A stretch of 54,799 bases of DNA from a virus (taxonomy: Duplodnaviria > Caudoviricetes), in the IMG/VR virus record IMGVR_UViG_3300038566_000115, positions 1-54,799 of that record. One strand, 5' to 3'. Positions 1-54,799 of the stretch are shown piece after piece; positions within the stretch are counted from its first letter, which is position 1, and each line of letters opens with the position of its first letter. Under the pieces are notes generated by a model. The model saw only the letters and a list, made by a program, of their open reading frames with translations, was not told the DNA's origin and made no database searches. Made by a program: the position numbers and the translations under genes.

Positions 1-17
1 GTTTCCCAGTCACGATC
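1..17 (+). other. Library artefact: Round A/B (SISPA-type) random amplification primer
   Basis: Window begins with GTTTCCCAGTCACGATC, the tag of the widely used primer GTTTCCCAGTCACGATC-N9, exactly at the contig end. Confidence 0.9.
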
Positions 18-53
18 GGGCGCGAGAAGCCGAGGTAAACTACAAAGCAAACA

Positions 54-283
54 GGGTGTATCTACCTAACCAATAAGACGGTAGTTAAAGACGAAAGCAT
101 AAACCCATCAAGGTTAACAGCTCTAGACGCGGACAGCACTTTGATACGTGCGACAGGTCGTTAGTTGAGCCTTAAACAGAACCGCGCGAGCTACGCGCAC
201 ATAGGAAGCTGATATAACGGCATAAAACGATACTTAAGGTATCAGCATGGACATTCTAACCAGTGTCCATGCCCATACCTTAA
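54..283 (+). ncRNA. Candidate structured leader RNA upstream of first early gene
   Basis: No ORF. Several nested stems separated by A-rich linkers: 54-61/99-106, 62-66/80-84, 120-123/167-170, 136-139/148-151, 184-188/194-198 and the long hairpin 234-283. No family recognised. Confidence 0.3.
234..283 (+). promoter_or_regulatory. Long hairpin just upstream of RBS (possible RNase III processing site)
   Basis: TTAAGGTAT-ca-GCATGGACA-loop-TGTCCATGC-cc-ATACCTTAA: two perfect 9-bp stems with a 2x2 internal loop, about 10 nt before AAGGAG. Confidence 0.5.
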
Positions 284-307
284 CCAACCCATAAGGAGCA
301 TTTAATC

Positions 308-817
308 ATGTTTAAATTCAATTCAAAACTTACCTCGAAGACATTCGGAACACGGCTAAAAGCTATTCGCCGGTTTGACAAGTCTGTCCAAGAGTGCATC
401 GAGTACGCCGTTAACCAAGCGCTGTCGTACAACCTCACGCCACTATATGACCTAGTTGATGCCTTGCCTCGCTCAACTAAGTCCAAGACTATCATCGCGT
501 ACGTGCATGGCATCACTAGCAACGCCATTGACTTTGAAGTGCAGGAGGTCAAGGAATCTATCAAAATTGATGAAGCGTTCATCGCGGAGTACCCCTCATG
601 GGTTGGGTACAAAGAAGCCACCGAGGAACCAAAGCCTCTAATGACCGAGGAGCAGTTTATCGCATGGATAACTAAGCGTTCGACTAGCGACAAGGTAGAG
701 CCTCATGTGCAACAGATAGCGCGTTCGATGGTCGCTGCGTACGATGAAGCAAAGCAACGGGCGGACGCTGACACAAGACTTGAAGAGTTTTTAGAGGAGG
801 ACTTGAAAGCGGCGTAA
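308..817 (+). CDS. Hypothetical early phage protein (169 aa)
   Basis: ORF with AAGGAG RBS at 293-298 and an acidic C-terminus. Confidence 0.85.
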   Translation: MFKFNSKLTSKTFGTRLKAIRRFDKSVQECIEYAVNQALSYNLTPLYDLVDALPRSTKSKTIIAYVHGITSNAIDFEVQEVKESIKIDEAFIAEYPSWVGYKEATEEPKPLMTEEQFIAWITKRSTSDKVEPHVQQIARSMVAAYDEAKQRADADTRLEEFLEEDLKAA

Positions 818-1069
818 TCTCCGCTAGTTTCGTGAACTAACCACCCCATACACCGCGTACGTGTACAGAGACTCATTCTAGTCGTGTACGTACGCGTGTG
901 GTTATCCTTGTGTACGTACGTGTACACACTACCAATTCGCTGTAGGCCGCGTATATCAAGGGCTGTAGCCATATTAAATAATTCTCTGTCCAACTTGTGC
1001 CACTAAGCGTCCCGAATTTTCGAGCAAAAAGTGCTGTAAGTTATTGTATTTATTATATATTATTTATAT

Positions 1070-1078
1070 TGGTATAAT
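1070..1078 (+). promoter_or_regulatory. Extended -10 sigma70-type promoter element
   Basis: TGGTATAAT is a perfect TGnTATAAT with AT-rich upstream DNA, oriented toward the early genes. Confidence 0.55.
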
Positions 1079-1239
1079 TACCATACTTGGACAGAGAAAA
1101 ACAACGGAAACATTTTTTCACTTTCCGCCATACGTACGTGACACACCAACCACACAATATACACCCCGTATAAAAAATTGGGGGGTCTTATCTCTGAAAA
1201 ACTATGGCAATTAGGCCACCCAACAACAATAGCTAGGTA

Positions 1240-1252
1240 AATCAAACACTTA
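1240..1252 (+). promoter_or_regulatory. IHF-binding-site consensus match
   Basis: AATCAAACACTTA matches WATCAANNNNTTR. An imperfect inverted counterpart lies at about 1037-1051. Confidence 0.4.
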
Positions 1253-1422
1253 CCACACTCTATTCGGGACAGAGATTGCCCATACTGGCCACTAATTTCT
1301 GTCCACCTAGTTAAATCTATGCTGTAACCCAGTGCGTACGCTCACAGAGAGCATTTACCCACTGCCCACACGCGTACGTTCCATAACGTACGCACACCGT
1401 CAATAAATCTCACAACATAGGA

Positions 1423-1713
1423 GTGCCACTCATGTACGTACGCAACATAATGGACAAGCCAGTCTTTGAATATACTCAAGCCTGCGCTTATGTCCGCGAG
1501 CTCTATCTTGATGGATACCTATCAGCCGTTAATCTTGCTAACGCCATGCGTCAGTTGACAGCTATCAAAACATCAGTGCATCATATTGCACGTAAAGAAT
1601 CAATGTATTGGCAGGAGGTCCACTTGATAGTGAACCAACAAATCGAGAAACAAAAGACATTTCCCGAACTTGCTGCGGGTGACGTTGTTACATTATACCC
1701 GCCGGAGGATTAA
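1423..1713 (+). CDS. Hypothetical protein
   Basis: ORF with AGGAG just upstream (true start may be ATG 1432), in the early operon orientation. Confidence 0.65.
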   Translation: MPLMYVRNIMDKPVFEYTQACAYVRELYLDGYLSAVNLANAMRQLTAIKTSVHHIARKESMYWQEVHLIVNQQIEKQKTFPELAAGDVVTLYPPED

Positions 1714-1784
1714 TTATGATTACTGAAAAACAGCGATGCAAAGGACTACATCGACCTATTGATAACTAGACTGGAGGAAAAGCA

Positions 1785-1970
1785 ATGAATGACGCTAACT
1801 TAGAAGAACATATCGTGATGCACGAACAGATGCGTCTAATCCACCTACGCGACCAAATAAAAGAACAGGAGCAGACGATTAAACAACTACGAAGTGATAA
1901 ACGTAAACTAGTACGTCACATCACTGACCTCGTATGTAACCCAACCAAGGGGGGGAAAGGCAATGAATAA
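1785..1970 (+). CDS. Small coiled-coil hypothetical protein
   Basis: GGAGG RBS; heptad-like LRDQIKEQEQTIKQLRSDKRKL. Confidence 0.65.
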   Translation: MNDANLEEHIVMHEQMRLIHLRDQIKEQEQTIKQLRSDKRKLVRHITDLVCNPTKGGKGNE

Positions 1971-2101
1971 CTTTGAGTTAAACATGGCGAGCCCAACACA
2001 TAAGACCTCTTACCACACTACGCCATGCAGACACGTACGCACCTGCATGGTAAACTACACCGCGTGCACTAACCACACTAAACAATAAGGAGACACTAAC
2101 C

Positions 2102-3313
2102 ATGTCGAACCAAGCTACTGCTATGCCCCAAGTCAGTCTATTAGAAGCTGTAGAACTGACCGTTATCAACTGGTACACCCAACTTACTACGGGTGAGCGT
2201 ATGCCTATAGCCTATGTATCTGCCCCGGGTATAGGGAAATCCAGCGTTATCTACAACGAGTTACCTAAGCAACTGGCTAAGTTTCTCAACGATGATGTAG
2301 ACCGCAGCAACAACGCCAATGATGTTCTTATCAGGGAGGGAAAACAACCCATTGAATTTGGGCAGTGGACACCAAAACACTTCTACCTAAATCCTTTGAT
2401 GTGCCCCACCCAAGAAGGTGTCATCGCACAGGGTTTACCCGTGCCTATACGTACACAGGCAGAGGGTGAGGAGACCAGAGCGCACACCGTACTCGCACCG
2501 TCCCGTATCAGCCGGCCCGTCACTGATGCACCGTTCGTGTTGACCTTCCTTGATGAGTTCGATAAGGCTCAGCCTGACTTTAAGATGGCGATGAGTGAAT
2601 TTATTAACTCAGGGTTTATTGGCGATACCCAACTACCCCTATCTAACTACGCTGCACTTGCGATGAACCGCAGCCAAGATAAATCAGGCACTACCAACAT
2701 GCCGATGCACATACAGAACCGGATTGATGAGGTCCATGTCAAGGTTAACCGCGAGGACTGGATAGCGTGGGCACTGGCGAATACTAATATACCTGCTACT
2801 GCCATTGGGTTACTACAGTTCAAGCCTGACATCATGGTCGATGCTGTACCTAAGTCAGCGGAGCCCTACTGCACCTATCGTTCATACACTAAAGCGATGC
2901 AAGGGCTTGCCGTATCCGACGCGATCAACCCGAACCAACCCCACCACCTACGTAGAGCACGGCTAGTCGCAGCGATTGGACAGGCAGCAACCACAGAGTT
3001 CTTCGCTTATGAAAAGTTCGAGGCACAATGTACGCCTTACGAAGACATCATGGCCGACCCTGAGAACGCACCAGTACCGACAGAACTTGGTGTTCAGTGG
3101 GCGCAGAACATGTGCTTGTGGAATAACGTGACCGATAAGGACAGCCCGAAGGTATTTAAGTATATGCTACGGATGCCGAAACAATTTTGGGCTACACTAC
3201 TTGAGCATAAACTAATGAGTTGTCCATCACTCTTCGCGGATAGTGACTACATACAGTGGGTTAGTAAGGATGAGAACCTAACCTTCCTGTCACGCGTTGC
3301 TGCATACCGATGA
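2102..3313 (+). CDS. MoxR-type AAA+ ATPase
   Basis: Walker A SAPGIGKSS, Walker B FLDEFDK, sensor AMNR and Arg finger IQNR. Linked to a vWA gene. Confidence 0.85.
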   Translation: MSNQATAMPQVSLLEAVELTVINWYTQLTTGERMPIAYVSAPGIGKSSVIYNELPKQLAKFLNDDVDRSNNANDVLIREGKQPIEFGQWTPKHFYLNPLMCPTQEGVIAQGLPVPIRTQAEGEETRAHTVLAPSRISRPVTDAPFVLTFLDEFDKAQPDFKMAMSEFINSGFIGDTQLPLSNYAALAMNRSQDKSGTTNMPMHIQNRIDEVHVKVNREDWIAWALANTNIPATAIGLLQFKPDIMVDAVPKSAEPYCTYRSYTKAMQGLAVSDAINPNQPHHLRRARLVAAIGQAATTEFFAYEKFEAQCTPYEDIMADPENAPVPTELGVQWAQNMCLWNNVTDKDSPKVFKYMLRMPKQFWATLLEHKLMSCPSLFADSDYIQWVSKDENLTFLSRVAAYR

Positions 3314-3513
3314 AGTATGAGTATGCGATTGATGGCGATAATATTTACCGACGCCACCTAGTGTATGGCATTGACCACGATTTCCAAAGGTACTTTTTTA
3401 GTACAAATAAGTGGGGGTGGATACCCAATGTACTTATGGACTTACACGACTGGAACAAAACTTACGTAGATGTAATGAAACTTATTACCAAACAACAGGA
3501 GAGATTAAAATGA
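3310..3513 (+). CDS. Small paralog family member A (TYxDAxK family)
   Basis: ATGA overlap with ATPase; MKYEY...IYRR...W...KTYVDVMKLI. Confidence 0.75.
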   Translation: MKYEYAIDGDNIYRRHLVYGIDHDFQRYFFSTNKWGWIPNVLMDLHDWNKTYVDVMKLITKQQERLK

Positions 3514-3722
3514 AACGACCCTATGCTTATTGTAAACTCGATGGTGTTCTATATAGGTACGTACCCCCACCACTCGACATTGTAGATACATGGACAACAC
3601 ACGTCCAAGCTGCACCGTTTACACAGGGTGCATGGGGTGAACTTGTCCCACTTGAGTATGAAGCAGCTATCAAACATGCCATTCCTTCTACGGATGCAGC
3701 GATGATTGTTGCGGGTATGTAA
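3510..3722 (+). CDS. Small paralog family member B (divergent)
   Basis: AGGAG RBS and ATGA overlap; YAY...LYR...W...LEYEAAIKH. Confidence 0.6.
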   Translation: MKRPYAYCKLDGVLYRYVPPPLDIVDTWTTHVQAAPFTQGAWGELVPLEYEAAIKHAIPSTDAAMIVAGM

Positions 3723-3749
3723 GTATGGGTATGTAAGTATGGGTATGTA
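3713..3749 (+). repeat. 14-bp tandem repeat GGGTATGTAAGTAT x2.6
   Basis: Units at 3713-3726, 3727-3740 and partial 3741-3749, spanning the stop of B and the start of C. Confidence 0.95.
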
Positions 3750-3951
3750 TAGATACAAGGTATACGGAGGTTCGCTTTACCGTAAACGTATCATCAAAGA
3801 GAACCCACACTGGGAACACTCAGACAACATAGAGTTATACCTACGCCTTACCGGCGAGTGGGTTCCCGCTGTTCTGCACACCACGAATATAATGTGGGAC
3901 ACCACGTACGTACAAGCCTTGAAGTTTATTAACCAACACAGGAGACACTAA
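3745..3951 (+). CDS. Small paralog family member C
   Basis: MYRYKVYGGSLYRK...GEW...TTYVQALKFI. Start uncertain (3706/3739/3745). Confidence 0.7.
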   Translation: MYRYKVYGGSLYRKRIIKENPHWEHSDNIELYLRLTGEWVPAVLHTTNIMWDTTYVQALKFINQHRRH

Positions 3952-3953
3952 CC

Positions 3954-4886
3954 ATGTCAGAGATAAAACTTAAAGACCACATCGCCCAGTCAATGGCGAA
4001 CCAATTCATCTTGACGACTGTAACGAATAAGGAGTTCCAGTACATCAAGCCATCTAAAGCACTTGGCGCGGAGTTAGCACAACAACACGGCGCTACCGAA
4101 GAGGCTGCACTAGTGAGAGTTAATTCTTTTGCGGGGATTGACCAATTGTTTAAGGCGGTTAGTACAGCTAATGGTGACATCAAGTCACACCACCGTGCAC
4201 ATACGTTAGCGTTTGATGCGACAGGCGGGCGAGGACAGACACGCATGCTACACTGCGCCAACCTCGCTAAGTTTTTTGCAGAGCACGGACGGTTACTCCA
4301 GCATAGAGACGAAGCACTCAAGAACTTACGTGATGAGTACCCCGTCTTAGTAGAGCGGGCCAAAGCTACACTCGGTACACTACGTGACGAAGTAGAATAC
4401 CCTGACATTGACGAAGTAATAAGCAAGTACCAAATCACCATGACCAAGAGTCCGATGTCAGTACCGGCTACGCTACGCGCTATCCCTATGCTGAATAGTA
4501 GAGTAACTGACACCGCTGAGATTACATGGGCCGAAGGACTAGAGAAGTCATTCAATAAAGCGCAGGAAGCCGCAGCCCAATCCGCAGCGCAGGACTTAGC
4601 TAGTAAGCTCAAGTTATTAAGCCAACAGATATCGAACACGTTTAAGGAGAAGACGGCGACAGGCAAGACCCCTTCCATCCGAAAAGATTTGTTTGATAAG
4701 TGTAAGGACCATGCTGATTTACTCTACAACTATGATTTGCTAGCAGCAGATACGTCTGAGCTAATCCGTAGCTTACGTTCACTGTCTACTATGGATGCAA
4801 AGACGGTGAAGAACTCGCACTCAACGAAGGAGAAAGCGAAGACCCATGCCGCTGATATTGCTAAGCAAATCGATGAGTTGTTCTAA
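3954..4886 (+). CDS. DUF3150-like protein between AAA ATPase and vWA gene
   Basis: 310-aa helical ORF with strong RBS. Motifs AKATLGTL..EYPD...VISKY and its position resemble phage DUF3150-like proteins (family call tentative). Confidence 0.55.
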   Translation: MSEIKLKDHIAQSMANQFILTTVTNKEFQYIKPSKALGAELAQQHGATEEAALVRVNSFAGIDQLFKAVSTANGDIKSHHRAHTLAFDATGGRGQTRMLHCANLAKFFAEHGRLLQHRDEALKNLRDEYPVLVERAKATLGTLRDEVEYPDIDEVISKYQITMTKSPMSVPATLRAIPMLNSRVTDTAEITWAEGLEKSFNKAQEAAAQSAAQDLASKLKLLSQQISNTFKEKTATGKTPSIRKDLFDKCKDHADLLYNYDLLAADTSELIRSLRSLSTMDAKTVKNSHSTKEKAKTHAADIAKQIDELF

Positions 4887-5109
4887 GTATTACTACCAAA
4901 CCCCATGGGGCGCTGTTCTACGGAGTGACGTGAGTGTATACACTGCAATATCCAGGGAATATTCCCGCGCTTCTTCACCAATTAATTGTGAGAGGTGGGT
5001 AGATGCGCGTTGGCAGGACAGCACTATACACTCGCATTATTTATGGAACTCCCGAGAGATAACCTACATCGACGCACTTAAACTAATACGGGATGAGAAG
5101 AATGAATAA
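4873..5109 (+). CDS. Small paralog family member D
   Basis: KYYYQ...VLR...ERWVDARW...ITYIDALKLIR. Confidence 0.75.
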   Translation: MSCSKYYYQTPWGAVLRSDVSVYTAISREYSRASSPINCERWVDARWQDSTIHSHYLWNSREITYIDALKLIRDEKNE

Positions 5110-5307
5110 CGAGTATGGGTATTACTACCATGCCGACAGCGATATTCTAATGAAGACTAATGATGAACGTCGGTACGGGTTTGTACAACTCGATGGACTT
5201 TTAAATTGTTATACGCGGACAGGTAACGAATGGCACCCATGCACTGTAACGCTCCACTATTTTTTACAATACCGCTGCATAACCTACATCGACGCACTTA
5301 AACTAAT
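5059..5307 (+). repeat. Perfect 29-bp direct repeat ATAACCTACATCGACGCACTTAAACTAAT
   Basis: Copies at 5059-5087 and 5279-5307. A degenerate third copy lies at 6898-6926. Confidence 0.95.
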
Positions 5308-5362
5308 GAGAGGAGACACTAACCATGTCATTCAAACCGAAGAAGATAGTTCCCGCACCTGA
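5102..5362 (+). CDS. Small paralog family member E
   Basis: YGYYY...ILMK...NEW...ITYIDALKLMR. Confidence 0.75.
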   Translation: MNNEYGYYYHADSDILMKTNDERRYGFVQLDGLLNCYTRTGNEWHPCTVTLHYFLQYRCITYIDALKLMRGDTNHVIQTEEDSSRT

Positions 5363-6554
5363 CACGTGGGATGAAGTACTTGCCATTATCATGGCTGAAC
5401 CTAAGCTAGCGTTCTTTAGCAGCTTACTATTCCAACAACTAAAAGTATTCTTTGTTGAGGACCCCGAAGTCGACACCGCTGCAACAGATGGTACACGTAT
5501 CTTTGTGTCACCTGAATTCTGGGGCACATTAACCAACCCTAACCGTGTGTTCTTAATTGCCCATGAGATTATGCACTATGTATTACACCACAACATGTGG
5601 TGGAAGCGGGCGTTCGAGGGGTACACACTTGGTAAGGACCCCATCGACCAAGAGGAAATGAACCGCGCACAAGACTACATCATTAATGATATGTTAATCC
5701 GAGATAAGATAGGAGTAATGCCATCGGTAGGGTTACACGACACGAACATCGCCACACATGCTAGTGACTTAATGCAGACATACCTTGATTTACATGACCG
5801 TAATAAACAGAAGGGAGGTGGAGGCAATCAAGATAGCGGTGGTAATGGCGGTAAGGGTATGGACTCTCATCTACCTCCACCCCAACCAAGCAATGAGCTG
5901 GACCAGTCACAACACGAGGTGCAAGAGGCAGTGCAAGCCGCGAAGAATGCAGCGGAACAGATGGGTACCTTACCTGACAGCCTACGCCGTACACTAGGAG
6001 AGATACTAAGCCCTAAACGATATTGGGGTGACGTACTCCGCGATGAGTTCAGCGCTATTGCAGCGGGTGCTGACCGTAAGACGTGGCGCAAACCTAACAA
6101 GACCATGTTATCCCTGTTCGATATTTACATGCCGAGCACAACCGGATTCGCGTTCAACCGTATAGCAATTGTGTTTGATACAAGCGGTTCGATATGTGAT
6201 GAAGTGCTCGGTAAGTTTGTTGGCGAGTGTAAAGGTATGTTCAATGATTTACCTAGCGAGAATGGATACGAGCTATTGTACTGTAACACACGTACATACA
6301 AGCATGTGCACGCTGACAACACCGACGATATACCGGAAGCACCTGACTTCTTACAGGGTGGTGGTACTGATATGGGCGATGCGGTTAGGTATGCTAAGGA
6401 TAAGTGGGATGACCTCGATGCTATCTTAATACTAACCGATGGGTATACACCAGAGCCAAGCGAGGAAGACATACCCTGTCAGTTGGTGTGGGCTACGATA
6501 GCATCGACTAATCTGTCAACGGGCACCGTTGTTGAGATAAACGAACCGGCGTAG
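5325..6554 (+). CDS. DUF2201-type metallopeptidase + vWA domain protein
   Basis: TAATDG, HEIMH zinc motif, NRAQDYIIN, Gly-rich linker, MIDAS DTSGS, GGGTD and LTDGY. Confidence 0.9.
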   Translation: MSFKPKKIVPAPDTWDEVLAIIMAEPKLAFFSSLLFQQLKVFFVEDPEVDTAATDGTRIFVSPEFWGTLTNPNRVFLIAHEIMHYVLHHNMWWKRAFEGYTLGKDPIDQEEMNRAQDYIINDMLIRDKIGVMPSVGLHDTNIATHASDLMQTYLDLHDRNKQKGGGGNQDSGGNGGKGMDSHLPPPQPSNELDQSQHEVQEAVQAAKNAAEQMGTLPDSLRRTLGEILSPKRYWGDVLRDEFSAIAAGADRKTWRKPNKTMLSLFDIYMPSTTGFAFNRIAIVFDTSGSICDEVLGKFVGECKGMFNDLPSENGYELLYCNTRTYKHVHADNTDDIPEAPDFLQGGGTDMGDAVRYAKDKWDDLDAILILTDGYTPEPSEEDIPCQLVWATIASTNLSTGTVVEINEPA

Positions 6555-6562
6555 GAGGTGAC

Positions 6563-6713
6563 ATGAAATATGAATACTACAAATACACGGGGCCAGTTGA
6601 CCCTCGTCCAAGTATCACTAGCCGGTATATCCGTTATGCCCCCACCCCGCCCATTGGCGAAAGTTACCTTTGTCGAGGTGATGAAGTATATAGCAGGAGT
6701 TACTAATGAATGA
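6563..6713 (+). pseudogene. Frameshifted paralog family member F
   Basis: GGAGG RBS. Starts MKYEYYK (compare member A, MKYEY), but the family C-terminus KVTFVEVMKYI lies in another frame (6660-6713). Confidence 0.55.
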
Positions 6714-6933
6714 GTATCTTTATTTTAAACGAAGCGGTACCCACCGCAAGATTGCAATCTTGTATAGGATTCCATCAGATGATTTTTCGCGCGAAGTACA
6801 CAACGTACCCATCGAGAAGTGGGTTTCGTATGACCGACGATGACATATGGTTAACTGCGTTCACGAGAAGCAGCATACCATAAGGCACTGGGGTAGGATT
6901 ACCTACGTTGATGCAATTAAACTAATGAGATAA
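6706..6933 (+). pseudogene. Paralog family member G with in-frame TGA
   Basis: MNEYLYFK...ILYR...EKWVSYDRR*HMV...ITYVDAIKLMR*, with TGA at 6841-6843. Confidence 0.75.
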
Positions 6934-6946
6934 GGAGACAAAGTAA

Positions 6947-7927
6947 ATGCCAGTACAAAGATACGCTATCGAAACTATATTGAATACGTATAGGGATAAG
7001 ATGATAATATTCTTAACGAAACAAAACAGAGCGACGGTCCCCATACCTTATGACGATACGTTCAATATACTCTACAATAATATGAGCCAAGACGCTACTC
7101 GGTTAGACACGTATAACGCTGAGGTTGAAGCAATAAATGCAGCAGCGATACACCTCCGGCATGTTGACCCTCACCTCTGTGGACTAGTAGGATTATTTTC
7201 AGACAAACAATATTACTCTAATCCCAAGGATGAGAACTTTAATAACAACACTGCAACTATTGATATAGTATGTGAGTTCCCTGCCCTATCCAGATACAAA
7301 CTATTAAGCAAAAAAAGTGACGGACTAAGGGCACTCGATAACGGAGCGGTTCAAGTAAAAACACAGGCTTCGGTGTGTATCACCCAACCCCACTTGCATA
7401 TAGGAACTAGAGGCAATAAGTTATTTACCCGCGAGTTATGTTCTCAAGTAGTTTCAGATGCTAGCCCGATTGAGTTACCTGAACCCCAGAGAGTACATGT
7501 AAAGTTACAGGCCACGCTCATTGTGGCATACCACATACTCTACGACATACTCTTCCGCTGCAATACAATCGTTCAGGTGTTTGACGCACTACCTCCTACC
7601 ACCCACCCCCTATTCTTAGAGAATAAAAGTTTAGTGAGGCTACTTGAGAAGAATAAAAACAAGCGCCCGAAACAAAAGTACATTCTCACCGACGAGGGAA
7701 AGTCAGTACTTAACCAAGCACTGCTGCCACTCATCATGTATCGGGAACTAAACGATATTGGTAGCGCCACACAGGAGAGAAGACCTGTAACTCCTGCCGC
7801 GTTTGACTACACCCTTGCGTTACCAACGGCATACTTATCTGTCACAGAACCCACTATACCACTATCGTTCCATCAACTTATTCCACAAGAGGACGGACCA
7901 CATTATGAATTGCTTGACTTGATATGA
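6947..7927 (+). CDS. Hypothetical protein (326 aa)
   Basis: Long ORF with AAGGAG RBS. No family recognised with confidence. Confidence 0.8.
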   Translation: MPVQRYAIETILNTYRDKMIIFLTKQNRATVPIPYDDTFNILYNNMSQDATRLDTYNAEVEAINAAAIHLRHVDPHLCGLVGLFSDKQYYSNPKDENFNNNTATIDIVCEFPALSRYKLLSKKSDGLRALDNGAVQVKTQASVCITQPHLHIGTRGNKLFTRELCSQVVSDASPIELPEPQRVHVKLQATLIVAYHILYDILFRCNTIVQVFDALPPTTHPLFLENKSLVRLLEKNKNKRPKQKYILTDEGKSVLNQALLPLIMYRELNDIGSATQERRPVTPAAFDYTLALPTAYLSVTEPTIPLSFHQLIPQEDGPHYELLDLI

Positions 7928-7942
7928 TGGGTTGAGTATAAA
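7914..7942 (+). promoter_or_regulatory. Sigma70-type promoter upstream of the replication module
   Basis: TTGACT (7914-7919), 17-bp spacer, TATAAA (7937-7942), followed by an intergenic gap. Confidence 0.6.
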
Positions 7943-8073
7943 GAGAAACGGTAAGAGGTCCTTATGCCTCTGGTTAGCGAGTAACGTAGGTCCCCCGCTC
8001 GTACCATAAAGGGGGTCCGCACTATCGTATAACTATATACGTACATTAACCTTTATCATAAGGAGCACTAACC

Positions 8074-8376
8074 ATGCCTGACGATAACAAACCAATAACC
8101 ATCGAGGCGTTCATTACTATGTTCGACCTCGACTTACTTGACGTTGAACACTACCTCCCGTTCAACGATGCCAGAAACACCAATGGTGTAATGACCGACC
8201 TCTTCATCATTGCTATGAAGGCGGATACGGAATCGTCCATCAAAAGTAGATTGGCCTGTATGGATGGCAACTTCTTTGCAGAATCCCCACTCAAGATGAA
8301 GCTACGCAAGAAGTCTGACCTTGCCCATTCTGGAGACAGACAACAGACTCACTTCACTACGGGGGGTTCGATATGA
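8074..8376 (+). CDS. Hypothetical protein
   Basis: AGGAGCACTAACCATG start element. Shares FxESPLK motif with the next gene. Confidence 0.75.
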   Translation: MPDDNKPITIEAFITMFDLDLLDVEHYLPFNDARNTNGVMTDLFIIAMKADTESSIKSRLACMDGNFFAESPLKMKLRKKSDLAHSGDRQQTHFTTGGSI

Positions 8377-8816
8377 TAATCGAAGACATCATACCCCACC
8401 TTAACCAAGCACATAAAGATGAGCTACTTGCGAGAGGGTATCCAAAACACACGGGTAAATTAGTAACACATGAACACACTAAAGAATTTGTGTTGGCACA
8501 GGTCAATGATAACCCCTACAAGATATCCCGAGTACGCTATATAGATGAAGAGGTAGCACTTTGCGCGGTGGACAAGGTACCCCAAACACTTGCTTACATC
8601 CCTTCGGAGTACCAGTCACCTCGTGTATGCGCACAAGCAGTAAGTAAAGGTGATTCAGACATAATAAGCTATGTGAAAGAGTGGACCCTAGATAAGTTCC
8701 TTGCTGTGTATTCAGTAGCGCCGACCCAAATAATGTTCAACTTACCACTCGGTGAGTTCGATGAATCCCCCCTCAAGATATTCATAAAGAAGGAGAAGAA
8801 AATAAATGGGCGATAA
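8373..8816 (+). CDS. DUF4116-like helical-repeat protein
   Basis: Repeats of the type EVALCAV...LAYIP / RVCAQAV...ISYV; ATGA overlap. Confidence 0.6.
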   Translation: MIIEDIIPHLNQAHKDELLARGYPKHTGKLVTHEHTKEFVLAQVNDNPYKISRVRYIDEEVALCAVDKVPQTLAYIPSEYQSPRVCAQAVSKGDSDIISYVKEWTLDKFLAVYSVAPTQIMFNLPLGEFDESPLKIFIKKEKKINGR

Positions 8817-8952
8817 CTTCTGGTGTAATAAATGCCGACGCTTCAAACCTATTGAAGACAGACGTACCCGCAAGACGCACAACGGCACGCACAACAGTTC
8901 GATATGTGCTACGTGTTTAACGAGAGTAAAGAAACCAAGGAGTAAACAGTGA
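8806..8952 (+). CDS. Small zinc-finger protein (48 aa, not in ORF track)
   Basis: MGDNFWCNKCRRFK...ICATCLTRVKKPRSKQ has two CxxC motifs; AAGGAG upstream and GTGA overlap with the next gene. Confidence 0.7.
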   Translation: MGDNFWCNKCRRFKPIEDRRTRKTHNGTHNSSICATCLTRVKKPRSKQ

Positions 8953-9227
8953 ACGTAAATGATTATATCAGAGTAGTAGATAATATATCCGATAGGATAA
9001 AGGCGGTACGTGATAGCTTCTGGATGCTGATGTTAATCACAGCGATAATAGCCTTAGCGATATCGTACCTATCCCCAAGAGACTCGACCGACTACCCCGA
9101 TAGTCGAAGCAATATGGAACTTCACATTGACGCGAAGACGGGATGCCACTACTTAAGTACTAAGTACGGCGGGATAATAAAACGCACTGACAAAAAGGGT
9201 AAGCACATTTGTTGGGGGAAGGAATGA
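8949..9227 (+). CDS. Membrane-anchored DUF6440-like protein
   Basis: One TM helix, then HIDAKTGCHYLS..GGI..R.D..GKHIC. Confidence 0.6.
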   Translation: MNVNDYIRVVDNISDRIKAVRDSFWMLMLITAIIALAISYLSPRDSTDYPDSRSNMELHIDAKTGCHYLSTKYGGIIKRTDKKGKHICWGKE

Positions 9228-11092
9228 AAATAGTTACGCTTGACTTCGAGAGCTACTACGATTCTGACTGTGGGTTCGCTAAACAGATAACCCAAGAGTA
9301 TGTGCTCGACCCTAAGTTCGAGTCACTGATGGTGACAGTAAAGGTAAGCGACTCCCCAACTTACGTTATACAGGGGACACACGACGAGATAGGCGAGCAG
9401 TTACGCGGTGCGGTTGACTGGAGTGAGTATGCCGTATGCGCACACAACACACGATTTGATGCTGCGATTATGGTGTGGCTGTACGACATACACCCTAAGT
9501 TTTTCCTCGATACTATGTCTATGATGAACGCCAAGGTCAAGCCTATCACCGGCGGAAGTTCGCTTGCTGTGGGTGCGGAGTATTTCGACTTACATAGTAA
9601 AGGTACGGCGGTTACTAATGCGAAGGGAAAGCGGCGGCGTAACTTTACAATCGAGGAATGGAAGGAGTACATAGAGTATGGCATACATGATACCGACCTA
9701 TGCTATGCGATACTTATGAAACTCTTACCTAAGTTCACCCGCCAAGAACTACTTATCATGGACCACAATCTGCGGATGTTCTTATATCCACAACTAGAAT
9801 TAGATGGTGGCTTACTACGACAACACCGTGATGATTTAGCCGCAGCTAAACGCAAGGTACTAACGAACCCTGTACTAAACGCTGCGTTATTAATAAAAGA
9901 TGAGGAGGAAATAATCGCCGCACTCAGGAGCGATGAGCGATTTTCTAAAGCACTGAAAGTTCTTGGCTGTCCAGTTAAGGAGAAGTGGTCAGACAAGCAG
10001 CAGAAGATGGTACCTGCCCTAGCGAAGACAGACCAGTTCATGCTGCGCCTAGTTAAGCTAAGTGAGGACCACCCCGTAGGCGTGATTGCGAGAGCGAGAG
10101 TGATGGTTAAGTCGACCATTGAAGAGTCACGTACAGGCAGGTTCTTAAGTATAGCGTCTCTCAGCCCGATGCTACCTGTCCCGTTGCGTTACTCTGCGGC
10201 ACACACCCACCGATTTGGCGGCGACGACAAACTTAACCTACAAAACCTACAGAGGGGTAGCCTATTACGTAAGGCAATCCGCGCACCAAAAGGAAAGAAA
10301 ATTGTAGTATGTGATTTATCACAGGTGGAGGCACGGGTTAACGCATGGCATTGCGGGGAGCATGCTATGCTCGATGTATGGAGAAGAGGCGGCGATATCT
10401 ATTGCGCGTTCGCATCTGCAGCGTTTGGATTTGAAGTAACCAAAGCCGATAAAGACCACCGATTCTTAGGGAAGACAGCGATACTAGGACTAGGATTTGG
10501 GATGGGCATTGCTAGGTTCACCGATACACTACGGGATGCGGGTGTGAATGACTACGAGGCTGTAGCACACACGTTATTTAATTCATACCGAGGTACGTAC
10601 CGCCGGATTGTAGGTGGGTGGAAGCGACTCGAATTGCGATGGCGTGAAGCGCTGAACGTAGGGGGGCAGATACCCTACGATGTCACGGAGTCATCCTATA
10701 TAGAGGGATACAAAGTGTTTATGCCTCATGGCCTTGAACTGATGTACCCCGACATACACCATTCACTAGACCAGCGAGGCTTAGTGTTTACAAAGGCTAA
10801 AGGCAAAGCTAAGTATTATACCTCTATATGGGGTGGCACCCTCGTTGAGAATCTAGTCCAAGCACTGGCCCGCGCAATACTTGCTGACCAGTGGGTACGA
10901 ATCTACAAACGTACAGGGCTGCGCCCCGCGATGCAGGTACACGACGAGTTAATCTACGTGGTGGATGAAGATAAAGCCGAGTCGATACTTGATATTGTAA
11001 TAGAGGAAATGTGTATCCCCCCTGCGTGGTGCGCTGACCTACCCCTCGATGCAGAAGGCGACATCGCCGACAACTATGGAGAAGCAAAGTAA
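9224..11092 (+). CDS. polA: Family A DNA polymerase with 3'-5' exonuclease
   Basis: ExoI DFES, ExoII HNTRFD, ExoIII YGIHD; motif A DLSQVEAR, motif B RFLGKTAILGLGFG, motif C VHDE. Confidence 0.95.
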   Translation: MKIVTLDFESYYDSDCGFAKQITQEYVLDPKFESLMVTVKVSDSPTYVIQGTHDEIGEQLRGAVDWSEYAVCAHNTRFDAAIMVWLYDIHPKFFLDTMSMMNAKVKPITGGSSLAVGAEYFDLHSKGTAVTNAKGKRRRNFTIEEWKEYIEYGIHDTDLCYAILMKLLPKFTRQELLIMDHNLRMFLYPQLELDGGLLRQHRDDLAAAKRKVLTNPVLNAALLIKDEEEIIAALRSDERFSKALKVLGCPVKEKWSDKQQKMVPALAKTDQFMLRLVKLSEDHPVGVIARARVMVKSTIEESRTGRFLSIASLSPMLPVPLRYSAAHTHRFGGDDKLNLQNLQRGSLLRKAIRAPKGKKIVVCDLSQVEARVNAWHCGEHAMLDVWRRGGDIYCAFASAAFGFEVTKADKDHRFLGKTAILGLGFGMGIARFTDTLRDAGVNDYEAVAHTLFNSYRGTYRRIVGGWKRLELRWREALNVGGQIPYDVTESSYIEGYKVFMPHGLELMYPDIHHSLDQRGLVFTKAKGKAKYYTSIWGGTLVENLVQALARAILADQWVRIYKRTGLRPAMQVHDELIYVVDEDKAESILDIVIEEMCIPPAWCADLPLDAEGDIADNYGEAK

Positions 11093-11358
11093 TGGCTATG
11101 CACACACAACCCGCACTAGAGAACACCTTGGTCGGTGCAGCCACCCTATCTAACCGAAAGGACCCACTACCTAAAGAGAATAAAGGCTACACCTCTATAA
11201 CAATCTGTTCGGTAAGTAACGGATGGGTGTTATATAACGGAAATAACGAACCCTATGCCAAAAATAGTATAGTCGCAGTATTCAATTCCCTCCCCGCTAT
11301 GCAAGCGTGGATAACCAACAACTTAACCAACCAACAGGAGAACCACAATGAGCAGTAA
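11092..11358 (+). CDS. Hypothetical protein
   Basis: TAATG coupling to polymerase; ITICSVSNGWVL motif. Confidence 0.65.
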   Translation: MAMHTQPALENTLVGAATLSNRKDPLPKENKGYTSITICSVSNGWVLYNGNNEPYAKNSIVAVFNSLPAMQAWITNNLTNQQENHNEQ

Positions 11359-11668
11359 AGAAAAATCTATCGAGGAGTATATAGCGGAGAACACTAATAC
11401 GTTAGAAGCACTACGCAAAGGGGATATTACGTCACAAATAATAATGTCTAGGGGAGAGGAGGACTTATCGATGGCTATGATTGGAACGCGGAGGGAACGT
11501 ATACGCCTACTGATGTTCATGATACCGAAGTTAGCAGGAGTACTAAAGCTAGATGAAGATACATTTAAGGAATTAGTACAGATGTCATTCGACGCAGTGA
11601 ACGAAGCGAAAAGACAGCACGCTCTAGTTGAGAACGCTGAGTCTGAGGACGGGTGTTTCACCGCATGA
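11348..11668 (+). CDS. Hypothetical protein
   Basis: AGGAG RBS; coupled to neighbours. Confidence 0.7.
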   Translation: MSSKEKSIEEYIAENTNTLEALRKGDITSQIIMSRGEEDLSMAMIGTRRERIRLLMFMIPKLAGVLKLDEDTFKELVQMSFDAVNEAKRQHALVENAESEDGCFTA

Positions 11669-12324
11669 AAAAACCATTCGCCTTTTCATTCAGTCACCTC
11701 AATGCATTTGAGACCTGCCCTAAGAAGTACTACTACACGTACATCGATAAGAAGTATAGCGATAAGAACGCGAGTAATGAGTGGGGTAATAAGGTACATG
11801 AACACATAGAGAACTACATGCGCGATGATGTGCGTTTGCCTATGGAGTTAACCTACCTCGCGCCTATCCTCGAACCTTATAAAAAGATGAAGGGAGAAAA
11901 ATTATTTGAGCAGCAGTTAGCGCTTACCCGCGACTTCCAACCCTCTGATTGGTTTAGTAAGTTTACCTATTGCCGTAGCATTATTGACTTCCTCGCGGTG
12001 GGTGACACTACTGCGGTGGTAGTTGATTGGAAGACCGGCAACCGAATCAATAAAGATTTTATTCAGTTGGAAATGGCGGGTGCTATATTGATGGCATTCA
12101 GGCCGGAGATACATAAAGTTATTTTGCGGTATGAATACTTCGCACACCGAAAGGGATTTACTGATAGCGTTACTCGTGACGACATCCCCATCATATGGAA
12201 TAAAATACTACCTCGTGCCAACGCGGTAGAACATGCGCGGAAGAACGATGAGTTCCCCGCTAAACCTAACGGACTTTGCAAGAAGTGGTGTCAAGTAAAG
12301 TCCTGCCCACACAATGGAGAATGA
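11665..12324 (+). CDS. PD-(D/E)XK Cas4/RecB-like exonuclease with Fe-S cysteines
   Basis: SFSHLNAFETCP, GNKVHE, IDF...DWKTG and C-terminal CKKWCQVKSC. Confidence 0.85.
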   Translation: MKKPFAFSFSHLNAFETCPKKYYYTYIDKKYSDKNASNEWGNKVHEHIENYMRDDVRLPMELTYLAPILEPYKKMKGEKLFEQQLALTRDFQPSDWFSKFTYCRSIIDFLAVGDTTAVVVDWKTGNRINKDFIQLEMAGAILMAFRPEIHKVILRYEYFAHRKGFTDSVTRDDIPIIWNKILPRANAVEHARKNDEFPAKPNGLCKKWCQVKSCPHNGE

Positions 12325-12502
12325 TATGTTTAAACAAATTAAGAATTGGTTCTTATGTTTACTTGGCCATGATTACACCTGCGTTCATGAACTAGGAATA
12401 CCGCCTTCCACCGCCCAACTTAAACGGGGAATGGAAGGATATTTAGAGTACGCTACGATGTACTGCCGGCGATGTGGCCATATGTATGGGCATAAGCGAT
12501 GA
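12314..12502 (+). CDS. DUF1660-like small Cys/His protein
   Basis: LCLLGHDY...CRRCG pattern. Confidence 0.6.
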   Translation: MENDMFKQIKNWFLCLLGHDYTCVHELGIPPSTAQLKRGMEGYLEYATMYCRRCGHMYGHKR

Positions 12503-12801
12503 GTAATATATCCGAAGGGAAGGTGAAAAAAGCAGTAAAGGACACTCTGAATACGTTCGGTGCGTATTATCATATGCCAGTACAGAACGGTATGGGACAA
12601 CCGACCCTCGATTTTGTTGGGTGCTACGAGGGTTTGTTCTTTGCGATTGAAACAAAAGCGCCTAAGAAAAAGATGACACCTCGCCAACTCCTTACACAAC
12701 GTAAGATGGAGGATGCGGGAGGTAAAGTATTTATGGTTGATTCCACCGAGGGTGGGACACTGGATATCTTAATCCGGTGGTTAATTGAGAACGGAGATTA
12801 G
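12499..12801 (+). CDS. VRR-NUC domain nuclease
   Basis: E..VK...GQPTLDF...FFAIETKAP....TPRQ....GG.V. Confidence 0.85.
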   Translation: MSNISEGKVKKAVKDTLNTFGAYYHMPVQNGMGQPTLDFVGCYEGLFFAIETKAPKKKMTPRQLLTQRKMEDAGGKVFMVDSTEGGTLDILIRWLIENGD

Positions 12802-12802
12802 T

Positions 12803-13084
12803 ATGACTGATATACGTAACACATTGAAAGAGCGTGAAGCTACACACGGCCACTACCACCACACAGCCGCAGGGGTTCAGGGTATGAAAGAGGCGATGCG
12901 TTTGGGCCAATCATGGAACCGATTATCTTGGCAACAGAAGGAAGGATTAGAAATGATAGTACATAAGATAAGCCGTATGGTTAACGGCGACCCCTACCAC
13001 CCCGACCATATCAAAGACATCATTGGTTATGCCACCCTAGTCGAAGATTCAATGGAAGCAGTGGAGGTGTGTGATGGACATTAA
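12803..13084 (+). CDS. DUF6378-like protein
   Basis: LKERE..HG...W..L...QKEGLEMI.HKISR..NGDP...D...DIIGYA.L. Confidence 0.75.
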   Translation: MTDIRNTLKEREATHGHYHHTAAGVQGMKEAMRLGQSWNRLSWQQKEGLEMIVHKISRMVNGDPYHPDHIKDIIGYATLVEDSMEAVEVCDGH

Positions 13085-13331
13085 ACAAACCCCACTCGAA
13101 AAGATTATCGCACTACGAGATTTACTTGAGACTAACGGAATATCAGCTGAGCCTATCATCTACATACTAACGAAAGATGAAGCTAACCAAGTAGCCGAAG
13201 ACCTATTACCAACGATTGAAACAAACGATAGACTCGAATTAGCGAGGGGCATCGGTAAAGGAGTAGCGTGGAAGATGCTCGATGGTAGTAAGGTACATGG
13301 ATTTAAGGTAGCCGTTAATGCCAATGGATAA
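13071..13331 (+). CDS. Hypothetical protein
   Basis: GGAGG RBS; coupled in operon. Confidence 0.7.
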   Translation: MMDIKQTPLEKIIALRDLLETNGISAEPIIYILTKDEANQVAEDLLPTIETNDRLELARGIGKGVAWKMLDGSKVHGFKVAVNANG

Positions 13332-14892
13332 GGTTGTTATCTCTAAAGCCCACAAGATGGTCTTAGTCCCCAACAAATCAATGTCTAGCCTGATACCCCA
13401 CACCAAGCAAGTAACAATGCGTGGGGTTAACTACTCCTGTATACCCCATGGTATCGAGGAAACTAAAGTACTACGTAACATAGGGTACGATGTACCAAGC
13501 CCAATCCGTCACCACTATGATTGGGCAGGTAGCACAGAGGTATATGATACCCAACGCGACACCGCTGAACTAATGGTGGATAACAACGCTGCATATATCC
13601 TTAACTCCATGGGTACTGGTAAGACCAGAGCATCATTATTCGCAACCGATTACTTACTCAAAGAGGGTAGGATTGATAAGGTAATAATCTTAGCGCCGCT
13701 ATCTACACTGACGCATACGTGGGAGCGGGAGATATTCATGTGCTTCCCCCACCGTAGTGCCATATCACTACACCATCCACAAAAGGCACAGCGCCTAAAG
13801 CGTATGATGGAGGATAGGGATTACTACATTATTAACCATGATGGCGTGAAGGTAATACTGCGCGAACTACTCGTCAACATGAAGTTATGGGGGCGAGTCG
13901 CTATCATCATTGATGAACTTGCTGTATTGCGGAATCAGAAGACTGCGCGGTGGAAGGCGGTCAATCAAATGGTAAGGCAGAGTTCTTACGCATGGGGTAT
14001 GACAGGTGGTCCAGTACCAAAAGAACCCACTGATGCTTATGGACAAGTGAAGTTACTTACGCCCAACCGTGTACCTAAATACTTTAAGAAGTTCAAAGAA
14101 CTTACCATGCTGCAGATAACGCAGTTCAAGTGGATACCGAAACGCGAGGCGCTCGATGTGGTGTACGATGCTATGCGACCTAGTGTTAGGTTTACTCGTG
14201 ATGATTGTTTCGACCTGCCACCAGTCACGTACTCAACACGAGAGATTAAGTTATCGAAGACTCAGGAATTAGCAGGCAAGAAAATGTGGGATTACTTTGT
14301 GCATGAGGATTCCCAAGGGCTTATCACTGCCGCTAACTCAGCGGTAAGGATAGGAAAATTAATCCAGATATATGGAGGGTTTGTATACTCGGACGAACAA
14401 AAGATAATTAGCCTGTCCCCTGATGATAGGTTACGCGAGGTAGAAGAAATCATCAATGAAGCAGAGGGTAAGGTCATTGTATTCTGTGGGTATAGACACA
14501 CTGTCGATTCTGTCACGGATTTTTTATCTACCAATTTCAAGGTGGATAAGGTCTACGGTTCGACCAGTAAAACAAAACGTGACGAACTCTTTACAGACTT
14601 CCAGTTTGGTAGTAAGTTAGATGTTCTTGTCGCTCATCCACAGACGATGGCGCACGGACTTACGTTGACCGCTGCGAATACTATTATCTGGTACCAACCG
14701 ATAATGGACCTTGAAATCTTTGACCAAGCAAACGCCCGTATTACAAGGGCTGGACAGACAAGACCCCAACACATCGTGAAACTTGTTGCGAGTAAGATTG
14801 AAACTGCAGTATACAAAAGACTACAGCAGCGGTCGGATACGCAGAACTTACTACTCGATATGTTACATGGGGAAAACTTAACAGAATTTTAG
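13318..14892 (+). CDS. SNF2-family (SF2) helicase
   Basis: MGTGKT, IIDE, MTGGP, HGLTLT and QANARITRAGQ motifs. Confidence 0.92.
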   Translation: MPMDKVVISKAHKMVLVPNKSMSSLIPHTKQVTMRGVNYSCIPHGIEETKVLRNIGYDVPSPIRHHYDWAGSTEVYDTQRDTAELMVDNNAAYILNSMGTGKTRASLFATDYLLKEGRIDKVIILAPLSTLTHTWEREIFMCFPHRSAISLHHPQKAQRLKRMMEDRDYYIINHDGVKVILRELLVNMKLWGRVAIIIDELAVLRNQKTARWKAVNQMVRQSSYAWGMTGGPVPKEPTDAYGQVKLLTPNRVPKYFKKFKELTMLQITQFKWIPKREALDVVYDAMRPSVRFTRDDCFDLPPVTYSTREIKLSKTQELAGKKMWDYFVHEDSQGLITAANSAVRIGKLIQIYGGFVYSDEQKIISLSPDDRLREVEEIINEAEGKVIVFCGYRHTVDSVTDFLSTNFKVDKVYGSTSKTKRDELFTDFQFGSKLDVLVAHPQTMAHGLTLTAANTIIWYQPIMDLEIFDQANARITRAGQTRPQHIVKLVASKIETAVYKRLQQRSDTQNLLLDMLHGENLTEF

Positions 14893-14904
14893 GAGGTGCT
14901 AACC

Positions 14905-15291
14905 ATGCCCACAATAGAAGAAGTAATCGCTGAGTACCAAGAACTCAAGACCAAGAAGAAATTGACAGAGGACAAACTTAAGGAAGCACTTGGCCCTACA
15001 GTACAACGCATGGATAAAATAAAAGCTGTACTAAAGGAATTCCTACAGAAGCAAGGAGCGGATAACACTTCTACTCCTGCCGGCACCGCGTACCTAACCA
15101 CAAAGACCAGCACTACAGTCAAAGACAAGGCAGCATTCTTTGACTACTGCAACGAGGGCGATAACTGGGAGTTCGCTGATATCCGCGCAAGTAAAACCAA
15201 TATCATGGCACAACTAGAAAAGACAGGCGAAGTACCTGCCGGTGTTTCTATCAATCAATTCATCGACGTTAACATTAGAAAAGGTAAATAA
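14905..15291 (+). CDS. Conserved-type phage protein preceding SSB-like gene
   Basis: AGGAGG RBS; N-terminal coiled coil, TPAGTAY and VPAGV motifs. Confidence 0.75.
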   Translation: MPTIEEVIAEYQELKTKKKLTEDKLKEALGPTVQRMDKIKAVLKEFLQKQGADNTSTPAGTAYLTTKTSTTVKDKAAFFDYCNEGDNWEFADIRASKTNIMAQLEKTGEVPAGVSINQFIDVNIRKGK

Positions 15292-15292
15292 C

Positions 15293-16234
15293 ATGTCAGA
15301 ACTAATCGCAGTAACTAATAAACTACCCGCTAACATGGCGGCGTTGTTCGCACCAGAATTGAATAACGACCTTACGGCTAACGTAGGTTCCTCATTCCCA
15401 ATCCTATCTATAAAGGGGAGTAAGTGGGCGGTACGTTATTCCGGTGATACGGAGCCGATGTTAAATGCAGAGGGTGATTCAGTCCCTGCTATCCAAGTTG
15501 TTATATTGCAGTCGAACCCGAACGTAACGAAGACTTACTATAAAGGTAAGTACGAGGAGGGTGACGATGCTCAACCAGACTGCGCATCATGTGATGGTAA
15601 GACACCCGATAAAGGCGTAGAAAATCCTGTCGCTAAAAGTTGTGAGGGATGTCCTATGAATGCGTGGGGTTCTCGCATAACAGAGAGCGGTAAAGATGGT
15701 AAGGCTTGCCAAGATTCTCGCAGGGTAGCAGTGCTATCTGCCGGCGACCTTAAGTCTGATGTGTTCGATGGCAACCCACTATTGCTAAGAGTACCGGCCA
15801 CATCACTCAAAGAATTGTCCGCTTACTCACGACAACTCAGCGCACAAGGACTAAGCTATAAAGCCGTAGTTACTAAGGTGTCATTCGACCCCGAAGCAGC
15901 TTATCCTAAACTTATGTTCAAGGCAGTACGAGCATTAAACGAAGAGGAACTTATGAGTGTAGTCGAACACATCAAAGGTGAGACGTATAAGCCATTGTTC
16001 GAGGGTGTTGATATAGTAAGCTCTAACAACGATGGTAAGAAACCTGCCGCCAAGAAAGCTGCCACTAAGAAACCTGCCGCGAAGAAAGCTACCACTAAGA
16101 AACCTGCACCAGAACCAGTGGAAGTCGAAGCGGAACCAGAGGTGGTAGAAGCTGAGCCTGTAGAGGAGAAGACAGAGGTGGCCTCGTCAGATTTAGACGA
16201 CGAGCTAGCCAGTATCCTTGACGGCTTAGATTAA
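15293..16234 (+). CDS. Putative ssDNA-binding/annealing protein
   Basis: Cys motifs (CASCDG, CEGCP, KAC), Lys/Ala linker and acidic tail DLDDELASILDGLD; lies between helicase and primase. Confidence 0.6.
   Translation: MSELIAVTNKLPANMAALFAPELNNDLTANVGSSFPILSIKGSKWAVRYSGDTEPMLNAEGDSVPAIQVVILQSNPNVTKTYYKGKYEEGDDAQPDCASCDGKTPDKGVENPVAKSCEGCPMNAWGSRITESGKDGKACQDSRRVAVLSAGDLKSDVFDGNPLLLRVPATSLKELSAYSRQLSAQGLSYKAVVTKVSFDPEAAYPKLMFKAVRALNEEELMSVVEHIKGETYKPLFEGVDIVSSNNDGKKPAAKKAATKKPAAKKATTKKPAPEPVEVEAEPEVVEAEPVEEKTEVASSDLDDELASILDGLD
16036..16107 (+). repeat. 30-bp coding tandem repeat (KKPAAKKAAT) x2.4
   Basis: TAAGAAACCTGCCGC at 16036 and 16066, partial at 16096. Confidence 0.9.
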
Positions 16235-16254
16235 TTAATACCATAGGGGGCGCT

Positions 16255-19008
16255 ATGGACATTAATAAATTTCTATCCACCGTCTTACCTAACGAGGGCG
16301 AGTTGGCAGTTAGCACACTCGCCTTTTCTGAGGGTGAGTCTGGTGCATACGGAACGCACTGGGTGAAGGACTCTACGGGAGTGGAGAAAGTCACCCAAGC
16401 GATAGCTCATTATAATAAACCCATCAACATATACGTTGGGCTTGCAGGGTTTAATTCTAAATCTCGTGTACGTACTGAGGCTAAGTGCGCTAAGACATTC
16501 CTACTCGACCTAGACGTAGGGAATATGAAGCATGCTAATAAGCAAGCAGCACTCAAGGCTTTGTTCCGGTTCATTTCAGAATCGCAGATACCTAAGCCAA
16601 CGTACGTACTAGATACGGGCAGTGGTATACATGCGTACTGGTGCCTACACAAGACCATCCCCATTGATAAGTGGACCGCTATTGCTAATGCAATACGAGG
16701 ATGTATAAAACATTACGGCCTTGTTGTCGATGATATAACACGGGACCCTACCAAGGGATTTAGGATTCCTAGTACATTCAATTACAAGACGGACCCACCG
16801 CGTCCAGTGCGAATACTCAAGGAGTGGGGTATTGTTAACGCAAAAGATTTAGTTATCGCACTACGAGATTGGATGGAGGTAACGCTACCACAAGTCGAAC
16901 TGCCTCCAGAGCTGCAAGCGGATTCTTCCCTCGAATTACCCGAGGTAGAGTATGGCCCTACCTTATTTGCTACGGCAATAACTAAGTGTAATTTATTGAA
17001 GAACGTACACGACACAGAGGGTAAGGAGGCTGACTATCAATTATGGTTACGTACGTTACAGTACTTATCAGCCTGTGAAGATGGTGAGGATTACGTGCAC
17101 AATGTATCCAGAGGGCATGAAGGGTATAGCGAAGCAAAGACTACAGCAAAATTTGCAGAGCTAAAGTCGCGAGAGTATAAACCACTACTGTGCGATACAT
17201 TACAATCATCTGCCCTGCAGACGTCGCACTGTAATGACTGCGATAACTGCCCACTAAACGGTAAAATTAAATCTCCCGCTGCTATACGTCCGGCGGCTGA
17301 GTTCCACATCCCGTTTGGATATAGCTACAACAAAGACGTAGGTATTGTTAAGCGAGGTAATAAAGACCTAGAGGAAGACGATAAAATAATATTCCCCTAC
17401 CAAGTGCAGGGCGTTGAGTTGTTATCTATGGACACTACCATGGCTGACTCAGTTCAACTGCAAGCGAACATACACGGACGGCAGCGTATTCAGTCCTGCT
17501 ATCTTCCCTTCGCAACGGTCACGGATAGTCGGGGATTCCACTCAGCTCTGTCGTCTAACGGGTTTATGCTTAACTCATTACAACTAAGAGATATGGGTAC
17601 TTTTATGACTGCTTGGATACGACAACTCCAAAGAGAGGTAACACCAAAGGTCGCTGTCCGTACATTCGGATGGCACGAAGAAGATAAGCAAATGGGGTTT
17701 GTGCTTGGTACTACTATGTACAAGAAGAACGATACCCACCAGATATCCGTAGTAGATAACGCACTGACTTCGCAGTACACACCGTCAGGCACGTTTGAGA
17801 AATGGAAGAACGCGGCCGACTTCATAGTTAAGCAAGGCACACCAGAGTTTTGTGCTACGTTGGCAGCAGGGTTCGCCGGACCACTGATTCGATTCACTGG
17901 TATATCAGGTGCATTGATATCGTTAGTCGGTGCGGCATCAGGCACAGGTAAATCCTCATGCTTACGTACATCGCAGTCTATATGGGGGAACCCCCGCCTC
18001 GGTATTAACGCACTAAATGATACAACAAATAGTGTTACTGCAAAGGTTGGGCTTCTTAACAATCTCCCCGTATATTGGGATGAGATACGAATCAAAGAAG
18101 ACGTCGCTGACTTCATACGTATGGCGTTCAGTTTAGGCCAAGGTAAATCTAAGCAGCGCTTATCAGCGTCGTCGCAGCTAAAGCATGTATATTCGTGGGA
18201 TACCTTAATGGTGTGTGCCTCGAACGAATCTATTATAGAGCACGTATATGCGACAGTGACTGACTCAGATGCAGGTGTACTACGCGTATTTGAATTGGAT
18301 GTCCAAGGTGGTTCCAAACCCATCGATAACTTAGCGGATATGATGAGTCGTTTCAAATCACTTGATGAAAACTATGGGCATGCGGGGGTTAAGTACATCG
18401 AATACCTCGTCGCTAACCAAGACTCTATACCACTATTGATAAAGCAAATCGCCGATAAGCTAGAAAAGCAAGTAACAGTAGGTGCGAACGAGCGGTTCTG
18501 GTTTTCTACTGTGGTGTCCCTTATTGCATCGGCTATGCTAGCGAAACGGGCCGGCATACTAGACTTCGATATACCCGCATTAAAGGACTACTTACTTGAA
18601 CGCTTCAACGTGATGCGTAATGTTAAGGTTACTGAATCACGTACGCAGGTAGATACACTCCATGACTATATGAACGCGAGTATACGTAACAGGTTGTATA
18701 CGGTAGGTATTAACAGGCACACTACAGGTAAGCCACCACCACAACCACTGGTCGACCCGAACGTTACTCCCTATGGAAGCATTTCATTTCATGAGGGGCG
18801 TGATTGTGGTGGACTGGTTCTGCCAATAACACCACTACGTTCATGGTGCATAAAGACTGGTACGTCCTATAATCAACTACGGGATAAGTTAGTTAAGGAA
18901 TGTGCCGCAACGGTAGAGAGGATATCACTCGGTAGCGGCACAGAGTTTGCGATTGGTCGGGTGCGGTGTATCTACATACCAGAATATAAACGTAAGATTA
19001 AACATTAG
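16255..19008 (+). CDS. Primase-helicase (AEP/RepB-like N-terminus, DUF927-type ATPase)
   Basis: LDLD and TGSGIHAYW primase motifs, RIPSTFNYK, Cys cluster, FGW, Walker A GTGKSS and WDE Walker B. Confidence 0.85.
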   Translation: MDINKFLSTVLPNEGELAVSTLAFSEGESGAYGTHWVKDSTGVEKVTQAIAHYNKPINIYVGLAGFNSKSRVRTEAKCAKTFLLDLDVGNMKHANKQAALKALFRFISESQIPKPTYVLDTGSGIHAYWCLHKTIPIDKWTAIANAIRGCIKHYGLVVDDITRDPTKGFRIPSTFNYKTDPPRPVRILKEWGIVNAKDLVIALRDWMEVTLPQVELPPELQADSSLELPEVEYGPTLFATAITKCNLLKNVHDTEGKEADYQLWLRTLQYLSACEDGEDYVHNVSRGHEGYSEAKTTAKFAELKSREYKPLLCDTLQSSALQTSHCNDCDNCPLNGKIKSPAAIRPAAEFHIPFGYSYNKDVGIVKRGNKDLEEDDKIIFPYQVQGVELLSMDTTMADSVQLQANIHGRQRIQSCYLPFATVTDSRGFHSALSSNGFMLNSLQLRDMGTFMTAWIRQLQREVTPKVAVRTFGWHEEDKQMGFVLGTTMYKKNDTHQISVVDNALTSQYTPSGTFEKWKNAADFIVKQGTPEFCATLAAGFAGPLIRFTGISGALISLVGAASGTGKSSCLRTSQSIWGNPRLGINALNDTTNSVTAKVGLLNNLPVYWDEIRIKEDVADFIRMAFSLGQGKSKQRLSASSQLKHVYSWDTLMVCASNESIIEHVYATVTDSDAGVLRVFELDVQGGSKPIDNLADMMSRFKSLDENYGHAGVKYIEYLVANQDSIPLLIKQIADKLEKQVTVGANERFWFSTVVSLIASAMLAKRAGILDFDIPALKDYLLERFNVMRNVKVTESRTQVDTLHDYMNASIRNRLYTVGINRHTTGKPPPQPLVDPNVTPYGSISFHEGRDCGGLVLPITPLRSWCIKTGTSYNQLRDKLVKECAATVERISLGSGTEFAIGRVRCIYIPEYKRKIKH

Positions 19009-19016
19009 GAGTCGAC

Positions 19017-19094
19017 ATGAAACGTTGTAACTACTGTCATCGACTATGTAAGAAGCTAACTAAGGGGCGATGCGAGCGCTACCCACCACAATAG
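19017..19094 (+). CDS. Cys-rich micro-ORF (25 aa)
   Basis: AGGAG RBS; MKRCNYCHRLCKKLTKGRCERYPPQ. Confidence 0.35.
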   Translation: MKRCNYCHRLCKKLTKGRCERYPPQ

Positions 19095-19099
19095 TATTT

Positions 19100-19177
19100 G
19101 CTACGTAACACCTTCTTGTAACGTAGTAGTATGCACTCTGGAAGACGTACTACTACATTCCGTTACGTAGCTTTTTT
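19100..19177 (+). terminator. Long nested hairpin plus T-tract ending the + strand arm
   Basis: GCTACGTAAC (19100-19109)/GTTACGTAGC (19162-19171), inner stem 19123-19133/19146-19156, then TTTTTT. Confidence 0.6.
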
Positions 19178-19190
19178 CTTCCGAAGTATC

Positions 19191-19229
19191 GGTACCCCCT
19201 GATGAAGCGCCCCCGAGTCGGGGGGTACC
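19191..19229 (-). terminator. GC-rich hairpin just after the last late gene
   Basis: GGTACCCCC/GGGGGTACC inverted repeat 2 nt from the stop at 19232. No clear U-tract on the - strand. Confidence 0.45.
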
Positions 19230-19231
19230 CC

Positions 19232-22200
19232 CTATAGACCTTCTATCCCTTCCTCACCTCCACGCAAACCAGATGGATTATATTTGGATTGCCGTTCCCT
19301 TTCTCTCGCCTCCTTAACAGCGCGAGTAACATCCTTAATCGTAATACGTTTACCTAGCCTTGCTTTTGCAATGGTGCGGTTATATTCCGATATCTCTTCC
19401 TTCGCATCCTTAAGGCTCCTACCACGTAGCGATGCCTGTACATAACTGGCTAAGGCTGAACGGCGGGCAGATTTCCCCACGTCCTGCTGTGCCCAGTCTG
19501 ACATACGGTCAGCCCAATACACAGCTTCTTCGTGCGGGGTAAATCCAAACGCTTTACTCGCGGCTGTCTTGGCGGATGGTGGTAGCAGTTGCCTACCTGA
19601 CTTGGATAGTAACCCTTCGGTAGCTCGCTCATAGGCTTGGGTTAAGTCACGTATAAACTTAACTGGTATCGCATACTTCAAGGTCGCTTCTACTTTACCT
19701 TGCCCACTCTCTATTGCCCTAATGTAAGATTTAACATTCTGATACCCTGAACCTACTATTGGTCCTATCAAGCTAGAGCCGAAAGTATCCGCCCACCACT
19801 CGAACCCGTGCTCTTGTGAGGTGTTGGTTAATAGCCTGTGCATACCCGCACGAGAAGAGAAGTCTATACCCAACATAGCATTATACATACCATATGTTAT
19901 GAACTCTGCTACCTGCGGTCCAGCTACTTGCTCAACCATGTCGTACACCAAGCGCTCTGGTCTATCAAGTATCTCGTCTTCTGCTTCATCGAGTCCTAGT
20001 CCGACCAACCCAAGCGTTGAGTTGAGTATAGTCGCCGCCAAACGCACCGGTTCTATGAAGAGTGCGCCGCTAGTTCCCGTGAACAATTGAGATACTAACG
20101 CCACCCCTGCCAATGTACGCATTGCCTTAGCTTTATCCTCTTGGCTGCGCCCCTCGCGCATGAACCCACGGTATATCTGCGTCGATATCATAGAGTACAG
20201 ACCTAATGGATACATCTTCATCGCGGATATAACCTTGAGTGCCGCATTACCTACCATCCAATCTGGACGATTTAATATGTCGTAGTTTATTTGTGTTTGG
20301 TCAATGGCGTTCTGTGCTTCCTTCACTGCGACTTCATGTGACTGCCCTGAATCCCGCGCCATTTCATACGCTGCTATAGCAGTAACCGACCGGTTAACCA
20401 TTTCCGATATCTGGTTGACTACCCTACCCATAGAGAGTACGCGGTGTGCTCCTTCACCTGCGCCCTCTAGTATCTTGGCACCCACTGCAGTATCCTTTTT
20501 GTTTAAGCTAGACACAGGCGAGGATGCCATTTCATGCAACTCGTTAGTAAAGGTATGTTCTATACTTCCAGTCTCTACAAGTTTATCAAGCATAGAATTG
20601 ATATCATCTGCTAGTGGACCCTCACCTACGTTCGCTTTTATCTGCCTGAACATATCATCATAGACTACTTCGTCACCGGATAGCGCATTAGCACCGCCGC
20701 GTTCAGCCAGTACCTTACGTATAGCTGGACCCATAACCCTGCCGTGTGCCCGTGAAACATAGCTAAACGCGCTATTTATCCCAGACTGTGAAGTACCGCC
20801 ATGGTACTTACCAGATAAGTAAGGTACTGTTAACATCCAAGGTTGATGTAAGTTAATGATGGGATGCGATGGTGACATCAATGTATTCGTGAACCCAAGT
20901 CCTGACAATACTTGTAACAGTGCGCCACTCGAATCATTCCTATCGATACGCCCCGCCAACTCAGCAACAATCGAATCATTGCGGTCTTTCTCTTCCGGTG
21001 TTTTCCCCTCATTAACCTTTTCAATATCCGCCCTAAGTTTCGCTTGCTCCGGCGCTGTCTCCAACGCAGAGATATACCGACCAGTACTCTCGACGTACTT
21101 AGCCATACCCTGTACTAAATCAACATTGGTTCCTGCTATGCCCTGTCGCTTAACATGTCGCGTTAGCATAGATGAGTCTGGTAACATTTTGTAGAACTCT
21201 TGTATCGCCGGCGAGCCCTCCGTATTTTCCCCTGATAGTTTCTTAATTACGTTTAATACTTCCTCAGTAGACAGCATGCCCACTGAATCCTTCTGGATAT
21301 TACGTGGGATTAATTTGTTCGTTACCTTCCACCCATCAGGGAACCCTTCACGGTTAAGTTCGGCAATCTCACGTAGGTTCTCGTTAGACGATGGGTTAAC
21401 TCTAAACCCTTTCTCACTCTCGGTTACTAGGTAAGAATCACCCTCCAATTCAATCTTAACCGTTGGTACTCCACCCTGTACACCGCGTGTACCTAGCAAC
21501 TTACCTTTTAGTTTCTCGGCGGCTTCTTTAGTACTAACTACATGCTCTCGCGCAGTGTGTAAAGAGAACCCGTGAGTACCGTCACGATAAGAAGGTACAT
21601 AGATACCGTTCTTTTGTTTGTTGTACTGCTTGTTCGTAGATAGGAGCATCTTAGCTGTACCTTCAAACACAGCATTAGGTTGCCCACCTTTACCATAGAA
21701 CCTGTCATGTATGTGGGGAGGCATGGTAGACAGTATTTCATCCAAGTCCTCGTCACTCTTAACGTCCTTTAACCTCCCTATTAGCGAGGTTGATGGGTTC
21801 GTCATACCATGCCTGTACATTAGTGCTTTGACTAGTGCGGTGTGCATCTTGTTGTTCGCATCTTTATAGTAAGACGTCAGTGTCTTGAACACTTCCTTAA
21901 GCGGAGGAGGCAGTGAATTGTATTCACTACGGACTCGGCTATACAGTGGGCGTTTAGCTTTTTTCTGTTTATCGCTCAGCCACGTATGTACTTGCAACGG
22001 TATGCGAGGGTCTATCTGTTGGTAAGAAGCATCTAGCATAAGGCTAGTCAGTGACTGGCGTTGAACATCAGTGATGCCCTTACTTGCTAATAAGTCCCGA
22101 ACATACCTAACCTTATTGAAATTATCATGGATATACTTAGTGCCTAGCCGTACTCTCCTACGTGCATTGTCGAGCATCCCTCGCAATAATTCCTTTCCAT

Positions 22201-25200
22201 TCACCCCAACCATACTGTCAGAGAACTTTTCTACTAGTCCATCAGAGGTTTCTAATACGCGGCGGTAAATTTTACCTGTTGTATTAGCGATGTCTTGTAG
22301 TTTACTTCGCCCTGCAGCACCTGCCCCACCATCAGCGGGGTTATCTTGTATGTCATTAAAGTACAGCTCACCAAGACCGCCACCCCCATCGCCGTTCTGT
22401 AGTGCAATGAGTTCCAGTTCTGCGTCTTCTATGTATTCTTTCTCCTCCACTGCCTCTCTCTGCTCAGTGGCAGTAGACACCTTATCGCTATTGCGTACGA
22501 GTTCGCGCATCCTATCCGCAGCTTTCGTTGCTTGCGCCTCTGTCATACCCAACGATTTAAGTAGTGCGTCGCGGGGGGGAGTCACCAGTTTATTATCACT
22601 GCCAAGTTCTGTTCCTAGTGTACGTAGCTGGGTAATAGTATCTATGGTTGGTCGGCCATGCGTAGCGATATCACTTGATACTGCGGCAGATGCGGCGGAA
22701 ACTTCTAGCATTTGGTCGAAGAATGTTTTTGGTTTTATACTCGACGGCAGTATCCGCTTGAGTATTGATAGCACAGCGTCAACCATTTGGTCGTACAATG
22801 ATTTGTGCGCTGCGCGGTGGTCTTTAAGCAAAGAACTTACAGTCTCATTGGCTGGCATAGCTTTCATAGCATTCTGTACTTCTTGATTAACAAGAAATTC
22901 AGTTGCCAACTCAAGTGGGTTCTTAGTAGCATAGGATACTTCTGGGCTGACCGCACCGCTCTTATTTACTTCCGTCGTAAAGTCCCTATAAATTTCATCC
23001 ATCGCTGCCTTTAACGTAGGGTCGTTGGTTAGTGCCGGTACCGTAACTGCATGGCCTAGTTCGTGTATAAAGCTATACACGAGCATGGGGTCCGACGATA
23101 CATCATCGTTAAGTATTACAGTGCCGTCACCCACTCCAGAAATAGCGGCATCTTCCTTTAACTCGTTATATATCTTTATGATGTCAGAGTCTAAGGCGTC
23201 TGAATACCCGTACTTCTCTCTCAATGTAGATAGAGATTTACGTAGGGGTCCAGCGTGAGCTAAGTATTTACCTAGATGACTGCCGACTACTCTATCGGCA
23301 ACGTACTCACTTATCCTTACATCTGAACTCGATAAGAATACCTGCATCGCTTCCAAGGTTTCCCGCGCCTTAGACTTAGGCGGCAACGCCCCAACAAACT
23401 CTGCGATAAACTCACTAGCATTACTAGACTTGTCCGCTCGTAAGCCCTGTACGCGAGAGTTTTGATTCGCAATGTCCACACCGACCTCTAGGTTATTCTT
23501 TATCATGGTCGCTTCTTGCGGCGTGATTACAGAATATCCACTATCGGTGTTAGTACCACCACTCAACACATCAGACACCACGGAAGTTTTTTCTTTCTCG
23601 GCCTTCGCTAAAAATTCATCTGCGGCATCAGGTTTTGTTTCATCAGTCTCTTGTGTAGACTTTTTCTTAGCCTTAGCTTTTATTGATTCGCCCTTAGCCG
23701 CTGGCTTTTTCTTCTTAGGCTTAGGTGGTACTGGACTCTCACTTAACGCATCGATACTGTCAGCCAACTGCTCTATAATCTTCGGTGCGGTATTGCGGTT
23801 ACGGGATGCAGATTGTACACCTGTTAATGCGTTTGATACATGCGTCGCTGCCTTCGCCACCAACCCATCGATATCTGGTGTACGTACAGACTCTGGGGCG
23901 GCAAGCACTGCTGTCTGTAATATATCCCCTATGAATTCAGCGGGGAAGGATTTAGTTTTCGCATCTTTATTGGCTCTATCTACTATACTGGCGGCATCAC
24001 GTAGGTACTTAGTGAACTCATCTTTAGTTTTACCTGAGTCCTTATCAGCATGAGCGAGCACATCAGCTATAGCAGGGTGGCCCACGCCGGATTCGGATAA
24101 CTCATGGAGCTTCTTAAGTGCTGCCTTAGCTGCCATCTTACGTCGGGCTGGAGTCTTACCCTCAATACCTGAATCAATGAGTCGATTCACTTCCGCTAAC
24201 TTACGCGATAGCTTTTTATTTAGCGGTCCCTTTCTGCCCGTAGACTTCTCTACGTTTGATATTAAGTTCTGCAGCTTGGCAGTCTCTCCTTTTAATGGAG
24301 TCCACAACGCTGCTTTTACTTTATCTGTGTGAACCTTAAATGCTTTGGCTCGTTGCTGTACCTTGTTACCTTCTGCGTTCTTATCGTACATATGCTTGAA
24401 GTCGAGAGTAGAATCTAGCTCTGCTAAATCATCCTTATCTAACTTGTTCTGGCCCAAGAACACTGCATCATACTTACGCTTGGTACGTTCTACAAACGAG
24501 TTAGGGTTATCAAGCGGTAGCGCTGTCTGCCGATTAACATCCCCGCCGCCTTCATCTGTAGGGGTTGGAGTGGCGGGTATCGCTTCTTTCTTCTGCTTGT
24601 TTGTTTTATTACTTCCCGTACCATCAAGATTAAATTCTCGTTGGGGAGTAGAATTATTTACCGGCGCTGCAGTATCTTTGACAGCGGGCTTCTTTTTCTG
24701 TTGGGTTGGTTTAGGTTCAGCTTTTTTAACTGACTCCTGTTTCACAGGTCCCTCTTCCTTAGCTACCTCCGTGACAGGCGCTTTAGTTTCCTCAGCTTTT
24801 TCAACTTTTTTAGTTTTACTCGCTGCGTTAACTGCAGCGCGGGAATCCTCAAGGAATCCAATGGGGTCTGTCTTAACATTGTTCTCTCCATCGACTTCTC
24901 CCACCCCAGCAAGGGATTCTTCTAGGCTAATCTGTTTGTCTAACATCGCATCGTGTAGCGCTGTTTCTTCTATTGATGCAGTATCATCTGCGACTTTCGG
25001 AGATAATTCTGCCAGCTTCTTATCGATTTCTAATATACGCCCTATGGTCTCCGAAACGCTATCCAATGTAGCAGCGACCTTCGGGGGTGCGGAGGGACTA
25101 GAAGGGGTAGGTGGACGTGAGTTTTCAATGCGTTGCTTATCTGCACCCTTCGCAATTTGCTTCTGGGTGTTGGGGGTTAGAACAGCGGCAAGGCTACCAC

Positions 25201-26743
25201 CTTGTATCCCACCAACAAATGCACCTAGTGTACCTTGCTTAAGCGCTTTAACTACGGTACCCCAGTCTGCCTCTATGCTACCGCGTTCTGGAGCACCGGC
25301 ATATTTATCTGTGATAGCGGCTTCGGTTCCTTCTTGTAGAAATTCTTGACCGCTCTCTGCGAGAGCGGCTGTTCCCGCTGCAGCTTTACGTGTACCGGCA
25401 AGTCGAGTACCGGTGAATAACTTACCTGTAATCTTATCAATCCCTGTTAGCTTGCCGGCTGCTAATGTTGACATAGCTGCCATCGCTACGCCCCGTGAAC
25501 TAAGTAGCTCAGCTAGCTGCGTACGTGCTGTATCGTTAGCGTATGCCTCTGACCTACCCTCTGCTATCAGTGCGTCGCGTATACGAGTGTACGCTTCTAA
25601 GGATTCTAAGTTATCTTGCTCCGCTGTATTGATAGCATCATAGACTTCTTTGCGTACCCCTGCGCTCACACTAAGGGCCTCTTCTGCTAACACTGTCTTA
25701 CCAACTATTTTAGCTCTCTGGTCATTAAGATACTTCAATGCAGACTTAGCGTCCTTAGCTACGCCTGCTTCGACCATTTCCTTCGCTAACTTTCCTGCAG
25801 TCTTAGTAGATATTTTACTTGCTACGCCAGAAATACCACCTGCTAATACCATTTCGGTTGCAGATGACATTACGATATCGGCTACTGCCACAGGATTAGT
25901 TACAATTGCGCCGATAGTACTTAGTACTCCATCTGCTGAATCTAGTTCAGACTGTAGGTTTTGCTTTGACTCTGTTACATACTTAGGCTCATAAGACTGT
26001 GCCCATTGGCCGGAAGTATACTCACCAAAATCTTTAGCGGCCTTCACTGCTTCAAGTCCCCGCCATGCTTTAGATGAACGGCGCAAGTATGCAGCCATAT
26101 CGTGTAGCGCAGAAGTATCTTTATCTTTTGCTTTGATACTTGCGGCCCTTACAGCAGTAGCGATAGAAGGGGATGTGCCTGAGTCGGGTTCATCAGAAGC
26201 CCACTGGCGTACAGCGCGGTATATGTCAGAAGCTAATGCTAGCGGTGTGCCTGTCGACTGTAGTATTGCTTTCTTTACGCTTGGGTCGGCATCAGAAAAT
26301 TCTCCGGCCGCTTCCGCTACCAATGCTAGGATGTCCGTTGCAGTCGCAGGTAAATCTGCAGCGCCTGATATGGCGTGGCCTATACCTTGCCCACCGAAAG
26401 ACTTGTACCATTCTGCCTCTTGTTCTGGTCCCTCTCCTACTGGCGGTGGGGCAGGCGCATCGAACTCAATCGCCTCACCATCCATAGAATCGTAGCCAGC
26501 TTGCGGGTCTTGTTGCGATGCACCTCTACCAACCGCTATGCCCATACGTTGTGGTGTTGGGTCAACATGGTCGAACCCCAACGCACGTTTTACCTCTGCC
26601 CTTGCAAACTTATCATGTTGAGCGTTTAGGTCTTCCCTGTTTCTATAGGGTGCGGTTGGTATAGCAGTGGGTTTACCTCTAGCTAGACGCTCTTTCTCCT
26701 CGTCACTAAGTGTACGCACATCAACATTGTTTTGGTTTTGCAT
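19232..26743 (-). CDS. Giant internal virion (ejection) protein, polyvalent-like, with zincin motif
   Basis: 2503 aa, last gene of the structural arm, Ala/Gly-rich helical N-terminus, HELGH plus downstream E, hydrophobic C-terminal segments. Confidence 0.75.
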   Translation of the reverse strand: MQNQNNVDVRTLSDEEKERLARGKPTAIPTAPYRNREDLNAQHDKFARAEVKRALGFDHVDPTPQRMGIAVGRGASQQDPQAGYDSMDGEAIEFDAPAPPPVGEGPEQEAEWYKSFGGQGIGHAISGAADLPATATDILALVAEAAGEFSDADPSVKKAILQSTGTPLALASDIYRAVRQWASDEPDSGTSPSIATAVRAASIKAKDKDTSALHDMAAYLRRSSKAWRGLEAVKAAKDFGEYTSGQWAQSYEPKYVTESKQNLQSELDSADGVLSTIGAIVTNPVAVADIVMSSATEMVLAGGISGVASKISTKTAGKLAKEMVEAGVAKDAKSALKYLNDQRAKIVGKTVLAEEALSVSAGVRKEVYDAINTAEQDNLESLEAYTRIRDALIAEGRSEAYANDTARTQLAELLSSRGVAMAAMSTLAAGKLTGIDKITGKLFTGTRLAGTRKAAAGTAALAESGQEFLQEGTEAAITDKYAGAPERGSIEADWGTVVKALKQGTLGAFVGGIQGGSLAAVLTPNTQKQIAKGADKQRIENSRPPTPSSPSAPPKVAATLDSVSETIGRILEIDKKLAELSPKVADDTASIEETALHDAMLDKQISLEESLAGVGEVDGENNVKTDPIGFLEDSRAAVNAASKTKKVEKAEETKAPVTEVAKEEGPVKQESVKKAEPKPTQQKKKPAVKDTAAPVNNSTPQREFNLDGTGSNKTNKQKKEAIPATPTPTDEGGGDVNRQTALPLDNPNSFVERTKRKYDAVFLGQNKLDKDDLAELDSTLDFKHMYDKNAEGNKVQQRAKAFKVHTDKVKAALWTPLKGETAKLQNLISNVEKSTGRKGPLNKKLSRKLAEVNRLIDSGIEGKTPARRKMAAKAALKKLHELSESGVGHPAIADVLAHADKDSGKTKDEFTKYLRDAASIVDRANKDAKTKSFPAEFIGDILQTAVLAAPESVRTPDIDGLVAKAATHVSNALTGVQSASRNRNTAPKIIEQLADSIDALSESPVPPKPKKKKPAAKGESIKAKAKKKSTQETDETKPDAADEFLAKAEKEKTSVVSDVLSGGTNTDSGYSVITPQEATMIKNNLEVGVDIANQNSRVQGLRADKSSNASEFIAEFVGALPPKSKARETLEAMQVFLSSSDVRISEYVADRVVGSHLGKYLAHAGPLRKSLSTLREKYGYSDALDSDIIKIYNELKEDAAISGVGDGTVILNDDVSSDPMLVYSFIHELGHAVTVPALTNDPTLKAAMDEIYRDFTTEVNKSGAVSPEVSYATKNPLELATEFLVNQEVQNAMKAMPANETVSSLLKDHRAAHKSLYDQMVDAVLSILKRILPSSIKPKTFFDQMLEVSAASAAVSSDIATHGRPTIDTITQLRTLGTELGSDNKLVTPPRDALLKSLGMTEAQATKAADRMRELVRNSDKVSTATEQREAVEEKEYIEDAELELIALQNGDGGGGLGELYFNDIQDNPADGGAGAAGRSKLQDIANTTGKIYRRVLETSDGLVEKFSDSMVGVNGKELLRGMLDNARRRVRLGTKYIHDNFNKVRYVRDLLASKGITDVQRQSLTSLMLDASYQQIDPRIPLQVHTWLSDKQKKAKRPLYSRVRSEYNSLPPPLKEVFKTLTSYYKDANNKMHTALVKALMYRHGMTNPSTSLIGRLKDVKSDEDLDEILSTMPPHIHDRFYGKGGQPNAVFEGTAKMLLSTNKQYNKQKNGIYVPSYRDGTHGFSLHTAREHVVSTKEAAEKLKGKLLGTRGVQGGVPTVKIELEGDSYLVTESEKGFRVNPSSNENLREIAELNREGFPDGWKVTNKLIPRNIQKDSVGMLSTEEVLNVIKKLSGENTEGSPAIQEFYKMLPDSSMLTRHVKRQGIAGTNVDLVQGMAKYVESTGRYISALETAPEQAKLRADIEKVNEGKTPEEKDRNDSIVAELAGRIDRNDSSGALLQVLSGLGFTNTLMSPSHPIINLHQPWMLTVPYLSGKYHGGTSQSGINSAFSYVSRAHGRVMGPAIRKVLAERGGANALSGDEVVYDDMFRQIKANVGEGPLADDINSMLDKLVETGSIEHTFTNELHEMASSPVSSLNKKDTAVGAKILEGAGEGAHRVLSMGRVVNQISEMVNRSVTAIAAYEMARDSGQSHEVAVKEAQNAIDQTQINYDILNRPDWMVGNAALKVISAMKMYPLGLYSMISTQIYRGFMREGRSQEDKAKAMRTLAGVALVSQLFTGTSGALFIEPVRLAATILNSTLGLVGLGLDEAEDEILDRPERLVYDMVEQVAGPQVAEFITYGMYNAMLGIDFSSRAGMHRLLTNTSQEHGFEWWADTFGSSLIGPIVGSGYQNVKSYIRAIESGQGKVEATLKYAIPVKFIRDLTQAYERATEGLLSKSGRQLLPPSAKTAASKAFGFTPHEEAVYWADRMSDWAQQDVGKSARRSALASYVQASLRGRSLKDAKEEISEYNRTIAKARLGKRITIKDVTRAVKEARERERQSKYNPSGLRGGEEGIEGL

Positions 26744-26746
26744 CGA

Positions 26747-28393
26747 TTAGGTTCCAAAGTTTGTAGTATCGGGAATTCCCTGCGGGTCTGCTTCGTGTTG
26801 CATTGTACGCATTTCGTCCTCCACTTTCCTACGTTTTATTTCCGCTAGCATTTTTAACTCACGAGGTGAGTATTGGTTGCCAGTACCTCTAGTCGGTATG
26901 GCCGTTGTGTTTGCTGCTTGTGATTGAGTAGGTGGAGGTTTACGCTCCATGAACTCACTAAATATACTAAGCAGGGAAGAAGGAACTCCTACTTTACGGT
27001 GATTAGATTTATAGGTGCCGTTAGATATCAGCCCCGTATACGCCTCTAAGTTGCCATCTTCGGTAGGTTTTATATTCAACACACGGTTGTTACCAAGGGT
27101 TATAAGTACACCACTTCCAAATGGTTTAATTACGTCCCCGACATCCTTACCATCCTTCGCCATAATCTGGCCGGCCGCTCCAATAATACCCTCATAGGTT
27201 GTACCGAGTGAACCGCCGTTAGATGGCGATGGATTCAACCGCAAGAACTCACCTAGATTCTCCTGCCTAAGAACTGCAGTTTGTGCAGCATTAGTCATGT
27301 CATTAGTGACCTTATCTAAATCCGCTTTGGCTTTATCATACGCGACTAATTGCTCATCGTTTAAATCTGCCTCATCCATAAGGCCATCCAACACGTCACG
27401 TACATCAGCGTCAACACCCTTGCGGATATTTGTAGTTTGTAATTTGAATAGCTTATCCCTTGCTGTATCAGCCTTATCCATAGATTTCTGTAGCGTGTTT
27501 ATCGCTGCGTCATTCCAACCAAGTCCTTTAGCGACTTTCTTGTTTAGCCTCCACATTTCTCTGGTGTGTTGGTTAGTGATGTTAAGGTAATCATTCGCTA
27601 CTCGCATTGGTGCAAGGTCTGCATCAACACCAACTTTCCTTGCGTTCGCTTTTGTATGCTCAGTTAGCGCCGCTTGATAATCCAACTTGGATTCTGTTAT
27701 CTTATCAAATACATCGTTAGCTAATTGCTGCGCTTTTGTAGCAGCTTTCGTATGTGTATTGCCAGCACGAGTTTTTTCTAAGTTGGCTTGGGCTTGTAGC
27801 ATAGGGATTGACATTGCCCTAAATAACTCTGGACGCTCAGTAAACTTAGACATCATATCTCGAATCTGCTGTCCGTTCTGGATAATAGTACCCCCAGTTC
27901 CTGTACCTGCAGGTCCTCGGTGGTCATCTTCTTCTACTACCCCGCGCACTACCAACCCTTTAGGTGAAGGCATAAACTCAAGGCGTGTGTTGTTAGGCAT
28001 CATCGCATAGGCGGCCTTCATAACATCACTTGCTTGGTCTAACCTACCTGCATCCGCTAACATGGCGGCTTTGTTCATACCCCCCTGAAATTTTTGAAAC
28101 ATTTTCATTGAGGTCTGGTCTAAAAACTTACGGCGTTGGTCAGGGTCTAGGTCGAGGGTAGATAGTTTTTGCGTAATGTACTGTGAAAAATCCTGCGTGG
28201 TCGGCACTGCAGTATCAGTAGGTGCAGAGTTAGGTGTGGGTATAGCGCCGGAATCCACCGCGTTATCTATCTCCCCAAGCCCCGCCCGTATTTTAGCAGC
28301 GCGGTCCCTATCCTCCTCCTCATTGATACCCTTACGAATTCTATCGAATGCACCAGCCGAGTTAGCAAATGCGCCTGATAAGTTAAATGCCAT
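26747..28393 (-). CDS. Putative internal virion/ejection protein
   Basis: 548 aa, helical Q/A-rich, directly upstream of the giant protein. Confidence 0.6.
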   Translation of the reverse strand: MAFNLSGAFANSAGAFDRIRKGINEEEDRDRAAKIRAGLGEIDNAVDSGAIPTPNSAPTDTAVPTTQDFSQYITQKLSTLDLDPDQRRKFLDQTSMKMFQKFQGGMNKAAMLADAGRLDQASDVMKAAYAMMPNNTRLEFMPSPKGLVVRGVVEEDDHRGPAGTGTGGTIIQNGQQIRDMMSKFTERPELFRAMSIPMLQAQANLEKTRAGNTHTKAATKAQQLANDVFDKITESKLDYQAALTEHTKANARKVGVDADLAPMRVANDYLNITNQHTREMWRLNKKVAKGLGWNDAAINTLQKSMDKADTARDKLFKLQTTNIRKGVDADVRDVLDGLMDEADLNDEQLVAYDKAKADLDKVTNDMTNAAQTAVLRQENLGEFLRLNPSPSNGGSLGTTYEGIIGAAGQIMAKDGKDVGDVIKPFGSGVLITLGNNRVLNIKPTEDGNLEAYTGLISNGTYKSNHRKVGVPSSLLSIFSEFMERKPPPTQSQAANTTAIPTRGTGNQYSPRELKMLAEIKRRKVEDEMRTMQHEADPQGIPDTTNFGT

Positions 28394-30008
28394 AACGATT
28401 ACCTCCTAGTGGCACACCCTGTTTCGATGGAGGCGTAACAGGTGCTGCGTCAATCTCTTGTATCATAGCGTCACGTTCAGCATAACGATTCTTAGCCTTG
28501 TGTGCTTGGATAGCATCGCCCTTTTGCTCCAGTAATTTATCGAAGAAGTCGGTACCTTTGCGGCGCACTACTTCTGCGGGTATAACGTACTCCCCATCAC
28601 TTAAGCTCGCGGGTATTAAATCCTCTTTTGGTCCGCCCGGACCATCGACTTCGCCGCCATCATTGTACATACGTACATACCCACCATCCCTGTATTGGTA
28701 CATTTGGCTTGGTGCGGCATCAGTCAACATACCAGATGGTGGTTGTAGTGCCGGTAACGCTTGAGGCGTAGGTGCGGTTACGGGAGTATCTATTTCGGTA
28801 GGGTCGTCGGGCGCGTTAAGCATTTGGTCAAGGCTAACCATCTTACTAAATGCCTTAGACATGCTGCCGCCTCCAAACGAGGCGAGCGCCTTAGCGCGGT
28901 TATGGCGCTTATGGAACTCTTCGTTAGTTTCTACCGGACCGCCATCAGCATACTTCTTGGACATTTCCCTGACAGCGCCTTCGAGTCTTGCTACCTTAGC
29001 GTTCAGGTCAATCCCCATTTGCTTACCCTTGGGAGAGTTAACCATAGTACGCACGGCAGGGTTTTCATCTTCTGCCAGTGTACCCATGTGTTTGCCCATA
29101 GGTTGTCCATACCCGTCCTTGTATTCATACTCGTAGTTCTTACCTTCTTTAACTTGCTTCAAAGACTCCTTATCAGGGATAGCCTTAATATTCTTCTTGG
29201 TCTTCTTGCTCGACATCGTAGCCCATGCACCAAGACCAGTACCTATAATGTCACCCATCATTTGGTTTCTCGAATTCGACAGGTTGAATTGGTTTTGCCA
29301 TTGCGAGTTCTGTAAATTACCAGACTGGCCATAACCTGCAAGGGCTTGGTTCCCCCACTGCCCTGCGCCGTTAGCGATGTTGCTCTGTGTGCCGAGGGTG
29401 GAGTTCAAATTGCCCACCCCACTCGAACCGGCTTGTAACGCTAGGCCATAACTCTGTGCTGCTTGGGAAGGTAGACCACGACCGATGTTTATAGCATCTG
29501 CTCTTAGGGCACGGCCTTTATCACGTACGTTCTCGCGTCTAGTATTAGCGACAGATGCTGCACCTAATGATTCTGCGAGGCGGGATTGTTTATCAATGGC
29601 GGCACTACGAACTTGTGATGGGTCGATGCCCATACTAGCTAGACGCGCTTCTGCATTATTACGCTGGGCTTGGAACTGCGTGCGTACGTCAGCAACAGCT
29701 TTACCAGCTTCCGATTCCTGTCGCTCGATAGAATCGTATGAGGTAAAGTCCTCAATCAAATCATTCTCTATCGGCTGGAATATGTCTTGGTAGCGTTGCC
29801 TATCGTCCCTAGCCCATGCTTGGTTCTCGGCCATAGCATCCATCTGGACACCAAGTACCTGCTCAAGCACGTCCTGTTGTTGGCCCCATTGCTCACGAGC
29901 CCATGCTAATTGTTCCCGTTGCGTTTCTTGCGCTATACGAGCGACCGCTTCGCTTGATTCAGCTAAGCCGCTCATATCTGGTGGAGGTGGTGGTTCACTG
30001 CAACACAT
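28383..30008 (-). CDS. Putative ejection/pilot protein with peptidase S74-like domain
   Basis: PPPPPD start and Q/A/G-rich coiled coil, then SSKKTKKNI...YEYEYK...HMGTLAED, then GPG..D.IPA.LSDGEYVIPA motif. Confidence 0.6.
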   Translation of the reverse strand: MCCSEPPPPPDMSGLAESSEAVARIAQETQREQLAWAREQWGQQQDVLEQVLGVQMDAMAENQAWARDDRQRYQDIFQPIENDLIEDFTSYDSIERQESEAGKAVADVRTQFQAQRNNAEARLASMGIDPSQVRSAAIDKQSRLAESLGAASVANTRRENVRDKGRALRADAINIGRGLPSQAAQSYGLALQAGSSGVGNLNSTLGTQSNIANGAGQWGNQALAGYGQSGNLQNSQWQNQFNLSNSRNQMMGDIIGTGLGAWATMSSKKTKKNIKAIPDKESLKQVKEGKNYEYEYKDGYGQPMGKHMGTLAEDENPAVRTMVNSPKGKQMGIDLNAKVARLEGAVREMSKKYADGGPVETNEEFHKRHNRAKALASFGGGSMSKAFSKMVSLDQMLNAPDDPTEIDTPVTAPTPQALPALQPPSGMLTDAAPSQMYQYRDGGYVRMYNDGGEVDGPGGPKEDLIPASLSDGEYVIPAEVVRRKGTDFFDKLLEQKGDAIQAHKAKNRYAERDAMIQEIDAAPVTPPSKQGVPLGGNRYGI

Positions 30009-30498
30009 CAGGTCGTACCTCTTTAAAATAATGGATAGCTATTGGCGCATATCCCTGTGACGTCATCAATTTCTCTAGTGACTTACCTCCAATGGGAGAC
30101 TTATCACTCATACCAATATAGGTTACGCCGAGTTTATATAATACACCCTCTGCATAACTGAGTAAATTCCTAGCAAGTTCGCCACCCCTATGTTCAGGGG
30201 TTATGTAGAACCAGTCTTCTTTGGCGATTCTTGTTCCGCGTACATGTACGTTAGGGCCAATGTAATACCCTAGATGTCCGACCATATTCTCTTCGTAGCG
30301 AATTGTAAATTCTAGTATAGCTCCTACTGATTCGTAATGTAGGACGCCCGTAGTATCTGGGTCAAAGGTATCGGGTAAGTATTTCGATTCAGTCTCAGCC
30401 CAATGGCTTTCCCATAACGACTCTACTTCATCTACATTTTCCGATATACGCTCTATCGCGTATGTGTAGTCCCCTATTGTTTCTGGTTTTAATTTCAT
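29995..30498 (-). CDS. GNAT-fold acetyltransferase-like protein
   Basis: FYITPEHRGGELARNLL acetyl-CoA-binding motif A. Confidence 0.75.
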   Translation of the reverse strand: MKLKPETIGDYTYAIERISENVDEVESLWESHWAETESKYLPDTFDPDTTGVLHYESVGAILEFTIRYEENMVGHLGYYIGPNVHVRGTRIAKEDWFYITPEHRGGELARNLLSYAEGVLYKLGVTYIGMSDKSPIGGKSLEKLMTSQGYAPIAIHYFKEVRPDVLQ

Positions 30499-31043
30499 TA
30501 TAAATCCTTAGTACTGAAAAACTTTTTGAAGGTTAGTAATTTGGTTAGTATATATTCTCCTATACTCCCAATAGTTGTTATAGACGTTGTAGGTTCAGAC
30601 CACACGGCTGTTGCTATAGCATCAATATCACTAGGCGTTACTCCAGAACCAGTATTCACTGTTATTATTTCAACCTGTGGAGGCTGGTAATCAATATTAA
30701 CTGTTGTACTTGGACTTAAAGGAGTTCTATCAAAACAATCAATCCCGCTAAGACCATCATCAGTGATTATCTCGCCAATTACTTTAAGATTTTGGTCTGT
30801 ATCAAAAGGAACAACTCGAGTTCCTTTCTCTAATCTAACTCTGCGCGGAGTAGATGAAGATGGTCCTGTTGGCTCATTTCCTTGTGAAATCATAAACACA
30901 TCATAAGGCCGTAAAGTTTCATCCGTCCTACGCAATACACGCATTTCCTTATACATATCCATAGGCTGAAAATCAACGCCTACAGTATCAGCATGGAGGT
31001 ACACGCGTCTATTGACCGCATCTATATTAGCAATAATTGTCAT
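30498..31043 (-). CDS. Hypothetical structural/fibre-associated protein
   Basis: Coupled ORF in the late operon; IATAVWSE motif seen in fibre-type proteins. Confidence 0.6.
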   Translation of the reverse strand: MTIIANIDAVNRRVYLHADTVGVDFQPMDMYKEMRVLRRTDETLRPYDVFMISQGNEPTGPSSSTPRRVRLEKGTRVVPFDTDQNLKVIGEIITDDGLSGIDCFDRTPLSPSTTVNIDYQPPQVEIITVNTGSGVTPSDIDAIATAVWSEPTTSITTIGSIGEYILTKLLTFKKFFSTKDL

Positions 31044-31348
31044 TGATCATCAATCTCTAAAACACCGTTAATCACTTGACCACCATGCTTGTCAATTATC
31101 CAAAGATAAGCGGCGTTAGCGACTAATGTAAATAGCTCAATACCATCAATAACACCATCGTCCCCCACACCAAGGTAATCCATTTGTATGGGAATAGACG
31201 AGGCACGTTCATAAATTCTATCAAAACCCCCAATAGTCTGTTTTATAGAGCCATCAGGGTTTGTTATGATTTTATCTATTTCAATAGCAATAAATGGGTC
31301 ATCACCGACCACATCTATCGCTATCTTACGTGCTTTTAAGTAACTCAT
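31040..31348 (-). CDS. Hypothetical protein
   Basis: Coupled ORF in the late operon. Confidence 0.65.
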   Translation of the reverse strand: MSYLKARKIAIDVVGDDPFIAIEIDKIITNPDGSIKQTIGGFDRIYERASSIPIQMDYLGVGDDGVIDGIELFTLVANAAYLWIIDKHGGQVINGVLEIDDQ

Positions 31349-32826
31349 TATACGTTTGTTTCAACCGTTGGTGCACAACTAAACGCAACGGTTGTGGTAC
31401 GTGTGACAGTGAATAAAGTTTTTGCTTGAGTAGCGCCACCATCACCCTCACAGAGATAAACACAATCCTTATCTGTACCTGCTGAACCGCCCACTGTATC
31501 GCCATCATAATCAAAGGCATCGATAATCTTGTTGTTACCATCTGCCGTACTTGCAAGCCCTTTGATTACTGAAGTATCAGATGCTTGAACTTCGACAGCA
31601 CCAGCAGTATTGAACGCAGCAGCAAAGTAACAGTGATACCAAGCATTGGCGTCGGCTTTTGCTATTGACCCGACAGTAGCTTCGATAGATACAGAGAAAG
31701 GTCTAGTTTTAGTACCACCTACATCGTCTGTGAATACAACTCGCTGTTCATCAGATACAGGGACATTTTCAATAAACAAACCCTGCCCTGAAAATGGTGC
31801 ATCAGTAACTATCTGTCCTGCGCCGTTATAGGAATACCATGTACCAACCCGCTTACCGTTAGTGACATTAGTGATATGGTCATTAATATCATCATCAGTT
31901 TGCGCAAGCGCATCTAAAAACGCAACGCATTCATCTAATGAACCAGATGCAGCATTGTTAAGAACCCATGTAAAATTACCATCGGCCTCGTTGAAGCCCG
32001 TTTCAACTTGTGGTGTATCAAGTTCCTCAAGTCCCATACTTGTCCAAGGCGCAATTTGCGCACCGCCATAAACATCAGCTAGTGTGTAGTTACCCGTTGT
32101 TAGGTGAGGTGTTTCTGATACCGCGAAACCCGCAAAATATTCACCAAGTTCTGTGATACCCAAATCAGTAGTTGATTCTTTACGGTCATAGTTTTGTCCA
32201 AAAGTTCTTACCGATACAGCCATATAAGTTCTACTGTCAAAATCTCCTGCACTTGCATCACTTGGCGTATTACCTGTAGAACCGAAAACTTGGATTAATT
32301 CATCAAAATTACCTGCCTTAGCAAAATCTACAGGGGCCCCACCTACGGACAGTTGTAAGTAAGGTTGGGAGGTAGGGAGTATTGAACCAAGACCTCTTGC
32401 ACCCATAGATATTCTATCTGTACCACCGTCAGTTGCTAACTGTTTTACTCCTGAACCACGGATAATATCAATGTCTGCTTGTGTAGAAAATTTACGGGAG
32501 TTAACCAAGTTGAATGAACCAGCGAATTTGAAATTGGCATTTGTCCAACGCTCATAAGGACGTAGTGATTCATCAGAAGCACGTTCCCTATTTTCAAAAG
32601 CATATAATGCTTCCATACGAATACCATCTTGTTGCGATAACGGATTGGGGTCAGACGCGCCACCACCAACACTCGTTAAATCTAAGGTCGGAAGTTCTTC
32701 CACAGGAATTATTTCAAGCAGTCCGTTAGTCTTATCGAAGTAGATATTCCCGTCAGGCGTACCTGCTCTACCTTGTGTACTCTGAACCAATGTAGTCGCT
32801 TGATTCGTTAAGTCTATAATAGCCAT
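31348..32826 (-). CDS. Putative beta-rich structural protein (492 aa)
   Basis: T/G/D/S-rich ORF ending VETNV, similar to the ETNE ends of neighbouring adhesins. Confidence 0.65.
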   Translation of the reverse strand: MAIIDLTNQATTLVQSTQGRAGTPDGNIYFDKTNGLLEIIPVEELPTLDLTSVGGGASDPNPLSQQDGIRMEALYAFENRERASDESLRPYERWTNANFKFAGSFNLVNSRKFSTQADIDIIRGSGVKQLATDGGTDRISMGARGLGSILPTSQPYLQLSVGGAPVDFAKAGNFDELIQVFGSTGNTPSDASAGDFDSRTYMAVSVRTFGQNYDRKESTTDLGITELGEYFAGFAVSETPHLTTGNYTLADVYGGAQIAPWTSMGLEELDTPQVETGFNEADGNFTWVLNNAASGSLDECVAFLDALAQTDDDINDHITNVTNGKRVGTWYSYNGAGQIVTDAPFSGQGLFIENVPVSDEQRVVFTDDVGGTKTRPFSVSIEATVGSIAKADANAWYHCYFAAAFNTAGAVEVQASDTSVIKGLASTADGNNKIIDAFDYDGDTVGGSAGTDKDCVYLCEGDGGATQAKTLFTVTRTTTVAFSCAPTVETNV

Positions 32827-32830
32827 TATT

Positions 32831-33118
32831 TTAGCCCTCTTTGACTAGTTTAAGTTCAGGAGTTTTGAAGGGACTCTCTGGGTCAAACCCTTTTAAATTC
32901 TGCTCTTTGGCAAAATCAATACCTGCATTAAATGCTTTCAATTCATATTTTCTTGCGAACTTAATTATCTGGAACATAAGTTCATCAGACACACCGGAAG
33001 GGAATTCTGCAAGAACTGCATCAGTAATGTTTTCCCTAACTAGCCAGTCTTGCTTAACACCATTATTTGTTAATTGGAACATATTTGCATTCTGTAATTG
33101 AATATAGTCTTTACTCAT
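32831..33118 (-). CDS. Hypothetical protein
   Basis: Coupled ORF in the late operon. Confidence 0.65.
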   Translation of the reverse strand: MSKDYIQLQNANMFQLTNNGVKQDWLVRENITDAVLAEFPSGVSDELMFQIIKFARKYELKAFNAGIDFAKEQNLKGFDPESPFKTPELKLVKEG

Positions 33119-35846
33119 TAGTTTCTACCTGTGGTTGTAATGTAATTGATTGGTTAGTTGACTGTAAATTAAATGGTAAGTTAATCTCAACGTAACCCGT
33201 AGCTATATGCTGAATCCTTATACCGTTTATAGTTCCATTATGCGAGTAAGAAAAGAATGTACCTGCATTAGATTCCACTCCATCTAATTCAGTATTATAC
33301 TGGCCATCGCCATCTATCTCATCATCGTAAATTCTAACTTCTGCACCATCAATAACCCCATTTATAATAAGTGTAGCAGGTCTAAGCACCGTAACTGTAC
33401 CACCATACGGTGTGGCCACCTTACCGTCATCTATAATAGTGCCTGTAGCAGCAGTAAGTGTAAGCACATCAGAGCCTATGTATCTGATTTGTATGGAAAC
33501 TCTATCATTAAAAGTAACATTATCCATAGTTAGAGAAAAATCACCATCGGTACATGATTGTACTTCTATAGAACAAGGCCAGTCAGGGAAGTTTGAGTTT
33601 GCTATAGCGTCAACAGCGAGTTGCATATTAGCTTGGGTGTCGCTAGAAATAGTCACCTCTGCGGGAGCGCCTTTCTCAAACAGTGTTTGCCTTATATCCA
33701 AAGTATTATCTAGACTTGTATTTGACCAACTATACCAATGAGCATACCAACAAGAGGTTGGTGATACAAACTCAATGACTGTTGCATCAACACCCCTGTC
33801 GTCCCCAACTTTTAAATCTTCTGTGCCTTCATGCCCCCAAGATATATTACCTGAATGCGTTGGGAAAACTGATACTTCCCAAGGATTTCCATTAGTTCGA
33901 GATTGGAAAACCCCATCAAGATGAACACCACATATACCACCTTTTTGCGTAGAAGAATTGAATTCACCTAGTATATGGTATGGCCTATTTGGAGTAAGAG
34001 CTATATCAAAAAATGCTTGGGCGTAGTCCCCATTGGCATCAGCAAACTGAAAAATCAAGTTGTTACCAAACCCTCCAAGTAACGCAAAGTTATTAACCTG
34101 AGCACCTTCCTCCCATATAACATAGAGGTTTTGTGATATGTTACTTAGCATTATCCAACCACCAACATATCTCCTATTGGCTGTAATTGTCACATTCATA
34201 TCAGATTGGTCTGCGGGACTGATATACTCAGTCTGACTAGATATCAAGAAAGAGTGGGTATCGCCTTTTACTAACTGCGTAGTAGCATCAAAACCGGGCG
34301 AACCCCCAATAGAATTGTTAGCTGTGGCAGACTGAACTTCATCTATGTAAGTATTTTGGAAAGTCCAATAGTGGTCAGGGGCTAAAGTCATGTTCAAAAC
34401 TGCTTCACGGTACGTTTCAGGGGGAGTTCCAACAACTACTGAAATACTGGCAACTGAACCTGAGTCCGTAGTTACAAATAAAAAACAATCAGTATCAGCA
34501 AGTGAGCCGGAAGTAACATCAAATTGAATGACTGTATCAGACCAAGAGTCTATATTAGTTTGATTTACTATAACCCCTGAATAATCGGAGTTCTGTACTA
34601 ATTCCACTTTACCTGTTCCTTGTAAAGCCTCGAACCCACCAGAAGAATTTACCACAACATTTAACTGCGAGTTACCAATTGCATTATCGCCATCTACGTC
34701 TGAGATTGATAGCTTCAATGTGCCATCGATACCTGTTAGTTCTAAGACACCCCAATCTGCTCTAACATTGTTTCCCGAACGGTGGACCCAGTATTCAATT
34801 GTTCCAGAAGCAGCAGTTATCCTTGCAGATAGTCGTCCACGTGCATGAGCCGTACCCACACCAGAAGTATCTGAGAACCATTCTAAAGAAAGCTCGTCCA
34901 GAAGCGCACTTGTCGATGAACCAGAGGGCCATGTAGCATTAGTTGCATAAGTTCCATTACCTTCACTAATGTTAGTATTACTGTCGCGGTTTATTACAAA
35001 GGCAGGGTGAGATAAAACATGACAATACGCAACACCGTCATTTCTAGCATTAGAATCTTGTTGCAGTATAAATTGTGCCTGTGTTGTAGAATCGGGAACC
35101 CACACACCGAGGTTATCAGATATCCCAGTTTCAGAAGTATCACCTTCTAACGAACTTTCTATTATTATCGCATTACCCCAACTACCAACATCAAAGGCTA
35201 AACCATTTAGTCCAGTTGAGTCGGCGTTTAGAGTTATGGTTTCTGCCGTGGAATTATGACTAGCTGACCTTCCATGGCCTACTGAAAAATTAGCACCAAC
35301 AAACTCAACTACGGTTATATAAACAACCAAGGTTCCAGTAGTTGCGCCCCTCTCCACCTGTATTGTGTCAGTAGCATCTATGTATACACTGACAGTTGAA
35401 GAATCATAATCATCCACGCTAGTTGCGTCTGTTTCAGAACCTGTCCAAAAGGGAATACATTTATTTCTATCTGATATACCGGTAACAACTTGAGAGGCAG
35501 CAGCACTACCCGAAGATAGAGTAATACTGTATCGACCCCTCACAATGAATTCATCTGGACCGCTAACTGCCCCAGTGTATCGCCAAACTTCACCAATTAT
35601 CTTTTGGCTTGTCGTAGTATTCTGTCTAAATGAAATCTGATTTGTTGCGGATAGAAATGCAGCACCAGAACAAATATTTGGTGCTGAGTTACCAGTGCTA
35701 GCCGTAGGTCCAGATTGCTTATCTATCGATGTAGTTCGTCTAACAAATGCGTTGTTAAGTGAACCAACGTCATTAGAAAGTACATGCGTCTGCGTGTTAG
35801 TCGCAGTCACATCAACATCAAAACTTTCTACCTTAATAACACCCAT
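33111..35846 (-). CDS. Putative adhesin/tail fibre with LamG (ConA)-like domain (911 aa)
   Basis: PDHYWTF...GGW...PYHI...HLDGV lectin-like pattern. C-terminal half paralogous to the next gene. Confidence 0.6.
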   Translation of the reverse strand: MGVIKVESFDVDVTATNTQTHVLSNDVGSLNNAFVRRTTSIDKQSGPTASTGNSAPNICSGAAFLSATNQISFRQNTTTSQKIIGEVWRYTGAVSGPDEFIVRGRYSITLSSGSAAASQVVTGISDRNKCIPFWTGSETDATSVDDYDSSTVSVYIDATDTIQVERGATTGTLVVYITVVEFVGANFSVGHGRSASHNSTAETITLNADSTGLNGLAFDVGSWGNAIIIESSLEGDTSETGISDNLGVWVPDSTTQAQFILQQDSNARNDGVAYCHVLSHPAFVINRDSNTNISEGNGTYATNATWPSGSSTSALLDELSLEWFSDTSGVGTAHARGRLSARITAASGTIEYWVHRSGNNVRADWGVLELTGIDGTLKLSISDVDGDNAIGNSQLNVVVNSSGGFEALQGTGKVELVQNSDYSGVIVNQTNIDSWSDTVIQFDVTSGSLADTDCFLFVTTDSGSVASISVVVGTPPETYREAVLNMTLAPDHYWTFQNTYIDEVQSATANNSIGGSPGFDATTQLVKGDTHSFLISSQTEYISPADQSDMNVTITANRRYVGGWIMLSNISQNLYVIWEEGAQVNNFALLGGFGNNLIFQFADANGDYAQAFFDIALTPNRPYHILGEFNSSTQKGGICGVHLDGVFQSRTNGNPWEVSVFPTHSGNISWGHEGTEDLKVGDDRGVDATVIEFVSPTSCWYAHWYSWSNTSLDNTLDIRQTLFEKGAPAEVTISSDTQANMQLAVDAIANSNFPDWPCSIEVQSCTDGDFSLTMDNVTFNDRVSIQIRYIGSDVLTLTAATGTIIDDGKVATPYGGTVTVLRPATLIINGVIDGAEVRIYDDEIDGDGQYNTELDGVESNAGTFFSYSHNGTINGIRIQHIATGYVEINLPFNLQSTNQSITLQPQVETNE

Positions 35847-37081
35847 TATTCATTAGTCTCAATTTCAGGGAACAGTGTCTCTGTTGAGTTAGAACTAGAT
35901 AGACTAACTTTTTTTATAACTTCTTTATAACCGGAGGCAAGCATTTGTATCACAATGTCATTGGTGGACCCATCATGATTGAATGTAAAAGATGTTCCAA
36001 CATTAGATTCGACGCCACTGAGTTCTGTATCGTATTGGTTGTTGGAATCAATTTCATCATCATAGATTCGAACCTCTGCGCCATTTATAATTCCGTTTAT
36101 TGTTAAAGTAGCAGGGTTGACAAAGTTAATCGTTCCTCCTGCTGTAGTTGAGCCAATCGAAGCATTAGAACCGTTTGAATTAGTCCAAGTTAACGTACCT
36201 GTTCCATTGTATTGTACATGTATGCTAGCTAGTGGACTAAATGTAATGTTATCGGCAGTCAGACTAATAGAACCGGAAACATCAACTAATATACAAAGTG
36301 GAGAGTCTGGTCTAACAGTGGACGATATTGCATCTAATTCAAGTTGACTTGTTATTGTAACATCAGGAATAGCACCTTTCTCAAATAATTCTTCGCGGAT
36401 TTGAGTGTCTGTGAGTTGAGCATTTGCTCCATCAAAGAAAGCCCATTGCGCATAATTACCATTAATGGGCGCAAGTAATATAACTGGTGTACCGCCAACG
36501 CCCACAACACCTGCTGGATCGCCAAACTCGCCCGCGCTTCTAGCGGTTAAAGTGGTGGCATCGGGCTGTCTATTAATTGGTTCAGCATTGAATTGTTTGA
36601 CACCATCCACATAGCCACGCAACTCATTACCGAAACCATTACCTTCAAACACCATAGTTAGATGGTAAGCGCGGTCAACTGCTAAAGTAATATCGCTAAA
36701 AATTTGTAGTGTGAATGCAGGGTCGTTAACCTCGAACATTACAGTATTGCCCCAACTAAGAATTAATCTAAACGATTGTATTTCATTACCGTCCCCATAA
36801 ATGCTTTTGGGCGGACTTTGAAGCCCAGTAGCTGAGAACCATCCACACACTGCTTTTCTACTTTGTGCAGCGTTATTAATTAGAGGGGTTGTAGGTAGTG
36901 TAATCCTATCGTTGACTCCATTTGTAGTCCAAGAACCTACCGAGTCTAAACACAAGTTTGGACCCGTGAATACTCCACCCGCATTAGTCCCATTGAGCGA
37001 ACCTATAGAATCATTCGCATCTGTAGCTAGCTCATATCTGGCTACTGGGTTGAGAGCATCGATGTCTTGACTGTAAGTCAT
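35846..37081 (-). CDS. Putative adhesin with LamG-like domain (411 aa)
   Basis: LNPVARYEL...AVCGWF...YHLTMVF...YVDGV. Confidence 0.65.
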   Translation of the reverse strand: MTYSQDIDALNPVARYELATDANDSIGSLNGTNAGGVFTGPNLCLDSVGSWTTNGVNDRITLPTTPLINNAAQSRKAVCGWFSATGLQSPPKSIYGDGNEIQSFRLILSWGNTVMFEVNDPAFTLQIFSDITLAVDRAYHLTMVFEGNGFGNELRGYVDGVKQFNAEPINRQPDATTLTARSAGEFGDPAGVVGVGGTPVILLAPINGNYAQWAFFDGANAQLTDTQIREELFEKGAIPDVTITSQLELDAISSTVRPDSPLCILVDVSGSISLTADNITFSPLASIHVQYNGTGTLTWTNSNGSNASIGSTTAGGTINFVNPATLTINGIINGAEVRIYDDEIDSNNQYDTELSGVESNVGTSFTFNHDGSTNDIVIQMLASGYKEVIKKVSLSSSNSTETLFPEIETNE

Positions 37082-37086
37082 TAAAC

Positions 37087-37593
37087 TTAGAACTCATATC
37101 CAACACTGATGAAATCCATTCCACCATTATTTGAGGATGACCCACCAGTGCTGAAATGCTTATAGTTGATTAAAAAGTTATCAATCCTATAGCCTACGCC
37201 TAGAACATAGGGCGTATTGCTATTCCAAGACGGTGTTTGGTTATGCCAGTAGCTCATTCCAAATAGCATTTCAAAATCTTTATACTTAACCAAACGTCCT
37301 AAATAGATGGCTTGATTAGCACTAGTTAATTCGCCACGCTTACATGGATTGCCTTCTTTACAGTCTAGTCTTAGCTGTAGCATGATTCCGACTTCATACT
37401 TATCATTGAATACTTCCTCAAATGATAAGTTTTCTGAATCATAATACTCGCCACCGACAAAGGTTGCTCCTGCTGAAAGATTGAACCTTGTAGCGCCTTT
37501 TGACTCTTTAGATAAAACAAAGAGGAATAGAAATATAAACACAATTATTGCTATTGTAGTGCCATTTTTCCACGGACTTCTGAATTTACCCAT
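37087..37593 (-). CDS. pagL: PagL-like lipid A 3-O-deacylase (outer-membrane beta-barrel)
   Basis: Signal peptide, amphipathic beta strands, C-terminal YKHFSTGGSSSNNGGMDFISVGYEF with H, S(+2), N(+10), D(+14) and terminal Phe. Confidence 0.7.
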   Translation of the reverse strand: MGKFRSPWKNGTTIAIIVFIFLFLFVLSKESKGATRFNLSAGATFVGGEYYDSENLSFEEVFNDKYEVGIMLQLRLDCKEGNPCKRGELTSANQAIYLGRLVKYKDFEMLFGMSYWHNQTPSWNSNTPYVLGVGYRIDNFLINYKHFSTGGSSSNNGGMDFISVGYEF

Positions 37594-37667
37594 TTTAACA
37601 ATCCCATATAGTTTTTGATTTTCGATTCTTCTTTTTAGCGTTATCTAAGGCCCGCTCATGCCAGTTC

Positions 37668-37889
37668 TTACTTTTCATGGATAGCAGTATCAGTTTTGTA
37701 AGTGCGTATCAACGAATTAAGCACTAACCCAAGCAACGCAAATGATTCAACAGACATGAAATTAGTTGTCACCCATGATTTAAACTCGGGAGACATAAGA
37801 ATGCCCATCATGAGCGTAGCGCCTACAGTATTAAACCAGTTAGCAGTAGACCTAAAGAACGCTTTAGTTTTAGCTAAGAAATCATCCAT
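37668..37889 (-). CDS. Holin-like two-TM protein
   Basis: RSTANWFN followed by two hydrophobic helices and IRTYKTDTAI..K; in the lysis cassette. Confidence 0.55.
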   Translation of the reverse strand: MDDFLAKTKAFFRSTANWFNTVGATLMMGILMSPEFKSWVTTNFMSVESFALLGLVLNSLIRTYKTDTAIHEK

Positions 37890-38268
37890 TGTTATAGTCC
37901 TCTATACATTGAGTTAAATAATTGATAATTAAGTTTCGGTCTTTAATTGCTTTCAACGCAAGCTGAGTATTAGCCGCTAGGTTCTTATAGTATTGCTCTT
38001 CAATCCCTATAATTTTTCTACCATCTTCTGCTGTGGCAACCACCCATATAATCTTCTCCCAATCAGGCTTAGTTTGCTGCGGTGGTTCTGGACAGACTAG
38101 GATTTCCCGCTTGTATTCTACTACCGGAACTTTAATTTGTTTCGGCTTTGAACTCGTCATACACCCTGCCAGTAGCGCGGTTAGCATAACGAACAATAAG
38201 ACTGGCTTTCTTGTCCATAAGTCTTTCAATACGTCCACACTCTTTGTCAAATACGGCGAGGGCATCAT
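37882..38268 (-). CDS. o-spanin (Rz1-like lipoprotein)
   Basis: Lipobox LLAGC and Pro-rich CPEPP; 5' end overlaps the i-spanin in another frame. Confidence 0.7.
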   Translation of the reverse strand: MMPSPYLTKSVDVLKDLWTRKPVLLFVMLTALLAGCMTSSKPKQIKVPVVEYKREILVCPEPPQQTKPDWEKIIWVVATAEDGRKIIGIEEQYYKNLAANTQLALKAIKDRNLIINYLTQCIEDYNNG

Positions 38269-38608
38269 CTTTCTCCTGCTTTACGGCAATCAATTTGCCT
38301 TCTAATTTCTTTCTGTTCAGTATGGCATTATCGAATTCTTCACGCTGCTTTTGAATTTCTTCTGTAGCTTGGGATAACTGGACCCCTAGATCCTCATTGG
38401 CTTTATAAGCTAACTGTAAATGTAATTCCTTCTCCGACAATTCAGCTTGCATGGACGAATACTTGTACGTTATGTATGTAGCTGTAACAGTCAGGGAAAT
38501 AAACAGCAAAACAATCATAGTAATTTTAGCTCTTTTAGACGTACTAAATGCGAAACCAAATACAGATTTTAAAACCGCTAATATAACATCAGGATTCATC
38601 ATACTCAC
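38132..38608 (-). CDS. i-spanin (Rz-like)
   Basis: N-terminal TM helix followed by a long coiled coil. Confidence 0.7.
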   Translation of the reverse strand: MSMMNPDVILAVLKSVFGFAFSTSKRAKITMIVLLFISLTVTATYITYKYSSMQAELSEKELHLQLAYKANEDLGVQLSQATEEIQKQREEFDNAILNRKKLEGKLIAVKQEKDDALAVFDKECGRIERLMDKKASLIVRYANRATGRVYDEFKAETN

Positions 38609-38846
38609 CTAGCTTTTGTTTTAGTAGTCTGACTTCAAGACGATGTCTTCGTATAGCAAGCGTTAAGAGTATGAGTGTTGATATAATGCCGACAATACTG
38701 GCTATCGTACCAACCTCCCAAGGTATGATATTGTTCGTGGTCGCCGCGCCTGCTGCAGTAGTCACTACACTACTAACTGCCGTTGCGGTCTTTGGGTTAC
38801 TAACAATATCCTCAGATATACGCTGCATAAGATACGCTCGCCACAT
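38589..38846 (-). CDS. Putative holin
   Basis: Small hydrophobic protein with basic C-terminus next to the endolysin (start may be internal M). Confidence 0.55.
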   Translation of the reverse strand: MWRAYLMQRISEDIVSNPKTATAVSSVVTTAAGAATTNNIIPWEVGTIASIVGIISTLILLTLAIRRHRLEVRLLKQKLGEYDES

Positions 38847-38864
38847 GTATGTAGTCCTTACTGC

Positions 38865-39254
38865 TCATTTTTTAAGTTGGAAATGCGGCATGTCTATGAA
38901 ACCTTTCCAGTCACCGCCCCATGTTATGTCGATATTGTGGATGTTTGCCGCTGCCTTTATTACGTCAGCTACCTGCTCTAAGTGATAAGGGTCCCACGAT
39001 GCTGCGCCATCTACATACGCATATACATCCACTGCGTTACCCGATTGGTGGTACGACTTGCGTTGGTACCCATCACACTTGGACTTACCCTCGTTAAATA
39101 GAGCGCGCTGTTCCTCTGCGGTACGAAGGCCCCCAGAACTAGGTATGCCAAAATCTATATCCGACATACTTATAGCCTCGTTAAATACTTTCTGTAGGTC
39201 GGGGTGGACCTTACTAAGTACTAGCTTGGAGCGCTTGGAAAATTCGTAATTCAT
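38865..39254 (-). CDS. Endolysin, M15 family L-Ala-D-Glu peptidase
   Basis: GLRTAEEQ, SYHQSGNAVD and WGGDW...DMPHFQL. Confidence 0.9.
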   Translation of the reverse strand: MNYEFSKRSKLVLSKVHPDLQKVFNEAISMSDIDFGIPSSGGLRTAEEQRALFNEGKSKCDGYQRKSYHQSGNAVDVYAYVDGAASWDPYHLEQVADVIKAAANIHNIDITWGGDWKGFIDMPHFQLKK

Positions 39255-39257
39255 AAA

Positions 39258-39857
39258 TCACCCGTATGTAAGTGAGGCCCTATCGGTCCATACGTTAGTA
39301 AATGCGTTACTACTGTCGGCGTACAAAGTCGTAGTATCTCCATCGGCCGCTATAGTTATCTGCTTTATCTGCCATGCTGAATCACTATCGCCGGAACCTA
39401 CTGCTGCCTTACCGGAATATATTAGCGTGTCGCCTACGAAATCTGTTCTCGTTGTATAGTCCACTTCATCATCCACCCACTCTGTATCATAATCTATATC
39501 GGTTGCTTTTTGTAGTACTTGTCCTGTAGTTCCCCCCGCAGGTACGCCTACACCGTCCTGTCCGTCCGCACCCGGACCTCCGGGTGGCCCTACTGTACCT
39601 GTGTCGGAGCTGGAGGACGTAGATACGACACCGGTAACAGGGTCTATAATACCTAATTCTACTAGGTCACGTACGGATATGAAGCTGTCCATGACATCCC
39701 CCCGCTGACGCGTCGCTATCTCAACAAGCTCCTTCATCGCGGCGATTGACTCCTCGACGGAGCCCTTATAAGGGTCCACTGGAGTTGGATAGATTGTGGC
39801 GTTTGACACCACATCCTCCCGCAGCTGTTTAATTCTTTGTGCTAAGACGTCAGACAT
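39258..39857 (-). CDS. Tail-associated protein with short collagen-like segment
   Basis: GPPGGPGADGQDG and GVPAGGTTGQVL.K...DYDTEW fibre motifs. Confidence 0.6.
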   Translation of the reverse strand: MSDVLAQRIKQLREDVVSNATIYPTPVDPYKGSVEESIAAMKELVEIATRQRGDVMDSFISVRDLVELGIIDPVTGVVSTSSSSDTGTVGPPGGPGADGQDGVGVPAGGTTGQVLQKATDIDYDTEWVDDEVDYTTRTDFVGDTLIYSGKAAVGSGDSDSAWQIKQITIAADGDTTTLYADSSNAFTNVWTDRASLTYG

Positions 39858-41691
39858 TGCGTAGTTCCCGCGCAGTACTTGCTGCCTTTATCGATTGTAT
39901 TGGGCGCTGTCCTTCTACTTCAAACATCCACCGTGTCGCACGGAATGAGCTTGGCAACCGGATTAGGTTTTCCGTAGTATTAACTGTACCCTCAAATTTG
40001 AGGTATTCAGTTCCCTCGATAATTACATATACTCGAAAGATAACATCGGGGGATACGCTCGTAGTATCTATATCAAATAACGGACTACCTGCCAAAGACA
40101 ATCGGTTATCCGGTAGTCCCGTGCCCGTGTCGATTGGAGCGGCATCCCCTGCGACAGCGGTGCCTCCAATCGTATTTAACGGCGAAGCTATACGTACGTT
40201 GTTGTATGTCTGTTCATCACTACTAACCACACCTAAGTCGCTATCAACACCTTCAAATGTAATCCTAGCTGCACCTAAATTTATCGGTGTTGGGGTGACG
40301 TACTCTTTGCTCCTCCATGTATAAGTTAACGGGGCTGCGGACTCGGCATCCCAGTTATACAGAGCGGTGCCGGTAAACAATAGTATCTCCCCTGTATGGG
40401 TATTAGTCTGTACACCGACTACAGGCAAGTCGTTAGATATTTCAATGAATGCCGACATTGGCTCATTAGGGTCAAATATAAACCCCTGCGTATCGCCAAA
40501 GAACGCGATGTACTGGTTGTGGTACGATGATGCACGGATATTATCTGGGTTGTATTCATCCTGCCACTCATACTTAGATAGCAACTGTTTGGTTACTATA
40601 GAGGGGTTCGGGCCATTTACAAGAACAAGTCCGTTTGATGAAGCATACAGTACGCCATAGATGGTAGTAGCTATAGACTGCCTAGACAAACAGGGCTCTA
40701 CCGAACTCGATGTCCGTAATGTAATTGAGGCAGGGTTCACCCCTACCCCAATAAATGGGGCGGCGTTTGTACAAGCGACTATGCTCTGTCCGAATACACC
40801 CATACCTACCACGTCATATTCTATGGCTTGTTGATAATTGTCCGGCCACGCATGAGGGCGGTATACCTCGGACATATAAATATTACGGCCGGACCACCCA
40901 ACTAAAAACCCATTCGGCATAACAACAGCCCCCTCCAAATCAGAGGGGGGTTCAGTCCACGTGGTGGACTCTAGTAATGGCCCTTGCGTGGCCTCATAAT
41001 CTGTAGATGTATCCGTATACGTGACTTGGTTGCCTACTGCCGGTATAGATAGCGTAGCTATACGGAAGTATGTAGCTGAGTTATACCCTGTCACACTTCG
41101 GTATATGTGGATACTGGTGATAGACCTGTCTGCCATTTCAGTTCTTGGGAATGAATCACTTCGTATCGTTACAATCCAGTCTCCACTAATCTCGCCCGAG
41201 GCTAATGTAGGTTCTGACGGGGCAGACTCTTCTCCGAACTCAGACACCAATGTATAAATGTAACTGCGGGATTCTATTAGCGTAGTATCGGGATTATCTG
41301 TAGTAGTCAGTGATGGTGGCTGTCGTGGTGAAGGTACACCTAAGTGTAACCACGGGTCTCCACTTATCAATCTAGCGGCGGTATTGTATTGCGGTACGCC
41401 CTCACCGAACTTATAGAACCTATCATAACTATCATTAAGTAGTGGTGATTGCAGTATATCCGCGTCTTTTGTAGTGGTCGTTTCTATATGCTGCGTACCG
41501 TCATTGAAACGTAATACGTGCGCTGCGGCTCCAGAGAGTCCACCAGCTATAGCGAGTGTACTTCGCAAGGCCCGTAACGTGCCAGAGAGTAGTCTAGCGT
41601 TAGTAGCTACAGAAGCATTGACTGCAGGTAGTAGCGCATCTGCTCTACGTGGGACCATGCCAGTGAATTGGTTTATGTTTATCGATGTCAC
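39850..41691 (-). CDS. Tail nozzle/stabilisation protein (P22 gp10/T7 gp12-like)
   Basis: 613 aa, F.GMVPR start, YIYTLVSEFGEESAPS, SEVYRPHAWP and YTWRSKEY; beta-propeller-like. Confidence 0.7.
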   Translation of the reverse strand: MTSININQFTGMVPRRADALLPAVNASVATNARLLSGTLRALRSTLAIAGGLSGAAAHVLRFNDGTQHIETTTTKDADILQSPLLNDSYDRFYKFGEGVPQYNTAARLISGDPWLHLGVPSPRQPPSLTTTDNPDTTLIESRSYIYTLVSEFGEESAPSEPTLASGEISGDWIVTIRSDSFPRTEMADRSITSIHIYRSVTGYNSATYFRIATLSIPAVGNQVTYTDTSTDYEATQGPLLESTTWTEPPSDLEGAVVMPNGFLVGWSGRNIYMSEVYRPHAWPDNYQQAIEYDVVGMGVFGQSIVACTNAAPFIGVGVNPASITLRTSSSVEPCLSRQSIATTIYGVLYASSNGLVLVNGPNPSIVTKQLLSKYEWQDEYNPDNIRASSYHNQYIAFFGDTQGFIFDPNEPMSAFIEISNDLPVVGVQTNTHTGEILLFTGTALYNWDAESAAPLTYTWRSKEYVTPTPINLGAARITFEGVDSDLGVVSSDEQTYNNVRIASPLNTIGGTAVAGDAAPIDTGTGLPDNRLSLAGSPLFDIDTTSVSPDVIFRVYVIIEGTEYLKFEGTVNTTENLIRLPSSFRATRWMFEVEGQRPIQSIKAASTARELRNV

Positions 41692-42443
41692 TATTCACCG
41701 CCCGCATTACTTGTGAGATTAATACTTAGCGTTACTGGCCATGTCACTTCCACGCCATCGTCAGACTTCCTATGTATACTCAAATCAAAAGTAGCTGTGC
41801 GGCTAAAAGTACTCTCTCCATTATAATACGCCTGAAAAATAACTTGGGCAGACATATACTCTGGGACTGAACCTATGGGATAGTTACCGCCGTTGGACGT
41901 AGTATCCCCAGATGTTAAATCCATCTGAGTACCAGACCAATTGGACGTAGCTAAGTTTGGTCCATCTTTGACGTTAACGGTCAGTAATGAGGTACCCGAC
42001 GTAACCTCTGACATTACACCAGACGGTCCCGTTAAAACTAAGTTAGTAACTAAAGCATAGTAACTATCGCCAGTACCTGCAGCGTTGGGAGAGAACCAAT
42101 CTGCTACGTGAGTGAAAGACGTGCTGTGTCCTGTAGTAGTTGCGCCGTTGGGATTGCCGCCATCAAAGTGTCCACTACCCGTTACGACTAGGTTCGATGT
42201 CTTAATCCCATTAAAGGTACTTACCTGTACAGGACTGTGGGTTATACCCGTAGGGGTTACGAATCCGGGATTCGTCGCGCCTGTAGTGAATACTTGTTTG
42301 AAGTCTACCCCATCATGCACCCACATTTCCTGTATCTCCACTGGTTCAGATGGGTTGGGGTCTACTGGCTCTGTGAAATACCACAACTTCTGCACCTGTT
42401 GCGGTGCATCCAACGCGTCGTGGACCCAAAGCTCTATAGCCAT
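41691..42443 (-). CDS. Putative tail fibre-associated protein
   Basis: T/G/S-rich coupled ORF. Confidence 0.55.
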   Translation of the reverse strand: MAIELWVHDALDAPQQVQKLWYFTEPVDPNPSEPVEIQEMWVHDGVDFKQVFTTGATNPGFVTPTGITHSPVQVSTFNGIKTSNLVVTGSGHFDGGNPNGATTTGHSTSFTHVADWFSPNAAGTGDSYYALVTNLVLTGPSGVMSEVTSGTSLLTVNVKDGPNLATSNWSGTQMDLTSGDTTSNGGNYPIGSVPEYMSAQVIFQAYYNGESTFSRTATFDLSIHRKSDDGVEVTWPVTLSINLTSNAGGE

Positions 42444-42952
42444 TAATTATGTACCATAACAATATCACCATAGGCTCCCCCAGCGGGTTGGCCTGCGGTG
42501 GTGGTGATGGTTATTTTACCTATAGGTGCGCCATCTTGTATTTGGGCTACGCCTTCTATGTTTGCGTCCCCGCCTGCGTTTACGTCAGTAGTGGCATTAA
42601 CTGACGCTCCTGCTGTCAAGCTGCCCGTAGTGGAGGCATCGTCGTCCGAGGGTAAAAACGCAGACGCATCAATAGCGTTTACATCCCACCGTTGAAAAGC
42701 CCCTGAGACATATATCATCAGTCGTTGGTTAGTAGAATCTACCCAAAGCATGTGGGACCATGGGTTTGCTGGTTCCGTATCGGAAATAACTACGCCAGAG
42801 AACTCCACGACATCGCCAGAATCCGCCATCTTGAACCACATGCGTGGCGCATCGCCGTGCTGTTTAAGGGTAGGTTCGCCTTCTACTACGTTAGCGGGGT
42901 TGGGCGCGCCATCACTTGCGTCGCTCGAACGCCTGAACTGTATTCGTGCCAT
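42443..42952 (-). CDS. Putative tail fibre protein
   Basis: RIQFRRS...P...EGE start, LWVDSTN and PAGGAYGDI motifs typical of fibres. Confidence 0.6.
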   Translation of the reverse strand: MARIQFRRSSDASDGAPNPANVVEGEPTLKQHGDAPRMWFKMADSGDVVEFSGVVISDTEPANPWSHMLWVDSTNQRLMIYVSGAFQRWDVNAIDASAFLPSDDDASTTGSLTAGASVNATTDVNAGGDANIEGVAQIQDGAPIGKITITTTAGQPAGGAYGDIVMVHN

Positions 42953-43278
42953 TAGTATGTTCCTCCATCTACGTCACCAGATGCAGCTAGGGCTGCGAAA
43001 GTACCTGCCGTTATCCTACATTCTACCCTAGCTCCTGCGGCAAAGGCAAAAGGAGTAGTACTTTCCTCGGCGCGGGTAACTGTGAATGAGTCTCCGTTAC
43101 GGTCAGTGGCATAGACTATTTCTCGATTGCCAAACGCATCCTCTATTACCAAGGGTGTCTGGTCCCCGACTCCGGGGGTGGCGAACGAACTACCATCTGC
43201 TACTGGGAGGTTAGTCTGTACTGCATCTATTGACGATGTTAGCGTCGTTGATGAGAAGTTAGTTAATACAAAAGCCAT
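42952..43278 (-). CDS. Tail fibre N-terminal-type protein
   Basis: NFSSTTL...LPVADG..F...EIV...TVTRA.E.T....F.AGARVE.RITAG. Confidence 0.6.
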   Translation of the reverse strand: MAFVLTNFSSTTLTSSIDAVQTNLPVADGSSFATPGVGDQTPLVIEDAFGNREIVYATDRNGDSFTVTRAEESTTPFAFAAGARVECRITAGTFAALAASGDVDGGTY

Positions 43279-43595
43279 TACACATCCTCCACAGTTATTT
43301 CCAATTCATCTTCCCACAGTATATTAGTGTCATCTGGGATAGACGTTATCGTTATTCTATACGTGTTTCCATCTACGCCCCCGCCTACATAAAGGTACGC
43401 TTTAGTAACGCTAGTTGCGTCACCCGCGACGTCCTCGATTAACTGTACGGATGTCGTAATGGGTGGTACAGAATCAGGAGACGATGCGGTGATAACCGAC
43501 GTAATATACTCGCCTGAGTCTAACGCTGCTTTAGAATAGTCTAGTTTAAACCTGCGTGTTTCCGACGGTTGTTTAGTTGTTCTACCTAATAACAT
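43278..43595 (-). CDS. Fibre-tail adaptor-like protein
   Basis: KQPSE...LDYS...GGVDGNTYRIT...EDELEITV pattern. Confidence 0.6.
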   Translation of the reverse strand: MLLGRTTKQPSETRRFKLDYSKAALDSGEYITSVITASSPDSVPPITTSVQLIEDVAGDATSVTKAYLYVGGGVDGNTYRITITSIPDDTNILWEDELEITVEDV

Positions 43596-43604
43596 TATAC
43601 ACCC

Positions 43605-46600
43605 CTAAAATAAATGCCGTGAATAAATCCATTCGCCCGAGATTGTCTTACCTGCATCTGCGGCGTTAAACCACAACGTACCATCATACAACATAGTTAC
43701 TTCGCCGGCGGCAGGCGGTTGGGTAGGGTCGCTAACATATACAACGTCCACCCCATCTAGCTGTAGAGACATGCGTTCTGGTGTGTCCGTACAAAGCCCG
43801 AGGAATAAATCATCCTCAATCAACCCGTGGCCTGAGCCATTGGACCCGACATGTATGTAACGTCTACCAGTGAACGTAGTTGATAATTTCATATCGGTGA
43901 AGAACGCAAATGTCTCGTCCGCTGCAGTATCTCCTAATTGATAGAAGCGGGTTTTCATAGGGCATCCTATTACACCTGCTGTTGTAGGTACGTTGGGGCG
44001 AGAAAGCACTTCGACTCCGTTCAATTCCAAACTAAGTGTAGTGCCCGTGCGGATTAAAGACCACTCGTCATCTATTCCTGTTCCGTTGGCGGTGGTAATC
44101 GTACCCACAAGCGAACCATTCTCAGAGAATATAAAGGATTTTTCCACCCCGCCATCATCTAACTGGGAGTGCCAGATATTCACGCCGACAATACAATCTG
44201 TTCTGTCCGCACCGAGATACCCTGTCTGTACCATTTCACCTGATGTCATAAGTCCAATGAACCCAAACCCACCGACCGTAGTATCTGTCCATGTACTTGT
44301 TATAGCAGGATCGAATGCATCGCTGAATTTAAACTTAAATGTAAAGTCGCCTGTTATTTCGTGGTGGTGTGTAAGTCCTACCCAATCTGTCGTAGTCTGC
44401 GAGTTATCGGCCTGTGTGACTGTGGAGTTACCTCGCTTGGTATAGAATACCGGCGAATTTAATTTTATCGGCCGGTCGACCCAAACTTCATCGGTAGCAG
44501 GCACAGTGGTTGTACTGAATGTGTTACTAACGATATTCGGGAATACATAAGTTTTAGCGCCATCGAAGTTAACCGTAGTTGAGTCGTCTTTCAAAATACC
44601 GTCGAACATCCACACGTCATAATATTCATCTGTTAAATAATCCGAAGCAGTAGAAGTAGTATCCTCGAAACCCAGTTGTAATCCGTCTAAGAAGTCCTCG
44701 TTGGCAACATGGGTTGTTTTAGATGATGGGTTATCTTTCTCCCAAGCACTCCCATTCCATCCGTAAGAATGCCAGATATCAGGAAAGTCAAACAACTCGC
44801 CGCCGATTGACTCGTATCCCATACCATATACAGTAGTATTTACTGAAATTAAATCCGTAGTTGATCCGTACAATGTACAGGTTCTTGTATGGATATAGAT
44901 ACCATTGCCAATGTGGATGCCTCCATTAGCGCCAAATACCATCACAGTTGCACTTAGGTTATCGCGCATGAGTTTACGCCCAACGCCATCACCATGTAAG
45001 TTATAAGTATAAGTAGTTACTCCGACCTCCAATGTATCAAGGTTTCTGAGTACGAAGGGATAATCATCGGCTGAGACATTTGCCCCACCCATGATAAACT
45101 CTACACCATCGTCCCGATAAAAAATATTAACCGAGTGGGTAGAAACAGGGCCTCCTGCTTCCGATACTGATTGGTCGAGTACTGCTACACTACCTCCATA
45201 ATCAAAAATCTGGGTTACGACAGTAGAAACCTGCCGCCTATCCACTCGGATTAATCTTCCCTTAGTAGAAAACCCTATCTTAACCTGGGCAAGAAGAGGG
45301 ACCGAACCCGAATCCGCCGAGGTATCGTTATTTAAAGTCGCCTCGTCACTAGTAGGCGATGAACCCTCCAGTGACCACCATGTCGCTTCTTGTCCATAAA
45401 GCGCCGTTGGTATCGGTATATAAAACTGGTCAACGCCAGCCGCTTGCGTATCGCGCCTAAATATTCCGGCGGTAAAAGAAAAATCACCCCCACTCGTATG
45501 GCCTGTAATCAAGAACTGTGGGTCGGTAGACTCATTATACACGGTCCATGTTGTGCCACTATCATCGGACCAACACATTTCCGCGCCCATCAATGCCCAT
45601 AGCTCGTCATTACGCCCAACCTGTACACCATAACATTTAGTATCGTCTACGGCGCTAGCATTGGTGAGTAGGCCTACAGCCGTTGTCGCGCCTAGTGGAG
45701 TACGTGTTATTTTCCATAGGCCGGTATTGCGGCAAGCGGCATAAATATTACCGGTACTATCATGGACTATCTGGGTTAGGTCAGTAGGGGAGAACGGGAA
45801 GGTGTGAGTAGAATCAAACAGTTCATACCCATAGTTAAGGTCGTGTATTACGAGGCCAGTGGCATTTGCCGTTATCCACTCAGGGTAAATATATTTAATG
45901 ATAGGACGGAACGCAGCGACATTAGTGTCCGATGTGACGGTTACTGTAGTGGAAGCGGGGTCGATACCTGCCCCCGGTAGTGTTAAAGGTACATCACTAT
46001 TTGCACCGAATTGATTGTTAGTAATCACTAGGGAGGAAGAGGAGTGGGTGTTTAGGTGGGATAAGGGTAATGCGAAAGATGCCCATAGGTTTCCTGCAGT
46101 TTGTGTAGTCGCTTTCTTGTATACTCGGTACGCTGCTGCGCCAGAGGCACCACCACTCGTAATATGTACACGATAACAGGACGCTAAACTATTATCTGCG
46201 GGTAACCACCCATTGTCATTAGCGGTTACTGCCCCCAAACCCAATGCTTGATTGGGGGTATCTGAGTAAGGTGACGAACTTATAGCTGCACGCGAATAGA
46301 TATTTTGTACTTTAGAGTCCGTACTTTTTAGTAGTTTATGGTATGTCATAGGCGCAGAGTCTGTGGTATATAAGTAAGTACCGCCTATATGACACCCTAC
46401 AATACTGTTTGTAGCCAGTTCCGATGCTGTAATAGTACACACACCACTTTGCGCATTGATGTCATAGAGACCGATGGTAGTAAGTGAGTTATACGCAGCG
46501 GGTAGGTCCGAAAGCGCACCTTTACCAAACGCATAAAGCGGGGTCCCTTCTGGGGCGTTGACGGGTGTAGAACAGAAATTACGCAAAACATACCTGTTAG

Positions 46601-47228
46601 AGACTGCGGTCCTAGAAGTAGACTGGTTGTTAAACATGGCTTGTATGTAATAATCGGTCGGGTCTTCTGCATTCATTAACCCTGTATAGCTTACTTCGAT
46701 ACGATATAAAACATCCAGAATCTCCGCGCTACCCTGAACACAGCCTGATGCGAACGGTGTGGTGCATATAACGTAAGGTGCTCCATTAGCTAGAGTAGCA
46801 GAGCCACCACCACAAAGTCCCGCACCCCAGACGGTTCTGTCACTCCCAGTAGGGTCGAACCGATAATGAAATAGGTAATAAGGTGGGTTCTGCCCATCAT
46901 CTACATACTGATACCAATTAATAGAGGAATCGTAGGTACGTATTACATTATCGTTCCTTATTGATTCAGTATTAGCATAACTAACGGGGTTAGCACCACG
47001 GTGAAATGGCTTCATATAGATTACCCCACGGGCGTTACCGCCGCGTGGCATCGGACATTCTACATCAAGAATATCACCTACAGAATAAAGCGCGTATTGA
47101 GAGGTGGGGGTGAAGTCATTTTGTACTTCTGGATAAGTAGTGAACTCTCCATCAGGAACCCATTTACCGTTAATCTTCTTAGCGGGTGCAGTACGCACAC
47201 TGACGAACCCTTTAATTTGTTTATCCAC
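43605..47228 (-). CDS. Large putative receptor-binding/beta-propeller protein (1207 aa)
   Basis: Beta-rich, with Asp-box WSDDSGTTW; located in the tail module. Confidence 0.6.
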   Translation of the reverse strand: MDKQIKGFVSVRTAPAKKINGKWVPDGEFTTYPEVQNDFTPTSQYALYSVGDILDVECPMPRGGNARGVIYMKPFHRGANPVSYANTESIRNDNVIRTYDSSINWYQYVDDGQNPPYYLFHYRFDPTGSDRTVWGAGLCGGGSATLANGAPYVICTTPFASGCVQGSAEILDVLYRIEVSYTGLMNAEDPTDYYIQAMFNNQSTSRTAVSNRYVLRNFCSTPVNAPEGTPLYAFGKGALSDLPAAYNSLTTIGLYDINAQSGVCTITASELATNSIVGCHIGGTYLYTTDSAPMTYHKLLKSTDSKVQNIYSRAAISSSPYSDTPNQALGLGAVTANDNGWLPADNSLASCYRVHITSGGASGAAAYRVYKKATTQTAGNLWASFALPLSHLNTHSSSSLVITNNQFGANSDVPLTLPGAGIDPASTTVTVTSDTNVAAFRPIIKYIYPEWITANATGLVIHDLNYGYELFDSTHTFPFSPTDLTQIVHDSTGNIYAACRNTGLWKITRTPLGATTAVGLLTNASAVDDTKCYGVQVGRNDELWALMGAEMCWSDDSGTTWTVYNESTDPQFLITGHTSGGDFSFTAGIFRRDTQAAGVDQFYIPIPTALYGQEATWWSLEGSSPTSDEATLNNDTSADSGSVPLLAQVKIGFSTKGRLIRVDRRQVSTVVTQIFDYGGSVAVLDQSVSEAGGPVSTHSVNIFYRDDGVEFIMGGANVSADDYPFVLRNLDTLEVGVTTYTYNLHGDGVGRKLMRDNLSATVMVFGANGGIHIGNGIYIHTRTCTLYGSTTDLISVNTTVYGMGYESIGGELFDFPDIWHSYGWNGSAWEKDNPSSKTTHVANEDFLDGLQLGFEDTTSTASDYLTDEYYDVWMFDGILKDDSTTVNFDGAKTYVFPNIVSNTFSTTTVPATDEVWVDRPIKLNSPVFYTKRGNSTVTQADNSQTTTDWVGLTHHHEITGDFTFKFKFSDAFDPAITSTWTDTTVGGFGFIGLMTSGEMVQTGYLGADRTDCIVGVNIWHSQLDDGGVEKSFIFSENGSLVGTITTANGTGIDDEWSLIRTGTTLSLELNGVEVLSRPNVPTTAGVIGCPMKTRFYQLGDTAADETFAFFTDMKLSTTFTGRRYIHVGSNGSGHGLIEDDLFLGLCTDTPERMSLQLDGVDVVYVSDPTQPPAAGEVTMLYDGTLWFNAADAGKTISGEWIYSRHLF

Positions 47229-48189
47229 CTATGTTTCCTCCATTTAGTCGGGTAGCTACAACAGATGCAGCGATGGGTTTTGTAGTAACGACACTCGTTG
47301 CTAGTGTATCTGTTATAGTATCACATGTAATAGCGGAGTAGGATGTCTTAACAAACGACGATGAAACGCCACTAACTTTAGCATAATCAGAAGATAGCGT
47401 ATCTGTAATCAGTTTTTTTACTGAGCCGAGGATGTCTCTAACAACAATAGGAGAAGTAATGTTACTATTTACTTTGGTATAATCTACTAATAAGTTAGAA
47501 CGGATATGCTTCCCAAACGTATTAATATTGCGGGTAGATAGCTGGACTGTTCGAGAACGTACAACACCGCCGCCATAGAACTGAGCCTCAACATAATACC
47601 TACCTGCAGGTTGGATAGTTCTATGCAGTCCCAAAACCTCGGTATCGATATAAACCGGTATCCCCTGCTCAGTATATAATACGTATTGGATAAACGGTTT
47701 ATTAAACGAAGGGGAATTGCCGAACGTAAACCATACCCTAGCAGGCTGTTCACCCGAGATATATTCTCCGTTATTATCTACTGCCTCGACCCCTATCAGT
47801 AACTCATCAGACGTTATTGAATTCTGATGTAATAGAGGCGATAACGTAGGTGCGATATTTGCTGTGAGGTTAGATTGTATCGTATCGGTTACAGTATAAT
47901 CCTCGGATACCTCGACGCTAGTGTACCGGTCCACATACAGGCGGAATACGTGGTCGACTGTTTGTTCACGAATGAATGATAGCGTGAGGCCATCGGAAGA
48001 TACGTTAAAATCTACCGTAGGCCCCGTTATCTGTTCCCACACAAAGCTATGGACTTCGGGGTCGGATACGGACGCAGTGATAACAATCAAGGCTCCACAT
48101 ACATCCACGATAGGGTCAGGTGTTTCTATCTCTGCCTGCGAGTAAATCGGTGGTGGGTATTGATTTATGTATCGTGAACGGTACGGCAT
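47221..48189 (-). CDS. Structural protein with PKD-like domain
   Basis: FVWEQITGPTV motif. Confidence 0.5.
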   Translation of the reverse strand: MPYRSRYINQYPPPIYSQAEIETPDPIVDVCGALIVITASVSDPEVHSFVWEQITGPTVDFNVSSDGLTLSFIREQTVDHVFRLYVDRYTSVEVSEDYTVTDTIQSNLTANIAPTLSPLLHQNSITSDELLIGVEAVDNNGEYISGEQPARVWFTFGNSPSFNKPFIQYVLYTEQGIPVYIDTEVLGLHRTIQPAGRYYVEAQFYGGGVVRSRTVQLSTRNINTFGKHIRSNLLVDYTKVNSNITSPIVVRDILGSVKKLITDTLSSDYAKVSGVSSSFVKTSYSAITCDTITDTLATSVVTTKPIAASVVATRLNGGNIGG

Positions 48190-48323
48190 TAGCGCGCCCG
48201 CTTAGGGATTATATACGTGGTTGTCTTCTTAGGAGCGTACGTTACTCGCCTACTTCCTATAGGAAATATAGCGGACTTCACTTTGAAAACGAAAGTTTGT
48301 TTCGTTATTACTGGGTAGTTCAT
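48189..48323 (-). CDS. Small basic protein (44 aa, not in ORF track)
   Basis: MNYPVITKQ...IPKRAR fills the gap exactly, with TAATG coupling to the next gene. Confidence 0.5.
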   Translation of the reverse strand: MNYPVITKQTFVFKVKSAIFPIGSRRVTYAPKKTTTYIIPKRAR

Positions 48324-48326
48324 ATC

Positions 48327-48947
48327 TTACGCCCACGGAGGAAAAACCCAACTCGCATTGCCGCGTGAGAATCTAGCTAAGACTTCCTTACGGGCCATCA
48401 AAGTTTCGTTTTTGAATTTACGTTGTTCGCGTATCGCCTTGTTATCATTAGACCATGGGCGGTTTGGCCAATTCAAAAGCTCTGCAACCGTACCACATAT
48501 AATCGATTGGCGGTGGTGTATCCATGTATCGTCTGGTACCAACGTATCGAAAGACTCTGGGATTAATGAAACGTCCACCAATAAATCCTTACCATTATCT
48601 ATCTCTTCTGGCTGTGGAAATAACTGCATTGTACCTGAATCGTGCAGATAAAATCCTCTTGGTAATCCAGCTTGGGGGTCATCAATTGGCTCAACCGTGA
48701 GGGGGTTAATAACCCTTTCATCGTATATCACTCTAAGGACAGTGCCGACCATCGCCCCCTCTACTGTTGGTGCGAGGTATACGTAGGTCTTGGTGTTGTC
48801 TACAATGAATGGTAATCGTACTGTCCATGCGCGGGATTCCCTAAAGAATTGCTGGGCTGTATTAAATAACTGATTCTCTACGACACTGCGGGTGACTCCC
48901 GGCAATCGTAGCATAATGTCCTGTACCCAATCATCTAACTGTCTCAT
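48327..48947 (-). CDS. Head-tail adaptor-like protein
   Basis: LPGV......L..TAQQFFRESRAW...W.NRPWS; position after capsid genes. Confidence 0.65.
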   Translation of the reverse strand: MRQLDDWVQDIMLRLPGVTRSVVENQLFNTAQQFFRESRAWTVRLPFIVDNTKTYVYLAPTVEGAMVGTVLRVIYDERVINPLTVEPIDDPQAGLPRGFYLHDSGTMQLFPQPEEIDNGKDLLVDVSLIPESFDTLVPDDTWIHHRQSIICGTVAELLNWPNRPWSNDNKAIREQRKFKNETLMARKEVLARFSRGNASWVFPPWA

Positions 48948-49309
48948 CGCATGGGTCTCCCTATAGCGTTAGAGAAAGATTTAAGTAATAGTGCTGCGCG
49001 GCCATCGACAGTGAACTCGTCGTCAATAAGTTCTAGGTTGCCTGCTATGTAATAAATGATTGGCTGTAGGAATGTATTGTCTAACGCAATTACTGTTGGG
49101 TCATCTATCGCCGCTGTTGGGGTTACTGTATCCTGCGGGTATGACGGTATTGCGTCGAGCCTATCGATAAACGCATCGGGCCTAAGCCGATACAAATCAT
49201 AAAGCGATGTTTCTAACTGCTCATACAAATGGGCATCTGAATAGCGGTAAGGCGTATCGACATCATTGACAATACGCCTTACACGTAAGAATAGCTCTCC
49301 AACTAACAC
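48944..49309 (-). CDS. Head-tail adaptor-like protein (DUF6682-like)
   Basis: VRRIVND...RYSDA.L...RLRPDAF. Confidence 0.6.
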   Translation of the reverse strand: MLVGELFLRVRRIVNDVDTPYRYSDAHLYEQLETSLYDLYRLRPDAFIDRLDAIPSYPQDTVTPTAAIDDPTVIALDNTFLQPIIYYIAGNLELIDDEFTVDGRAALLLKSFSNAIGRPMR

Positions 49310-49315
49310 TAGGGT

Positions 49316-49456
49316 TTACCCCTTAGTCTTCTTGGCAGCTTTCTCTTTCTTAGCTGGTTTAGGTTCGTGTAATTCCCAGTCTTCGTGTTCCTCAAAGCGG
49401 AACGAATCTCCGACCATTACTACCCGACCATCCTTCTTGTTTTTAACACAAGGCAT
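49316..49456 (-). CDS. Small protein downstream of capsid gene (46 aa, not in ORF track)
   Basis: GGAG RBS; MPCVKNKKDGRVV...EPKPAKKEKAAKKTKG. Confidence 0.6.
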   Translation of the reverse strand: MPCVKNKKDGRVVMVGDSFRFEEHEDWELHEPKPAKKEKAAKKTKG

Positions 49457-49474
49457 AGTATAACTCCAAAGTTA

Positions 49475-49497
49475 TAGGTGGGGGTTATCCCCACCTA
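49475..49497 (-). terminator. Hairpin after major capsid gene
   Basis: TAGGTGGGG/CCCCACCTA 9-bp stem 7 nt after the stop; weak U-tract. Confidence 0.55.
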
Positions 49498-49504
49498 AGT
49501 TGGA

Positions 49505-50482
49505 TTACTGCTTAACAATACCTACCGCAAGGCCAGTACCGTCAACAACTTTGTAACCATACACCTGTAGTCCTCGCATCATGTGCCCGAAGGTACGCTC
49601 TGCTCGGATGGTTTCGGTTTTAGTAACCTGCGACGCGAAGGTTAACCCATGTTGATGTCCTGCGAATACAGTCCACTCTAGGTTATCCCGTGGTAACAAG
49701 TTAGATACATAAACCGTAGTACGGTCAATCATACCAACACGTCCGTTACGCAAGATAGAGGTAGAGTCCCCTGCGATAGACGCGTCTTTCAACTCACCTG
49801 TTTTGATTCTGTTACAGAACCATGCAGGTAAGATAACGTAACGCCCAGTCTCTGGGATGTTCTGCTCGTCAAGCGCTTGGTTAAGGTCGACGATAAAGTC
49901 AACAGCGTTTCGGATACTGGTTGAACCATCGCCACCACCTGTCGCTAGGATTTGGGTAGCTGTAGTACCGGCACCTGCCGCTGCAACACCTAACTGCAAG
50001 CTACCTGAAATAGCGCCAGCGATATTACCTTGGTTTGATGCGTCAACATCAACAGCGATATTACCTAACACGTCAGTATCAATTTGAATCTTCATCTGCT
50101 CAGAAGCATCTTCTGCCCAGATATTCATCATATTGATATCGCTTTGTGTTTCCATAACATCATCAACAATCGCGTTCCAGTACTTACCTTTATCGATGTT
50201 CAGTGACACGATATTAGAAGTAGGACGCTGTACCGCTAGCTCTTGTCCAGCTTGGTAATCGTTGATAGTCAACGTAGGGCGAGTTCGGATATTAACTTGG
50301 TCGCCTTGGCTTTTAATCTCACCCTCATAATCAGTATTAGCCATTACGTTTAATACTGTGGTGTTGTAGAACTTCTCAATTAATTTAGAAGACCACAACG
50401 TAGGGATGAACGTGCCTGAATAGGCGGGAGACGGTGCGGCGGCACCATCATAATACTGCGACGCAGCAACTGTAAACGGCAT
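49505..50482 (-). CDS. Major capsid protein (HK97 fold, P22-coat-like)
   Basis: FIPTLWSSKL, NTDYEGEI..QGD.V.I, LDEQNIPETGRY and RGLQVYG; GAGG RBS; follows scaffold. Confidence 0.9.
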   Translation of the reverse strand: MPFTVAASQYYDGAAAPSPAYSGTFIPTLWSSKLIEKFYNTTVLNVMANTDYEGEIKSQGDQVNIRTRPTLTINDYQAGQELAVQRPTSNIVSLNIDKGKYWNAIVDDVMETQSDINMMNIWAEDASEQMKIQIDTDVLGNIAVDVDASNQGNIAGAISGSLQLGVAAAGAGTTATQILATGGGDGSTSIRNAVDFIVDLNQALDEQNIPETGRYVILPAWFCNRIKTGELKDASIAGDSTSILRNGRVGMIDRTTVYVSNLLPRDNLEWTVFAGHQHGLTFASQVTKTETIRAERTFGHMMRGLQVYGYKVVDGTGLAVGIVKQ

Positions 50483-50496
50483 GATTTAATTCCTCA

Positions 50497-51522
50497 TTAC
50501 ATCGACATCCTTCGCTTTATCTCAGAGTTGGGTAATACCCGTCCTTCTTTGATGGCAGCGTTGATGTCTGCTTCTATCCTCGCGTACTCTTCCTGTCTAT
50601 GGGTATAGAGTCCTTTACGAGAATCATCATAAAACTTCTTAATCTCTCCCTCGCTATACACAACCATCTTACCGCCAGTATCCTGTGCAGGGTTAGGCGC
50701 TGTTGACGGTGCTGCGAACTCAGTAAGGGTTGGATTCTCACTTTCTGTACTGTTAGGTTCAGTAGCGATTGTCTTCCCATACATAGAGAAAAACGAAGCA
50801 ACTCGTGGAGCATTGAGTTGGGAGTATGCTTGCCCGATAAGGTCTTTGCGGGTACTGCCGCTTAGCTCATCGACTGCATCTAACCATTCTACAAAGCTTT
50901 CGTCTTGGTTAATTTCACGCCAGTTATCAACATTTTTATCGAGGTACGCATAAAATGCTTCCTCTTTGTTGGACTGGGATTCTTCATCCAGACTTTCTAT
51001 GCGGTTACGGAGGTGCTGGTTCTCGTTGGCGAGGTGTGTCATCGTACTTGACATCTCTTCTTTCGCGGTTCTCTTCACTACGTCCAAGAACTCTTCCCCA
51101 TATTCCTCTACTTCCGCTGATGTAATAAGGCGCTTATCCTCGGGAGGGTTCGCTTTATTAATTTCATTATTATCCATATCTTTCGGCTTTGCAAGTATTT
51201 GTTTCTTGAGTGATTCAACCTCACTCAATAAGCGGGGTACCTCTGCTTCATACTTCCCACGCAAAGAATTGTATCTCGCTTCTGACTTACGTAGCTGTTC
51301 AGATAGATTAGCGATTGTTTCGTTTGGGCCAACCGGTTTTAAATCTGGCTTAGGGTCTTCATCTGGCTTTGAGTCTTCTTTCGACTTAGGGTCTTCATCT
51401 GGTTTAAGGTCTTCATCTGGCTTTGGGTCTTCATCTGGTTTAAGGTCTTCTTGGATGTATATTTCCGCGTGTAGTTTATCGGCCGCTTCCGCTGCAGCGG
51501 AGACTTGCTTAGGTACTGACAT
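50497..51522 (-). CDS. Scaffolding protein
   Basis: Acidic coiled coil, YNSLRGKYEAEVPRL and AAIKEGRV end; between portal and capsid. Confidence 0.75.
   Translation of the reverse strand: MSVPKQVSAAAEAADKLHAEIYIQEDLKPDEDPKPDEDLKPDEDPKSKEDSKPDEDPKPDLKPVGPNETIANLSEQLRKSEARYNSLRGKYEAEVPRLLSEVESLKKQILAKPKDMDNNEINKANPPEDKRLITSAEVEEYGEEFLDVVKRTAKEEMSSTMTHLANENQHLRNRIESLDEESQSNKEEAFYAYLDKNVDNWREINQDESFVEWLDAVDELSGSTRKDLIGQAYSQLNAPRVASFFSMYGKTIATEPNSTESENPTLTEFAAPSTAPNPAQDTGGKMVVYSEGEIKKFYDDSRKGLYTHRQEEYARIEADINAAIKEGRVLPNSEIKRRMSM
51343..51450 (-). repeat. 18-bp coding tandem repeat (ED[L/P/S]KPD) about six copies
   Basis: Repeated GGTCTTCATCTGG core on the + strand. Confidence 0.9.
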
Positions 51523-51539
51523 GGTTAATCCTCTTTGAG

Positions 51540-51755
51540 TTATGGTTTCATCCTATCCATGTCGGATAGGAATTCGGTGTACGCAGACGCACGCGTAGAA
51601 AAGTGCGCTTGCAGAACAGGGTCCGTGGTACTCATAGCGGATTTAAGATGGTCATCGCGTTTATCTTCTATTGCTTTAAGCAATATCTTAAACTCAGGAA
51701 TATCTCTGAGTGTTATACAAGCGCGGTGGTGTTGGTCGGTTTTTATTACATTCAT
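51540..51755 (-). CDS. Small protein between portal and scaffold
   Basis: ATGA coupling to portal; typical position in podovirus head modules. Confidence 0.65.
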   Translation of the reverse strand: MNVIKTDQHHRACITLRDIPEFKILLKAIEDKRDDHLKSAMSTTDPVLQAHFSTRASAYTEFLSDMDRMKP

Positions 51756-53791
51756 ATATTGCCGCTAGGTCCACGCACGGATTGTTGCTGCGGGGCTGCG
51801 GCCTGTTGAGGTGAACCTTCCCCTTGGGGATTTGGTGCTTGCTCGGATGCCGCTTGCGCCTGCTGCTGTTCAGCAATCTGTGCAAGTATGGTCTCTTCAT
51901 CGGGCATAGAATCCTGAACTCGATTGAGTCCAATTCCGCCCGCCACTTCTTTCAAAATCTCACTACGGACACCGGGACCCACAATCTGCGAATCTATCGG
52001 GTTGGCCGTAATGTTCAAGAATTCTAGCTGTCTCATACGCTCTGTTTCGCGTTGGAGGGCTTTAGTTACTCCGGTAATACGGAGTTCGATGTCGCCTTTG
52101 TACGTTCCCTCGGGTGAGGTCAACGCTAATAGCTCATGTACGTGTGTCAGTGCGGGGGTAAGAATATCCTTGTCCACATGACTAGCGACAGTCTGAATTA
52201 ATTTCGATGCGTTCTGCATGAGCATGTTCAGTCCACTAGCCGTACGTCCCGCACCTCCACTCGCTCCAGAGCCTTGCATATAGCGCGGGATGCCACTGGC
52301 CTCGTCCGTCGCTACATTTAATTGGGAATACACAGAGAGTAGTTCTTGTGCGTTTGATTGTGGTTGGAAGAACCTAACCACCGGTTGATTAGAACCTGTA
52401 GGGTCAGACGCAGTGAGCCACCGTTTCCACGGGTATAATTCCATTTCATTGTCCGTCGCCTGCATGCGGTCCATATTCACCTCGACCTGTGGTCCCGATG
52501 CCATGGCCATATTGTTGACCAGACTACGCAGGCTTGCGTTCATCACGTCTTCGTAATCCGACAAAATCTCAGGTAAGCCTTGTCCGACACTCGCACCCGG
52601 AGTCTTATCATATGAGGTGATGTAGTATATGGGGCGCTCGGAGGTATGTGGGTTGAGCGTAATGCGTATGATACGGCTGTCCACAAGCCATACTCGGCAT
52701 GAATATTCTGCGGATGGGTCTTTAATCTTCGTAATCCCATAGGTCTGGAGCATACTACCCTGTACATAACCGTGGAATTCTAAGGCGTCAATGGTGTCCG
52801 TCTGACTCGTTGGGTCTTCTTTGTTCTCCAAATCACTACGTTCGGAATCAATTGAATCCACCCAATCCGTTAAACCCCCCATACTATACTGCTCCAGTAT
52901 GGCGTCGATGGCGTCTTTGTTATACCCCTCTAGGTCTCGATATGATGACAAGTCACCCCGCGTTAGTGGTACTCGCTCAATAATCTCACGGCGATGGGGA
53001 CGAGATTCCCTAGGAGAGAAATAAATATCGAATGGGCTTATCCGCTTCCACACCATTTCTGGCGCAACAACTTTCTTCGCCTTACCATTGACCCACTCCA
53101 TCTTGGTCCTCATTTCAACAATGGGTCCCTTGAGTACTGCATAAGGGAACACAGGTAAGTCGATGAGGAAATCTGCTAACGCTTCATAGAATCCGCCTTG
53201 TACTAGTAAGTCTTGTATACGGTCGCCCTGTTCCTCCGCTTCCTTCTCCGCCGTTTTCCGCTGCTGCTTCTCAATCATCTTACGGAGCGCTAACGTACGT
53301 TCAATGACTAACTCCTCAGTTATCTGCATCCCTTCGGATTCTGCTTGGGCAACTTCTGCCTGAACCAACTGGGCAACTAGTTCAATTACCTCACCGGGTA
53401 AATCAGGTACCGGTGTTGGCCTTGTGAACCAAGGGCGGTCGGTGGATAAGTAGATATCGCGTAGTAACGCCGTAGCACTACGGCACTTACTCGCTACCAC
53501 TTTAGAATACACCTTACTACCGCCAAACTTATTTATCTCGTTGAGCTTTTCCGCATCGTACTTCCCGCGATATGCGCGTAAGGCAGAGATTAATAACTCA
53601 GAAATCCCCTGTGTTTCCCTTTCATTTCTAAAATGGCTATACTTAGTTCGGACTAAATTGACAATCCCAGATTCAGACATTGGCGTGAGCTTTAGGTTCG
53701 CCAGAGCACCTGCTTCCATCGTCTGCTTAGTAGTTTCCGCTGCAGCCTGTGCCTCTGCATCAAGTTGTATAGGAGATTTTACTTGTATCAT
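51752..53791 (-). CDS. Portal protein
   Basis: 679 aa, LRAYRGKY, RISPFDIYFSP, LVNNMAMASGPQ, GRTASGL and Q-rich tail. Confidence 0.85.
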   Translation of the reverse strand: MIQVKSPIQLDAEAQAAAETTKQTMEAGALANLKLTPMSESGIVNLVRTKYSHFRNERETQGISELLISALRAYRGKYDAEKLNEINKFGGSKVYSKVVASKCRSATALLRDIYLSTDRPWFTRPTPVPDLPGEVIELVAQLVQAEVAQAESEGMQITEELVIERTLALRKMIEKQQRKTAEKEAEEQGDRIQDLLVQGGFYEALADFLIDLPVFPYAVLKGPIVEMRTKMEWVNGKAKKVVAPEMVWKRISPFDIYFSPRESRPHRREIIERVPLTRGDLSSYRDLEGYNKDAIDAILEQYSMGGLTDWVDSIDSERSDLENKEDPTSQTDTIDALEFHGYVQGSMLQTYGITKIKDPSAEYSCRVWLVDSRIIRITLNPHTSERPIYYITSYDKTPGASVGQGLPEILSDYEDVMNASLRSLVNNMAMASGPQVEVNMDRMQATDNEMELYPWKRWLTASDPTGSNQPVVRFFQPQSNAQELLSVYSQLNVATDEASGIPRYMQGSGASGGAGRTASGLNMLMQNASKLIQTVASHVDKDILTPALTHVHELLALTSPEGTYKGDIELRITGVTKALQRETERMRQLEFLNITANPIDSQIVGPGVRSEILKEVAGGIGLNRVQDSMPDEETILAQIAEQQQAQAASEQAPNPQGEGSPQQAAAPQQQSVRGPSGNI

Positions 53792-53864
53792 GGCATCGCC
53801 CAGATAGAGGGTATTGTCGGATTAGGTTTCATTATTAACCAATATTAACCGTTGATGAGGATTT

Positions 53865-54323
53865 ATGCAAAGTTTACCCAAACAAATGCCCGTACCGTCG
53901 GATACATTTATCTCCGAACTCGCCAGTGAAATCTACCCCGCCGAAGAAGTCGCCTCTCGGCATGGGTACTCCATTGAACAATTATCCCACCTTCTTAACC
54001 AAGGGTGGTTCAAGGCGAGACTCAGGGAGGCCAAGGGTGTATGGTCGGCCGACAGCAACGCAACGGAGCGCGTACGTATCAAGGCAGCACTCGCGGCTGA
54101 ACACACCTTACTCGATATCACTAAGATTATCCAAGATATGGACGCGCCACCCGCATCGAGAATCACTGCACACCAACATATCACTAAGCTTAGTGGTATC
54201 GATAATGCCGAAGGCATCCAGTCGAACGATGTGTTCCGTGTAGTCATTAACCTGCCCACCGGTAATCTCGATGTGTCCGCTAGTAAGGCAAAGGTAATTG
54301 AGGGGGAGACCGTCGATGAGTAA
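53865..54323 (+). CDS. terS: Putative terminase small subunit
   Basis: HTH-like N-terminus and FRVVINL C-terminal strand; overlaps the terL start. Confidence 0.6.
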   Translation: MQSLPKQMPVPSDTFISELASEIYPAEEVASRHGYSIEQLSHLLNQGWFKARLREAKGVWSADSNATERVRIKAALAAEHTLLDITKIIQDMDAPPASRITAHQHITKLSGIDNAEGIQSNDVFRVVINLPTGNLDVSASKAKVIEGETVDE

Positions 54324-54799
54324 CACCTTCACTTACAACGCACCGGATACCCTCGTCGACTTCTTCACCTCTCCTGCATTCGCCTCGTTCCAAATGGGAC
54401 CCGTCGGAAGCACGAAGTCCACCGCGTGCATAATGAAACTTTTCGTTAACTCCTGCACCCAACCCCCTGACGCACAGGGTGTCCGCCGTACACAACACGC
54501 TATCATCCGTAACACCCGCCAACAACTCGAACAGACCTGCCTTGAACCTGCAAAGGATTTACTCGGCGACCTTGTGATATTTAAGCGCAGCGCGATGACT
54601 ATCCAAATAAAGGGACTAAAACTCCCTGACGGTACTACCGTTGAGAGTAAATGGCTTGGTATACCCCTCGAAAAAGAAGACGACCAACGCCGACTACTCT
54701 CCCTCAACCTACATTCAGCATGGGCTTCGGAATTCAGAGAGCTACGCCCCGACCTAGTGACAGCCGTGATGTCGCGGTTAGGCCGATACCCCTCTCCCG
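54316..54799 (+). CDS. terL: Terminase large subunit (5' part, truncated by window end)
   Basis: MSNTFTYNAPDTL...MGPVGSTKSTAC...GVRRT..AIIRNTRQQLEQT...LLSL....AWASEFRE...RLGRYPS; frame open to the end. Confidence 0.85.
   Translation, partial: MSNTFTYNAPDTLVDFFTSPAFASFQMGPVGSTKSTACIMKLFVNSCTQPPDAQGVRRTQHAIIRNTRQQLEQTCLEPAKDLLGDLVIFKRSAMTIQIKGLKLPDGTTVESKWLGIPLEKEDDQRRLLSLNLHSAWASEFRELRPDLVTAVMSRLGRYPSP

What the first reader, a model, noticed from the sequence alone, without database searches (positions are those of the whole stretch)
3310..6933. Array of seven hypervariable small paralogs interleaved with a MoxR-DUF3150-vWA module
Seen: seven 50-90 aa ORFs (3310, 3510, 3745, 4873, 5102, 6563, 6706) sit in groups of 3, 2 and 2 after each of the three large genes. 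They share a Tyr-rich start, (I/L)YR, a central Trp and a C-terminal TY(I/V)(D/Q)A(L/M/I)K(L/F)(I/M) motif, but their middles are unalignable by eye. Two are disrupted. Known: MoxR AAA ATPases work with vWA partners as chaperone/remodelling machines. Inference: the small proteins may be interchangeable adaptors or cargo for that machine, with a constant docking helix and a variable target-binding part. One possibility is a diversifying anti-defence repertoire under birth-and-death evolution. I know no described system with this layout.
Basis: partly seen in the sequence, partly recalled or inferred. Interest (0 to 1): 0.82.

Follow-up and report, generated by a model that had tools for sequence, protein, structure and literature searches.

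The report
Fast-changing small phage gene family
An uncultured marine phage carries six or seven diverged copies of a small gene with no known relatives, wedged between the three genes of a common but unexplained ATPase/protease-vWA operon; the copies keep their two ends and swap or lose their middles, and whether they work with that operon is still open.

Summary
All seven ORFs are at the stated coordinates. s1, s3, s4 and s5 are clear paralogs. s7 is a member with an in-frame TGA. s6 is a short frameshifted remnant. s2 is only a borderline member.

The family has no relatives among 1.84 billion representative proteins and no copy elsewhere in the 54.8 kb genome. Synonymous differences inside the C-terminal motif show selection on the protein.

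Contigs of a close relative keep the large genes. They replace the middle of s1, change s3 and delete most of s4+s5. That shows variable middles and copy-number turnover.

The three large genes form an AAA+ / DUF3150-like / zincin-vWA module, each with an identical 17-nt ribosome-binding cassette. The module recurs in many phages, often with no small genes in it.

An unrelated phage has 16 copies of a non-homologous small family, all around the same module. Across 21 whole genomes the link between arrays and module is only suggestive (4 of 6 arrays; P 0.013-0.062).

Best reading: a lineage-specific, rapidly turning-over family of small host-interaction proteins co-expressed with the module. 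A role as its exchangeable partners remains possible at about 1 in 4. Function is untested.

The parts
2088..2104 (+). Ribosome-binding cassette AGGAGACACTAACCATG before the ATPase gene (copy 1 of 3 exact copies)
   Evidence: 3 exact matches in 54.8 kb (2088, 3940, 5311) plus one with 3 mismatches (14891); 0.07 expected by chance. One search shows each lies directly at a large gene's ATG.
2102..3313 (+). AAA+ ATPase, 403 aa (MoxR/AAA_5-like by weak evidence)
   Evidence: PHROG 1297 'ATPase' E 1.4e-37. No Pfam hit for this protein. Walker A (P42 G43 K46) and Walker B (D151 E152) are invariant in 26 homologues. 2 of 26 homologues hit AAA_5 weakly. The profile's best solved relative is midasin, E 3.7e-4.
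3310..3513 (+). s1, 67 aa, intact; its ATG overlaps the ATPase stop (ATGA)
   Evidence: s1-s3 z 9.3, 0/500 shuffles. In a relative its middle (3333-3448) is replaced by 125 other letters while both ends are kept.
3510..3722 (+). s2, 70 aa, intact ORF with an AGGAGA ribosome-binding site; borderline family member
   Evidence: Profile score -0.2 bits, reached by 172/1000 shuffles. s2-s5 z 4.2 (0/500) and s2-s3 z 3.1 (3/500). Codon usage favours this frame.
3713..3740 (+). Exact 14-nt tandem duplication (GGGTATGTAAGTAT x2) at the s2/s3 junction
   Evidence: repeat D16.
3745..3951 (+). s3, 68 aa (70 aa if started at 3739), intact; its TAA stop lies inside the second ribosome-binding cassette
   Evidence: In the relative, 3728-3885 is skipped.
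3940..3956 (+). Ribosome-binding cassette, copy 2, before the middle gene
   Evidence: The 20-nt repeat D6 (3940-3959 = 5311-5330) is 100% identical.
3954..4886 (+). Middle gene, 310 aa, DUF3150-like conserved third gene of the module
   Evidence: No Pfam hit itself. Jackhmmer finds homologues in 50 of 83 sources, mostly between ATPase and vWA. 2 of 20 homologues hit DUF3150, best E 4.8e-4.
4873..5109 (+). s4, 78 aa (87 aa if started at 4846), intact; overlaps the end of the middle gene
   Evidence: s4-s5 35% identity over 74 aa, z 17.4.
5102..5362 (+). s5, 86 aa, intact; runs 38 nt into the vWA gene because the stop seen after the motif in s7 is missing
   Evidence: A relative's contig joins 4919 directly to 5272, so most of s4 and s5 is absent there.
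5311..5327 (+). Ribosome-binding cassette, copy 3, before the vWA gene
5325..6554 (+). Zincin-like metallopeptidase domain plus vWA domain, 409 aa
   Evidence: Pfam DUF2201_N 91.5 bits (cut-off 23.2) and DUF2201 40.2 bits (cut-off 26.4). PHROG 1314 E 2.2e-63. HExxH (H80 E81 H84) and the DxSxS metal site (D285 S287 S289) are invariant in 9 relatives.
6563..6713 (+). s6, decayed copy: N-terminal piece in one frame, C-terminal motif in another, middle missing
   Evidence: C-piece 7.0 bits, 0/1000 shuffles; N-piece 2.1 bits, 54/1000.
6706..6933 (+). s7, 75 codons with one in-frame TGA at 6841-6843; C-terminal motif ITYVDAIKLMR intact
   Evidence: 18.5 bits, 0/1000 shuffles. Found by the own-genome search although not in the query alignment, E 0.0016. 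No difference from the window is listed for the three X1-X3 assemblies over 2000-8200; they may be this DNA's source.
6947..7927 (+). Next large gene, 326 aa, no relatives found; preceded by a variant cassette (TAAGGAGACAAAGTAAATG)
   Evidence: No Pfam, PHROG or NCBIfam hit. No homologue in the 82 related loci.

Best explanation
The array is a lineage-specific family of small (about 65-85 aa) phage proteins. It grew by local duplication at the three gene junctions of an AAA+ ATPase / DUF3150-like / zincin-vWA operon and is turning over quickly.

Shown:
- The copies are paralogs and are protein-coding.
- Their two ends are held constant by selection on the protein: a Tyr-rich N-terminal hairpin and a C-terminal TY(I/V)(D/Q/E)(A/V)(L/M/I)K(L/F/Y)(I/M) helix.
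- Their middles are replaced or deleted between close relatives.
- Copies are born (s4/s5) and die (s6, s7, and the s4-s5 deletion in a relative).

Inferred:
- The conserved ends form the fold's core or a common contact, and the variable middle is the surface that binds a target.
- The proteins are made together with the operon. They share its strand, there are no + strand promoter-like or terminator-like sites inside the array, and their starts and stops overlap the neighbouring genes and the shared ribosome-binding cassette.
- Like other small, fast-evolving phage proteins made before the late genes, they most likely bind host proteins (takeover or counter-defence).
- Their position inside the operon reflects junctions that tolerate insertions, plus short identical cassettes that favour unequal recombination. 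It need not reflect any need of the machine.
For: Paralogy.

Protein-level selection: the motif codons differ at synonymous sites between copies (T as ACT/ACG/ACC; V as GTA/GTT/GTC; D as GAT/GAC; K as AAA/AAG; L as CTT/CTA/TTG). Codon-usage scores favour the annotated frame for s1-s5 and disfavour shifted frames almost throughout.

No relatives: 3 hits, all the window's own, in the word-indexed search of 5.8 billion proteins. In the full HMMER scan of 1.84 billion representatives there were 4 hits: 3 own and one repetitive false positive. No Pfam, PHROG or PADLOC family.

Turnover: run X4 from a second study has large genes 80-99% identical to the window (3 pieces at 99% or more, 3 at 95-99%, 3 at 90-95%, 6 under 90%). 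In it the s1 middle is replaced, s3 is skipped and s4+s5 are deleted. s4 and s5 share 29 identical nucleotides across the motif.

Permissive junctions: of 37 non-redundant loci with the three genes in order, 23 have at least one junction of 250 nt or more and 8 have both. Inserts there include Lar restriction-alleviation genes (42.6 and 41.8 bits, cut-off 28.6) and zinc-ribbon and HTH proteins.

Small paralog families are common in this phage group and differ from phage to phage: 21 of 83 sources.

No + strand promoter-like or terminator-like site lies between 3310 and 6933.
Against: - No function was tested, and no fold or family match gives a lead. The AlphaFold model of s4 is poor (pLDDT 54).
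- The clustering of every copy inside the operon, the same picture for a non-homologous 16-copy family in another phage, and 4 of 6 other arrays lying within 4 kb of the module all fit a functional tie to the module better than coincidence does.
- Two of seven copies are broken and a relative has lost two more. At least some copies are therefore dispensable and could be drifting.
Confidence: 0.5

Rival explanations
1. The small proteins are the exchangeable third part of the AAA+ / zincin-vWA machine. They would be clients, adaptors or decoys that dock through the constant C-terminal helix, perhaps with its conserved acidic residue at the vWA metal site. Their variable middle would direct remodelling or cleavage to different host targets.
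For: - All 6-7 copies lie in the operon's junctions and none elsewhere in 54.8 kb.
- In an unrelated 64.8 kb phage, all 16 copies of a non-homologous small family lie at 39.7-49.2 kb, around and inside ATPase (43010-44101) and vWA (45913-47499).
- Arrays of 3 or more sites lie within 4 kb of the module in 4 of 6 other genomes. Expected 1.76 by small-gene density (P 0.062) or 1.13 by length (P 0.013).
- The three large genes share an identical ribosome-binding cassette, which fits balanced co-production.
- Both small families are predicted as four strands plus a C-terminal helix. The window's model is low confidence.
- Earlier unchecked notes of this scan report other small paralog arrays beside the same gene pair. 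These are leads only.
- MoxR-vWA pairs with a variable third component are described in bacteria (PMC7159879, passages read).
Against: - 23 of 37 ATPase-middle junctions and 12 of 37 middle-vWA junctions are under 100 nt, so many modules carry no small genes inside them.
- Two-member families show no enrichment: 6 near, 17 far. Two arrays lie 9.9 and 22.9 kb away.
- The small families of different phages are not detectably homologous: hhalign probability 0.08%.
- Tandem duplication alone clusters copies.
- The loci were reached through the module, and the earlier notes were flagged for this very pattern, so both are biased samples.
Confidence: 0.25
2. The copies have no function of their own. 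They would be drifting duplicates or short upstream reading frames kept only because their translation couples ribosomes onto the large genes through the shared cassette.
For: - The last small ORF of each group ends at or inside the cassette of the next large gene.
- s1 and s4 start within the preceding gene's end.
- Two copies are broken and a relative has deleted two.
- Many related modules lack such ORFs.
Against: - The motif is conserved as amino acids while synonymous sites vary.
- Four to five copies keep open frames of 67-86 codons despite 25-38% identity.
- Coupling would need one short ORF per junction, not two or three tandem genes with conserved N-terminal hairpin, central Trp and C-terminal helix.
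Confidence: 0.12
3. The pattern is produced by a DNA-level element rather than by ordinary gene evolution. Candidates are promoter/terminator shuffling cassettes of the T4 PeSL type, or a diversity-generating retroelement acting on the middles.
For: - Replacement of the middles between conserved flanks in a relative resembles cassette exchange.
- Identical 17-20 nt cassettes flank the groups.
Against: - No + strand sigma-70-like promoter or terminator-like site within 3310-6933. All 13 terminator-like sites in 1000-9300 are on the - strand.
- No reverse transcriptase in the 91%-complete genome.
- The middles share no DNA similarity that could serve as template and variable repeat.
- The conserved flanks are coding and vary at synonymous sites.
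Confidence: 0.05

Closest known systems
Variable ('hyperplastic') regions of T4-type phages, where small ORFan genes are inserted, deleted and replaced between closely related phages by recombination at short conserved cassettes (PeSLs) (Arbiol et al. 2010, PMC2839356, abstract read; PMC4122927, listing only)
   Same: Small genes without known homologues, flanked by short conserved sequences, differ by insertion, deletion and replacement between close relatives while neighbouring core genes stay conserved.
   Different: Here the conserved flanks are the coding ends of the genes themselves plus a ribosome-binding cassette, not promoter-plus-terminator units. The genes are paralogs of one family. 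They sit inside a conserved three-gene operon rather than in a separate variable region.
MoxR-vWA-centred ternary conflict systems of bacteria (Kaur, Burroughs, Iyer, Aravind 2020, PMC7159879, passages read)
   Same: An AAA+ ATPase with a vWA partner is linked to a further component with a highly variable region. The authors propose that the vWA captures a peptide and the ATPase releases the partner in an altered state.
   Different: The third components there are large proteins (VMAP, inactive STAND, FtsH, beta-propeller) in multicellular bacteria, with effectors fused to the vWA protein. Here the module is a phage zincin-vWA (DUF2201) with a DUF3150-like gene. The variable genes are 65-85 aa with no detectable similarity to anything. 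I had no VMAP profile to test against.
Phage AAA+ ATPase + zincin-vWA gene pair (PHROG 1297 + PHROG 1314; Pfam DUF2201_N/DUF2201), as in N4-like phages
   Same: The window's ATPase and vWA genes belong to these families. In Acinetobacter phage nACB1 and Vibrio phage D499 the two genes are neighbours just upstream of the helicase and DNA polymerase genes.
   Different: In D499 the two genes are 9 nt apart, and in nACB1 one 137-aa gene lies between them. Here a DUF3150-like gene and seven small ORFs are interleaved. No function of the pair is given in the records or in the papers I found.
16-copy small-gene family of an unrelated uncultured phage (locus L048, genome handle G001)
   Same: Proteins of 73-103 aa with a constant start (MRLADLxW), variable middle and constant C-terminal helix (LEAQCLLNxYL). 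Genes are overlapping or translationally coupled. All copies lie around and inside the same ATPase/vWA module. The fold is predicted as four strands plus a C-terminal helix, pLDDT 85.6.
   Different: No sequence relationship to the window's family (hhalign probability 0.08%). Most copies lie beside rather than between the module genes. That genome shows no DUF3150-like gene in the module by my search.

Membership tests
Window small-protein family (s1-s7) | Significant pairwise or profile similarity among copies | tested here: met
   s1, s3, s4, s5, s7 and the s6 C-piece: z 4.2-17.4 with 0-2 of 500 shuffles reaching the score. s7 18.5 bits and s6 C-piece 7.0 bits, 0/1000. s2 is borderline: profile -0.2 bits, 172/1000; best pairs z 4.2 and 3.1.
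Window small-protein family (s1-s7) | Shared fold | tested here: inconclusive
   AlphaFold2 on a 4-sequence alignment gives pLDDT 54.2, with four strands and a C-terminal helix. That is too weak for a fold search.
MoxR-type AAA+ ATPase | Walker A and Walker B motifs of an AAA+ domain | tested here: met
   P42 G43 K46 and D151 E152 are invariant in 26 homologues.
MoxR-type AAA+ ATPase | Match to a MoxR/AAA_3 or AAA_5 model above cut-off | tested here: not met
   0 Pfam families at E <= 0.1 for the window's protein. 2 of 26 homologues hit AAA_5, best E 9.2e-4. The profile's best solved relative is midasin, E 3.7e-4, over a short stretch. So it is AAA+, and MoxR-like only by weak similarity and by its vWA partner.
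MoxR-type AAA+ ATPase | Adjacent vWA-domain partner gene | tested here: met
   An ATPase homologue was found in 75 of the 82 related loci holding a vWA match (76 of 83 sources with the window), on the same strand and in most of them upstream of it.
DUF2201_N + DUF2201 (zincin-like peptidase + vWA) | Pfam matches above gathering scores | tested here: met
   91.5 bits (cut-off 23.2) and 40.2 bits (cut-off 26.4).
DUF2201_N + DUF2201 (zincin-like peptidase + vWA) | HExxH motif and DxSxS metal-site motif present | tested here: met
   H80 E81 H84 and D285 S287 S289 are invariant in 9 aligned relatives. Naming these as catalytic and MIDAS motifs is from my own knowledge.
DUF3150 (PF11348) for the 310-aa middle gene | Pfam match | tested here: inconclusive
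   No hit at E <= 0.1 for the window's protein. 2 of 20 jackhmmer-linked homologues hit DUF3150, best E 4.8e-4. The relationship is transitive and weak.
MoxR-vWA ternary conflict systems (PMC7159879) | Third conserved component of VMAP, inactive-STAND, FtsH or beta-propeller type | not testable with these tools
   No profile of VMAP-C was available. The small proteins (65-85 aa) are far shorter than those components as described in the passages read.
T4-type PeSL shuffling cassettes | Early promoter plus stem-loop terminator flanking the variable ORFs | tested here: not met
   No + strand promoter-like or terminator-like site within 3310-6933. The scan is a simple consensus scan.
T4-type PeSL shuffling cassettes | Insertion, deletion or replacement of small ORFs between close relatives at conserved flanks | tested here: met
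   Joints 3332>3449 (125 other letters between), 3727>3886 and 4919>5272 in contigs of run X4.
Diversity-generating retroelement target | Reverse transcriptase and template repeat in the genome | tested here: not met
   No RVT_1 match in the 91%-complete genome. The control rang in 3 of 14 genomes. No DNA repeat matches the middles.

The most novel reading that the evidence does not exclude
Phage AAA+ / zincin-vWA operons are three-part machines whose third part is a fast-diversifying set of small proteins, invented independently in different phages. In this window it is a beta-hairpin/helix family, in phage G001 the MRLADLxW...LEAQCLL family, and in other windows of this scan other small families. 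Each small protein would dock by its constant end and present a variable surface. The machine could then remodel or cleave a changing set of host targets such as defence proteins. That would give a function to a widespread, unexplained phage module.
Probability: 0.22. Interest if true: 0.82.

Novelty: new variant of a known kind. Interest (0 to 1): 0.55.

Why it matters
The AAA+ ATPase plus zincin-vWA pair is common in tailed phages: 1589 relatives of the vWA protein at E <= 1e-10 and 179 confirmed loci in one viral collection. I found no paper that assigns it a function in phage infection.

This window, together with a second, unrelated phage, shows the module surrounded and interrupted by private families of small proteins with constant ends and rapidly replaced middles. 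If these are the module's partners, they give an experimental handle on what it does. If they are not, they are still a clean natural example of birth, diversification and death of ORFan genes within one operon, seen between near-identical phages. Either way they are a ready set of candidates for host-takeover or counter-defence screens.

Tried and rejected
- Complex prediction of the vWA protein with s4 returned 'no answer' (score 0.00, mark 0.32). It counts neither way.
- Close-relative searches in the viral collection found nothing with the 310-aa, vWA or ATPase proteins. The small-protein alignment had no stretch conserved enough to scan with.
- The 17-nt cassette scanned across viral contigs gave 3 loci with no similarity to the window.
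- A metagenome scan with the vWA pair alignment gave one weak, short hit.
- No RNA holder is listed among the runs.
- ESM Atlas for s4: best score 0.79, below the 0.9 lead level.
- Megablast of 2000-7000 against phage records: no match.
- The 41-aa ORF upstream of the ATPase (1963-2088) was tested as an eighth, decayed copy. DNA local alignments were no better than controls (best z 1.5) and the profile did not hit it. Rejected.
- Origin of the small genes from part of the DUF3150-like gene (a lead from note e1-6099032): hhalign probability 0.07% for the window's family and 0.12% for the L048 family. Rejected.
- Fold searches with the L048-family model: no PDB match at E <= 0.001. Best viral match E 0.023, TM 0.75, to uncharacterised phage proteins. 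Best structural-alignment Z 6.6 (YkuJ), within the range of common arrangements.
- Solved-structure sequence searches: none for the ATPase alone, nothing meaningful for the middle gene.
- PADLOC: no hits for the 9 proteins scanned, five of them small (s1-s5). NCBIfam: nothing meaningful for the four large proteins (one hit, E 0.032, far below its cut-off).
- The first-call alignment A1 misaligned s2, so I did not use it for statistics.

Full report
**What the window is.** The window is a whole IMG/VR virus record of 54.8 kb, rated 91% complete. It is held at full identity by three runs labelled marine metagenome from one study, which may be its source. The + strand of the first 19 kb carries replication genes: DNA polymerase, exonuclease, helicase and primase. 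Structural genes lie on the - strand. Megablast finds no close phage record. The ATPase's nearest annotated relatives are 21-26% identical and lie in N4-like and other phages.

**The observation.**
- Pairwise Smith-Waterman tests against 500 shuffles tie together s1-s3, s4-s5-s7 and the two groups, with z 4.2 to 17.4. Four neighbouring small ORFs used as controls never exceed z 2.9.
- A profile of s1, s3, s4 and s5 recognises s7 (18.5 bits) and the C-terminal piece of s6 (7.0 bits). No shuffle out of 1000 reaches either score.
- s2 is not recognised by the profile (172 of 1000 shuffles reach its score). It has only two weak pairwise links (z 4.2 and 3.1), so it is a probable but unproven member.
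- s7 is one frame with a single in-frame TGA. TGA is also the stop of the ATPase gene, so I see no sign of recoding.
- s6 has its start in one frame and its motif in another, and it lacks the middle altogether.
- No difference from the window is listed for the three source-study assemblies over 2000-8200, which includes s6 and s7. They are not independent of the window.

**They are genes.**
- The C-terminal motif is conserved as amino acids while synonymous positions differ between copies.
- A codon-usage model trained on the phage's large genes favours the annotated frame for s1-s5 and disfavours the shifted frames almost throughout (one value for s2 is weakly positive).
- Most copies have a Shine-Dalgarno sequence or overlap the preceding gene's end.
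- s4 and s5 share 29 consecutive identical nucleotides across the motif although they are only about 35-38% identical as proteins. That points to a recent duplication or gene conversion.

**They have no known relatives.**
- The word-indexed search of 5.8 billion proteins returned only the window's own three called proteins.
- A full HMMER pass over 1.84 billion representatives added only a 263-aa tandem-repeat protein, which is a false positive.
- Pfam, PHROGs and PADLOC gave nothing for s1-s5, and the ESM Atlas gave nothing for s4, the one copy searched there.
- The own-genome search found no copy outside 3310-6933.
- The AlphaFold model is weak (pLDDT 54). It suggests two beta-hairpins followed by a C-terminal helix.

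**The middles really are hypervariable.** Contigs from a run of a different study (X4) match the large genes at 80-99% identity, and they differ at the small genes.
- One contig keeps the end of the ATPase gene and the first 23 nt of s1. It then has 125 letters in place of 116, and resumes at the s1 C-terminal motif.
- Another skips 3728-3885 in s3.
- A third joins 4919 to 5272 with one letter between. That removes most of s4 and s5 and leaves the s4 start next to the s5 motif.
- I could not see the contigs' letters, so I cannot say whether the replaced s1 is intact.

**The operon.**
- The three large genes each begin with the same 17 nt, AGGAGACACTAACCATG: 3 exact copies against 0.07 expected.
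- The last small ORF of each group ends at or within the ribosome-binding cassette of the next large gene.
- The vWA protein is a DUF2201_N + DUF2201 protein with HExxH and DxSxS motifs conserved among relatives.
- The ATPase is an AAA+ protein with conserved Walker motifs. Its tie to MoxR/AAA_5 rests on weak matches.
- The middle gene has homologues in 50 of 83 sources, in 43 of the 48 that hold all three genes lying between the ATPase and vWA genes. Its tie to DUF3150 is weak and transitive.
- Of 37 non-redundant loci with the three genes in order, the ATPase-middle junction is under 100 nt in 23 and the middle-vWA junction in 12. Twenty-three have at least one junction of 250 nt or more, and 8 have both, the window among them.
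- Inserts in other phages are unrelated to the window's family. They include Lar restriction-alleviation genes in two loci, above Pfam's cut-off, and zinc-ribbon and HTH proteins.

**A parallel in an unrelated phage.**
- Locus L048 carries 16 copies of a different small family (MRLADLxW ... LEAQCLLNxYL), with overlapping starts and stops.
- In that complete 64.8 kb genome all 16 lie at 39.7-49.2 kb, around and inside the ATPase/vWA pair.
- The family folds with confidence (pLDDT 85.6) into four strands and a C-terminal helix. No informative structural match was found.
- It is not detectably related to the window's family.
- Neither family derives from the DUF3150-like gene.

**Is the link to the module real?**
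- Earlier notes of this scan list several other small paralog arrays beside the same gene pair. They are unchecked and were selected for that pattern, but they led me to test it.
- I fetched 21 whole phage records that carry the module and searched each genome for small-ORF paralog families.
- Leaving the window out, 6 families have three or more sites. Four have a median distance under 4 kb from the module (1.4, 1.6, 2.3 and 2.9 kb) and two are far (9.9 and 22.9 kb).
- After I set aside, by eye, pairs lying at both contig ends as terminal repeats, two-member families show no excess: 6 near and 17 far.
- The link is therefore suggestive, not established.

**Reading.**
- What is shown: a private family of small proteins with constant ends, middles that are swapped or lost between near relatives, and copies at different stages of birth and decay. 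All sit in one operon.
- What is inferred: the ends form the fold's core or a shared contact, the middle is a binding surface, and the proteins are made with the operon and act on host proteins.
- I put about even odds on this module-independent reading.
- The rest goes to function-less duplicates, coupling ORFs or a DNA-level mechanism. A retroelement is unlikely, since the genome has no reverse transcriptase. PeSL-type promoter/terminator cassettes were not found.

**Comparison with what is known.**
- The closest described phenomenon is modular shuffling of ORFan genes in the variable regions of T4-type phages (PMC2839356, abstract read).
- The closest described system for the partner reading is the MoxR-vWA ternary conflict systems of bacteria (PMC7159879, passages read).
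- A preprint on T4 acquiring counter-defence through recombination (10.1101/2022.04.14.488369) appeared in a listing. I saw only the start of its abstract.
- Searches for DUF3150, for DUF2201 with phage, and for MoxR with von Willebrand and bacteriophage found no paper describing this layout. Supplementary files were not consulted.

Noticed in passing
L048 1409-10954 (genome handle G001, 39.7-49.2 kb): Sixteen overlapping small genes of one family (MRLADLxW ... LEAQCLLNxYLxGND). The C-terminal codons of one gene contain the ribosome-binding site and start of the next. The fold is confidently predicted as four strands plus a helix. No Pfam family (one member has one weak chance-level hit) and no PHROG family.
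   Followed up: partly
L079 714-1034 and L082 3623-3946: Lar-family restriction-alleviation genes (Pfam PF14354, 42.6 and 41.8 bits, cut-off 28.6) sit in the ATPase-to-middle-gene junction of two related phage loci.
   Followed up: partly
L028, L014, L030, L088: Other phages with the same module carry their own private small paralog families of 8, 5, 4 and 4 copies. Each has conserved N- and/or C-terminal motifs and variable middles, and each differs from the window's family.
   Followed up: partly
window 19232-26743 (- strand): A 2503-aa ORF whose last 650 residues or so match PHROGs of giant phage proteins, one labelled DarB-like antirestriction (E 2.3e-20). The first 1800 residues have no match.
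   Followed up: no
window 8058-8076 and 14891-14907: Near-copies of the ribosome-binding cassette precede two further + strand genes: the 100-aa gene at 8074 and a site at 14891 with 3 mismatches.
   Followed up: no
window 7745-7850: In the relative's contigs (run X4), 104 nt inside the 326-aa ORFan gene after the array are also skipped.
   Followed up: no
window 1000-9300: All 13 terminator-like sites lie on the - strand, against 6.8 +/- 2.2 expected on both strands. This is probably a by-product of the A-rich coding strand.
   Followed up: no
window 3457: The relative's contig carries a 20-nt insertion that repeats the start of the s1 C-terminal motif. It may be a recombination scar or an alignment effect.
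   Followed up: no

Follow-up and report, generated by a model that had tools for sequence, protein, structure and literature searches.

An uncultured marine phage carries a PagL-like gene beside its lysis genes and probably edits or loosens the host outer membrane at the end of infection

Introduction

Lysis of Gram-negative hosts by phages is taught as the work of holin, endolysin and spanin, and to our knowledge no lipid-directed enzyme belongs to that scheme. Spanins work by membrane fusion rather than by catalysis. The edge of the lysis cassette is a classic site of accessory "moron" genes such as lambda bor, which directly follows the lysis genes, and lambda also carries Lom, a small phage-borne outer-membrane barrel. 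PldA (OmpLA), which is activated during colicin release, is an outer-membrane lipolytic enzyme that permeabilizes the envelope.

PagL of bacteria is a regulated envelope-remodeling enzyme that serves the cell itself. An Asn directly after the catalytic Ser (H-x-S-N) is a common residue of the PagL motif but is not known to be catalytic. In the P. aeruginosa structure 2ERV, His126, Ser128 and Glu140 are reported to be catalytic and Asn136 to be the oxyanion residue (Rutten et al. 2006). A passage of a review likewise assigns to PagL a triad of Ser, His and Glu, together with an oxyanion hole to which a conserved Asn belongs. A second lipid A deacylase, LpxR, is described in excerpts of two papers as lying in the late region near antiterminator Q (PMC13192938, PMC6863877), and in an excerpt of one of them as a Ca2+-dependent barrel with 12 strands and 319 aa (PMC6863877).

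Here, we describe a PagL-like gene at the end of the lysis cassette of an uncultured marine phage, which probably uses the product to edit or loosen the outer membrane of its host as infection ends.

Results

The window encodes a small, predicted exported protein with the PagL motif. The window is the whole stretch of DNA analyzed, 54,799 nucleotides in length. On its minus strand, an open reading frame at 37087-37593 begins with ATG and encodes 168 aa, with these features:

37087..37593, minus strand: PagL-family outer-membrane beta-barrel esterase, putative lipid A 3-O-deacylase, 168 aa (from the ORF, profiles and model)
37495..37593, minus strand: predicted cleavable signal peptide, residues 1-33 (from the sequence, the alignment of relatives and models)
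37114..37158, minus strand: catalytic motif H146-x-S148-x7-N156-x3-D160, running from the end of strand 7 through loop 4 into the first part of strand 8

The N-terminus is basic (K3, R5, K9), residues 13-27 are hydrophobic, and SKG followed by A comes next, at the place where the alignment of close relatives conserves AxA followed by ET. The signal peptide would accordingly be cut after SKG, and the models place a helix at residues 10-30 with the first strand starting at 33/34. The motif itself reads H146-F-S148-T149-G-G-S-S-S-N-N156-G-G-M-D160, with a spacing of +2/+10/+14 from the His, and the protein ends in VGYEF168. The codons of H146, S148 and D160 lie at 37156-37158, 37150-37152 and 37114-37116. 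Thr149 occupies the position at which the usual HxSN has Asn. Several of these features had been named in the original prediction, made from the letters alone, and they held: the H-F-S-x7-N-x3-D motif is exact, its spacing is the same when read from the codons, HFST does replace HxSN, F168 is the terminal Phe, and a signal peptide remains predicted from the basic start, the hydrophobic stretch and the AxA site of relatives. Loop 2, by alignment, is new in the close clade of the window protein, where it has 15 residues and an invariant Cys78/Cys84 pair.

Sequence profiles connect the protein to PagL. Taken alone, the window protein matched the Pfam PagL family (PF09411) with 19.1 bits (E 0.0015, profile positions 92-134), which is below the family cut-off of 23 bits. 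Eight of nine close homologs matched the same family at E<=1, and 70 wider relatives divided into 49 above the cut-off, 8 below it and 13 without a PagL match. A profile of 71 sequences (A2), searched against the PDB at E<=1, returned 2erv_A, PagL itself, as its sole match (E 3.2e-6), and in that alignment H146, S148, N156 and D160 fell on His126, Ser128, Asn136 and Glu140, as numbered by counting along the aligned 2ERV chain. A smaller profile of 9 sequences (A1) gave chance matches only (E>1) among PDB sequences, with PagL absent; when it was compared by hhalign to 11 chromosomal PagLs (A5), the probability was 95.4% (E 1.9e-8). The HMM comparison that had been proposed as a check came out in two ways, with the single protein falling short of the cut-off while its relatives and the A2 profile matched PagL. 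NCBIfam gave no match for the window protein at E<=10, and Pfam gave none at E<=1 to the Lom/Ail/OmpX, OmpW, Bor or PldA families.

H146 and S148 are invariant in all 71 relatives, and N156, D160 and F168 are each at least 90% conserved. Because these relatives share just 21-58% identity with the window protein, the motif is not a chance match. The acid at +14 is Asp in each of the 11 chromosomal PagLs of A5 as well. The residue after the catalytic Ser follows the clades: it is Thr in the window's clade (Cys in its member P0013) and Asn in a more distant phage clade and in chromosomal PagLs. From this comparison, we read Thr149 as the signature of a subfamily rather than the mark of a lost active site. 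At 50-57% protein identity, synonymous sites would be saturated.

The predicted structure fits PagL better than other small barrels. A model built from the deeper alignment (pLDDT 94, pTM 0.84) has eight strands, the second of them kinked, with H146 and S148 at the end of strand 7 and D160 at the beginning of strand 8. VIA-align placed 2erv_A first (Z 16.7, rmsd 1.4 A over 118 residues), ahead of OmpA (Z 14.6, rmsd 2.6 A) and of the Lom/Ail/OmpX and OmpW barrels (Z 9.5-13.7). Since AlphaFold has seen 2ERV, this agreement does not count as wholly separate from the sequence comparisons. The placement of H146, S148 and D160 on these strands, with a backbone that follows 2ERV closely, lends indirect support to a putative triad within hydrogen-bonding distance. 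This model superseded an earlier one (pLDDT 78), in which PagL ranked sixth with a Z of 13.3 against 14.0 for OmpW and was tied with OmpW, OprF and OmpA. In the ESM Atlas, the nearest named clusters were annotated as PagL or lipid A 3-O-deacylase, and one of them has 109 members, 96% of them viral.

These results bear on whether the protein could be a non-enzymatic barrel of the Lom, Ail, OmpX or OmpW kind in which the motif is a relic. The near-tie of PagP, OmpW and PagL in Foldseek on the better model, and the closeness of OmpW, OmpA, Ail and PagP to PagL in Foldseek and in the first VIA search, would fit such a barrel. The absence of any Pfam match to those families at E<=1, the A2 profile that finds PagL alone and the invariance of His and Ser in 71 sequences down to 21% identity argue against it, as does the better model, in which PagL leads all others by 2 Z units and with an rmsd roughly half of theirs. 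We disfavor this explanation and regard it as very improbable. An eight-stranded barrel had been anticipated by the original prediction, as had the PagL-like identity, and both are supported: the better model superposes on 2ERV, A2 hits 2erv_A only, and the outcome that would have counted against the idea, an Ail/Lom/OmpW-type barrel without the His-Ser-Asp cluster, did not occur as judged by the predicted fold and the aligned motif.

The window protein belongs to a divergent clade found here on phage DNA. In our searches, the clade of the window protein was seen solely on phage or prophage DNA, and in the tree a long branch separates it from nine canonical chromosomal PagLs. All five chromosomal PagLs checked from A5 score 32-83 bits on the Pfam family; four canonical ones reach 73-83 bits over the full length and a divergent fifth 32.5, whereas the phage clade scores 17-45 bits, mostly over the C-terminal third. 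The loci of relatives were collected from viral contigs with sub-alignments A3 and A4 and from 185,579 species genomes with A1. The species genomes yielded one copy, in a Kangiella MAG (L021), beside an integrase and near the end of the contig.

The divergence raises the possibility of a PagL-fold esterase that acts on another outer-membrane substrate, with phospholipids, lysophospholipids, the acyl chain of a lipoprotein and LPS esters of another type or position as candidates, and thus serves as a phage-borne outer-membrane lipase and not as a 3-O-deacylase. The distance in bit score, the long branch, the Thr in place of the motif Asn and the new 15-residue loop 2 with its invariant Cys pair are all compatible with a changed substrate. 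We nevertheless consider this distinctly unlikely, since all catalytic and oxyanion residues are kept, the core barrel lies on 2ERV at 1.4 A, and we know of no other substrate described for any member of the PagL family.

Current phage annotation does not recognize the family, with no PHROG family and no GenBank phage match. Neither the window protein nor its 71 relatives had any family match in PHROGs, and tblastn of four queries (the window protein, P0034, P0018 and one chromosomal PagL) against 50,697 GenBank phage records, a set that may omit kin of the window genome, gave no match. A literature search returned no account of a natural PagL encoded by a phage.

The PagL-like gene is the last of a co-oriented lysis cassette. 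The genes around it are as follows:

38865..39254, minus strand: endolysin, M15 peptidase type (Peptidase_M15_4, 45.3 bits, E 1.3e-11; phrog_465, E 1.5e-50)
38589..38846, minus strand: holin candidate, 85-aa membrane protein (TM 40-67; phrog_13707, function unknown, E 7.3e-13)
38132..38608, minus strand: i-spanin with an N-terminal membrane anchor (TM 27-48) and a coiled coil
37882..38268, minus strand: o-spanin lipoprotein, overlapping the i-spanin gene (lipobox LLAGC at residue 33; phrog_812 Rz-like spanin, E 8.2e-6)
37668..37889, minus strand: small protein of 73 aa that has two stretches of weak hydrophobicity; its gene comes after the spanins and before the PagL-like gene
33111..37081, minus strand: tandem pair of tail-fiber-like genes immediately downstream (411 aa and 911 aa), with a C-terminal domain in common

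The order is thus endolysin, holin candidate, spanins, 73-aa protein and PagL-like gene, all in one orientation. The upstream genes are those of the original prediction, with its holin now better called a candidate, as that putative role comes from position. The i-spanin is 40% identical to a protein of locus L003 that matches the Rz-like spanin phrog_739 and 36% identical, over 80 aa, to the i-spanin of locus L004. The 73-aa protein matched no Pfam or PHROG family and is possibly a second holin or antiholin. L004 has a 73-aa protein in the corresponding position, but the two are not similar, and the protein is therefore not a conserved partner. The tail-fiber-like genes, which have no family matches, begin 5 bases beyond the PagL-like gene. 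A simple scan for promoters and terminators over 32500-40200 found sites no more numerous than in shuffled sequence, so nothing marks the PagL-like gene as a separate transcription unit. A tRNA search found none. Among sequencing runs, a search listed marine metagenome DNA runs that may be the source and no RNA run.

Lysis genes recur beside related PagL-like genes. Seven of the 15 loci in the clade with HFSTGG have a lysis gene no more than two genes away (the window, L002, L003, L004, L007, L039 and L042), as do five of the six loci in the window's own subclade of the tree. In L004, an endolysin, a 73-aa TM protein, the PagL gene, an i-spanin and an o-spanin follow one another in abutting reading frames, which places the PagL gene inside the cassette, with the holin candidate on one side and the spanins on the other. 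The gene follows an Rz-like spanin in L003, a lysozyme in L007 and a GTA_holin_3TM holin in L039; it precedes a lysozyme-like protein in L042 and lies near an M23 peptidase in L002. Four types of cell-wall hydrolase are represented among these neighbors (M15_4, M23, Phage_lysozyme and the lysozyme-like phrog_1259). No recognized lysis gene is nearby in the other 8 of 15 loci. These include the T4-like L005, L041, L044 and L045, in which the PagL gene follows the tail tube. In the related loci L006 and L016, it follows tail fiber genes. The proposed linkage of phage homologs to lysis genes is not universal: it recurs in part of the HFSTGG clade, most of all in the subclade, and was not seen in the more distant SNAG phage clade (0 of 10 loci). 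A membrane protein of phrog_9646 neighbors the PagL gene in L015 and L021, and no match to it was found in the window.

The gene order also speaks to two other roles for the gene. One is that of a moron gene which aids the host during lysogeny or slow infection through its surface or vesicles, inserted where a module boundary tolerates it. The sole copy in species genomes lies beside an integrase (L021), the position of the gene varies among phages, and the unrelated deacylase LpxR sits on E. coli prophages by antiterminator Q, according to an excerpt (PMC13192938), as would be expected of such a gene. The window phage looks virulent, though, with its own DNA polymerase, helicase and primase, and no PHROG integrase match occurred among the 43 different ORFs scanned of 60 called in a record that is ~91% complete. 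Together with the position of the L004 gene inside its cassette, in abutting frames, and an adjacency to lysis genes that recurs with four hydrolase types, this makes a host-serving moron improbable in our view.

The other keeps the same enzyme and changes its purpose: deacylated LPS would limit superinfection, by making later phages adsorb less or eject their DNA less, or would stop the loss of progeny on LPS debris and vesicles. The structures that tailed phages usually recognize are O-antigen, core or proteins, lipid A has its position 3 buried within the membrane, and there is no sign here that the window phage uses LPS as a receptor. Such surface protection could nonetheless account for the PagL-like gene standing directly upstream of two tail-fiber-like genes of receptor-binding type and for the tail genes that often adjoin relatives (L005, L041, L044, L045; L006, L016). 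In the same direction, the acylation state of lipid A affects RNA phage entry in P. aeruginosa, a result described in an excerpt for htrB mutants and not for PagL (PMC10783630). The strongest recurrent neighbors in the gene's own subclade are lysis genes rather than tail genes (5 of 6 loci), and we regard both variants together as unlikely, if worth keeping in mind.

Discussion

We propose that the gene encodes a phage-adapted PagL-family enzyme which is co-transcribed with the lysis genes and loosens the outer membrane at lysis, a full account that we hold to be evenly poised between right and wrong. Its parts differ in strength. The identity as a PagL-like enzyme is well supported by sequence comparison and modeling; the role as a helper of lysis is a proposal. 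Likewise, we infer export, membrane insertion, a lipid A substrate, late timing and an effect on lysis.

The protein would be exported by means of its cleavable signal peptide and would insert into the outer membrane of the host as a beta-barrel of eight strands, with the putative Ser148-His146-Asp160 triad and the oxyanion residue Asn156 at the rim of the outer leaflet. There, by homology, it may hydrolyze the 3-hydroxyacyl chain that an ester bond joins to position 3 of lipid A. If the gene is transcribed together with the late lysis genes, loss of this acyl chain could loosen LPS packing, so that the outer membrane would yield or vesiculate more easily as holin, endolysin and spanins act. 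PagL expression does raise outer-membrane vesiculation in Salmonella, according to the accessible part of one report (PMC4958258). Loosened LPS might be most helpful in seawater rich in Mg and Ca. The window has its spanins, and its lysis pathway thus leaves no gap to be filled.

That homologs of lipid A deacylase form a conserved clade, seen here on phage DNA alone, in or beside lysis cassettes of varied build suggests that some phages chemically edit LPS late in infection. A broader and more doubtful generalization is that, in marine and environmental phages, a dedicated phage-specific PagL clade forms a catalytic extra component of Gram-negative lysis which weakens the cation-stabilized LPS leaflet. 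A deacylase made with holin, endolysin and spanins could then let the spanins finish the job or let progeny escape debris. If true, the lysis pathway would gain a step, the first known case in which phage lysis attacks the outer membrane by means of an enzyme, and the completion of lysis in Mg/Ca-rich seawater might become easier to explain. Phage bursts would then release under-acylated LPS and vesicles, and a small self-inserting enzyme would be at hand that could reduce the acylation of endotoxin in engineered strains or in phage preparations.

PagL of P. aeruginosa (2ERV), Salmonella and Bordetella is the closest described system. Like the window protein as predicted, it is an eight-stranded outer-membrane barrel of ~135-150 mature residues, and the His-x-Ser, the Asn at +10 and the acid at +14 align residue for residue. 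The window protein differs in being phage-encoded, in its place in a lysis cassette, in a Pfam score below the cut-off and in coming from a clade whose members were seen here on phage or prophage DNA alone. Its acid is Asp instead of the Glu of 2ERV, as also in the chromosomal PagLs of A5, and it has Thr after the Ser and an extra loop 2 with a Cys pair.

LpxR, carried by lambdoid prophages of EHEC and EPEC, is similarly a phage-borne outer-membrane lipid A deacylase. Unlike the window protein, it has an unrelated fold and acts at the 3' position, and it is a pathogen's factor for lysogenic conversion or immune evasion, outside the lysis cassette of a lytic phage. Lom and Bor are non-enzymes that act in lysogens, and PldA is host-encoded and hydrolyzes phospholipids, all in contrast to the phage PagL-like protein. 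The spanins (Rz/Rz1) share with the PagL-like gene both the cassette and the target, the outer membrane as the last barrier to lysis. The PagL-like protein, however, is a predicted enzyme, and here it accompanies the i-spanin/o-spanin pair and does not replace it.

A PagL-like gene closes the lysis cassette

The open reading frame at 37087-37593 on the minus strand encodes 168 aa from an ATG start, as read in the window DNA and its translation. The N-terminal part of the product is MGKFRSPWKNGTTIAIIVFIFLFLFVLSKESKG, followed by ATRF..., and its C-terminal end is ...YKHFSTGGSSSNNGGMDFISVGYEF. The original prediction had recognised here the residue spacing of Pseudomonas PagL, a Ser followed by Thr where Asn is usual, and a terminal Phe. 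All three are borne out in the translated ORF, with H146, S148 (+2), N156 (+10) and D160 (+14), and the observation is confirmed.

The window, an IMG/VR virus record 54,799 bases long, is about 91% complete, with a G+C content of 45.8%, and the sequencing runs that hold its DNA are labelled marine metagenome. A PHROG scan placed replication genes (DNA polymerase, helicase, primase, exonuclease) on the plus strand in the first 19 kb. A long late block occupies the minus strand, from the portal/adaptor and major head genes down to a 2503-aa giant protein, and within it an internal virion protein and a 199-aa fibre-like protein precede the endolysin.

Late genes of the window and the surroundings of the PagL-like gene
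51752-53791, minus strand: portal/adaptor gene (PHROG scan)
49505-50482, minus strand: major head gene (PHROG scan)
38865-39254, minus strand: endolysin (Peptidase_M15_4, phrog_465)
38589-38846, minus strand: 85-aa membrane protein, holin candidate
38132-38608, minus strand: i-spanin
37882-38268, minus strand: o-spanin (lipobox LLAGC, phrog_812), overlapping the i-spanin gene
37668-37889, minus strand: 73-aa protein between the o-spanin and PagL-like genes
37087-37593, minus strand: PagL-like gene, after the 73-aa protein
35846-37081, minus strand: tail-fibre-like paralogue, 411 aa, 5 bases after the PagL-like gene
33111-35846, minus strand: tail-fibre-like paralogue, 911 aa, in tandem with the 411-aa gene

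This order matches the predicted placing of the gene after endolysin, holin and spanins in the late region, the holin being a candidate. Scans for promoters and terminators around the gene gave counts no higher than in shuffled sequence, and no integrase was matched in PHROGs among the 43 different window ORFs scanned, of 60 called.

Several other genes of the late block were noted. The 911-aa and 411-aa proteins, neither of which matched PHROG or Pfam, are closely similar over their C-terminal ~130 aa (...NGxIxGAEVRIYDDEID...) and share a central 'LFEKGA' segment; apparently they are paralogues of the receptor-binding or fibre kind. The last ~650 residues of the giant ORF (19232-26743, minus strand) resemble large phage proteins (phrog_37402, E 1.2e-38; phrog_10089, E 2.3e-20), one family labelled DarB-like antirestriction being among the matches, and a protein of this type is also found near the PagL-like gene in two other loci (L012 and L013). 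An acetyltransferase-like gene (29995-30498, minus strand; phrog_1249, E 1.4e-10) lies among virion and ejection-protein genes.

Sequence profiles place the product in the PagL family

Against the Pfam PagL model the window protein alone scored 19.1 bits (E 0.0015), below the cut-off of 23 and over the motif region only, and it had no match in NCBIfam or PHROGs. A word-index search recovered eight close relatives at 45-58% identity. In the resulting nine-sequence alignment HFSTGG-S--NGG-D, the Cys pair C78/C84 and SYW...W-S-TP are invariant, and eight of the nine members match Pfam PagL at E<=1 (best 1.8e-5). An exhaustive search of 1.84 billion representatives with this alignment returned 166 proteins at E<=0.001. 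Among the first 70 of these, 49 were above the PagL cut-off, 8 were below it, and 13, including one unrelated 783-aa protein, had no PagL match at E<=0.01.

A wider alignment of 71 sequences (21-58% identity to the window protein) was built, leaving out fragments and odd lengths (P0009, P0026, P0035, P0037, P0047, P0048, P0054, P0065). G112, H146, S148 and G158 are invariant in it, and E60, R100, G151, N156, D160 and F168 are conserved in at least 90%. Its profile had a single match at E<=1 in the entire PDB, namely P. aeruginosa PagL (2erv_A, E 3.2e-6), and the alignment sets H/S/N/D onto His126/Ser128/Asn136/Glu140, counted from printed chain positions. In a review (PMC4402001), PagL is described as a barrel of eight strands whose triad is Ser-His-Glu and whose oxyanion hole includes a conserved Asn. 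For an independent profile test, chromosomal PagLs were taken from the bacterial family of the genome carrying a close copy, a Kangiella sp. MAG; all five tested matched Pfam PagL at 32-83 bits. Comparison of the nine-sequence alignment with 11 chromosomal PagLs in hhalign gave a probability of 95.4% (E 1.9e-8) over the C-terminal 64 columns. Having Asp rather than Glu is nothing unusual, since these chromosomal PagLs also carry Asp at +14.

Structure prediction favors PagL over other barrels

The model from nine sequences (pLDDT 78) put PagL level with OmpW, OprF and OmpA. That from 71 sequences (pLDDT 94, pTM 0.84) shows eight strands after a helix at 10-30, the barrel that had been anticipated. 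In VIA-align 2erv_A ranked first (Z 16.7, rmsd 1.4 A over 118 residues), ahead of OmpA (Z 14.6, 2.6 A) and OprF (Z 14.1), whereas Foldseek ranked PagP, OmpW and PagL almost level. Since AlphaFold is trained on the PDB, the fit to 2erv_A and the sequence results are not entirely separate lines of evidence. In the model, H146 and S148 would close strand 7 and D160 would open strand 8, flanking extracellular loop 4; from usual barrel topology, the motif should then lie at the outer-leaflet rim, where PagL has its site. In the ESM Atlas the closest clusters that bear a name are those of PagL / lipid A 3-O-deacylase, one of them with 109 members, 96% viral. The PDB profile match, hhalign and the PagL-first model all support the proposed family assignment, and the product is very probably a PagL-family outer-membrane serine esterase, most likely acting on lipid A.

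Two features of the protein stand apart from the motif. Across the clade, down to ~40% identity, the signal peptide retains its basic N-terminus (first ten codons, 37564-37593) to an unusual degree, with variants SPWK, LPWKK and VDWKK in the window and loci L002-L004, L021 and L039-L042. Signal peptide n-regions normally drift, so this region may have a further function, in targeting, timing or translation. Cys78 and Cys84 (codons at 37342-37362) sit in the 15-residue loop that joins strands 3 and 4, predicted to be extracellular loop 2. The pair occurs in 9/9 close homologues and is missing from the chromosomal PagL consensus, and may form a disulfide-stapled surface loop particular to this phage clade.

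Homologues form phage clades

Motif scans of IMG/VR found PagL-like genes on six viral contigs with the nine-sequence alignment, on ten with a sub-alignment of the 'HxSNAG...PN-GQD' group, and on one further new contig with a second sub-alignment; a metagenome scan added six short new contigs. Ten cluster look-ups gave contigs all of <=73 kb, with products called 'hypothetical protein' or unnamed. No clade member scanned matched a PHROG family, and four queries had no match in GenBank phages. Among 185,579 species genomes the close motifs occurred once, in the Kangiella sp. MAG (L021), near a contig end with an integrase three genes away (E 7e-53 to the 71-sequence profile). The same MAG has a separate, divergent chromosomal PagL-like gene (L024; E 1.5e-7, Pfam PagL 32.5 bits), and 21 of the 41 genomes of its family have weak chromosomal PagL matches only. 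The clade's host range may thus include marine Gammaproteobacteria of the Kangiella kind.

A maximum-likelihood tree combined 23 proteins from phages or prophages with 11 chromosomal ones, leaving out the duplicate L013. The window protein groups with L002, L003, L004, L021 and L039 (support 100/99), nested in an all-phage 'HFSTGG' clade of 14 rows (97/90), and nine canonical chromosomal PagLs fall beyond a long branch (100/100, length 2.72). The divergent chromosomal proteins L024 and L025 fall within the more distant 'SNAG' phage clade beside L017 (branch 3.64, support 89/88, unstarred), which could be due to long-branch attraction or to an old phage-to-host transfer; their motif reads LRHTSNA...SNRGED. 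His and Ser are kept in 23/23 phage-locus proteins. L040 (8-511) is the sole one in which Val replaces D160 (...NNGGLVLL...); possible explanations are loss of activity in this copy, an error in sequencing, or an acid that the enzyme can do without.

Linkage to lysis genes is strong in the window's subclade but not universal

Locus ORFs were called by a simple script, and immediate neighbours were also run against Pfam. We scanned 47 of ~103 ORFs in L002-L007, 64 of 81 within 3.2 kb in L008-L019, and 14 of those called in L039-L045, plus 7 more from L004, L006, L007 and L016.

Surroundings of PagL in HFSTGG-clade loci other than the window
Recognised lysis gene nearby
L003: PagL after an Rz-like spanin 40% identical to the window i-spanin
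L004: M15_4 endolysin (4573-5004), 73-aa TM protein (5004-5225), PagL (5218-5745), i-spanin (5748-6296; BLAST 1e-14 to the window i-spanin), overlapping o-spanin with lipobox (6088-6471)
L007: holin-like protein, Phage_lysozyme, then PagL
L002: M23 peptidase two ORFs upstream of PagL
L039: GTA_holin_3TM holin (75 bits) overlapping the PagL start
L042: lysozyme-like protein (phrog_1259, E 7e-22) overlapping the PagL end
No recognised lysis gene nearby
L005, L041, L044, L045: T4-like, PagL after tail tube
L006: PagL after a tail fibre gene and two small membrane proteins
L019: PagL between terminase and portal
L021: prophage (Kangiella MAG)
L040: contig end

The proposed survey of phage homologues gave a divided answer. 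Within the window's own subclade lysis genes are strongly linked (5 of 6 loci), and a recognised lysis gene lies at most two genes away in 7 of 15 distinct HFSTGG loci, window included, with four types of hydrolase and no fewer than three gene orders represented. In the SNAG clade 0/10 loci have a recognised lysis gene within that distance, the neighbours being exonuclease, head, terminase, primase or fibre genes. Lysis linkage is therefore not a property of all phage PagLs, with the negatives among the 15 and the 10 loci being soft because profiles detect small holins and spanins poorly.

A multi-pass membrane protein of phrog_9646, a family without assigned function (122-126 aa), adjoins the PagL-like gene in L021 (5619-5987) and L015 (1779-2159) and had no match in the window. 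The two copies are 46% identical and their PagLs belong to different clades; the protein may be a holin or a partner.

Possible role and relation to known deacylases

Whether the protein acts specifically as a lysis helper is close to an even question, leaning slightly toward no. The presence of spanins in the window leaves no gap in the lysis pathway to fill, which argues against such a role, and accessory genes such as lambda bor also favor the flank of the lysis cassette. LpxR, a lipid A deacylase unrelated to PagL and borne by prophages, likewise adjoins Q in pathogenic E. coli (PMC13192938, PMC6863877). In its favor, LPS is stabilised by divalent cations, which block spanin-less lysis. 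PagL expression in Salmonella also increases vesiculation (PMC4958258).

The window protein adds a new, phage-specific form to an enzyme family already known. In the literature searched, no paper turned up on a natural PagL encoded by a phage, or on a PagL-type enzyme in a lysis cassette.
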